From the NCBI GenBank assembly GCA_900088475.1, contig FLMG01004217.1:1-46516 (forward strand): a stretch of 46,516 nucleotides of DNA, read 5' to 3'. This document shows, in pieces, positions 1 to 46,516 of the stretch; position 1 is the stretch's first letter, and every line of letters starts with the position of its first letter. The position numbers were made by a program, and so were the translations under genes. This DNA is from Hyphochytrium catenoides. Its lineage: Eukaryota; Protista; Hyphochytriomycota. The notes beneath the pieces were generated by a model, which saw only the letters and a list, made by a program, of their open reading frames with translations, had not been told where the DNA came from and did not search any database.

Positions 1-523
1 CTCTCTCTCTCTCTTTCTCTTTCTCTTTCTTACACACACACAGTCCAACTGTCACACTCTCTCGCAGCTCAAAGCCTCTTTGTCTCTCTTTTTCCGGGAA
101 AGACATACACACTCTTCTCTCTCACTCATTACGTCTTTCCCCTCTCCTCGCTGTCTCTCTCTCTCTCGCCGCGTCGGAGGTTTTTGCTCGCTCTTTGTTC
201 TTCTTTCTGAAGCTTCTGGCTCGGGCTCTTTTGGCTGCTGACAGTTCTCTTCTACTGTTCGGTTCTCTCTCTTGCATCTGTCATCTGTCCATCTTTCAAA
301 GCTTCCTTGGTTTCTTCTTCTCTCTCTCTTGAAGATCCGCTGCAGATCGCACGCCTTCCTTGAGTTTGTCAGTAGCCGCTGCGTAGACCTTCGCGCTTTC
401 TGCAGGCGCTGCTCCGAAGTGTTCTGCTATCTAGCAAGAGAGAGAGAGAAGAGTCAACCTTTAAAATTCTGGCTTCTTCCGTACTCAAAAGATCCAAGAG
501 AAAGCGGGGGATGTAAGCGCTGT

Positions 524-554
<31 letters not shown>

Positions 555-835
555 TTGTTCTTGTCCCTCGCTCTCTTCCTCTGTAGCGTGCCAGCGCATT
601 CTACCACTTTTCTCATCGGGAAGAGCCTGGTCCTGGACACTGTGCAAGGCAGAAAGCATTATCGAAGGACACACTTGCCCTCCACGTCTGGAGTGCACTG
701 TTAGGCCTGGGCCTTCCTAGCCCTTGCGCTTTTGCCATTGGGGCATGAGCTTAGGAAGAATGAGAGGAAGAGTGGCAGGAAGGGCCTTACAAGTACCGGT
801 AGAGAACACTGTGAGCTACGTCTGAGCGTTAGGCG

Positions 836-3800
836 ATGGACTCTGCTGCTGTGCAGCACTATGGACTCCTCGCGCCACAGGTCACAGATGCCGCGCCTCC
901 AGCTCCTGCCACGGCGCGGATTCGTTCTCTGCCGCAATGGATTTTGAACCTTCGTGATCGCTTCAGACCCAGCCAGGACTCCGGTAAGATGAGAAGGATG
1001 CTTTCTTTGCTCTGGCTGGCCTCGGTTATCAGGCACAGCTCTGACACTCTCTCTGCCTTTCCGTGTGTCTCTCGTCGTGGTACTCTTCTCTCTCTCTCTC
1101 TCTGTCTCTCATCTTCCTGCCTCTCTCTTTGAATGGTGGACAGATGAGTACTGGGCCGGAAACGAGGACATTCCCGGGTCTTCCGGTCTCTCACGCAGGT
1201 AAAGGATGGAGATAGAGGCTTTCGTGTCCCATGCTCTTGTCCGTTCTCTTAACTGCGAGTCGCCTGTTCACTTCGCCCTTGAACTTTTCCTGTAGGCCTA
1301 CCCTAGAGGGCCAGAGTGATGGAGAGGGACCAAGTCCTTCGCCTCTCTCTTCGCCCGGTAGCGACGTCAGCGCCTTATCGACTGGAGAGAGCCGTCCGCG
1401 GACTCCCGAGAGAGGTAGAAGGAGAGCAATGACGGGTGAGCTCCTGAGCGCTCTCTCTCTCTCTCTGTCTCTCTCCTCTCTCTCTCTCTCTGTCTCTCTC
1501 GCTCTCCCTCTCGCTCTCTTTGATTTTTTCTCTCTCTCTTCCCTTACTCTGCTCAGACCTTCGATACACTCTCTGTCAGCTGAGCTTGTTTCTTTCAGCA
1601 CCGTTAGAGCTAGCCCCTCCTACATCTCAGCCTCCGTCCGTGAGCTTTAGGAGCTCGGTGGACTCTTCCTCTGGAAGGTAAGCTACTGAGTAGTTCAAGA
1701 AGAAAAGAGGACGAAGACAGAAGGGGGAGCTGACAGTTGGGGGGCAATAAAGAGAAGGCGAAGGAGAAGAGAAAGAAGAGAACAACCGAGAGAGGAGGAA
1801 GACTGAAGATCTATGATGAAAAGACACTGATGACTCTCGCGTAGCGATAGCAGCAGAAGCTCAGATCACCCTACCTCTGTACGGAGCGTAGCTCAGTCAT
1901 CTGGCGTCTGGCGTGCTGGGGAGGCAGAAAGCCGAGAGAGCGTCCGCAGGCTGAAGCTGCCCAGCATCCTGCAGAATGTGCTACTGAGAGGAAGGTCCGT
2001 GGCAGTTTCTTGTTCCTTCCTTTCGCAATGGTCACAGGTGGTCTCTTACATGTTCAACCTGCTCAGTCGAGATCCTGAGCTCAGAAATCAACAGAGAAAG
2101 CTCCGGCGGTACATTCAGATGCTGCAGTTCGAGGGCCAACGGCGCCGAATCGCGGCAAAGAGGTAAGAAACCGTAAGAGCAAGGTGCCAGCACTGACAGT
2201 GGAGCTGGTGGCTCACCTCTTTCTTCTCTCTGAATTCTGCCTTCCGATGTCCCTCTATCAGCTTCAAGGATGAATGTGCGCGTATCCGGGAGAGCGAAGA
2301 CAGTGACCTACAGCTGCTGCTGACCCTGGCGCGGCAGAGCTTTGTCCCTGTGTACCGTGCCTACTATCAGTTGCTGATCAGCAAGAACAATGCGCTGCTG
2401 GAAATGAACAAGTTGGCTGCTGGACTTATGTCAGAGGTGTTTCCCCCCGCGAGCTTCTAGTCTGAGTCTCTCTTTCTTTTCCCGTCATTCAGCGTCTCTT
2501 TGTCTTCCTCTTCTCTCTTTTCGACTTGTTGATGAATTTCCTCGTCCCAGTCCCTGACTCTGTCTCTTTGTCGCTAGAAACAAGCGGAGGCAAAGATCCT
2601 CCTAAAGCAGCTGCAAAGCATGCCACAGAGCCCAGGCGAGGGCAAGGTATTGCCGAGCCGAGCCCCTTCTTCTCTCTTCTGCCGTCTCTTGCCTTCTATT
2701 TTCTCTCCCACTCACTGTATCTCTGCTAATCCCTATTCTACGCCGATAGGTTACGGTCAGCTACACGTTCTTCGTGACGCCCAAGAAGATTCTGGACGGA
2801 AATGAGCAGTATAAAGAGTACGCCAGGCAGCTCCGGACACTAGAGAAATCCCTTCTCAGAGCAGAGAAGAAGGTGAAGATCCCTCTTCCCTCTCTCAATC
2901 GCTTGCTCTTTCTCATCTTTCGGCCATAAAATGAACCTGGCACGAAGTATAAGTGCACTGAGAGGGCCCGCTTAGTGGCTGAAAGCTCTACATCATCTTC
3001 TGTCCTTCCGGTTTCTCTATTCCTTCTCTCCTTAGCTTTCTCTTGTCTCTTTCTAAGCTTTGACACCTCCTCGTTGTGCCTACGTCTCTGCTCTCTCATC
3101 TTCCATCTCACCCTCTCTCGCTTATAACGTATGATGTGACAGATGCGAGAAGCGAGAAACTGCTTTGAGACCTGCAGCATCTCGGAACGTATGAAGACCC
3201 TTCGAGGATTGGTGGATGACCTAGACAGCCTCACACAACAGCGAGGGAGGAGAGAGGAAGACATGGATGGCATGCTTCTTCTTCCTCCTCCTCGTCTCTC
3301 GCAGAGATCCACCTTCTCCTCATCTTCGTCTCCTCTGGACGTCGTCGACGAGCTCCGCACTGTCTCAACTCCAACATCAGAGGACAATCCTGCTGCCGTA
3401 GATAATACTTTGGCTACTGCCGGAGGAGGTTGTCCTTGCTCCGTTCCCTTTCAGTCACTTTTTCTCGCTATAGCTTGCCTTTCTGCTAATCACTGTCCTC
3501 TCTCCCTCTCAGACAAGAGTTCATGTCCTTGCGTCCTCGCTTGCACTTGTCCTGCCGAGAAAAAGATGATTCTATTACCCTCTATGGTGCAAATAGAGAG
3601 CTCTTGTCTACTCTGCTTAGCCTCTAAAGGCGGTCTCCTGCTTCCTTTCGTCTCTGTAGGAGCTCTAGACAGGCGCATCACGGAGATCCGCCAGCAGTTC
3701 TCAGAGCTAATCTGCGACCCACGAAGCCGTGAGGGGAAGCTCTTCCGACGGTCAGATTGTTATAATGCTCTTAGTTGCTGACAGTGAACCTCTCTGTCTC

Positions 3801-3846
3801 TGTCTCTCTTTCTCTCTCTCCCTCTCTCTCCCTCTCTCTCTCCCCG

Positions 3847-3900
<54 letters not shown>

Positions 3901-6355
3901 ACACCAGAATTTCTCGTCCTCTGGTCTCTTTCCTGTATGTACAATACCTTACCGATTCCACACAACTTTCTCTCTTCTGTAGCTGGTCAGAGAAGCTTCG
4001 ACTCAATCCTCACACAGTGTCGCTTGTGGGCTCCTCGAAAGACCGCTGCGGTACGTATCTCTCTTTCTCTCTGTTTTTCCCTCCTTTGCCTCTCTCTTTC
4101 TCTCTTTCTCTCTTTCTCTCTCTGTCTCTCTTTCTCTGTCTCTCTCTCTGTCTCTTTCTCTCTCTCTCTGTCTGTCTCTTTCTCTCTCTCTCTGTCTGTC
4201 TCTCTGTCTCTCTCTCTCCCTCTCCCTCTCTTCTCTTTTCCGCTGTAGCCCTCACAGCATGGACGTGACCATGCCCACTCTCGCCACCCTCCCTTGCTTA
4301 TATCCTGCAGGACTTCTCGTATTTGATGGTCCTGACAAACAATTGATAAAGCGTAAGCTCCTCAGTTCTCGCCTTCACAATCTCCCCTCAATGCTTCCCT
4401 TCAGTGTTGGCTGAGTTAGAACTTTTGCTCATCAAAGTGCGTATATTAGCCCACTTTCTTAGTGTTTACGTGTTCTAAGGGGAAGAGCCTGGTCGTTTGT
4501 GATGTCCTCACTGTCCTCTCTCCTCTTTAGGAACCAAGTCTCTCTCTCTCTCTGGGCTGGAAATATATGAGCAGCCACTCCCGCGGACTCCTCTGATGCT
4601 CATAAAGCGAAGAGGAAGCGGGAGTACCATCGACCATAGCCCGGGCAGCCGACCCTCCTCTCCTGCTCCAACAACTCCTCCTCTTCTCTTCCTCGAGGCC
4701 GACTTACAGCCGCGTCCCAGCTCTGTCAGAGAATTCATCAACTACTTTGTGGACTATCTAATGGAAGAGTATGACGTCGAGAGCCGATGGATTGACAGGA
4801 AGAGAGCAGAGAGCCGAAGAGAAGAAGAAAGCAAGGCGTCCTGTCGAGGCTCTGAAGGACCTGAAGGCGGCATGGGAGTGCTCTCTTCTTCCTCTTGCTC
4901 CTCGGGACTGCGCACCGTCTCTTCCTCTGCAGAATCTTGCGCCCAGTGGAGTCGATCTTTCTCTTTCGAGGAGCCTCAATTGTCTTCTCTTGAGTCCGCT
5001 TCTATGCCATTAGAGCCGACTGTACCGACGGAGAGCCAACAGAGCGAAAGATATCGGAGTTTGTTAGGCTCTCTTTGTGAGTTCTTGGTCTTCTCTCATC
5101 ACGCCGATGTCTTCCTTGCGTTCACCGCGTCTGTCCTGCGAGAGCCAGAGATGACGGAGAGATATTCTGCGGCCATGCAAAGGGTGAGAGACCTTCCTCT
5201 GGAGGCTTTGGATCTACCTGCAGATCTGATTGAGCGGCTGAAGCTCGACGGGACATCAGGTAAGAGCACTAAAGCAGGGAGAAAGAGAGAGAAGGAGCCC
5301 TAAAGGCAGCGAACAGGAGAGAGAAAGATATTAAAGAACGGATGCTCTGAGACGAGAGAGAAAGGGCTCTGGAGAGAGCGCGAGGACGGCAGTAAATGGG
5401 CTTACAGCGGTTGGTCTGAGTGGCATGTACAGGTGTCAGGGATGTGGACGATGCCTCTGAAGCTTGGGCCTTCGCGCGGACTGTGGCTGGTAGCGTTCTC
5501 TTCAATCTGCTTCCTCGCTTGACATCCTTCTACAATATGCCTTCCGTGTTGTCTTTGCCGCGCTGTCTTCCTTACGTCTTCCCTTTATTCTGTATCTCTT
5601 TCGTCCGTTCCGAGCCTTTCTCCTCTTCTTATCCTCTTTTTCGTTTTCTGTTTCTCACATACCCTTTCTTTTTGCGGTAGAGTTGATCCCTCTCTCTCTC
5701 TCTCTCTCTTCCTCTCTCTTTGTCCCGCCCCACAGCACTAGAGTTGATCCCTCTCTACGTCATCCCAAGTGACGCTATTGCGGCGCTAATGGCTGCGGTG
5801 CGCGCCCTGCACGCGGACATTGAACGGCTTTTGCGCTTCTCTCCTGAGACAGTAGGCGCCGACCTGCTGTTTCCCTTGCTCGTCTATTGTCTGCTCCGGT
5901 GCCGAACGCCTAAGATCTACTTCGCAATCAACTACATTGAGCTCTATGGAAGCAAGCAAGGCGGGACGGGAGAAGCTGGTTAGATTTACTGGGCGCTTCT
6001 CCTCTTTCTCCCACCTTCTCTCTCTTGTGAACATCGTTCCGCATCTCTCTACCCTTTCCTTTGTTTGGCCGCTAGCGCCGGGTTAGCTCGACCGGCAGCC
6101 CTCCTTTTGATCCCTTGAGGTGTCAGGAATGTGCCTTAAACGTTTCTGTCTCTCTACTGGCCTTCGTTTTACTCTCTGTCTGAACCAACAGCTCACATCT
6201 CATCCTCTCTCTCCTTTCTCTCTCCCTCTCTATTTTTTCTGCGCCTTATCTTCCTTCCAGGCTACTACGTCACGTGCTTCCTGGCGGCCATGTCGTTTAT
6301 TATCCAGCTGGGAGAGGGCGAAACGACTTCTCCCCTGTGTCCTGCGCACTCGTAG
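836..6355 (+). CDS. VPS9-domain protein (Rab5-family guanine nucleotide exchange factor), multi-exon
   Basis: Hand-spliced GT-AG model stays in frame: 836-983, 1144-1198, 1296-1435, 1599-1677, 1851-2162 (possible 60-nt intron at 1978-2037), 2262-2436, 2578-2646, 2750-2872, 3143-3428, 3660-3750, 3982-4050, 4311-4351, 4531-5258, 5433-5489, 5736-5978, 6261-6355. The C-terminal part reads VGADLLFPLLVYCLLRCRTPKIYFAINYIELY...GEAGYYVTCFLAAMSFI. This matches the VPS9 motifs (ADxxxP with the catalytic Asp retained; GExGYY). The 5' exons are less certain. Confidence 0.9.
3790..4240 (+). repeat. (CT)n and compound CT/GT microsatellites in VPS9 introns
   Basis: Perfect (CT)n at about 3853-3898 and compound tracts at about 4060-4240. 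Confidence 0.95.
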
Positions 6356-6833
6356 TGTTCTATCTCTCTTCTTCTTTCCGTCTCTTTATTTATTTTATTG
6401 CGCGGATAGCCCGTCTCTCTCTCTCTCTCTGATGTCTCCTCCGGGCCTCTCTCCCTGCCTCTTTGGTGAACCCGTTCGGGCTCTGTTTATATAGAACAGA
6501 CAGTGGTTTTTTTGCTTGTCGGGCCAGCCTTTATATAATGACTATAATGACATAATGAATGGCGCGGTCCAGACCCCGCTCGGCCACTACTTTCCTAAAG
6601 GATATTCCTTTCTTATCTACATACGGACATGGATAGGGGGAGAGAGAGAGAGAGAACTCCTCTGCTCCATTCTCTCTCTCTCTCTTGCTCAGTTGACTAG
6701 CTCTCCCTATTGCTGGTGGACACCTATCTACATCTGCCAACAGACGAGGCTATGCCTCCGTTAGGCCGCTATTTACATCCAACGCCATTCTCTCTCTCTC
6801 TCCTTTCCTTGTCTCTCTTTCTCTCTCTCTCTC

Positions 6834-7709
6834 TTAACTGTCCAGCGGCACAGTGCAGTAAGCACAGCTCGTCTTCTTCTTGAGCCAATCCAGCGCGCAG
6901 CTTTCGTGGAAGAGATGCCCACAGCGCGTCTCCACGGCGTGATCTGCCGCTTCAAAGCCATTCAGGCAGATGCTGCACTCTATTTCACAGCCATCGTTGC
7001 TAGCGCTGACATTCACATCCCGTAAGGTCTTTACGCTGTCTATCAGGTGCGAGGCATCTTCGACCGGAAGGCCCAGGAAGGAGAGAATGACCTCTCCGAT
7101 GGCTTCAAAGTAGCGGTAGTGCGAGTTGGTGAGGATGGACTGAGAGAGCATCTTGCTATCGTCTGCGCCGACGCTTAATAACAGAGAGAAAGAATGAAGC
7201 AAGCTCAACATAAAGCTTCGAAGCTTCTCCACTCTCTCCGAGACAATGCGCGGCTGAGACTTGCCAAAGCTGTGCTTACTCGGGAAATCTATGGCCTTGA
7301 TCGCTTCATAGAGCTCTCTTCCCTTGGGCAGCATCTTGTCATTGGCCTTCAAGAACCTTAGCAGAGTCTTTCTGAACTCTCTGAACTCATTGTACCGATG
7401 ATAGGACTGCCAGCTGTGCGAGCAAGAGTTCTGCACTGTCATTTTGTACGCGATGTAGACGCGCTTGCTCTTCGGGATCACCACGACCGGCTCCACCTCG
7501 AACTTCTCGATGCGCATCAGCCAGACCTTCACCAGCCGCTGGCGCAGTGTGCGGCGAGAGAGAGAGAAAGACTTTCTTCTCGTGCTGAGCGCGGTGCAAG
7601 CCATTTGACTATCTTTAAGGCACAGCGAGGAAGAGAGAGAGGTAAGGGAAGACACGCCGACCTCCGAGGCCAGCTGCCGCTGAACCATCGCCACAGACGC
7701 CGCTGACAT
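6834..7709 (-). CDS. PX-domain + C-terminal RING-H2 protein (putative endosomal E3 ubiquitin ligase), single exon
   Basis: 291-aa ORF. PX signature: YIAYKMTV...WQSYHRYNEFREFRKTL...FPSKHSFG...IVSERVEKLRSFMLSLL. RING-H2: CSIC...CGHLFHESCALDWL...CAYC. Confidence 0.9.
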   Translation of the reverse strand: MSAASVAMVQRQLASEVGVSSLTSLSSSLCLKDSQMACTALSTRRKSFSLSRRTLRQRLVKVWLMRIEKFEVEPVVVIPKSKRVYIAYKMTVQNSCSHSWQSYHRYNEFREFRKTLLRFLKANDKMLPKGRELYEAIKAIDFPSKHSFGKSQPRIVSERVEKLRSFMLSLLHSFSLLLSVGADDSKMLSQSILTNSHYRYFEAIGEVILSFLGLPVEDASHLIDSVKTLRDVNVSASNDGCEIECSICLNGFEAADHAVETRCGHLFHESCALDWLKKKTSCAYCTVPLDS

Positions 7710-8413
7710 TGTGTCAAAGAGAGAGAGAATGTAGAAAATCTTTTTCTGCTCTCTCTCTCTCTCGTCTTTTCTCTCTCTGTCTTTCGCTCTGATGACCCAG
7801 AGAGGCTGGTAGGGACAGTGTCGAATAAGCGATTGGGCGTCCGTAGGAAGAGGGAGACAGAGCGTCGGTAGGGAGAGGGAGATAGATGAGGAGAGAAAAG
7901 GGGAAAGAGAGAAAGAGAGAAGAGACTAAGGGTCAAGTCTGGAGACTCTCTCTGGAAGAAGAGGTTCTGAAGTCAGAAGCTCCTGCCTTCTTTAGCTACA
8001 TCGAGTCCTGGGCCTGGCTGATGAGTTGACAGGCGGAGCGGAAGAGAGAGAATGCCGAGTGAACAAGGAAAAGAGAGAAGATAGGAGGAAAAGAAAGACT
8101 CAAAAGAACAAGAGCTCTCTCTTCGTCTCCCTGCTGTGATGAACGATTGATCGCTCCGTCTCTGTGGTGGCTGGACCGCCTGCCTGCGGGCGTGTGAAGG
8201 GAGAAGCGCTGTCAGAGCTGGAGCGGAGGCGGGCACGGAACGGGGAAGAAGACAAAGGAAAAGCTCACACAACGTCCACAGTTCTCTCTCCTTCTTTCTC
8301 TTTGTCTCTCTCTCTCTCTCTCTCCCACACGCATCACCGTCTCTCGCCGCCTCTGTCTCTCCCTAGGCTGCTTCCTCTTCCCTCCGCAGTGCCGCTTCTC
8401 TGGGTCATATAGC

Positions 8414-8419
<6 letters not shown>

Positions 8420-8471
<52 letters not shown>
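8420..8471 (+). repeat. Perfect (CT)n microsatellite
   Basis: Uninterrupted CT run. Confidence 0.95.
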
Positions 8472-8474
<3 letters not shown>

Positions 8475-8895
8475 TCCGCGCCGCCTTGCGAGGGCTCCCA
8501 AACACAGTTTTGGGCTGTACATCTGTCGGCCATGGTGTAATAATACGAGAGAACTCTCAGTCTTGTCCAGTAAACCACATAATAATACTGTAACACCATT
8601 GGCTCAAGAAGACCAAAAGGGACATCAACATGGTGTGTCCATCTGGGGAAGCTCTTTCCTTATTGCTGCACTTTTCTCTCCCAGCCTGTGAAAAGCGGAC
8701 GATGAGATTTAGCTATAAGCCTCCCCAAAGATGGGGGTTACAAAAAGCTACAAACATTGTATCGCGGATATAAGCATCTATAATCATTGATACTACCTTC
8801 TAAACCATTAAATAATTCTGAACGAACGCATCGATAGTTGCAAAGCACTGGTGCCGTTGAATTCAAAGATCTTTCCTCCCCCAGCCCTTCCCTCC

Positions 8896-8902
8896 NNNNN
8901 NN
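8896..8902. other. Assembly gap (7 N)
   Basis: Run of N. Confidence 1.
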
Positions 8903-9701
8903 TTTCTCTGTCTCCCTCTCTCTTTTTATCACACTCTGTCTCTCTACCACTCTCTATGTGTGTCTCTTCTGTGTCTCTTTCTCTCAACTCACACATTCTC
9001 TCTCTCTCTCTTCTTCCTTTCCATCTCTTGAAAGTTTCCATGGAAGATCCGCCTTGCGAGCTGATGACAAGGGAAAGAGAAAGATCCAGCGGCATGTCCT
9101 GCCTCCTGACATTTCCAGGTTTTCAAGGTTCATGTCTTCCTCTCTCTCCTCTCTCGAGCTCTTCATGCAGACAGAAACCGCGAGGCGCTCAACACGCGGT
9201 GTCTCCCCGCCGTCGTGCTCCTTTTCTGCCTTCGTGTTCTCTCTTCCCTTGTCGCCAATCGGTGCATGCCGCCTGGGGAAGCCTGAAGATCGCTGGCCGG
9301 GAAAAGAGAAATGTTGCATGATGAGCACTGCCTTCCGCCATTTAACTCTTTTCTACACCACGGGCGCTAATAACTCTCGCTCTCTTCATTATTGCAGTCG
9401 TGGGACCCCATTCTGTCTCTCCACCTTTCACTCTCTCTCTCCCTCTCTCTTCTATCTTCTATGCTGACGGTCGGTAGATCTCAGAGCTTCGTAGTGTTAA
9501 TTAAGGCTACTAATAACAAAGGCGTTAGACATACTGTTGATCCTGCTTCTCTCTGTCTCTCTCTCTCTTTTCTCTCCTTTTGACTTGGCATTTCTTCCGG
9601 GACCTTCAGGGCCCTATCCATAAGCCAGTCCTCTGCTTTTATTTAAAAAGAGGAAGAGAAGCAGCGGAAAGAGAGAGAAAGAACGCAAGATCCTAGTGGA
9701 T

Positions 9702-9887
9702 TTATGGCGAAAGGAGAGGAGGAAGCGTGAAGTTGGTCTCTGGGCTGGTTATGCCGTCAGTGCCGTCTCCCGCAACGCCTCCAACTTCAGTAAAGTAGGT
9801 CGTCCCAGGGCGCAAGTCGCTGAGGAGGAAAGATGTCTTCGGCCCTTGATAGACCATCACGCCGTTCAGCATCAAGCTGTATCTGTT

Positions 9888-9926
<39 letters not shown>

Positions 9927-11107
9927 AGAAGCGAAACAGACAGAGGAAGGGAGATTCTTACCCTACAGCATCGCCCGTAGCGTTCCAAGAGATGAGAGCA
10001 GAAGAGTTGCTCGTCTGATTGACCACAGCCAAAGGCCGGTCGGGAACCTCCATGATCAACCGCGTGTCTGCTCAAAAAAAGAGAGAGAGGCGGGAAGGCA
10101 ATGAGAGAAGGAGAGAAGAAAGAGAGCCAATTGGAGCGATGACGGCAGGAGTTCAGTGTTAGACGGAGAGAAGAGCCAGAGAGACGCTAGCGAGACAGAA
10201 GGTACATTACTTGGGAAAGCAATCACTCTCAATAGTCTGAGCGAATGGAGAGACCTCTACCATTCTGCAGAATGTTTTGCTAAAAAAGTGACCACGATGT
10301 CTTTTGACCACGATATCTTTTGCCAGGACAGGTATCCCACAGCGCTTGGCGCTTGGCGCGTGGATATAAAGAGCGAGAGAGAGAAAGAGAGGAGAGGAGA
10401 GAGAAAAAAAGAGAGGAGAGAGAGAGAGAGAGAGAGAGAGGGCGAAGAGAAGGACCTACTCGGAAGATTGAAGATCGGTGCCCATCCAAAGTCAGTGATC
10501 CCATTAACGAAAACCCCTACCAAGAGAGACTGAGACAGTAACGACGGTGGTCCTGGGAAACGCGTGAGAGGGAGAAGGATTGCCTGGGAGATACAAGTAT
10601 GAACACAGAGAGAGAGAGAGACAAAGAGAACGAGGGTGGTTAGCTAGGGATAGACCGGCGAGAACGAGAGAATTAGACTGAAAAAAGGGGAGAAGAATGA
10701 GGAGAGAAAGAAAGGCCGGGAACAGAGAGAAGGAAAGAGAGCATAACCCTAGAGAAAGGACCACAGGACAGAAAAGCAAGAACGACTAAAAGGAAAGAGT
10801 CGGACGCAACCAGGTCGTCCTCAAAGGACAAACCCTCAACAAACCCGAGGAGTAAGAGAACCAAGGACAGCGAGGCCATGGAGAGAGGTTAGGGGAGCAC
10901 TTGAGGCTTACCGCTAGTGACGCGTGATGCATGTGCAGCCCGTAAGAGGGGAAGAGGCCAGCAATGATGGCGATCAGGAGCACGAGAGACAGGTAGAGCT
11001 TCACATAACGAAAGAAAAGACTGCACCAGGCAAACGTGAGATGGGCTGTGAAAATTCAGTAAATGATGAAAGGGACGACTCAGGGGAGAGATATGGGGAG
11101 AGAGACA

Positions 11108-11144
<37 letters not shown>

Positions 11145-13584
11145 AAGGAAAAGACAGGGAGAGAAAGAGAGGAGCAGGAGATTGTGGATAGGCGGAGATG
11201 AGGAGAGTGACAGGGAGAAAAGGAGATGGCGGCACTGAGAGACAGATAAGAGAGACACAGGGAGAGAGACAGCGGTAGCAGGAAGCAAGACGGGGACAGG
11301 AGATAATCAAAAGATGGGGCGGCGTGGGAAGGATGGTGGACAAGACGACGGTTCTGTAAGGAGATGCAGTGCAGCTCAAAAGCTGTCGCTTACGTCTCAA
11401 GACAGAGCTTCCAGAGGTGGTAGCCGGCCAGCCCCAGAGCCAGCAGCAAGAGGAGGGTGAAGAAGACGTAAGTCGCGGCGTTAACTGTCGCGCCTTCGCG
11501 TTGCTGAAAAGAGAGATCGACGTCCTGCAAAGGATGTGTAAGTGAGGGAAGGGGACAGAGAGAGAGAGAGAGAAGTAGAGACAAAAACAGAGAGGGAGAG
11601 GAGAGGGGAGAGATGAGGAGAGAAGGAAACGAGTGAGGGCAAGGGTAGGAGTTGCACTAAAGAAGACGTTTTTGAGGAGAAATGACACCCAGTCCAGAAC
11701 AGGAGCAATGACAGCCTCAACGTAAGGGAAGCACGCAACTCTCTTGTGAGAAATAAAGTCTAAAACGCTCAAAGTGAAGAGGCCGATGGTTCTCCATCGA
11801 TTGTGGGTGGCGATAAGACCTGGAGAGCACACAGAATAGAAAGTCACTGGCCCAGAGAGGTAGAAAGCGTGAAGATGTGGCTTCTTACGAGTGCGGGGAA
11901 GGTGGACGCTATCAGGTCCATGTTCAGGGTGATTGAGAAAGGAAGAACGTAGAGTGCAGACCACTTCAGAACCCGCCACCAAAGGCGGTGCTCCTCAGTG
12001 ATCCCATCCAGAGCGCGCTTTCCAGCGGCGAGGAAGAAGAAGTAAGCCACAGGTAGGAAGAAAGAGAAGTCAGCTGTGCCATTGATAAACATGGCCTGCC
12101 ATCGCCGTGAGTTGGTGCCGGCGTACAATGAAAACCTGACCGTGGAAGTGTGGAACATAGCATGAGTGATTTGCGCCAAGCCAACTTGCCCATCATAGAT
12201 TAACGTCGGACCTCATAGAGAAGAAAAGAAAGGAGCTGGCAGTCTAGATTGCACAGAGGAGAGAGAGAGAAGAGAGAAATAGATAAGATAGAGGTTGAGT
12301 ATGGGGGTTACCAGAAGCCAAACGTGATGATGGAGAACCAGAGCACCCAGGACGGGACCCCCCGGAAGAATGCCAAGCCGCAGAGAAGGGCGAACCCGCA
12401 GAGAAAGATGGCCAGCCTGTAGAGGTGAGAGCACGTAAGGCAGAGACCGTGGCTACAACTACTCGGGTTACGGAGAAGTATACACAGAGGTGGAGGAGAC
12501 TGAGAAGGCTCCCGAAAGGAGTGAACGCTGAGAAAGAGAGCCAGACTCGGGCCAGAGTGGAATAGGTGAGGCTAGAGTTGGGCTGAGAAGAGCTTCGGGG
12601 AAGTGGACGGGGAATCCGGAGAAAGAGGTGAAGAAGGTGGCGTACGTCAGGTCCTCGCAGTGTGACACATTGTCCGCCTTCTTGAACTGGAAACTCTTCG
12701 GAAACCAAGACTCAAAGGCGAGAGATTGCACGTCGTTCTGTTTGCTGGCAGTATAGCTATAGGACTCGCCTGGTGCGCAGAAAGCCCCGTCAGTAAGGTC
12801 CTTACGAGAGAGACCCTTTGAGAATAGCTCATCTTTCGTACCGCTAAGTCTGATCATAGCACAGCCTCCTTTACTGGGTAGGACCCCAGCGTGAATGGCC
12901 GCCTTGCAAATCCTGCTATCTCCTCTAAGAGTGCATAAGGGAGAACAGTCTTGCCGTGTGAGAAGATCTTCTAGAGCACTGAGAGAAAAGGGAGACCAGC
13001 CAAAAGCTCGCAGAGGTGCCACGGTTGGAAAGAAGAGCACGAAGTAGGCTCGGCACCACCCGTCAATCAAAAACACTAGCTCACCGGTAATTTCCAGTTC
13101 CCCACACCCTTAGGTTCGGATCGTTATCTAAGCATAACAAGCAGCGTCGTTAGACCATTCAGCAGCACTTCATGGTGGCGTAGTTATAGAAAGAGGCGCG
13201 AAAGACAGCGAAAGACATAAGCTGACATAGAAAAATGGCGACTAGTGATATGAAAAGTGTGAGGAAGTGGAGTCACGGTCAATTGGCAGCAGGGTTAAGA
13301 GTAAAGACACGGGAATGAAGGAGTGGACTCTCTCTCGGCTTACTCGAGAGACAGCCAGAGGGGCAGCGAATAGGCCGCCAGTCACTCGTGAAGGGCTTGC
13401 AAGAGTCTCCATTTAGACCACAATTTGGCCCTGGGAAATATTCTAAAGTCCTACAGCTTTGCTCGTCAGGCTTCTGATCTGGCACACCGCAAGCACACAG
13501 TGAGAAGATAGTTGGCATGGTGCAGGAAGGGAAAAGAAGTGTTGTCCGGTGAGAAAGAGAGGGAGGGACAGAGAGAGAGACAGA

Positions 13585-13628
<44 letters not shown>

Positions 13629-14663
13629 AAGCAAGAGTGAGGCCGGAATGCGCGCAGAGTGGACATATGCACATAAACGGAAGCAATCTTTGCGGAAAAC
13701 GAGAGCTGAAAGCAAAGCGATACGGAGGAGAAAAGAGCAACATAGGACGAGGAAGAGTAAGACTGGCAAGCTACCACCATGGATAAGGAGACAAGCTACC
13801 ACCATGGATAAGGAGAGCCATACCACGTCATAAGATTAGATGAAGACAAGCAGGTCGGACGTACCTCCTACCGTGACAGCGAAGTAGCTAAAGTAGAACA
13901 GCAGAACGAGCAGCATCACCGACAGACCTATGTACAGCGCCAACCACCGATAAGGCCTGAAAGACGATAAGAGGTCAGTGTAGCCGTCCTCCCTACTTCC
14001 ACGATAATCCCTCTCAAGCTAGGGCGTCTATTGTCCTCCTCTTTGCATCATGGATCCAAAGACATTTTATCTCAAACATCCTTGAAGTCCACCCTAGTAC
14101 CTCCACTGTGTGACTGCAAAGATTGGCCTACCGGGAGATGAAGCCTTTGATATCGTCCCAAGCGTCGGCGGCGTTCCTCTTGAGCACTTCCTTTCCTTTG
14201 GCAAATCGCTTCCTTTTTCTCATCTCAGCGACTGAAAGGTTGGAAAGAGATGACAAAGCAGTCGGGGCCCGGGAGTCAGGAACTGTTCGAAAGAGGAAAG
14301 GCTGAGGAGCTCCTAGATTTACCTGGTGTCTCAATCACTTCCCCCTCCAGTGGGCTGATCAGATCAGAACCTGTGTAGCCAACTTGCTCTCCAGTGTCAA
14401 TGACTACTTTGGCTCCATCGCCATCCGCGCTGGGTTCTACACATCAATGCAATAAAGGCAGCATGGCGATTTCTTAGAAGAAAATGCAGATGACACATCC
14501 GGGACGGATACCAGTAGGCATGAGGAACTGGGCTATATAGGGCACGACAGAAGTAAAAAGATGTGCAAAGAGAACAGCGTATCGCCGCCTTGCGCAGAAG
14601 TTAGGTTAGTGCACACTCACCGGTCAACATAGTCACTTCCTCGGTGGCCACATTGGAAGACAT
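9702..14663 (-). CDS. LCCL-domain multi-pass membrane protein with C-terminal FN3-like segment, multi-exon
   Basis: Spliced model from ATG 14663 (MSSNVATEEVTMLT) to TAA 9702-9704, all GT-AG. After an N-terminal TM (WLALYIGLSVMLLVLLFYFSYF) comes NCGLNGDSCKPF..IRCPSGC, then the LCCL core VWGTGNYRGDSRICKAAIHAGVLPSKGGC..SLAFESWFPKSFQF. Several TM helices follow, including the family-like GLHMHH and GVFVNGITDFGW motifs, then YSLMLNGVMVYQG..LRPGTTYF. Resembles the fungal/oomycete-type LCCL membrane family. Confidence 0.88.
11108..11144 (+). repeat. (CAGA)n tetranucleotide repeat in an LCCL intron
   Basis: GACAGACAGACAGACAGACAGACAGACAGACAGA. Confidence 0.9.
13767..13816 (+). repeat. Exact 25-bp tandem duplication in an LCCL intron
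   Basis: CAAGCTACCACCATGGATAAGGAGA occurs twice (13767-13791, 13792-13816). Confidence 0.95.
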
Positions 14664-16037
14664 CCTGAACCAATCCAGTCGCTATCGTCGATGTCAAGTC
14701 CTCGGTTTCTCACTTTAGCCCTTGCAAAGTGCCACGTGCTCAGATATTGTCCATTTGCCAAAGCAGGGTTACAGTGACCGCCGGGACAGAGACTATGGGC
14801 ATGAAATAACCCCCAAGATGGGGACGTCACTCTTCAAATTTTCATAGGGTAGAGGCCAGCACGAATACGGAGATGCTCTTAGGTGCCTGTAGGAGATAAC
14901 CACCCGCGGAGCAAGCACTCTGACTTCCTTATGTCGTAAAGAGCTCTAGCTTTAATTAGGTTGATGATGCTTTAGTAAGGCTAACGGAGAGAGAAATTGC
15001 CCACGCTCTTAGAGCTTGTCACGTCTCTGGCAAGCTGGCAAGCCTCAGAGCCTAAGCTCGGCAGGAGCAGTGCACGGCGGCCCTGGGCGCGGGGCTGATG
15101 AACAGGGCGAAGGGGAAAGACAGAGGTGAAGCGAGAGAGGAGAGAGGGAGAGAGGAGCGGAGGCAGAGATGCGAAAGACGAACAAGAAACGTTCACATCA
15201 TTACATCATGGGACCAAAAAGAATCAACTAGCTGATTCTAATACAGTTATCAAAAATAAACAATACAACTAGCCAAACGACAGGGACACACGGTAGTACA
15301 TGATGGGGGACTGTGGCTTTTTTTATTCTCCTGCGACTATAGCGGCATTCCTATTAGGTATGGGAGCGTTCTCGATAAGAGGCCTCCTGGATTGTTTCAT
15401 TTGTGATATTTCTTGGTCTTAGTGACCATTCACCGGCTCTCTGTCCCTTTCTTTGATTGTTGTCTTCCTCCTCTTCTATGGAGAACAAACAGAAAATGTG
15501 AGGAAATTGTTGCCTGTGATCCCTTGAGCTTCAGAGACCGAGACAGAAAATAACAGCGCACAGACAGAGCGATAACGCCGACACAGAGTGGCTCTTGTGC
15601 CATACAATCATTCCCTGGCTGAGGCTGCTAAACGTCCACCTGACCTGCAGAGGTTTACATATGAAGGTTAAAGACAGAAGAGAGAACATCGCCGTTAGCA
15701 CACCTGCTTCTTTGTGACAGCGGTGGTTGGCCAAGCAAGTGCACTGTCCCCTCATCATCTCAATCACCACCTTCTTCTGTTGATCAGCGGTCCAAGAGGT
15801 GGTTGAGAGCTATCACACAGTGCAATCTCAGTCGCAGACGAACAGTCAGCAGCTTTATATAAAGAGCCACCGTACTCTTGCCGATGGAAAGGAAGCCACA
15901 CACAAAGGAGTTGAGCTTATTTGACGTGGATTCCAGAAAGAGTTGTACACACAAAGAGCTTCCAACATAGAGTCCATCTAGGAAGAACAAAGCAAGCAAG
16001 TATTTGGTCATCCTGTGACCAGTGGAAAGTAGGGACT

Positions 16038-16844
16038 ATGGTGCATCATACAGCAGCAGAAGAGTTTGTCCTTGTCCGACAGAACGACCTCGAGGACGTT
16101 GATAGAACGAACAAGGCTGAGATAGAGTCAGCATGGGCGACCGTGGACTGCGACCGACCAGATGTTGAGTCCCTGCCTGAGAGTCCGCGTTCAATGAACA
16201 CATTTGCCTCAGAGGAAGATGACTTGGATTTTGTTTCCATCTCTGTCCAACAAAAGCAAGCATCCGTGATGACGGGTGCACGAGAACTCTCCGGAGTACA
16301 GCAGGAGGGAAGCCCTTCTATGTCACTGTTGGATCTGCTCAAGGAGGCTGATACTCGGCCGGGAAAGCGAGATGTTCTGAGGACTCTTGTTCAGTTCCTG
16401 GATGCTGACAGCATCAACTCCCTTTCACAAAGCTCCTTATACATAGAGAAAAGGCTAGAGGAAGCGTCGTACATGGAGAGCGTTTGGCGCAAGCTGTTCC
16501 TTTCCAAGTTTGGAAAGGGGAAGACCGACAAGAGACACCGCCATTGGAAGAGTATGAAATTTGAAGTAAGGTCTTTTTGGAGGGCGCAGTACATGGAAGA
16601 GTACGCTCTTGAGAAGAAAGAGCAATTGAGGTTAGCGCAAATTGCGGAGCTTAAGGATATGATGACTCTGCGCGAAGAGACAAACGAGGCGATGAAGACC
16701 GTTGGAAACACTGTGCTGGCAGGCTTGACGAAGCAGCAGTGCCGCGAGTACTATAAATCCATTAGGTCGAAGCCGCAGGGAAAGCGTGGCAAGGGCTGCA
16801 GTCGTACCCATGAGGAACCTTACTATGACGCTTACAGCTTTTAG
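16038..16844 (+). CDS. F-box-like protein with acidic disordered N-terminus, single exon
   Basis: Long open frame with first ATG at 16038. RDVLRTLVQFLDADSINSLSQSS...ESVWRKLFLSKFG resembles an F-box plus its following W-helix. A coiled-coil-like C-terminal part follows. Confidence 0.65.
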   Translation: MVHHTAAEEFVLVRQNDLEDVDRTNKAEIESAWATVDCDRPDVESLPESPRSMNTFASEEDDLDFVSISVQQKQASVMTGARELSGVQQEGSPSMSLLDLLKEADTRPGKRDVLRTLVQFLDADSINSLSQSSLYIEKRLEEASYMESVWRKLFLSKFGKGKTDKRHRHWKSMKFEVRSFWRAQYMEEYALEKKEQLRLAQIAELKDMMTLREETNEAMKTVGNTVLAGLTKQQCREYYKSIRSKPQGKRGKGCSRTHEEPYYDAYSF

Positions 16845-17922
16845 GGTACTGTATGTGAGGGGAAGGTCATGGGTATTGATGTGGCAGTTCAGTATGGTAG
16901 GTTTAGGCAATGAGTTTAGAAAGGATTGATAAATAGATATTTACCGCGTTGTGCCCCGTTTGCTGACGCCGTGGAAAGGTTCTTGGTGCGGAGCATTTGT
17001 TACCTTGGACGATTAATCCATAAAGTAAAGGAATGGGAAGGAGGATGTTAATCTAGTGGTTTCCTAGGCCCCTTGATTGTGTCTCTCTTTATCCGGCCGT
17101 CATTATAGTTACTCCGCACTATTTTTGAGCTTGAGTGTGGAGGTCGTTAACCAAAGCAGGCATGATGTTGAGGGCTCCGACTTATGTGATATGTCATTTA
17201 CTGCTCTGCTAATGCCTGGCTATGAGTCTGTATCCGTCATCTTGGCTGGTTTGGCCGAAGGAAGGTGTTCCTCCTCTCCATCAGCACTTCACGCGCGTTT
17301 GGGCCTAGGGTTAACTGCCAGAAGTGGAAGTCTAGAAAAAGGGTTTCTTTCTTCATGGTAGCTCGCCGCGCTTGAGATCCCGTTGGTAGGAGTATAGAAC
17401 CTGCCACTAATCATCATGATGATCCCTTGCTTCCGGCTCTGTCAATCATCATCATCATCATTATTAGTGGAGAAGGACACAAACCATCAACTGGCCTCCT
17501 AATATAGTCCCTAAGGCTTTAAAGTCAAAGATATCAGTGCCTTGAAAACAGGTCTGTACGTCCCTATTATAGTAAAATACAGCACTCACAGGTTTTTGAA
17601 TTCCCTATATTAACGCGTTTTGCAGATTCCGGTTCGTAAGGTCCGTTGTTCCGCTAAAGTATCTGTATTGGAGTCGATCATCTGGCGCTGAGATCTCAAA
17701 CTAAAGACGGAGCTCTATGACCCGAAGACAGTGGTTTCTCGGCCCCAAGCCGATCATTCACCTTAGCAGCCACTGACAGAAGAGCTCTCCTGCTGGTCAG
17801 TGAGGCGCTGCTCTTCATTTAGCTTACCGCTCCGGTGGGGATAGGCCTCACACGCGGGACAAGGAATCCTACTTGTCGCCCATAGTTCGTGGCGAAGTAC
17901 CTTGGCGGTGAGACTTGGTACC

Positions 17923-19506
17923 ATGTCATCCAAAAAGAAGGGGAAGCGAAACAAGCCTGTCCAGCAAGGTGGAACGGCAGGTGACTTTGGAGGCATGCCG
18001 GACTTCGGTTTCCCCGGGATGGGAATGCCAGGTAGGAGGAAAGAAAGGGACGGTTTTAGGTGGAACCAGCCATTCCAAAGATTACTCTTAGCGAGATAAG
18101 CTAGAGAGACGGCCCGTCGACAAGTCTCCTTAGCCAGACTTTCTTGCATAGGCTTTCCTGACCTCGCAGGCATGGATCCGCGGATGCTACAGCAGGCAGA
18201 GGAAGAGGCACGTAGAATGCAGGAGATGCAAGCCAAGGCAGCGCAGGCTCAGGCTCAAGCCGAAGGTACCCAGATTAATGGGGGAGTCACGCTTCCTGAG
18301 CAGAGTAGTTTAGCATGCCTCGACTTCTCTCCTATGTCGCAAACCTACTCTGACATGTCAGAATTTACCTCTCTTCCTATCTGCATGACCTCGATCAGAT
18401 GATCTTTATGGCTAGACTTTTTCTTCAAGATATCTTTGTAACTCTACATGGCCCCAGGCCCGCGCTATGACACCAGCAAGTGGATTACTATCTACCCGCA
18501 GTACTTGGATTCTCTGAAGACAGTCGCCGAAGGAAGGCGCATCGCGAAAGAGCGAGCTTGTAAGTGTAGATAGACTGTTACAAAGAGGTTCTCTCTCTCT
18601 TTCTCGCTCGCTCTTTCTTTCTGCCTCCATTTTCTCTGCTCCCTGGGTCTCCGCTCTCTTTCTTCCTCCCGTGTCTCAATGCTTTCTCCAACCGCTCTTC
18701 ATGGTTTCGTCTGCCGTCTCATCTCCCCTCTGGCATAACTCCGCCTTCTGTGTTGGTGAAGTTCCCTCTAATGTGTTGATCTACACCCGTCTACCGTTCC
18801 TGCTTCTATCCTTAGTTTCCTTGAAATGATCAATCACTTGTGCTAGATCTCCGCCTCCTTCCGGCCCTCTCGGTCTAGCTAACTTCTGTCATACAGGTGA
18901 AAAGCCTACCGTCCAGGACATCTCCGAAGTACTGAAGTTTTGGAAGATATACCATGCTGTGGAGGTAAGCCACCACCATGCCATAGTCACAGGCGAGAGA
19001 GAGGGAGATAGCGCTCAGCGTTGATGCAAGCGTCATTCACTTCTTGACGCAACTAAATGGTGCTGATGTAGGTTAAGGCCTATCCTCGGGACTGGATCAA
19101 TCCCGGCCGCGTTAAGGTCAAGTTGTTCGACGACAACAGACATCCAGTGCATCCTGAGATCACAAATAGTGCGTCTTTTGTCTTATTCTCTATTCACTGT
19201 CTACCTCTTTATCTTCCACTGTTACGTCTAGGCTACGAATGGACCTCTCTACCAACGTCTCGCCATTCGGGATTGTGCACAACCTCAATCTCTGTGCCGT
19301 ACCATTTCCCTTTCCTGACCTAACTGCACATTTCCAATTGTACAGAGAAGCAACTTCTTCATGAGTTGGCAGACAAGATCCCAAAACTGAAGTCGCGGGA
19401 AGAGCGACTCAAGAACGCGCAAAGCAGTCAAAAATCTTCCACATCATTGCCTGCTCCCGCCACCACATCGTCCACTAACAAGAAGAAAGGGAAAAAGAAG
19501 CGATAA
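17923..19506 (+). CDS. SRP19: Signal recognition particle 19 kDa protein (SRP19/Sec65)
   Basis: Exons 17923-18031, 18152-18265, 18458-18559, 18897-18964, 19072-19168, 19346-19506 splice in frame. Product: KWITIYPQYLDSLKTVAEGRRIAKERACEKPTVQDISEVL..KAYPRDWINPGRVKVKL..KKQLLHELADKIPKLKSR..KKKGKKKR, the canonical SRP19 motifs. Confidence 0.96.
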
Positions 19507-19999
19507 ACGATGGGCCAAGCTGGAGACACCCAGCAGTCTCGCAGGCTAGATAGGTAGACCTTCGTTCAGAGGAGGCTGTGACGAGAGACGGACAGGATGA
19601 TAGTGTTAGTAACATTGTGCAGGAAAAAGCGCGCAACGTTTCAGATAAATTTATTAGATCTCAATCAGGGCGACGATATGGGAGTCACTCCTTACGGCAT
19701 TAGGGCAGTGATAGCACATTGCCCTAGTCCTAGCTTGGAAACTGGATATGAAGAAGCAACAAGGAGCTATAATCACTGATAAAAGTCAACAGAGCGAAGT
19801 CTCAGCTTTGTACATGTTTTTTCTTGTCCTACTAGCGGGATATGAGGACTAACAGGGAGGTCCTTCTTGTGCTCTCTGTCTATTTAGGAGCATATTCAGC
19901 CTATTCATGCTGCCATGTTTTCCCCTCGCTTCTGTCCGCTTCGTCCTTATATCCTGCTTTCCTAATCTCTCTGGGCCCATTGTCTCTCCCGTCCTCCGG

Positions 20000-22560
20000 C
20001 GCTGTTCCTCTACTAGGCCCAACTTCCAAGCTCGGTTCTCGTAGTGCCCGTCTCGGCGTACCTTGATCTACCTCTTGCTATCACTCTATTCAAGGCCCTC
20101 TACTAGGCAATCTGATTATTGGTGGCGAGCCTGTCGGGCGCCTTGCAGCCGGAGTTATTACCTGTTGACGTTTTGCCGTTCGCCTGGTCCTTTTCTGAAG
20201 ATCATAACCCCTCTATCCTTGACAGTGGAAGGGGCACCTTTTCGTCGAAGACAGAGAGACCTCAAGCGGCTGTCCCTGTCATTCGTCTCTCTCACTCTCG
20301 AAAGTGATCAACAATATAATGACAATACCATTTGATCATTGTTGACAGTCCCTTGACACTGATGGTCCTAGACATTGATCACAAGGTCGGCGAGAAGTTG
20401 CTTACGGAAAAATCTTCAGATGAAAGCGATGTCACACGGCGCTTGGGCTCTGGTTTGTTGCTTGAGAATTCGTTGTTGGTCGCTTGGACTTTTCTTCTCT
20501 TTTGTTGATTGGGCATTGTTTCAGGCTGCGGGGCCTGAGGTGGACTCTCCGAGAATGAGGGACTGGCTCTTGTTCGCTACTTTAGACACACTCACATTCG
20601 GACTACTCAAGGAAAACGAGAAGGTGGCGTGAAAGCTAGACTCTTTGCCGCCACCACCGCCAGTGCTGATCGCAAGCTATAGCCCTCAAAGTGGACTCTG
20701 AGAACATCACAAGTGAGGAATTGAGGCTGGCTTACACTAAGAAGAGCTCATTGAAGCGTCAATGATTGAGTCTTGGATGACTACCTCTAGCTCAGTACTA
20801 TCCAGATATACGCTTCGATAGGGTCGAGAAGGGCGATGTCCTAGCAATCAGTATACGGATGGCTAACAGGATTGTTCTCTCTGTCCTCCTGGGAAATATC
20901 AAGCCGTATATGCATTACATTCTACTCTACATCCAGAAAGGACAGGTTTCTGCCTCCTCCTTAGATTTATAATAGGTTGTTACATGCTGCTCCATTAGGC
21001 TCTACTAATGGGACGGAGTACCGGGCTTGCGGGAGCAGAAGTAGTATCTTCCTAACTCCACTTCCGGGCAGGCAGACATTAGTATATTCGATGGCTGTAC
21101 GCTTCCTCCTCTCGGTTGTGTGCCGCAAGAAAAGGAAGAGATCTCTACTTCAATAGGAGCACATGCATGTGGACACAATGGTGCAAGCAGGAGGGAAGAG
21201 GATTCCAAGTGGAAGGTAGTAGGGAAGGACCATAAACTGACGTGATGGGCGGTATGCGGCCAAAACATTGGCAGCTTCCTCGACGGCGCTTTCCATCATT
21301 GGACCGTTGACATTTGGTGGCTGGTCTGCTAGTCTCATTATAAGACTCGCCTCCCCTTCCGCCGTCATTCTGCTCCCGATAGCTTAGACGCGCCTGTTGA
21401 CTGCTTGAAATATGTCAACTCTCCCTCTTCTCTCTTCTTCTCTCATCGTCACTGTCAGGCCCAGGCCCCATCTCTCGTCATCATTTATTGCTACGAGTAC
21501 TGCTTCTGACCCCTGTAACCCCCTACTTTCTTCAGCCTTCAACATCTCCACTTGCTTCACTACTCCTTCCCACCGCCGGGTCTTGAAGTCTCGGTCTGCG
21601 GCTCACTAGAAGGAGAACACAAGACAGCAGAGAGAGAAAGAGAGTTTGAAGAAGGAGAGAGGGATTGCGATAGAGGGAAGGACAGCAACAAAGAGAGCGT
21701 CCTCTGCAGGTAAGTGGAGAGCGGGTAGACACTAGTCACTGATCTCACGCCAATGTATGCACTCTGCACGAGAAAGAACCTTGTGGGAGTAGTAGCAGAA
21801 GCAATGAACTCAAGAAAGCAAGGATTTGAGAATAAGCCTATTGAGAGCGTGAGGCGGAGAGACCTAAAGAAGAATCAAGAAATGAGATCTGGGAAAATGT
21901 CCTTTCGCCTTTGTCTCCCTGCTTGGGTAGGATAGACAACCACCTAACAAGGGGAAGGAACAGATTGTTGTCCGCCAAAAGAGACACAAGAAGAAAGCAC
22001 GCAAGAGAAGACGACGGCGAGGAAGGGGATAAAGGCGTTTAGATAGGGAACAGAGACCAAGCAGAACAAATGAAGAAAAGCGTGAGCAGAAGAAACGAGA
22101 AAAGTGCTTTCCACCCCAATGAAGCGCCGCCATCCTCTTCTGGATAGAAGGGCAGCAAAGGGTGGTGGATGCTTCCAGGCAGTGAAATCATCAAGGCTCG
22201 TGTCCTTCTTCCTTTCACTTTTCTCTCGACCTTGTTACTCCCATTACGGACTGCTCCTCATCCAGGAGTAGAGCTTTGTCTCTCAACTTCTTCCTTCTTG
22301 GTCAACTAGAGATGAGATGATGGCTCTCGGACAGGAAGGAGGAGGATAAACTGCTGATGACGAACGATGTTGACAGATAAACCCTGGGCCAGAACCGCTG
22401 TTAGATGATCATGACCAGACTCTCCTCTGTCCATCTTCTTCCATCTCTCCCCCTGCCCTCCTGCTACTTCTATTCCATGAGCTTCCACCATGATGTGCCA
22501 GCACTCTGTACATTCCTTGTCTCTCTCATCTCCCCACCATCACTCCCAAACAGCAGAAAC
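20000..22560 (-). pseudogene. Decayed coding-like sequence of unknown family
   Basis: The minus frame across about 21603-20970 reads as protein-like text (EAVLVAINDDERWGLGLTVTMR..VDIFQAVNRRV*AIGSRMTAEGEASLIMRLADQPP..), interrupted by isolated stops. More fragments occur near 22306-22491 and 20050-20300, separated by intron-like tracts that are pyrimidine-rich on the minus strand. Confidence 0.3.
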
Positions 22561-22709
22561 GCCTTGTGACTACTGTCAGTGAGTTAGAAGATGGAATGAC
22601 GGCTTATTCTTTCTTTCAGATGCACAGATTGCTGTTCTTTATCCCTTGAATCCTTGGGTTCTGGGGAAGGCAAAGGACGGACTTTCTGTTGGATGCCAAA
22701 GCTTTTAGC

Positions 22710-22910
22710 AGAGGAAAGAGGGACAGAGAGAGAGAGACAAAGATACAGCAAGAGGGACAAAGACAGAAAGAGGGACACAGAGAGAGAGGGACAGAGACAG
22801 AGAGAGAGACAAAGAGAGAGCGAGGGGGAGCGAGAGAGAGGGACAGAGAGAGAGAGGGACAGAGAGAGGCGAGGGAGAGAGAGAGGAAGAATAAGACAGC
22901 TGAGAGAGGC
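22710..22910 (+). repeat. Compound (GA)n microsatellite
   Basis: GA/GACA-rich tract. Confidence 0.9.
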
Positions 22911-22959
22911 AACAGAACGCACGCTGTACGACAAAGAGAGCCACAGACGTGGCCGTCAA

Positions 22960-23330
22960 AAATTTCGTGTCACCTACCCATCGAACATCTAGAATAACTC
23001 AATCATGTTCCTACTATATCGCTAACTGGGCCGATTTTATATTGGGAATAGTTAAAGTTAACTGGCGACATATTACTACGTTCATGATGACATAAAGAGC
23101 ACTGATTACTTCTTTCACCTGGCGTATTATTGCACTTTACAACAGACTGAACACCTCCGACACTTTTCGTCCCTATTTTTCAAGGATTTCATGCGACTGA
23201 TTTCCTCCGACCCTTTCACTATTAAAAATATCCGGAAACCTATATTCCGTTTGTTTCACCAAGGAAACATTTCGGTATATACACTTGCTTTGGGCGTTGC
23301 AAGCGGAAGGAGGCAAGCAATGGAGGGGAG
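22960..23330. promoter_or_regulatory. Putative bidirectional promoter core
   Basis: AT-richer, microsatellite-free island. It is flanked by a GA tract on the left (CT on the minus strand) and a CT tract on the right that leads into the 24334 gene. Contains a 50-bp-period motif repeat. Confidence 0.4.
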
Positions 23331-23429
23331 GCCGTTAGCGGCTCTGTTGCCTTGGTCAGCTCCTGTACACTTCACAGTCTTCCAAGCTCCCAAAGGGCAG
23401 TGCAGGGGATAAACTCTGCAGCCTGGGTT

Positions 23430-23818
23430 CTTCTTTCTCTCTCTCTCTCTCTCTTTTTCTCTCTCTCCTTTTCTCTCTCACTCTCTCTCTCCTTTCCTCT
23501 CCCTCTCTCTCTTTCTTTCTCTCTCTCTCTCTTTCTTTCTCTCTCTCTCTCTCTTTCTTTCTCTCTCTCTCTCTCTCCTTTTCTCTCTCTGCTTCACCTC
23601 CTATCTCTCCCTCTTTTGTCTCCCCTCTCTCTTCGTCGTGCTTCTGATGAATCTCTTCTGCTCTTGTATCCTTTTCACCACCTTGTGGCAGCTTATCAAT
23701 CTGTTTGTCTTGAGTCTTCAGCTGTTGATGGTGGTCATCGAGGGATGGAAGAGAGAGGTAACAGGTGGGAGAGAGAAAGAGGCAGAGGAGGGAGAGGAAG
23801 AGAGAGAGAGGAGGAGAC

Positions 23819-23855
<37 letters not shown>
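23430..23855 (+). repeat. (CT)n tract (23430-23635) followed by a (GA)n tract (23768-23855)
   Basis: Direct reading. The two tracts are mutually complementary and lie upstream of the 24334 gene. Confidence 0.9.
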
Positions 23856-23856
<1 letters not shown>

Positions 23857-24333
23857 GCACCAGCGAAGCAGGATCATAAGAATAACCATCCTTTACCAAG
23901 GCGGAATCAGGAGAGAAGAGACGGGAGTTCTTTGCCCGGTTTGCTCTGTCTTCTGGAGGAGGCATTGAAGCTACGGCCCTTCTTTCCTCACTTCCTGTTA
24001 GTGTGTCAACCCTCCGCCGCTCAGTCTCTGCAGCATCCTCATAAATCTCTTTCTTCCTTTCTCACTCTGTCCTATATATGCCGCAAAGCTGCAAGTGTCA
24101 GGAGCTCCAGTTGACGGAAAACCTTCATGTCGCCACGCCTTCCTCAGCGTGTCTGAGTGTACAAGCCGCGCATTCCTTTCTCATTGTCGACGATCGTCTT
24201 CTCCATCGCTCAGTTCTCACTCTTGCGTGGTCCTTTTGCCCTTCCTTTTTCTGTCAAACCGCTTCTTTAGTCCTAACGCAGCGGGACGTCATTGCAAAAG
24301 GGCAAATTGCTCGACCTCCTAAGTAAAGGCAGA

Positions 24334-25383
24334 ATGTTGCTGCGGTGTCGCGCAGTGGCTATTGCCTTCCTTCTCCTACTGAACAGCTTTCTTTTTCTCT
24401 CCACGGCTGAAGAAGTTATCGTCCCCAGGTCAGGTGCGAGACGGCTTCGCTCTCTGCAATTTGATGCGTCGGTTCTTAATGCCCAACCCGGAGAGACATT
24501 CGTTGTCTTCTCTTCAAACTTTATCAACCTCCGAGTAGACGGCCTGCCTGCCCTCCAGGCTTATGAGAGAACGTTGATGGCGGTCTATGTGCTGCCAAAT
24601 AAGGGAGACGTGCTCTTCTTAGGTGAAGGAGGCAAAGTGCCGCCGGTAACGGATGGAATCATGGCAGTGACGACCGTTCTTAGGGCCCGAGGAGCGCAAG
24701 AGGAAAAGCGCTTGCTCGGGATGGTCAGCGATCAGCAGCAGAAAAACCTGATTGCGGACCGATTGTCTCGGGACCGCATTATTTTTGGTCGGGCAGACCT
24801 GGAGATCACAAGGATTCGGACAACCACTGGCGTTGTACCTCCAGCTCCAATCCCTAGCCCGAGCCCTAACTCGAACCCCACGCCAGCTTCTCCGTCTCCG
24901 GTGCCTTCGGATACGCTACCTCCTACACCACCGATCGTTACAAATGGGCCGGGTGCTGGACTGCCGCCTGCACCTTCGCCCCAGACGCCAACAGCTGGCG
25001 GTGGTCAAACCCCGACAGTTGACAGTGCCCAGGCTCCCTCTTCCAACCCTGGCGGCGGGACGCCAATCAACAATCAAGCAGAGAAGAAGGATGGCGGGGG
25101 AATGAACCAAACCCTCTTTATTGCGCTGATAGTCATTGGCGCAGTCGTCCTCACAGCTCTTCTCGTCTTTGCTGCAGTGGTGTGGCGACGGAGACGAGCT
25201 CAGAGGCGTGCTTACGACGGAGCTCCAGACATAACTCCGACGGATGGAGCTCGGTTGTCTCCAGGCTATAGCACGAACCGCAGCCTCTCTGATAGGTTTA
25301 CCAGCTGGCTCTCTCTTTCTAAGAGACAGTTCGCGCCCTCACCAACGAGGAAGAGCGTTGATCACAAAGAATATATCTTCTAG
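24334..25383 (+). CDS. Type I single-pass membrane/surface protein (signal peptide, small globular domain, Pro/Thr/Ser stalk, TM, cytoplasmic tail)
   Basis: Single-exon ORF from ATG 24334. MLLRCRAVAIAFLLLLNSFLFLSTA is signal-like; PAPIPSPSPNSNPTPASPSP is the stalk; TM LFIALIVIGAVVLTALLVFAAVVW is followed by the RRRR stop-transfer. Confidence 0.85.
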   Translation: MLLRCRAVAIAFLLLLNSFLFLSTAEEVIVPRSGARRLRSLQFDASVLNAQPGETFVVFSSNFINLRVDGLPALQAYERTLMAVYVLPNKGDVLFLGEGGKVPPVTDGIMAVTTVLRARGAQEEKRLLGMVSDQQQKNLIADRLSRDRIIFGRADLEITRIRTTTGVVPPAPIPSPSPNSNPTPASPSPVPSDTLPPTPPIVTNGPGAGLPPAPSPQTPTAGGGQTPTVDSAQAPSSNPGGGTPINNQAEKKDGGGMNQTLFIALIVIGAVVLTALLVFAAVVWRRRRAQRRAYDGAPDITPTDGARLSPGYSTNRSLSDRFTSWLSLSKRQFAPSPTRKSVDHKEYIF

Positions 25384-25608
25384 GCGGATTCTGTCTATAT
25401 GTGTGGATCCTTATGCACTTCTTTTCTCCTCTCTCTTCCTTGAGCCCGTCTTCCGTCTTTTGCCCTTTAGAGCTTCATTTTTGTTTGCCCTCTTTGGGCA
25501 GATTGACTTCCCACCTGTCCCTTTGTGTCTGTTATGTGTTATTTATATGATGATGCCGTCCTGTTCACCTATAGAAAATGGTTAACATACATACATAATC
25601 TTATACTG

Positions 25609-28600
25609 TCATTGATCGTTACTATCAATCCTCGGTCGTATTCTTCTCCTCGCCGTCTCTTCCTTCTCTGGCTCCTCGCCGCCCTCCTTCTCTACCGGCG
25701 TCAGATTGACACTAAGGGACTTCCTATTGCTGATAACAGTATGAAGAGAAGGAGTTCCTAGTCGTGAAGCGCACTCTTCTAACGTTCTCTCTATCCTAAA
25801 AGAGCAGGCAGGGTGAGACATACAAGGCGAAACAATTAAGAGAGAAAGGAGCATGATAGGAAAGGATAGGTGACGTCTCTTTAGGAGCAGAGTTGGTTCA
25901 GCTTTAGGTCAGTTTTTCCGCGTTACCTTGTTTGGCACTTAATGCGATAAAGATGGGGCCACGTCATTCTCTGGCCTCCTCTCATAAAGTCCTTCATGTC
26001 CTCGACACTGAGTTTGGTGGGCAAGGTAGTTGCAGGATAGACAGGAAAGAGGCCAAACGAAATATGCGTAAGCAAGGCGGCAAAGTGACCGGAGAGAAGG
26101 AGGAGGATTGTTAGAGTTCTTGACAGTGTAGGACATAGGTGATCCTCCCAAGGCTCTGCTCTTCACTTTTCACATCCCCTGTTGTCCCCTCTCATCTCAC
26201 CTCGGATGGGCCAGCACCCTCCATAATAAGTCTGAGAGCCTTAATCTTGGCCACATGTTTATATCCTTGTCCTCGCCTAGGTAACTCTGCAAAGATGAAT
26301 GCTCGAGTTAACATTATAAGAGCAAAGAAAGGCGGTAGTATGTCTCCGGCCACAACGCTGAGAGGAGAGTAGCTAGGGCTTAAGACGAAGAGCTGTATCA
26401 ACTGCATTAGCTAAATCTCTCGATAGGTGGACAGGGTCGGCGAAAGTCAGGCAAAAGAAGAGACCTGCCGGACGAGAATATGCGCTTCCTGCGGCAGTAG
26501 TCCCAGTCGATAAGCTTTGTCCAACCGGTTTCGGATGTCTACAAGGAGAAGTTGCTGCACTGCTGATAGGGGAGAGATGGGCCTAAGAGACATGTGGATC
26601 CGGAGGACAAGATAATGGGTAAGTATTTGAAGGGACCAGGGCCCGACGGTATACAATCAAAGCAGACACAATCGCGAAAGCCAAACGGAACTGGGCAATA
26701 CCATTGGAACTTGGAACAGGAAAAGGCATTATTCGCCACACTAGCTTAGGTGGAAGGAAAGGATGGAGAGTATCAAGGGGAGAACGAGGCTCTGAAGAAA
26801 AGGAGATGGCTTTCAAGAAAAGGTCAAGGCTTTGAAGGAAAAGTGTACGACTGGCAGAGGTGATCCCGCTTACTTGGTCCTATCCCTAAGGAAAAGAGCA
26901 ATGTGTGGATTGGCTTGTGAAACGATGAAGTGAGACACGTGAAAGAGAGACGACAGCTCCTGCATGGGAATATCTCGAGAGAAGGTACCATCTCGGTACT
27001 TTGCGCCCGCAGATCGCAGCGGTACGATCTCTCCACTGCAGAGAACAAATATTCGTCAAATCTTGTCGAACTACCTACCGGTTTACAGCGCAAGAAGTTG
27101 ATGGTGTTCCAAAGCATATGAAGGCTAAGGAAGACACAGTGAAATGCCATGAACTATAGTTCTTTATCTTACTCTTTGGTCTTGCAGAGCAATTGCTGTG
27201 GTTTCATCACACCCGTCAGAGCGCAAGAGGCCGCCACGGCACTTCGCACGAGAACATCAGGGGTAATGAGGTGATTCAATAGCGAAGTGTCCTGAGAGCC
27301 AAATGTAAGCAAAAGAGTCCAACAGGAAGGAAAAAGGCTGTTGTCAGAGATAGATCGACCAGGAGGTCGAATAGGAAGAGGACACTTGTCTGGGCTTTGG
27401 GGACAAATGAGACGTGAGAGATGATATGAAAACAAAGGACTGATGCCAGCGAGGCCCACGCCTTACCCCTAGCTCTTTGCAGCTAACTGTGATATTGAGG
27501 ATCCGGCCGGTGCGCTCGTACGCTTCCTGGAATGTGAAATTTCCTGTTATTGGCCCTAGCACGTCCAGGAAAGCTCCTGAATCCACGATCACGCCTTCTT
27601 TGAAAAATCTAATGACACACAGAATCTAAGATATGGGCCATAGGAAAGAAACAGAAGAAAAAGCTATAGGAAGTAGCTTTCAAGCAAGGGTAAGCCAACG
27701 ACTTCTTCAGAGCACAAGAGTCTGATAGAAGGCGGCAAGATCCCGCTTTTGATCAACCTCTTTAGCATTCCAGAGAAAGGATCGAACCACCGCTGGCCAA
27801 ATCGTGTTGAGACGTCTTCCCTGATGTACTCCGTCTGAAAGGAGAGAGAAGCGCTGAGTCAGGTCTATGCGAAAACCCCGTAGCGCACAAGAGAAGCAAA
27901 GCCAAAAAGATTAGCATAGCCCGTGACAGCCATCAGCGCGTCAGCCGCTGGAGAGAGGGGTTACGGAGATATCAATGTATAGGAAGGACTTTGGGCTAGG
28001 GGAAGGCAGAAATCTCCATAGAAAAGGATCTACCAGCTCCTCATCCGTCCTGCAGCCAAGTAGTCCTGCTACTATAGCTCCTCCGCTGGTGCCGCTGATG
28101 ACCCTCGGCAGCATATTGAACCTATGTAACTCAAAGGCCAAGCCCATGTGGTACATCGCCAGCGCTCCCCCTCCACTGAGACAGAGAGCAGTTTCGCCCA
28201 CTGCGTGTTGGGCACCCGCAAGGAAGCGTTTCTTCTCCAACAAAGAGAACGAAGACGAAGGGAACTCCGTATCAGTAATGTACCGCACTTGCTCCTCCAG
28301 CTCCTCTATGAACTCTTGGATCAACTTCTTCGTTCCGACTCCTGGAAATCTGAAGTTGAAGGGCGAGCAAACATACGCATAGTTCCGATTGATGACAGAA
28401 ATGAGCATCTGGGAGAACTCTCGTACTCCTTCACCCTTGCGACGCTCCAGCTAGGAAAAGTCCGTTAGTGATGGAAAATAGCTGATGACAGCTAAGAGAG
28501 GACAAAGAACTCAAAGGATAGAAAGAGTATCTAGACTGCCATAACCCAGGACCATTCGGACCAACTATTCTAGTGAGCAGGCGCTTATCTGTTGGTCGGA

Positions 28601-30249
28601 GGATGTAGGATCTAGCAGAGACGATCCTCGGGCTAGGTAGAGTAGGGAAGCAGAGAAAAAAAGAGAGAGAGGAAGAGCGACGGCGGCAGCAGGACATAGA
28701 AACTACTTCCCAGACAAAAACACAGCTACCGTCAGAGTGGTAAGGATGTATTATGAAGCATCAAAAGATCCAGCAGCTTGTAAGAAAGCATGCTCAACAC
28801 TAGCTTAAGAAGACGACACACACATCGGCAGAGCCGCTTACTTTGGTCCTCGCTTTTCTGATGAGTTCAATCGCCCTCTCAATGGAGTCATATTGATAGA
28901 AGCGAGACGCATTCTTGTTCTTCCACGCCTCTCTTCCCTCAAACCTGTCAAGCTGCTCCCTGCAGTCCAGATACTCTTCATATGTCTGAGAACAAAGGAG
29001 CAAAGTCAGGAGGGCAGATTGCAGAAAGGACGGTCCCGAGCAGGCTGGGAATCCATTTGAAGGGAGGACGAAAAGAGAGAATCCCTTTCATCTAACCTTA
29101 GCGTCCCTAAGCCTCGCCCTAAGCTTGGATGACCTCCACAGCCAGAGTGGGGAGAGGACGCGGATATGATGGTAGTTCATCGCGATCGTATCTACAAGCG
29201 GCTCGCCAAAGACAGCCCTGAGATACGGGAAACAGATAAGGAAAGTCAGTCGGCGCTGGAGTGTGCAAAGGGTGGTGAACAGCCAGATTGAAGAGTCTTA
29301 CCTGCTGAGAATTTTGAAAGCCATGATGGGTAGCAGAGGGATCATCTCAAAGAGACAGAGGCAGGTCTTGAGCACGATGAACGAAAGGGTAAGCGGCGAT
29401 GGCACCGAGTGGTTCGATGCCGGAGCGGAAATGGCATAGCCAAAGCCTACCACGCCCACTGTCGTGGCTTGACAGAGCAGAATTAGCCTGTTAGACAAGC
29501 ATTAGTGACTGTGTAACGACGAGGATGAAGATAACAAGCTAGATAACCTGTCGTAGTTAAGGTGGAGGTTCACCCATAGCCAACTCAACAGAAAATGCGC
29601 CGCCCGCAGCGTGAGCTGCAGGGCCGAGACGAGGAGATAAATATCCGGTCGGCTGGGAAGCTGGTTGGAAGGAAAGACGAACAACAAAAGAGGCTTCAGT
29701 ATCAGTTGTACGATGAGTCCTGCTCTGCTGAGGAGTCACGAAAGCAAAGCGATACAAGGGACTAGACAAGGGCTACGCAAGCCATTCGGACAAGTCCGCA
29801 CCTCGCGCTCTAAGAGAGAAAGAGGGCTGAGCTTCTCAATGAAATGGAATGTGACCGCCACGACGTTGACCATCCAGAGACACGCAACGGAATAATAGAA
29901 CATGTGCACAGCCTCCAGCTTCGTCCGGCGTGCCAAGCCCCAGGTACCAACAGCACAGAGGAAAACCGACTCAGCTGTGAGCGGGTGGCTGGTGGCGAAC
30001 TCCGTGGCAATGTTGATGATGTTTGTGCTGAAAAGTAAGACGTACCCTGCACGGACGGAGAGTGGAGAACCCAAGCATGAGGGACTTATAGTCAGAGAAT
30101 GTGTGCCCGCGTGCCTATGCTTGCTATGGTGATGAATATCAAGGAGCTGAAGACTTACAGAAGACAAGGATGATGAGGCCGTAGCCCCAGACATGCCCAT
30201 TGTTCCCGGGGCTCTGGGTGGTAAGCAGAAGCTGCCGAACTATCAACAT
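25609..30249 (-). CDS. Patatin-like triacylglycerol lipase (SDP1/TGL3-5 type) with N-terminal multi-TM extension, multi-exon
   Basis: Spliced from ATG 30249 ([30 protein letters not shown]). Contains [28 protein letters not shown], the oxyanion motif [13 protein letters not shown], catalytic [44 protein letters not shown], catalytic [13 protein letters not shown] and GQRMTWPHL. Ends at TGA 25609-25611. Confidence 0.92.
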
Positions 30250-30879
30250 CCTGCCTCTTTGTGCCTCTTAAAGGTTCTGGCTCATAAAACTCTTTTCCCG
30301 TTCACAAGTCAAGCTTCCAGCAAGAGAGGGAGAGAAAGAGAGCTTTCCACCAGCAAATAGATTGAGGACGCTCTCGCCTGCATGTGGGACAGCCTCGACC
30401 TCTGGACTACCAAGCCTCAGACGCCGCTGTTACGAGCAGATGATGGGAGCAGCTCCACCGCCAGTTGAGCATCAGCGGCGGCGGGCGGCGGAGGGAAGGG
30501 AAGATGATGGCGCGGTTCGGGACTTTTTGATGCTAAGGAAAGCCTCACAACGGCACTTTCTTCTTCTTCCATCTTCTTCTTTCCCTGTCGGACACTACGT
30601 TTGGTTACTCTCTTTTCCTTCTCTGTCTCTCACTGTGTCTCGGTATGGGTGTATGTCTATCCCTCTTCCTCTGTCTCTTTCTCTGTCTTTATTGCACGTT
30701 CTTTCTCTCTCTCTCTGTGTGTCTCTTGCACTCTGTCTCTCTCTCTCCATGTCTCTGTCTCTCTTTATGTCTCTCTCTCTCTCTCTCTCTTGGGTCAGAT
30801 GCTCATACTCATCATCAGCTTCCCTGCTCCTGTCTGTTGGGGCTAACGAATCAGATTTAACGGCCCCCGCAATGCCCTC

Positions 30880-30925
30880 ATCCTAGACCGGCAGCGGCAG
30901 TATCATAGACCGCTGCCGGTAGGAT
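30880..30925. other. GC-rich hairpin in a divergent intergenic region
   Basis: ATCCT[AG]ACCGGCAGCGG-12 nt loop-CCGCTGCCGGTAGGAT: an 11-bp perfect stem plus 5 bp beyond a 2-nt bulge. Confidence 0.7.
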
Positions 30926-31702
30926 CAACCCGTTCCTACTCCGTATGCCATCCTCCTACAAGTCGTAAGCTGTAGCTGTACTTGATGATGCCAAAAGGGC
31001 CGTTAACGCCTATTCTGTCCGTGCGCCTGCTCTTTTGCATTCAAATGTTCCTCTACCGCCAAACCTCTTACTTTTGTTCTGCCAGCGCCGGCAGCCCGCA
31101 CGCAGCGGAGGAAGAGAGAGGAGAGTCGTCGGCAGTGGTTAGAGAGAGCCATCAAGAAGAGAAGCTACATTAGCTAGTAGGCAGGAGAACCGTAGAGAAG
31201 AGAGGTAGATGAGGCGGGCCACGAAGGAAGGTCGATGGGTCGATGCGATAGAGCGGGTCCCGAAGACCGGGTGAACTCAATACTACGGTGCTTGGTGCCT
31301 CCTGTTCCGACAGAACCGTCACATAAACACAAGTCGGGACTTGTATAGGAACCAATCCAGTAGCGAAGAGGTAGAATCAATCCCAGGAGCCTCTTCCATT
31401 CGGACTCACCTTTCCCGGTGGGTCACATGCTATCCGCCGCTTAGGAAGGGACTGTCGGTCGGTGACGTGGAGAGCATTTTTTGCCCAAGAAGGAATCTTC
31501 CTGCATCTCTTATTATAGAAAGGTACCGCGCGAACTGCTCTGCTACCCTTGGGGAGATGTCCTAGTACCCTGTATAGGCTCAGAGCTGGAGAAGCACTAC
31601 TTATACACCGTTTATTGAAGGCTCCGTTTAGTATACTGGGACCTGTTGTTGCTAGAAGAACGTCTCCTGAGGGCGAGGAAGACGGGCCAAAGGAGCTCTG
31701 AG

Positions 31703-32335
31703 ATGGACGACGCCATCCTTCTGTCATCCGCTATGCTCTGCGAGGCTACCTCTGTGTCGTCATCCCCGAAACCGAACCAAGGGGCTGGTCGAGCGAGTCC
31801 AGGCTTATCTCTGAGGTCCTTCCTACGGAGGCCAGGGGGCATCGTGTCTAATGGCAAAAAGAAGTCGAGGAAACGTAGTAGGCAACAGCAGGAATGTGCA
31901 ATTTCACCATGGAGTGCAGCGCTTGCAAAAGGAGAAGCCAAAAAGAGAGCTGGCTGTCCTCGGAAAATAGTGGACTTTTTGTGTTCGCTACCTGCCGTCA
32001 GCAAAGTCCCGATACGGGAGAATGAGGGCAGAACGACTAGCGGAGAAGACGAGGGTATCAGCGCTACAGAAGAAGACGCACAAGACAGAGAACGAGGCAT
32101 TGTTGTTTCGCCTGCCGGTGGGTGTAAAGACATTGCCGCATTGATGATCGAGCGTTTTCAAGGCAAGGATCCCTCAGGATGCGAAGAAGCCAAAGAAGCG
32201 TGGAGTTTATATCGTTCAAACCGCCTCACCGCCAGGGATGTTTCAGTCGTCTCATTACAATCCAATAGTGCGAGACGGCGCCCTGTTCACTACAAGCGTC
32301 GAAGAAGTGCAAGTGGGAAGAGAAGGAAGAAATAA
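31703..32335 (+). CDS. Hypothetical basic, low-complexity protein (possibly the 3' remnant of a longer disrupted gene)
   Basis: ORF of about 210 aa from ATG 31703 with NLS-like KKKSRKRSR and KRRRSASGKRRKK. No recognisable domain. Upstream 31210-31700 looks coding but has stops and frameshifts. Confidence 0.4.
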   Translation: MDDAILLSSAMLCEATSVSSSPKPNQGAGRASPGLSLRSFLRRPGGIVSNGKKKSRKRSRQQQECAISPWSAALAKGEAKKRAGCPRKIVDFLCSLPAVSKVPIRENEGRTTSGEDEGISATEEDAQDRERGIVVSPAGGCKDIAALMIERFQGKDPSGCEEAKEAWSLYRSNRLTARDVSVVSLQSNSARRRPVHYKRRRSASGKRRKK

Positions 32336-32501
32336 AAGATAGTACGCGGCTACCGCAAAGCTTGTAAATTCTCTCCCATGATGTTGATAAGCATGTGAGC
32401 ATTAGAGAAATGATTTTTGAAATGTTACTTCCTCTCTGACGGCCAACATAAGTGTCTGGGTATATAGAACTCTGATCTAAATGAGGTCGACTAGGCTAGT
32501 A

Positions 32502-33497
32502 CTAGGCCATCTCACAGGTGCAGGACTCAATACCCTTCGGCCTCCAGTCATATTCCATGTATCCCGCAACATCTTGTGCCAATCGAGCTCCAAACTCCCG
32601 CATAACGAAATAGAAGGAGAGATCAATGCCTGCAGATATCCCTGCGTCATAAGAGTCAATAATCTCCACCCAGAAGGTCAGAGCAGGTTGGACTTGCCAA
32701 CTTACCAGCCGATGTAAGGATCCTACCATTGTCTGTGAACCTCCGACAACGACAAAGTCGGGCGCCAGGGCACTGTGAGCTGACAAATTCAAATGCACTT
32801 CTATGCGTTGTTATGTCCAGCCCGCCAAGAAGCCCACACTTCCCTAGGAGAGCGACCCCAGTGCATACGGATAAGATGAATTCTAAAGAGGGCTCAATGC
32901 TCTTGATCCAGCCTAAGACTCTTTTGTGCAGATGATGATTAGTGACAACCCTTCGCTCAGTCATAGTAGTCGGGCAATGGCACGTTTCTCGCTTCATCAT
33001 CAACTTACAATGGGTTATTCACTTCCTTTCTGACTCCGTAGCCTCCAGGTACCAACAGTATATCTAGGTTGGGAAGTCCGACATCGCCAATGATGAAGTC
33101 CACCTGTACCTTCAATCCGTTTCTCGCAGTTATCAGATGCTTAGCACCCACAGTCACAACCTGACAACACAAGCAAGGGATAACACGTGAACTCGACTAG
33201 GTCAGAGCGATGCTTTAAGTGCTAAGAAGAGACCGGTAAGTACTGCTTTGTATTGCATGCAACCATTTAAGGGACCTCATGATCGATCGGTAGCAGTAAG
33301 CGTTAGCGAGAAGCTATATCTACCTTGAGGATTCCTCCGTGCCTGGCGCCAACAAGAGAGAAGACCTCGAAGGGTCCGCAAAAGTCAAGTACTTCAGCTT
33401 CGTCAAACAGCAGAATGCCCAGATGTCGCTGCTTCGTGTGCTTCTCGCCTTCTTGATCGATTTTATCCGAAGTGCTACCAAGGGAGGATGCGGCCAT
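32502..33497 (-). CDS. DJ-1/PfpI (ThiJ) family protein, bacterial isonitrile-hydratase-like subtype
   Basis: Exons 33497-33324, 33160-33009, 32920-32706, 32641-32502 splice in frame. Product: GILLFDEAEVLDFCGPFEVF, LDILLVPGGYG, nucleophile elbow SVCTG, ITTH, DNGRILTSAGISAGIDLS, VAGYMEYDW. Confidence 0.93.
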
Positions 33498-33739
33498 AGT
33501 CTATTGTTGGTCTACTTCTTCCTCGTCGCTTCTGTGCGAAGGCACCGAGCTCAGGTTCGCTGGCGCGAGTGTAACAGACAGTAGAGTTCCGCCGTCCGAA
33601 CCTAGGCGACTAAAAAGAACTGCGAAGACAACAGCCGCAGCAGCAGGCGACGTTTTTTTCCTCTGGTCTATAATAGACTCCGGATAGGCCAGAAGAAATT
33701 TCTCGAGCAGAAGAGGAGATTGAGAAGAGCAGAGTCCGG

Positions 33740-34200
33740 TAATTCGCAGCAGGGAGGGTAAAGCTAAACCGAGAAGATCGTAGAGGAACTCCTGCTCATC
33801 AATGGCGCCGGCAACAACAATAACTGTCTTTATTGGTCCGCCAGGTTGGTTGAATGTGGCACCAACTGGTTATTATCCCTACTGCCTGCACGATAGATAG
33901 AACCAGAAAGGCGGAGAAGTCGGCCTAAGAGGAGAACAACACGCAGCTGCCGTAGATAGGTAGTAGGGTAGTAAATAATGCACTATACCCCGCCTCACCG
34001 CAACAAGAAGCGGACAGATAGACTTAGAGCTCCTAGACAGCAGCGCCAACTCGTAAAGAGTGGAGACGGAGGTTGATGATAATGACGATGGACGCAACGC
34101 TGTTGAAAGAATTCCAGAGGCCAGTGTTTGTTGGTTCCGTGACTGTACTTTCGCTGCCTTCCCTGCTGGATCCTGATCCTTAGAAGGAAGCATCGACCTC
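33740..34200 (+). pseudogene. Degenerate ankyrin-repeat gene fragment
   Basis: Across frameshifts and stops: SREG..TEKIVEELLLINGAGNNNNCLYWSAR; EQHAAAVDR**..CTIPRLTATRSGQIDLELLDSSAN; TEVDDNDDGRNAVE. These resemble three successive ankyrin consensus units (A.xG..EIV.LLL.NGA.VD..D.DG.T.L). Confidence 0.55.
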
Positions 34201-35904
34201 CTTGTCTGTCCGTTGATTGGCGTGGCGCAGCGGCGGCTGAGGTCGTTCTCCCTTCCCCGTCATATTATTAGAGGGACACAACAGAGGTTCCCTGCTCTTC
34301 TCCATAGTGTGACCCACACCCGTACTGTCATCACAATATAAGTAGTCCTACCAACAAGTCGCTTACTTGCTGATTGGTTTGTACTTATCGCCCACCTCTG
34401 TGTAGACAGAGTTGTGTGTGGGGCCTGCTCCCTTCCCTGCTGCCCAGTCGTTCTACCTCGTAGACCAGCTGTTCTGTATGATGATGCTAAGAAATGACAG
34501 GGATAGAACTAGAAGTAGAAAGGAAACACCTGTCAGCCTGGCTTGCGCGCCTCCCTCTCTCCGACTCTGTCTCCCTCTGTTTTTCATTCTGTCGTGTTCT
34601 TCGTATAATCTGCGGGCCTGCTGGCCTTATCTTTCTTCTTGATAGACAGGCAAACTCGGCAACTTCGTAGAAGATTGGCTTGTACCAGCTTCTGCTCTGG
34701 ACATACTTCTTCGTCCGCCAGATTCAGGTCTTCTCTCGCGTCCCACCAGGCGCTGGGCTTGCTTGTGCCTCTGGCTACTTCTCTTGTCTGTTGAGGAGGG
34801 TCGATAGGAACTTTCTTACTGGTTCGGAGCCTTTTCACTTGCAACCTCCTCCTTTCCCTCCTGCCACTCATCGTCCACCCTTCACACCCTGGAGAGGGAA
34901 AGGGGTCTTCTACCATACTACTTAGCAGAAGAAGTCGGGCAACTGAACAAGCTAATAAGAAGCACCAAAGTCGTTCTTGTTCACCTATCAATGGAAGCTG
35001 GAGCTTCTATTGCAAGTACCACCCGGGTATAGTCTCCTCTCTCTACTACTTTCAGGACCTTCTTCGTTCCTTGTCCCTCTATCTGTGCATTGTCTTCTCA
35101 ACATCGACCAGTCTTCGCTTGTCGCCGACGCTCTGCGCAAAACTAACGGTAGGGTGCTTCTTTGCTTTATCACTCTACTCCTTCATTATTATTGTCTCTT
35201 ATACCTAATTGAACTCTAGAATATTGTCTCTTACACTCTTCCGCTAAGTCTTTGGCCCGCTCTATAGCTCGCCGATGCCATCTTTTTTGGCCGGTCCTGC
35301 CGCGCTCAATGAACGAAGACTAATGAGAATGTATGTCCGGAAATCGGCGGAGCAAGGCGGAGGCCAAAAACACCCATGACTGTAACCCTAGACAATTATC
35401 GTCATAGGTGGCTAGTCCTCTGCCTCCTCATCCGTCTTGTTTTTCGAGCTCTAGTGGATTTTCTTCGGCCGTTATTTGAAGGTTGGTCTTCTTCACTTTT
35501 CGTCTTCTTCTCCCATCTCAAAGACACGTACAAAATGGTCAGATCGAGTAGAGATTACTAGTGGAAGACGAACAAGCCGACGGCTTAGGCGTTTGTCTTT
35601 CCGTAACACAAGCACAGAGAGAACAGACTCTAAGGAGGGAAAGACAGAAGGGATCGATGACAGGGGTGGGGTGTGGGGGGAAAGAAAATGAGAAGGAGAA
35701 GAAGGCGAATACTTCCTGTTCGCATACCAAGAAGACAAAAGACAAGACGGAGAAAAAGAAAGGATAAATGCGGAAGGCAGCAGCAGGCCGGAACTGATCA
35801 GCCGCGTACAACGGTCTGAGGATGACTTCCAAAAGTATCATGCGATATCGCCGCCGGAAAGAAGACAATAGGTCAACAGCACACCTCGTCCGAAAGATGT
35901 TAAT

Positions 35905-36300
35905 ATGTCCTTGCTACATTATGTTGTACCTGTAGAAACAACAGAGGTGACACACCTGACCGACCTAGACGACGCTGACATTACGAAGGTGTTATGTTAC
36001 GCTGCAGCTGGCCATGGGCACTTTGGAGTCTGCTTTAGTCCGATATCACGGAACCTCCAGGGCGTGGCAAAACGGAGCGAGAACCATGTGAAGATGATCT
36101 CAGATGACTGATGAAGGAGCAGCCTCCATCGCTTCAGAGTGCCATTGGTGATCTAGGCGTGCTGTCGTGTCAATCCTACTTTTCGATACAAACGATATCA
36201 GACGCGAAAGCACTGATGGAGGCGCCAAGACTGTGGCAGAGCTTTTAGACGATAGCCATCATTCATAGTATAAACGAGGCACTTGAATCATTACGAGTAA
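35905..36300 (+). pseudogene. Degenerate RNI-like leucine-rich-repeat fragment
   Basis: QMTDEGAASIA (36101) and TDGGAKTVAELL (36212) are in the same frame, and LTDLDDADIT lies upstream. These match the RNI-type LRR consensus ITDEGA..LA..L. Interrupted by stops. Confidence 0.45.
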
Positions 36301-36399
36301 GGCATTATGATGATGAGTCCATATGAGTAATAAGGCACGAGGGGTAGCAGCGTCCTTTCCATCACCATGCTTTAGTTGCTTCCAGCCTTCGTGGGAGCC

Positions 36400-38100
36400 C
36401 GCTGTCCCAACGTGGTCACTTCTATTTGATGGTGTACTTGTTGCTGTTGGGCCCTCAAACGCTTCTTTCGTCGTCAGCCATCAACCCTGACTGCCCTCTG
36501 ATTTCATCCTTCACTTTCTATTTTTCTTCCCTGGTCCTGGCTCCCTTTCTAGCCCTGACTCTCCCTTAACCATGGCTCTCCTCTCTTTCTGCCCTCATTG
36601 TATTTTGATCTCCCTCCTATTATTATGTTCTTGAGCCGTCACTCTGTCACGGTCTTGGGCTTCTCGTTGGCCCTCCTACTGTCGTTTAGCACTCACTCTT
36701 CTCTGTGCTTTCAGCCTCCTGTTTTCTTGGATCTTCACCCTTATTATCTGAGCCTTCATTCTCTTCTCCACCTCAGTCTCCGGCACTCAGTTTTCTATGT
36801 CCTTAAGCCTTCAACAGTCTTTCTCTCCTTCTTCAACCTCGCTTATTTCTCCTCTCCTCTCCCACTTCAGCCTTCATGTTCCTGCAGCTTTGGCCTTCTT
36901 TTCGTCTTGTGCTCTTCACTGTTCCTGGGCATTCACCCTCCGTCCTTCAGCTATCGATTTCCGAGCGATTCTATTTCTTTTTTACGCCTTCCTTTCTTCC
37001 GAATTTTCAGCCTTTAGTCTCTTCTGTTCATCTCGTCTGCGCTCTAACTGGTTTGGCAATGCCGCCTTCGTTCCTTCTTCCTTTGTGCATCCTCACTTCT
37101 TCTGATGTCACTTTGGCCCTTTGTGGCCTGTTTTTTTCTTCAATCTTTTCTGCTCACTCGGACGTCGTGACGTGACGACGAGAGCTCAAAGATGTATAGG
37201 CCTCTAGGGAGGGAATCAAACTGGCGCTTGACATGGCTACCCTGTAAGATCCCTTGCCGCCTGGCTGAATCAAGTCTGTCGTCTACCGTCCCGTTCAGAC
37301 ATTCTCTTTCACTCATATTCTATCCTGAATTCGTCAACTCCTTTCGGGCTTCCACCCGAAGCCTCAATATTTGTTGGTTTGTGGCTTCTCACCTTCTTAT
37401 CAGTACATGGCCTTTGATGTGTCCATCATCACGGCTTCGCTGCAGCAATCAAAACCCTTCGTTATACAGCAGTCCATGCCGAATATCAAAGTCGCCTTCT
37501 TTATGAGAAGTCTAAGTTCAAGAAGTACGAAGCTCGCTGTCAGGAGGCGCGGCTGCAAATTGTTCCGCGAGCTCGGGAGTCCTTGGGAGGAGCTACCCCT
37601 TGCGTCATTGACTGTGTGTAACAGCTAGCTGGTGAAGCTTTAATGCGATCGCTCCTCTCTTGATGCTTCTCGGCATCATCACGGTCATCGGTCAATATTG
37701 GCAAAGGCATCAAATCTTCACAACAGAGTAATCTCCTTCATCATTTATGAAAAGAGTTGGCTATAGACTTTGAGGCTTATTCCTCCTCCTCTGCAGTAAG
37801 TAGTTGGATTGTGCCCTTGCTTACTTACCTCGTCGAGCGTGATGATGGTCTCTGCGCTACGTCTTCTTCTTCTTCTCCTCTCTGTCTGTCAGAAGGGTTG
37901 TAGCAGAAGAAGCGTGTGGCCTTGTGTTCCCCAGTGTCTTGCTGTTCCCCCTCTGCACTTCTGCTTGCGAAGTGCTCCTACAGGTAGTAGCAGCGTTTCA
38001 TCCCATTCCTGGTTCCGTTCTGTTCTCTCTGGGTCTCTCGTCGCACAGAGTTCTGCCCCCAACCACACCTCACTTAAATCATCAGAGTAACGATAATTAG
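36400..38100 (-). pseudogene. Decayed coding-like region (possible C2-like exon plus charged coiled-coil tail)
   Basis: 38090-37829 minus reads EVWLGAELCATRDPERTERNQEWDETLLLPV (weakly C2-like NPxWDETF.LPV) and ends at a GTAAGT donor. 37150-36450 minus is E/K/R-rich with many stops. Confidence 0.25.
37149..37274 (-). repeat. Inverted homologous copy A (pair with 40091-40212)
   Basis: 37211-37232 is the exact reverse complement of 40133-40154 (22 bp, GTCAAGCGCCAGTTTGATTCCC). Weaker similarity extends over about 125 bp. Confidence 0.8.
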
Positions 38101-40090
38101 AAGAAGACCATTACTGTCGACGATGGTTGAACGAAGAGACAAAGAGAGAGACAAAAATTAGGTTAACAAAGGTACTGGGGAATGTTGCCTAGTTATAGAA
38201 ACCTATACACGAGACATGAGAGAGAGAAAGAGTGCTATCGACGAAGAAAAAGCCGACAGAACAGGGAGAAACAATGAGGTGATAGTAAAACTCATTAACG
38301 GATACATGATGGCAGACGTAGAGTTTGGGAAGAGGCAGTATGCTGAAGACTTGGCGTTGAAGGCAATATACTAAGAAGATAGAGAGTAAGTCTAGGACGA
38401 GGAAAAAGGACAGAGAGATAATGAGGAAGCTGGAAGATAGAAAAGGGGGCGTGGGAAACGACCAGAGGACGATGGACACCCGCGAGATATTGAAGAAAAC
38501 GCTGCGTATATTATACTTAGTAGCATATATATCGACAGAGAGAGAGTTACAAGGAAAAGACAGAGAATGAGACTGATGGAGAGAAGCTGCCGAATTGACG
38601 AGGAGCAACGGTTGCGAGCGGCGGTGGCGAATGGGTTTCAATAACGCACTCCATAGGTGGGGGCCGGGAGTGGGAGGGCTGCCAGGAAAAAGCGAGAAAA
38701 TAGGACCGATGTTAGCCACTAAGCTACGAAGACACGCGAAAAAGAGGGAAGGAAAGAAAAATCTGGGGTTAGAGACATTCTGAGAGAGGGTCAGAGGAAG
38801 AGTTAATTAAGGCAAGAGTTAGCTAGCAGTGAAACAGTAGTGTAGGGGGCCAAGAAAGAGCAAATAGGAAAGAACCTTTAGAGCGCTACCTCAGAGAGAA
38901 GAGCAAGAAGAGGGCCGCCCGCCGTTCTACACTTGGCTAAGAGATAAATTGTGGCCTTGTAGCATCATCTCTTGGGAACCTGTGGCTGCAAGCACATGAA
39001 GAGGATAGAGGAAGTGGCTTTCTGCTGCCTGGCTGAGGTAGAGGATAGGAGATAGGTTCTCTTGGGTTCTCTATCTTGTACTGCTCCTGCCTTCTTGTCT
39101 CTCTCTGGCTATGGAAGGACTTCTTCCAGGGACAAACGCATGTCGTGGTCGTTGGGACTGGGACCAAAGAACAACTAAGCAGAGTTCCAGGATGACTGGA
39201 AGGCGATAGAGACGCCTATAAGATAGTTGGTGTCGTCCTTGGCGAGAGAGGTGCAGCGACTTTCACATACCATAGATTCCCTGAATAGTTTCTCGTTTTA
39301 TCTCATCCTTGTTCATAATCTTAGCGATGGCTCGCTCTTGCGATGATCTGTCGCAGAGTGAGGCCAGAGACGCTGAATTCTCCTCTACTATAACCTAAAG
39401 AGCGTTCCAAGGTTCTGCGGCAGAATCTTCCTGACAACAGTGAACGACCATTTAAAGTATAAAGACTTTACTGAGGCATCGTGGAGCAGGATCTGTGCTT
39501 GTTCCACTTATATTCCCACGACCGACGAAGACTCTTCGGGCTTCTTGCTGCTGGTGCTTGTCCAGTAAACAGACGCGGTGGACGCAAAGGCAGCGTCAGT
39601 CACTTCTGCTTCTCTTGCTTTATCATAGGGGTGGCCGTCCTGCTCAGCGCAGTCATTGTTGGGATAGTTCTCTTTCTTCAGGATCATCTCGCTCTCACTA
39701 TAGGAAGGCCATAGGTTGAATATCCGGGGGGGATATTGGGTTTTCCTGGCACGGTTAGAGGATGGGGCTGAACCTCGGGCCTCAGTCTCAGATTTGCTCG
39801 GTCAGCCTCAGCCTCTCCCGCCTGCCCAGACGTAGACACAGCGGCAACGGAGAGGCAGGGGAGGCACAGCTGACTGCACCTATTCGGCGCAGCAGGAACA
39901 GTCAACCGCCCGCCCGCCCTGTCTTCACTGCGCCAAACGTACGTTAGAAGAAGAGAGAGTACGTAATTAATTTGTAGTCGTGGGGGTAAGGAGTACTCAC
40001 TTCTTGTGAGTTAGCTTAGTCCTTCTTGTGGGTTAGTCGTAGAGTTAGGACACGTTGGCGATTACTAACGGGGCCAAGAGCCTCCTTCCG

Positions 40091-40212
40091 CTTGACTCAG
40101 CTAGGCGGCAAGGAGAGCTCCCAGCTAGTAAGGTCAAGCGCCAGTTTGATTCCCCCAGCCAGAGGCTTACCATTCATTTGCATGTTCTCTCTCGCTCATC
40201 CTGGTGAGCAGA
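40091..40212 (+). repeat. Inverted homologous copy B (pair with 37149-37274)
   Basis: CTTGACTCAGCTAGGCGGCAAGG..GTCAAGCGCCAGTTTGATTCCC..AGAGGC..GTGAGCAGA aligns with the reverse complement of copy A. Confidence 0.8.
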
Positions 40213-42061
40213 AGGAAAAGCCCTGAATCATCACCAGGCAGCATATCATTCGGCGAGTCTCTTTCTTCGTGCCATCTCCCACAAATTTTGTCACGTGGAA
40301 GGGCATTGAAAACCAATAGATGGCAAGGCTGTACTCGGATAAGGGCCGGGCGGGTGGAAAAGCTGTCCCCTGGTCTGTTAGTAGCCTTTCTACCTCTTGT
40401 CTCCTGCTGCAGCGCTCGCCCATAGAAGGATATTTCTGGCGACGATCCCCTATCATCATCAGCAGTCTTCCGCTGCTCGATGACCTTGAGAATCTCCAAT
40501 GTTCTAGTTTTCTGGCTCTTCTTGCTTTTCCCTTATTAGTAACCGCACTCTCTTCTCTCACCGTACGGCCTGTCTCGGCTCTGCCACCACTAGGACAATC
40601 GAAGAAGTCTGCTGTTTCCTGCTGATCTAGGTAGAAGATGATGCCCTCTGGCTTGGTTTGTCACATCACCACAAAGCGGAAAGAGATCTGTCTTTTTTTA
40701 TTAGCGTTATTATTACTGCGCAAACCGCTTCTAGGCCGACCTCTTCAGCGTTTTTACCTCTCTCTCTCGTTCTCTCATTTCCTCTTCTCCGCCTATGTCC
40801 CCCTCTCTCTTTCTTTTCTGTTGAACGTATTCTTAGGGCGAGGAAAAATCAGCAACAACAACCTACGACAAAAAGGAGTCAGACTTGTTGTTGTTAGATT
40901 GCTTCCGGATGATGTTTGCTGCCTGAAGCAAGAGGCGACGAGACCACCTTCTTCTCCTATCTCAACAATCAACATCATAGTTCTACAGAAAAAAACGCGC
41001 TGGTGGTCGAGATTCTGTCGTCAACCCTCAGTCTTCCACCAGACCCCGAGCGAGGGAGCCACCATCACTAGTGTACATCAGGACGACAGACAACAGCGAC
41101 GACAGTCGTTGGTAAAGGTCCGTGCTAATACGAGGAAGGAACGATAATACTAAGGGGGCTGACGAAGGGGAGCGAAAGAAGCAAAAAATGGGAGGTGATG
41201 AGAAAAGGAGGAGAAAGACCTGCTGGCTGACTGGCTGGAGTGTGCGCGGTAGGATGAGGAGCGAGAAGGAAGGGGCAAAGAAGGGAATGTAATGCAAAGA
41301 AGGAGCGTAGTAGTAGAAGGGTTAGGGTTAGCCTTTGTCTGATGAAGAGCAAAGAAGAGGCGCAATAAAAAAGAAAGAGCTGGACGACAGAGAAGAGCCC
41401 ACAAGGCCACCCATGAAGAGGACAACGACTATGCTCCTGCTCGGCAAATTTGAGTAGCTGAGTTCATCATCTCTCTCACTTTCCGACGAGAGAGAAGAAG
41501 AAGAGCGGGGGAAGAAGAAGCCACGAAAAAGAAGAAGAGTAGTCGACAAAGCCAACAACAACAAACAACTTTGAACATTACTAGGAAGCTGCTTCATAGA
41601 CTGGAGGAGGAAGAAAAGAGGAAAGAAGATCAACTCATACTCGCTAGTGGCAGCAAAGAAGAGTGATAGGCAGCCGGTTAAGGAAGGCAGTCTTAAAGTC
41701 GATTTGTCACACCTAAGTCCCTTTTGAGCAGCAAGAATAGTACCATTCTGGTGGTAGAGAGCTTGACGACGGGAGAAAAGGTCTCCTAATGGTCTACGCA
41801 CCCCTTCCACTTGCTGGGTGGGTGATACCCCGCACAAAGAAGAGTCTAGCTTTGTGTCTGTTGACATGACCATCCTTGTCGCCCTACCCTACGAACTACG
41901 AAGCCTACGTTTGGCACTATTCTCGGACTGCATTCTTTCCGAGGTGGGAGAGGGTTTATTGTGTCTTTGTCTTCTAGTAGAGTAGTTTGCCGCCGTCCTC
42001 CTCCTAGCGTGGGATCGTCAGGTGTGTAAAACCCCTTCAATGGACCTATCCACAACAGCTA

Positions 42062-43417
42062 CTAGAGCGGATGGCCGTAGTGGAAATCTCTCCAGAGCGC
42101 CGAAGCCGCACTCTTCTCTCTCCGTTGTGTCTTCTTTGAATGATGGTAATAGAACCGTGCTAGCGTCGCATCAACGTCAAGACCAGATATTTTGCTTGCA
42201 ACATTCTGGACAGGTTGTGTTGGTGGAAAGTTAAGCCCCTGCGTCATAATACCAGCCACAAGCCCCGTTTCCGATTCAATGATAGGCCCGCCGCTGCTCC
42301 CTCCCTCGGCGTCACAGGAATGAACGAAGGTCGTTGATCTGATGGGAACGATCGAATGTTGTCCTTCCGGTAGAATGGTGCAGCGCACAACCCACTCCAT
42401 GCTCCGGCCGGAGGGGTAACCGAGGTACCTTAGTGTACTTCGTATAGGGTCGACTCCGGTAATGACAGAGAGTCTAGCAGGAGGGGGTTTGTCCACCACG
42501 AGGATAGCATAGTCTGTGCCGTCAGAGTAAATCGATCTTAAGATTCGAATACATTTACTCGACGTCCTCGAGGGTGGTTTTCCGTCGCCCGATATATGAA
42601 TGCCCCATTCAATATGCAACCTGGGGCACTCCTCGTTCCAGTCGTCACGGGTGGCCATACTTTGCTCAAGATACAGGCAGTGCGCAGCAGTAAGAACAAT
42701 TCCATGGCCCAAATGTGAAGCCGTGCAAACCTTGGAGTTTAGATTGGAGATTAGACGAAGCTGTCCGATAGCGGGGACCAGCTGTTGGAGTTTCTTCGGT
42801 AGGGTCTTTATATTCCATACAGGTCTCAACATGTTGTCGTGGCACTTCACATTGAATGACTTAATAATATTTCTCCGGTTCATCACAACGTTGTGAAGAC
42901 CTCTGTCATATCGGATAGGACCATTTCCTCGGGTGGATTGGAAATCAGGGAGGAGATAAGCATTCAGCGTGCAGCCATGCGCCACCGCAATCACCGAGAT
43001 CCTATTCTTTGTTGCAGCGTTGGGCCACTGCTTTACTCTTGCAAATCGGTGAAAAGGAACGCAGGTTCGCCGTGTCTGATGAAGGTCGTTGATAAACACA
43101 CAAGCGGAGTATCCCTTGTCTCGCAGATAATTGATCATTGCTTCCTCCCGAGATAGGAGCTTTCTTCTGATCATACCTGCAGATGACGACGTGCCGTTTC
43201 CCTTGCTTTTGGTGGCGCGAAGAGAAGGTCGCTCTCCATTTCTTTGACCGTTATGGAAAACGGATACCAGAATTCTCGAGTCATTCCTAGTGGCATTGCT
43301 GAACCCATCCAACAACGGACTACCACCATCGCTTGCAAAAACCTTTAGCATAAAGCTGTTGTTGCTTGAGAGGAGCGCCACCAGCAGGATGACCACCCTA
43401 AGGAAAAGACTGACCAT
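42062..43417 (-). CDS. Secreted trypsin-like (clan PA, bacterial-type) serine protease with N-terminal beta/gamma-crystallin-like domain, single exon
   Basis: Likely start is ATG 43417 (MVSLFLRVVILLVALLSS, signal-like); an upstream in-frame ATG lies at 43483. The triad motifs are intact: CTASHLGHGIVLTAAHC, DYAILVV, LGYP, HSCDAEGGSSGGPII. About 43108-42842 reads ACVFIND..NRISVIAVAHGCTLNAYLLPDFQ..NIIKSFNVKC (Greek-key crystallin-like). Confidence 0.88.
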   Translation of the reverse strand: MVSLFLRVVILLVALLSSNNSFMLKVFASDGGSPLLDGFSNATRNDSRILVSVFHNGQRNGERPSLRATKSKGNGTSSSAGMIRRKLLSREEAMINYLRDKGYSACVFINDLHQTRRTCVPFHRFARVKQWPNAATKNRISVIAVAHGCTLNAYLLPDFQSTRGNGPIRYDRGLHNVVMNRRNIIKSFNVKCHDNMLRPVWNIKTLPKKLQQLVPAIGQLRLISNLNSKVCTASHLGHGIVLTAAHCLYLEQSMATRDDWNEECPRLHIEWGIHISGDGKPPSRTSSKCIRILRSIYSDGTDYAILVVDKPPPARLSVITGVDPIRSTLRYLGYPSGRSMEWVVRCTILPEGQHSIVPIRSTTFVHSCDAEGGSSGGPIIESETGLVAGIMTQGLNFPPTQPVQNVASKISGLDVDATLARFYYHHSKKTQRREKSAASALWRDFHYGHPL

Positions 43418-43889
43418 GGGCGGCAATGCGATAAACTCGTGCTTCCTCCTAGAAACTCTTTCGATAGGTGCTTCTTTCAGCATGTCCTTTGCGGCACCAG
43501 CAAGATAGCGACACTCCTGCTGCGTCTCCACGTCCTGTGCTTCCGAGCTCTTTTGGCGTTATCACGGATGCTATCCTTTGTTCATGTAGTAGAGAAGACA
43601 ACAACTCCCGTACCGAACACCTCAATAGCTGAAAGAGAAGCGGCGCCCAAAGAGGATTGAGTTGTGATCCAATATCGGGGCTGTGACAGAGAGTCAACTT
43701 TTAGCTCCCCTTGCTTGTTCTGAGGAAGTTGCAGTCAGGAGCTCGCTAACGTCCTTCTTCTTGCGCTTCCGGTTGCGGAGCGTTTTAGCGGCGGGTTCCT
43801 AACTCTTGCTAAGAAGAGCTTCTCTGAGCTTCTTGGTGCTAGCTTCTTGCCTTCGTGGCCTTATTTTGTTGACCATATGTTTAGCTCCC

Positions 43890-44319
43890 CGCAACAGCCG
43901 GATCACCATCAAGGAGCATTGTCTGTTACCTCTTATGTTATTATTTCTATTTTGATGGGGATTTTGGCGGTGTAGGTAGCCTGTAGAACTACTATGCCCC
44001 AAGAGCGACAGAGCCAGACCATGAATTGGAAGCTACAGCACGGCCCTGCGGAGAAGCAGTAAGAAGAGAGCCTGGTGGCTCATTTTTTGGTGAGCAGGAT
44101 GACAACCGACATAATTCTACGGAGTAATAATAACTAAGAAAGTCCCGAAGAAGCACCAGGTATGATGGTGAGCTTGGCCACAAAGGTACGAAAAGGAGAG
44201 TGGAGCCCGTCGTAACTACTACACGATTGTGAACTAGAACTATACATGGACCCCCAAAACCATGCAATAAAACAGTAGAGCGAACCTTTTTCCCGTGAGT
44301 GCGGTTGAAGGTGCAGGTA
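43890..44319 (+). repeat. Direct repeat copy 1 (~420 bp)
   Basis: Near-identical to 44696-45102, from CGCAACAG..GATCACCATC to GGTTGAAGGTGCAGGTA, with a few substitutions and small indels. Confidence 0.95.
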
Positions 44320-44428
44320 GCACTCAACGCGTTTGTGCTACATAAGTGGGAGCAGCAGTAGTTCTCTCATCTAATACATGGATGAAGTGCGTTGGCTGTT
44401 TCAGCTTCTGTTGCGAGCGAAAATAGTG

Positions 44429-44450
44429 TTTAGGGTTAGGTTAGGGTTAG
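44429..44450 (+). repeat. Short interstitial telomere-like tract
   Basis: TTTAGGG TTAGG TTAGGG TTAG. A shorter GGGTTAGGGTTAG occurs near 41319-41331. Confidence 0.5.
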
Positions 44451-44695
44451 AAAGACGACTAAATAATAACAATAAATCTCTTCTTCTTTACTCCTTTTTC
44501 TAGAGTTCCTGGATATTAGTAGTAGCTATCATAATCAGCATCTTTTTCTTAGTAGTACAATAAAGGCGTCATAGCTTTCCTGGTTTCTTTTCTTCTTCCT
44601 CGTGCTTCTTGTTCTCCTTCTTCTTTCTTCATCTCTTCTTCTTCTTTTTTATTAAGTAAAAAAGTAGCTATTAGTCATGATAAAAAAGCACTTCA

Positions 44696-45102
44696 CGCAA
44701 CAGGCAGATCACCATCAAAGAGCATTGTCTGTTACATCTTATTATTTCTAATTTGATGGGTATTTTGGCGGTGTAGGTAGCCTGTAGAACTACTATGCCC
44801 CAAGAGCGACTGAGCCAGACCATGAATTGGAAGCTACAGCACGGCCCTGCGGAGAAGCAGTAAGAAGAGAGCCTGGTGGCTCATTCTGATGACAACCGAC
44901 ATAATTCTACGGAGTAATAACTAAGAAATTCCCGAAGAAGCACCTGGTATGATGGTGAGCTTGGCCACAAAGGTACGAAAAGGAGAGTGGAGCCCTAACT
45001 ACTACACGATTGTGAACTAGAACTATACATGGACCCCCAAAACCATGCAATAAAACAGTAGAGCGAACCTTTTTCCTGTGAGTGCGGTTGAAGGTGCAGG
45101 TA
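44696..45102 (+). repeat. Direct repeat copy 2 (~410 bp)
   Basis: Matches 43890-44319. Confidence 0.95.
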
Positions 45103-45634
45103 CTTGTCTGCAGAGGGGACTGGTAACGGCTGACTCCGCCCCGGGGGAGGTGCTGGAGTTGTACTTTGTATGATCAGCCTTTGGTACGAGTACTGCGGCC
45201 AGATGTCAGATTGCTGTCCGAGAGACAAGTCTTTGAGGACGATTTTTGGCATCAAAGCGACACGTCGATGGAAGCTCTCTTGCTGATAATCTATGTCATT
45301 TGCATTCGTGTCTCTCTCTTTTATCTCTCTGTGCCCCTTCTGCTGCTCTTCTTGATTTCCTCTCTCTTTGTCTCTTGCTCATCATTCTTCTGAGTCTCTA
45401 ATATCCTCGGTTGTCTTATCTGTTTGTGTAGGTCTCTCTGTTCTTTGCTTTATCCACCCTCGTAAGCTGCTACTCTTCTCTCTTCTCCATTTTGCGCTTG
45501 TTGTACCTCTCTCTACTAAAGCTCTCCTCTCTTCCCTTTCCCTCTTTTCGCTCATTTGTATGGCTTTTGTGCTGGTCTCACATGCTTTAGCGCTTTCCAA
45601 TCTATCCTCAACAAGGTTCTATCTTTGTACAATC

Positions 45635-45709
45635 NNNNNNNNNNNNNNNNNNNNNNNNNNNNNNNNNNNNNNNNNNNNNNNNNNNNNNNNNNNNNNNNNN
45701 NNNNNNNNN
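45635..45709. other. Assembly gap (75 N)
   Basis: Run of N. Confidence 1.
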
Positions 45710-46516
45710 CAGACCACGGATACCGTTCGAGAGCTAAAGCGAGAGCGATGCAATGTATGTGGCTTAATAGGGAGTGCCCCGTGCCTTTCCTCACGATGCA
45801 ATCTCGCGACAATCCCCCCGCGACCCTTTTCTTATATGCATCGCAGACTGCTGCAAAGTTGAGTGCCTCCCATTCTGAAATTTCATCATCTTAGGCAGTC
45901 ACAGCAGGCTCCAGGTGGCAGGCTAGCCTGGGGTCACCGCCAAGTTTGCTGTTCTCGTTGACAGCAGAGGTGGAGGGCGCAGCAAAGAGGGGATCTAGAG
46001 TAAAGTCTGCAACAACTTCTCAAGACTAAGGTCTTTATATTGATCCATCATTCTGTTTTTCTCCATATGTGCCTCCTCTGTTTCTGTTCGGCCTTGCTTT
46101 CTTACTTTGACTCTCTTTCTCTTCTCCTTATTTATTATGTTGCTTTATATCTCCCTTTCCTCTTCAAATTGGCCCTCTGTCTACCCTTTTCGGTCTTACC
46201 TGGCCTCTTCTCTATCTAGTGTTGGGTCTTTCCTCTTTCTCTCTTCTTATCTCTCTTCACCATGACTGCCTTTCTTCTTACTCTTTCTCCTCCAGCAGGC
46301 CTTCTTCTTGCTTCTCTTTCCCCTCTCCCTAGTTATTTCTCTTTCTGTCGCTGTTCGCAGATTGATAGGCAGAGCACTAAGAGAGACACAGTCATTCAGT
46401 CAATGAACACATAATCATCATCAAGTCCTTTGTTACATTTACATCTAGACAAAGCTCCAGACATCATCAATGTAGTATGTAAGAAGAGTGAGTCAATGGG
46501 TTTCGCTAAGTCTTCG

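Follow-up and report, generated by a model that had tools for sequence, protein, structure and literature searches.

The 46,516-nucleotide window analysed here, positions 1–46,516 of contig FLMG01004217.1 of the protist Hyphochytrium catenoides, carries on its reverse strand a complete, intron-free coding sequence for a protein of 451 residues, in which a putative signal peptide and a long extension precede a serine protease domain and a short C-terminal tail (Table 1). Upstream of Met1 the frame remains open as far as a stop codon at 43559–43561, and a start at the additional in-frame ATG within this interval would lengthen the n-region ahead of the hydrophobic core. By our own arithmetic, an open frame of 451 codons is expected by chance about 1e-5 times per window. 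The first-pass annotation had described the gene as uninterrupted and devoid of introns, and both the translation of the reading frame and the alignment of its protease region with bacterial relatives, which runs unbroken and contains no gap pointing to an intron, agree with that description. The GC content of the gene is 0.501, compared with 0.499 for the window, and its trinucleotide signature does not separate host from bacterial origin.

Table 1. Features of the protease gene and its upstream flank, in coordinates of the window.
Feature	Position	Strand	Details
Complete intron-free CDS	42062..43417	-	451 codons plus stop (42062-42064); ORF list and translation
Alternative upstream in-frame ATG	43481..43483	-	22 codons before Met1
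Signal-peptide-like N-terminus, residues 1-28	43334..43417	-	Hydropathy scan; AlphaFold helix 2-18, pLDDT 83-87
Lineage-specific N-terminal extension, residues 29-192 (~165 aa)	42842..43333	-	Without relatives in searches; pLDDT mostly <50
Clan PA (family S1, S1B-like) serine protease domain, residues 193-410	42188..42841	-	Pfam, bacteria-only profile, AlphaFold, Foldseek
Catalytic His246 (TAAHC)	42680..42682	-	Invariant column, 135/135 relatives
Catalytic Asp302 (DYAI)	42512..42514	-	Asp in 134/135 relatives
Catalytic Ser375 (GGSSGGP)	42293..42295	-	Ser in 134/135 relatives
Ala370, column of Thr/Ser190 (family motif CDTE)	42308..42310	-	119 Thr and 16 Ser among 135 relatives
Met391, column of chymotrypsin-numbering His213 (family motif GIHxGG)	42245..42247	-	His in 133/135 relatives
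C-terminal tail, residues 411-451	42065..42187	-	AlphaFold long helix 415-446, pLDDT 84-87, falling to 44 at the end
Tandem duplication upstream of gene	43885..45102	.	43885-44319 vs 44691-45102; blocks 88-99% identical, ~790-806 bp apart

The protease domain exceeds the Pfam cut-offs for both Trypsin_2 (35.4 bits; cut-off 27.6) and Trypsin (31.3 bits; cut-off 20.6), while a scan of the protein against NCBIfam returned no family. AlphaFold assigns block-mean pLDDT values mostly above 80 across residues 200–440, and Foldseek matches the model to S1 proteases (E 1e-11, target TM about 0.7), showing the chymotrypsin double beta-barrel. The trypsin-like fold and the intact His/Asp/Ser motifs that had been read from the sequence at the outset are confirmed in this way, the three catalytic residues all occupying the catalytic columns of the alignment. 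Six conserved cysteines are likewise all present, each in a column that holds Cys in at least 132 of the 135 aligned relatives, and would pair as 231/247, 264/289 and 346/368. The best Foldseek matches, Streptomyces griseus trypsin and the animal S1A enzymes, share the fold with the Hyphochytrium protein at only 11–20% identity; unlike them, it lacks the Ile16–Asp194 activation pair and has Ser374 before the catalytic serine. Its N-terminus was thought to resemble a signal peptide, and indeed residues 1–18 form a hydrophobic core with a Kyte-Doolittle value of about 2.7; cleavage would fall after VFA28. Most probably the product passes into the secretory pathway and works as an extracellular endopeptidase, with a possible part in digestion outside the cell.

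The relatives of this domain are bacterial as far as they can be placed. An exhaustive phmmer (HMMER) search gave 374 matches, all of them on the protease domain (residues ~193–400), with a best E-value of 1.4e-23 and identities of 35–42%; a word search with the whole protein returned nothing, its filter having missed the relatives that HMMER detected. Among the best 150 of the 374 matches, the majority of which carry no taxonomy label, every match that could be placed was bacterial, and no close eukaryotic orthologue was found. Labelled relatives belong to Bdellovibrionota (Oligoflexia/Silvanigrellales, Bdellovibrionia and Bacteriovoracia) and Myxococcota, and named matches include the myxobacterium Corallococcus caeni, a Bdellovibrionota metagenome-assembled genome and one protein labelled 'V8-like Glu-specific endopeptidase'. 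Thirty-two labelled genome loci fall in Bdellovibrionota, Myxococcota or loosely labelled MAGs; this list comes from an eight-sequence bacterial alignment that samples members carrying exactly HQCDTEPG and no others, which biases its taxon composition. The genomic contexts of matches P0001, P0008 and P0043 consist of tightly packed bacterial genes. The resemblance to secreted enzymes of Bdellovibrio and myxobacteria, which had been proposed when the sequence was first read, is therefore borne out by the Corallococcus and Bdellovibrionota matches and the 32 labelled loci. The papers on Bdellovibrio proteases that were consulted offer no link with the bacterial family. The family is uncharacterised and unnamed. 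Its members combine a lipoprotein-type or secretory signal with a mature start of the form 'K-IIGxNDLxxV...N-I-P...AIG', followed by the motifs 'GCTATHIGxGxVLTAGHC', 'DYA', 'RPLEWS' and 'HQCDTEPGSSG...VGIHxGG'; a lipobox-like N-terminus occurs in 67, and an IIGxND-like start in 91, of the best 150 of the 374 matches. The Hyphochytrium protein shares with them the protease domain of ~200 residues, the triad, the six-Cys pattern, a conserved N-terminal segment and Asn405, and scores 144.8 bits (E 1e-46) against a profile built from the bacterial sequences only, covering profile positions 9–184 of 193. It differs from them in that a eukaryote-style signal and an unrelated extension of 165 residues replace the lipobox and the IIG start, and in three substitutions: His213 has become Met, Thr190 Ala and the near-invariant Ser343 Val (S343V).

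In a quick IQ-TREE phylogeny, which is unrooted and has no outgroup, the protein joins P0003, P0005, P0006 and P0043 at an SH-aLRT value of only 80, with no supported sister group, and its branch measures 2.14 where the median is 0.64, a roughly threefold difference. The weakly supported placement in an unrooted tree, together with the large share of matches that carry no taxonomy, gives some room to vertical inheritance, whether from an old eukaryotic S1 lineage that has been lost or left unsampled elsewhere or through a transfer in the opposite direction, from a eukaryote to bacteria. We judge this very unlikely, as all placeable matches among the best 150 are bacterial, 374 matches stand against a single eukaryotic sequence, and the protein itself retains the family-specific 'NxLxPV...LP...AIG' segment, the six-Cys pattern and the EW motif; moreover, the protease gene is free of introns, while at least one neighbour, the DJ-1/PfpI gene, has one. 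That the only detectable relatives occur in predatory bacteria leads us to conclude that the protease gene was probably acquired from bacteria by horizontal transfer.

Among solved structures, those nearest in sequence to the family profile (E 6.5e-11 to 1e-4) are the S1B glutamyl endopeptidases of MEROPS, represented by the Staphylococcus aureus V8 protease (1QY6), the Bacillus intermedius glutamyl endopeptidase (1P3C), the Spl proteases and the exfoliative toxins. Both the bacterial family and the S1B enzymes carry the motifs 'DT..G.SG' and 'GIHxGG', which contribute Thr190, His213 and Gly216. The column of Met391 aligns with the GIH of the V8 protease and the B. intermedius enzyme, and that of Ala370 with the 'STTGGNSG' segment of V8. 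The first-pass annotation had remarked that a histidine associated with Glu specificity was replaced (GIMTQG) and that an IVGG-type start was missing; the near-invariance of His in the family upholds the first remark, and the second is upheld by the sequence KCH standing where the bacterial family has IIG. Both remarks gain meaning because the family carries His213 and Thr/Ser190, the two residues that the Hyphochytrium protein has lost. It differs from the S1B glutamyl endopeptidases in lacking His213, Thr/Ser190 and a processed hydrophobic N-terminus, and we do not assign it to the glutamyl endopeptidases. A review describes Ser/Thr190 and His213 as mandatory in every glutamyl endopeptidase and mutation of His213 as inactivating most of them (PMC5508998), so that the present enzyme could be weak or inactive. 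Judged from these residues, the loss of His213, Thr/Ser190 and the IIG start predicts a changed S1 specificity, and the P1 preference is probably no longer of the Glu/Gln type predicted for the bacterial relatives.

The region ahead of the protease domain had been described as a Greek-key module of the beta/gamma-crystallin type, and the protein, accordingly, as a crystallin-protease fusion. The extension contains four N-x-S/T sequons within residues 19–76 as well as a stretch rich in Ser, Gly and Thr, followed by a segment with four cysteines (106, 119, 149 and 192). Searched by itself, the N-terminal region matched nothing in Pfam (E<=10), PDB (E<=10), the Atlas or the word search, and phmmer found no similarity between it and the 153 retrieved relatives, including their own N-terminal extensions. 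As regards crystallins in particular, no Pfam family of this kind appeared for residues 26–200 or 86–200 at E<=10, nor at E<=1 when the whole protein was searched. That the protease is joined to a divergent beta/gamma-crystallin domain could be suspected from two Y-x4-F spacings (YSACVF at 103 and YLLPDF at 154), from weak beta-hairpins predicted by AlphaFold at residues 104–121 and 141–145, and from a whole-protein Atlas feature match at rank 21, which is a bacterial cluster with Crystall_4 and Trypsin domains. Residues 88–200 alone, however, retrieved nothing from the Atlas, and neither Y-x4-F is followed by Gly, so that the Greek-key signature [YFW]xxxx[YFW]xG, with its subsequent conserved Ser, is absent in a regular-expression scan. 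Ten relatives with long additional regions were checked, and none contains a crystallin domain. AlphaFold pLDDT lies below 50 at residues 20–88, 110–116 and 127–193, that is, over most of residues 20–193, and nowhere in the extension rises above the mid-60s, which is too low to read a double Greek-key fold; prediction from the single sequence gave a pLDDT of 33. With the signature motif absent, and with no likeness to the crystallin models and structures searched or to the extensions of bacterial relatives, we consider a crystallin domain highly improbable, and the record should be corrected in that the description of the gene as a crystallin fusion is not supported. The region may be a pro-region or a targeting region.

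The surroundings of the gene had been characterised as decayed DNA, and its flanks are indeed gene-poor and repeat-rich, with high-copy segments reaching a depth of ~6200 compared with ~250 for unique DNA, with a tandem duplication and with neighbouring reading frames that have no Pfam match. Duplicated reading-frame fragments were observed within the region of the tandem duplication. The sequence contains no N-run between 8903 and 45634, and within this gap-free stretch a DJ-1/PfpI gene (32.5–33.5 kb) with a GTAAGT...AG intron lies 9 kb from the protease gene; genes with PX+RING, LCCL and DUF3336+patatin domains are located on the same contig, and a word search with the PX-RING protein returned no match. 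The protease gene is present in three DNA runs, which cover two samples and belong to a single study; one of the runs may be the source of the assembly. In run X1 a single unitig (41853–43912) covers the reading frame and both flanks at a depth of 262, compared with 249–251 for unique neighbours, and in run X2 the gene stands at 31.5 and its unique neighbours at 26.7–27.7; in run X3, which is shallow, the unitig with the gene reaches 6.06, compared with about 2–3.4 for flanking unitigs. Allelic variants are present in the gene and the flanks alike. Sample S2 shows seven coding differences, four of them silent, three conservative and none disruptive (pN/pS 0.23, p=0.06).

An intron-free, bacterial-like gene close to repeats and to an N-run at 45635–45709, known from runs of one study only, could in principle be a bacterial contaminant or a chimeric assembly join. 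We regard this as scarcely credible, because in X1 and X2 the gene is covered to the same depth as the unique DNA beside it, the differences between alleles are mostly silent, and gap-free sequence links it to the intron-bearing DJ-1/PfpI gene. Furthermore, the X1 unitig reaches 209 bp and 495 bp into the non-bacterial sequence on the two sides of the gene, no bacterial neighbour genes are present, gene and flanks both carry allelic variants, the gene matches the window in GC content and has a eukaryotic-type N-terminus, and identity to the best bacterial match is only 35–42%. Read coverage in X1 and X2 shows no sign of a chimeric or contaminant join, and the gene evidently sits in eukaryotic DNA. 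Of the original proposal of a bacterial-looking candidate for horizontal transfer, then, the part concerning a bacterial-type protease in eukaryotic DNA is supported, and the crystallin fusion is not.

A transferred gene may also have decayed, and the locus could hold an unexpressed relic whose frame is still open but which no longer encodes a working protease. The long branch, the loss of the near-invariant His213, Thr190 and Ser343, and the repeat-rich, gene-poor neighbourhood are in keeping with this, as is the fact that no RNA run contains the stretch. Yet the frame of 451 codons is intact, the triad and the six cysteines are retained, the N-terminus is like a signal peptide, and none of the seven allelic differences is a stop or a frameshift; the 192-codon N-terminal part, which has no homologue to align with, is open throughout as well, for which we calculate a chance probability of about 1e-5. 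A relic of this kind is rather improbable in our estimation. The open reading frame is real, and the reading we consider likely is that it is a genuine nuclear gene of the protist, with bacterial ancestry. Its ancestor would have been bacterial and would have encoded an S1B-like serine protease, either secreted or a lipoprotein, of the Bdellovibrionota/Myxococcota family as far as its members are labelled. After the transfer it would have acquired a signal peptide of eukaryotic style, together with ~165 new residues bearing N-glycosylation sequons, in exchange for the lipoprotein signal and the 'K-IIGxNDL' mature start of the bacterial proteins. It would have kept the catalytic triad and its three putative disulfide pairs, while the S1 pocket would have been remodelled by the changes of His213 to Met and of Thr190 to Ala.

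Acquiring secreted hydrolases from bacteria is a recognised way for osmotrophic protists to have widened their diet, and acquisitions of this kind have been described for pseudofungi. The present gene resembles the secreted hydrolases that osmotrophic stramenopiles (oomycetes and hyphochytrids) obtained by horizontal transfer in being degradative, of non-eukaryotic ancestry and housed in a protist, but differs from other pseudofungal transfers in that no orthologue was seen in another eukaryote. Neither the gene nor its bacterial family was found listed as a transfer in the literature. Serine-type endopeptidases are among the convergent gene families of osmotrophs (PMC13345962). The gene adds a protease whose family has otherwise been seen in predatory bacteria and in bacteria related to them, and it amounts to a natural experiment, in which the triad and disulfides are retained, both residues of Glu specificity are exchanged and the N-terminus is rebuilt. 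A bolder proposal, tentative and on balance unlikely, is that the host itself rebuilt the enzyme, exchanging the free-Ile mechanism for a novel N-terminal domain and the Glu/Gln-type pocket for a hydrophobic one lined by Met213 and Ala190. If this is true, the N-terminal module would be a pro-domain or substrate-targeting domain of a new kind, and the gene would represent a natural switch of S1B-like specificity that a eukaryotic host brought about in the service of extracellular feeding.

The protease gene is an uninterrupted reading frame, as the first-pass annotation had held in calling it intron-free, and upstream of its ATG the same frame remains open as far as a stop at 43559-43561 on the minus strand. 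Residues 1-18 form a strongly hydrophobic helix by hydropathy and in the AlphaFold model, which agrees with the signal-like N-terminus proposed earlier, and cleavage after VFA28 would be plausible. In Pfam, residues 215-397 match Trypsin_2 (35.4 bits, cut-off 27.6) and Trypsin (31.3 bits, cut-off 20.6), with no crystallin family among the matches; an NCBIfam scan of the query returned no family and a word-index search with the whole protein no match. An exhaustive HMMER search covering 1.84 billion representatives found 374 proteins at E<=0.001, including 163 at E<=1e-10 (best E 1.4e-23); among the matches listed, identities are 27-42% and all alignments fall on residues ~180-430, leaving residues 1-180 untouched. 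Searched domain by domain, the proposed crystallin-protease fusion has relatives for its protease and no match for its N-terminal module.

Features of the window that bear on the protease gene and its surroundings
Feature	Position	Strand	Description
Protease CDS	43417-42062	-	ATG at 43417, stop at 42062; uninterrupted ORF, 451 codons
Second in-frame ATG	43481-43483	-	upstream of protease start, within open frame
DJ-1/PfpI-family gene	32505-33500	-	split over several frames
DUF3336+patatin lipase exon	27941-28408	-	eukaryotic type
LCCL-domain exon	12468-13076	-	eukaryotic type
PX+RING protein	6834-7709	-	eukaryotic type
Tandem duplication	43885-45102		about 470 bp upstream of protease ATG; blocks 43885-44319 and 44691-45102
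High-copy repeat	40001-40400		word depth 1300-6200 in read run X1
High-copy repeat	45050-45600		word depth 1600-3800 in read run X1
CT/GA-rich microsatellite-like tracts	3729-4268, 8838-9467, 11080-11982, 13279-13743, 23352-23879, 30362-30886, 40638-41147		appear as (LS)n in ORF lists; GC and AT skew locally strong

In an alignment of the best hits, the relatives form one coherent family with the motifs 'N-I-P...AIG', 'GCTATHIGxGxVLTAGHC', 'WG', 'DYA', 'RPLEWS..C', 'HQCDTEPGSSG' and 'VGIHxGG...N'. Among the best 150 of the 374, 67 carry a lipobox-like signal and 91 an 'IIGxNDL'-type start, mostly preceded by Lys. Three of them lie among densely packed bacterial genes, including PdxJ, SMC and ferrochelatase (P0001), CheX and a response regulator (P0008), and TatA and radical-SAM (P0043). 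Of the few members that carry a name, one is a Corallococcus caeni peptidase, one a Bdellovibrionota MAG serine protease and one a JGI 'V8-like Glu-specific endopeptidase'. A search through bacterial and archaeal genomes, with each species represented by a single genome, keyed on the single motif HQCDTEPG and hence biased in its taxon list, confirmed 32 loci, which belong to Bdellovibrionota (Oligoflexia/Silvanigrellales, Pseudobdellovibrionaceae, Bacteriovoracaceae), Myxococcota (Myxococcales, Polyangiaceae, Sorangium) and loosely labelled or unlabelled MAGs ('Pseudomonadota', 'Proteobacteria', 'Betaproteobacteria', plain 'bacterium'); two of these MAG loci, when put on the tree, cluster with Silvanigrellaceae. 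A bacteria-only family profile gives the query 144.8 bits (E 1e-46, profile positions 9-184 of 193), against 35 bits from the generic Pfam model. The likeness to proteases of Bdellovibrio and myxobacteria proposed earlier thus holds.

A bacterial contaminant or a chimeric join could also account for such a gene. Read evidence came from three DNA runs of two samples in one study, one run being perhaps the assembly's own source; among the runs found to contain the stretch there is no RNA run. In X1, a 2060-bp unitig (41853-43912) extends over the ORF and, beyond it, 209 bp and 495 bp of flanking sequence; its word depth is 262, and its unique neighbours stand at 249 and 251. In a second run, X2, the values are 31.5 for the gene unitig and 26.7-27.7 for those beside it, so that gene and unique flanks agree in depth in both, with repeats further from the gene at 1000-6200. 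Compared with the window, the second sample has seven coding differences, of which four are silent and three conservative (E263D, V177A, V120I), none being a stop or frameshift; pN/pS is 0.23, with a binomial p of 0.06 that is only suggestive, and the flanks carry differences of the same kind. Since N-runs occur in the window only at 8896-8902 and 45635-45709, the gene is joined gap-free to the DJ-1/PfpI gene at 32.5-33.5 kb, which, as annotated, is intron-containing (one or more introns, with a canonical GTAAGT...AG example about 85 nt long at roughly 33006-32922). The PX+RING, LCCL and DUF3336+patatin genes are likewise joined to the protease gene; the PX+RING protein, used as query in a word search, had no relatives at E<=1e-5. 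GC content is 0.501 in the gene and 0.499 in the window, and the trinucleotide signature is uninformative on origin. Because of the spanning unitig, the depth parity, the allelic pattern and the gap-free join to an intron-bearing gene, contamination or a chimeric join is unlikely.

The gene sits in a single-copy island with high-copy repeats on either side, unique DNA having a depth of about 250 in X1. The blocks of the upstream tandem duplication share 88-99% identity at a distance of about 790-806 bp, and part of the duplication is high-copy in reads (about 1070 against about 250). CT/GA-rich tracts recur along the window and also in the protease flank, linking this flank with the remainder of the genome.

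Both the ORF and the bacterial-type protease it encodes are genuine, and horizontal acquisition from bacteria is probably the best explanation of them. What speaks for transfer is distribution: the family has hundreds of bacterial members, against one eukaryotic sequence. Quick IQ-TREE runs, the first on 151 rows and the second on 77 rows with labelled loci, place the query beside P0003, P0005, P0006 and P0043, which are bacterial metagenomic sequences, at an SH-aLRT of 80, a weak grouping that neither singles out a donor lineage nor shows nesting statistically. The query's terminal branch measures 2.1, the median being 0.64-0.76, and the program flags a risk of long-branch effects. Acquisition of secreted degradative enzymes by transfer is well documented in pseudofungi. 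Serine-type endopeptidases are among the convergent osmotroph gene families (PMC13345962). A literature search found no paper naming the gene or its bacterial family.

The beta/gamma-crystallin Greek-key module proposed for the N-terminal part found no support. Residues 29-192 had no match in Pfam (crystallin included) or PDB at E<=10, among Atlas features (residues 88-200), in a region-restricted word search or in the N-terminal extensions of retrieved relatives. The canonical Greek-key signature is absent, the two Y-x4-F spacings having no Gly after either, and AlphaFold confidence is below 50 at residues 20-88, 110-116 and 127-193. A crystallin-protease fusion is thus not supported. The only hint of a crystallin, a bacterial Crystall_4+Trypsin cluster at rank 21 in the Atlas feature search with the full-length protein, is due to the protease part. 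Ten relatives with long extra regions contain no crystallin domain; their additional domains are a ricin-type lectin, a subtilase and a weak, sub-threshold M48 match. P0082 (605 aa) carries a ricin-type beta-trefoil lectin domain C-terminal to the protease, so the bacterial family does recruit carbohydrate-binding modules, crystallin not among them. The distant member P0113 (659 aa, on a 4.8-kb Logan contig), whose N-terminus is very AT-rich in style, combines a full subtilase (Peptidase_S8, E 1e-57) with a C-terminal Trypsin_2. The N-terminal region of the query is nevertheless coding: about 190 non-homologous codons stay open (chance about 1e-5 by our own arithmetic). It contains four N-x-S/T sequons and four Cys, and three of its five allelic differences are silent. 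It may be a pro-region or a targeting region specific to this lineage.

With a 136-sequence alignment, AlphaFold recovered the S1 fold over residues 200-440 (block-mean pLDDT mostly >80, range 62-97), the N-terminal module remaining mostly below 50. Foldseek matched the model to Streptomyces griseus trypsin, plasmin and kallikrein (E about 1e-11, target TM about 0.7). His246, Asp302 and Ser375 occupy the catalytic columns of the family alignment, as the motifs had indicated, and all six family cysteines are present. After an unnamed serine protease (7UXG), the solved structures closest to the family profile are S1B enzymes, namely Bacillus intermedius glutamyl endopeptidase (BIGEP; 1P3C, E 6.5e-11) and V8 protease (1QY6, E 3.5e-8), with further matches to Spl proteases and exfoliative toxins. 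The Thr of the family's 'CDT' and the His of its 'GIH' align with Thr/Ser190 and His213 of V8 and BIGEP, S1-pocket residues that every glutamyl endopeptidase is described as requiring, and in V8/BIGEP-type enzymes the site is made complete by Gly 216 and the free amino group of the N-terminus (PMC5508998). Unlike these enzymes, the query lacks both residues: Met391 replaces the His found in 133 of 135 bacterial relatives, as had been noticed, and Ala370 the Thr or Ser found in all 135. Val stands in place of the near-invariant Ser343, and 'KCH' occupies the site of the relatives' 'IIG', in line with the lack of an IVGG activation site noted earlier. The pocket would no longer suit Glu/Gln and would be more hydrophobic. 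Reduced activity would be a real alternative, because His213 mutants of known glutamyl endopeptidases are usually inactive (PMC5508998). This remodelling of the S1 pocket and N-terminus, as predicted from the sequence, is an interesting feature of the Hyphochytrium protease.
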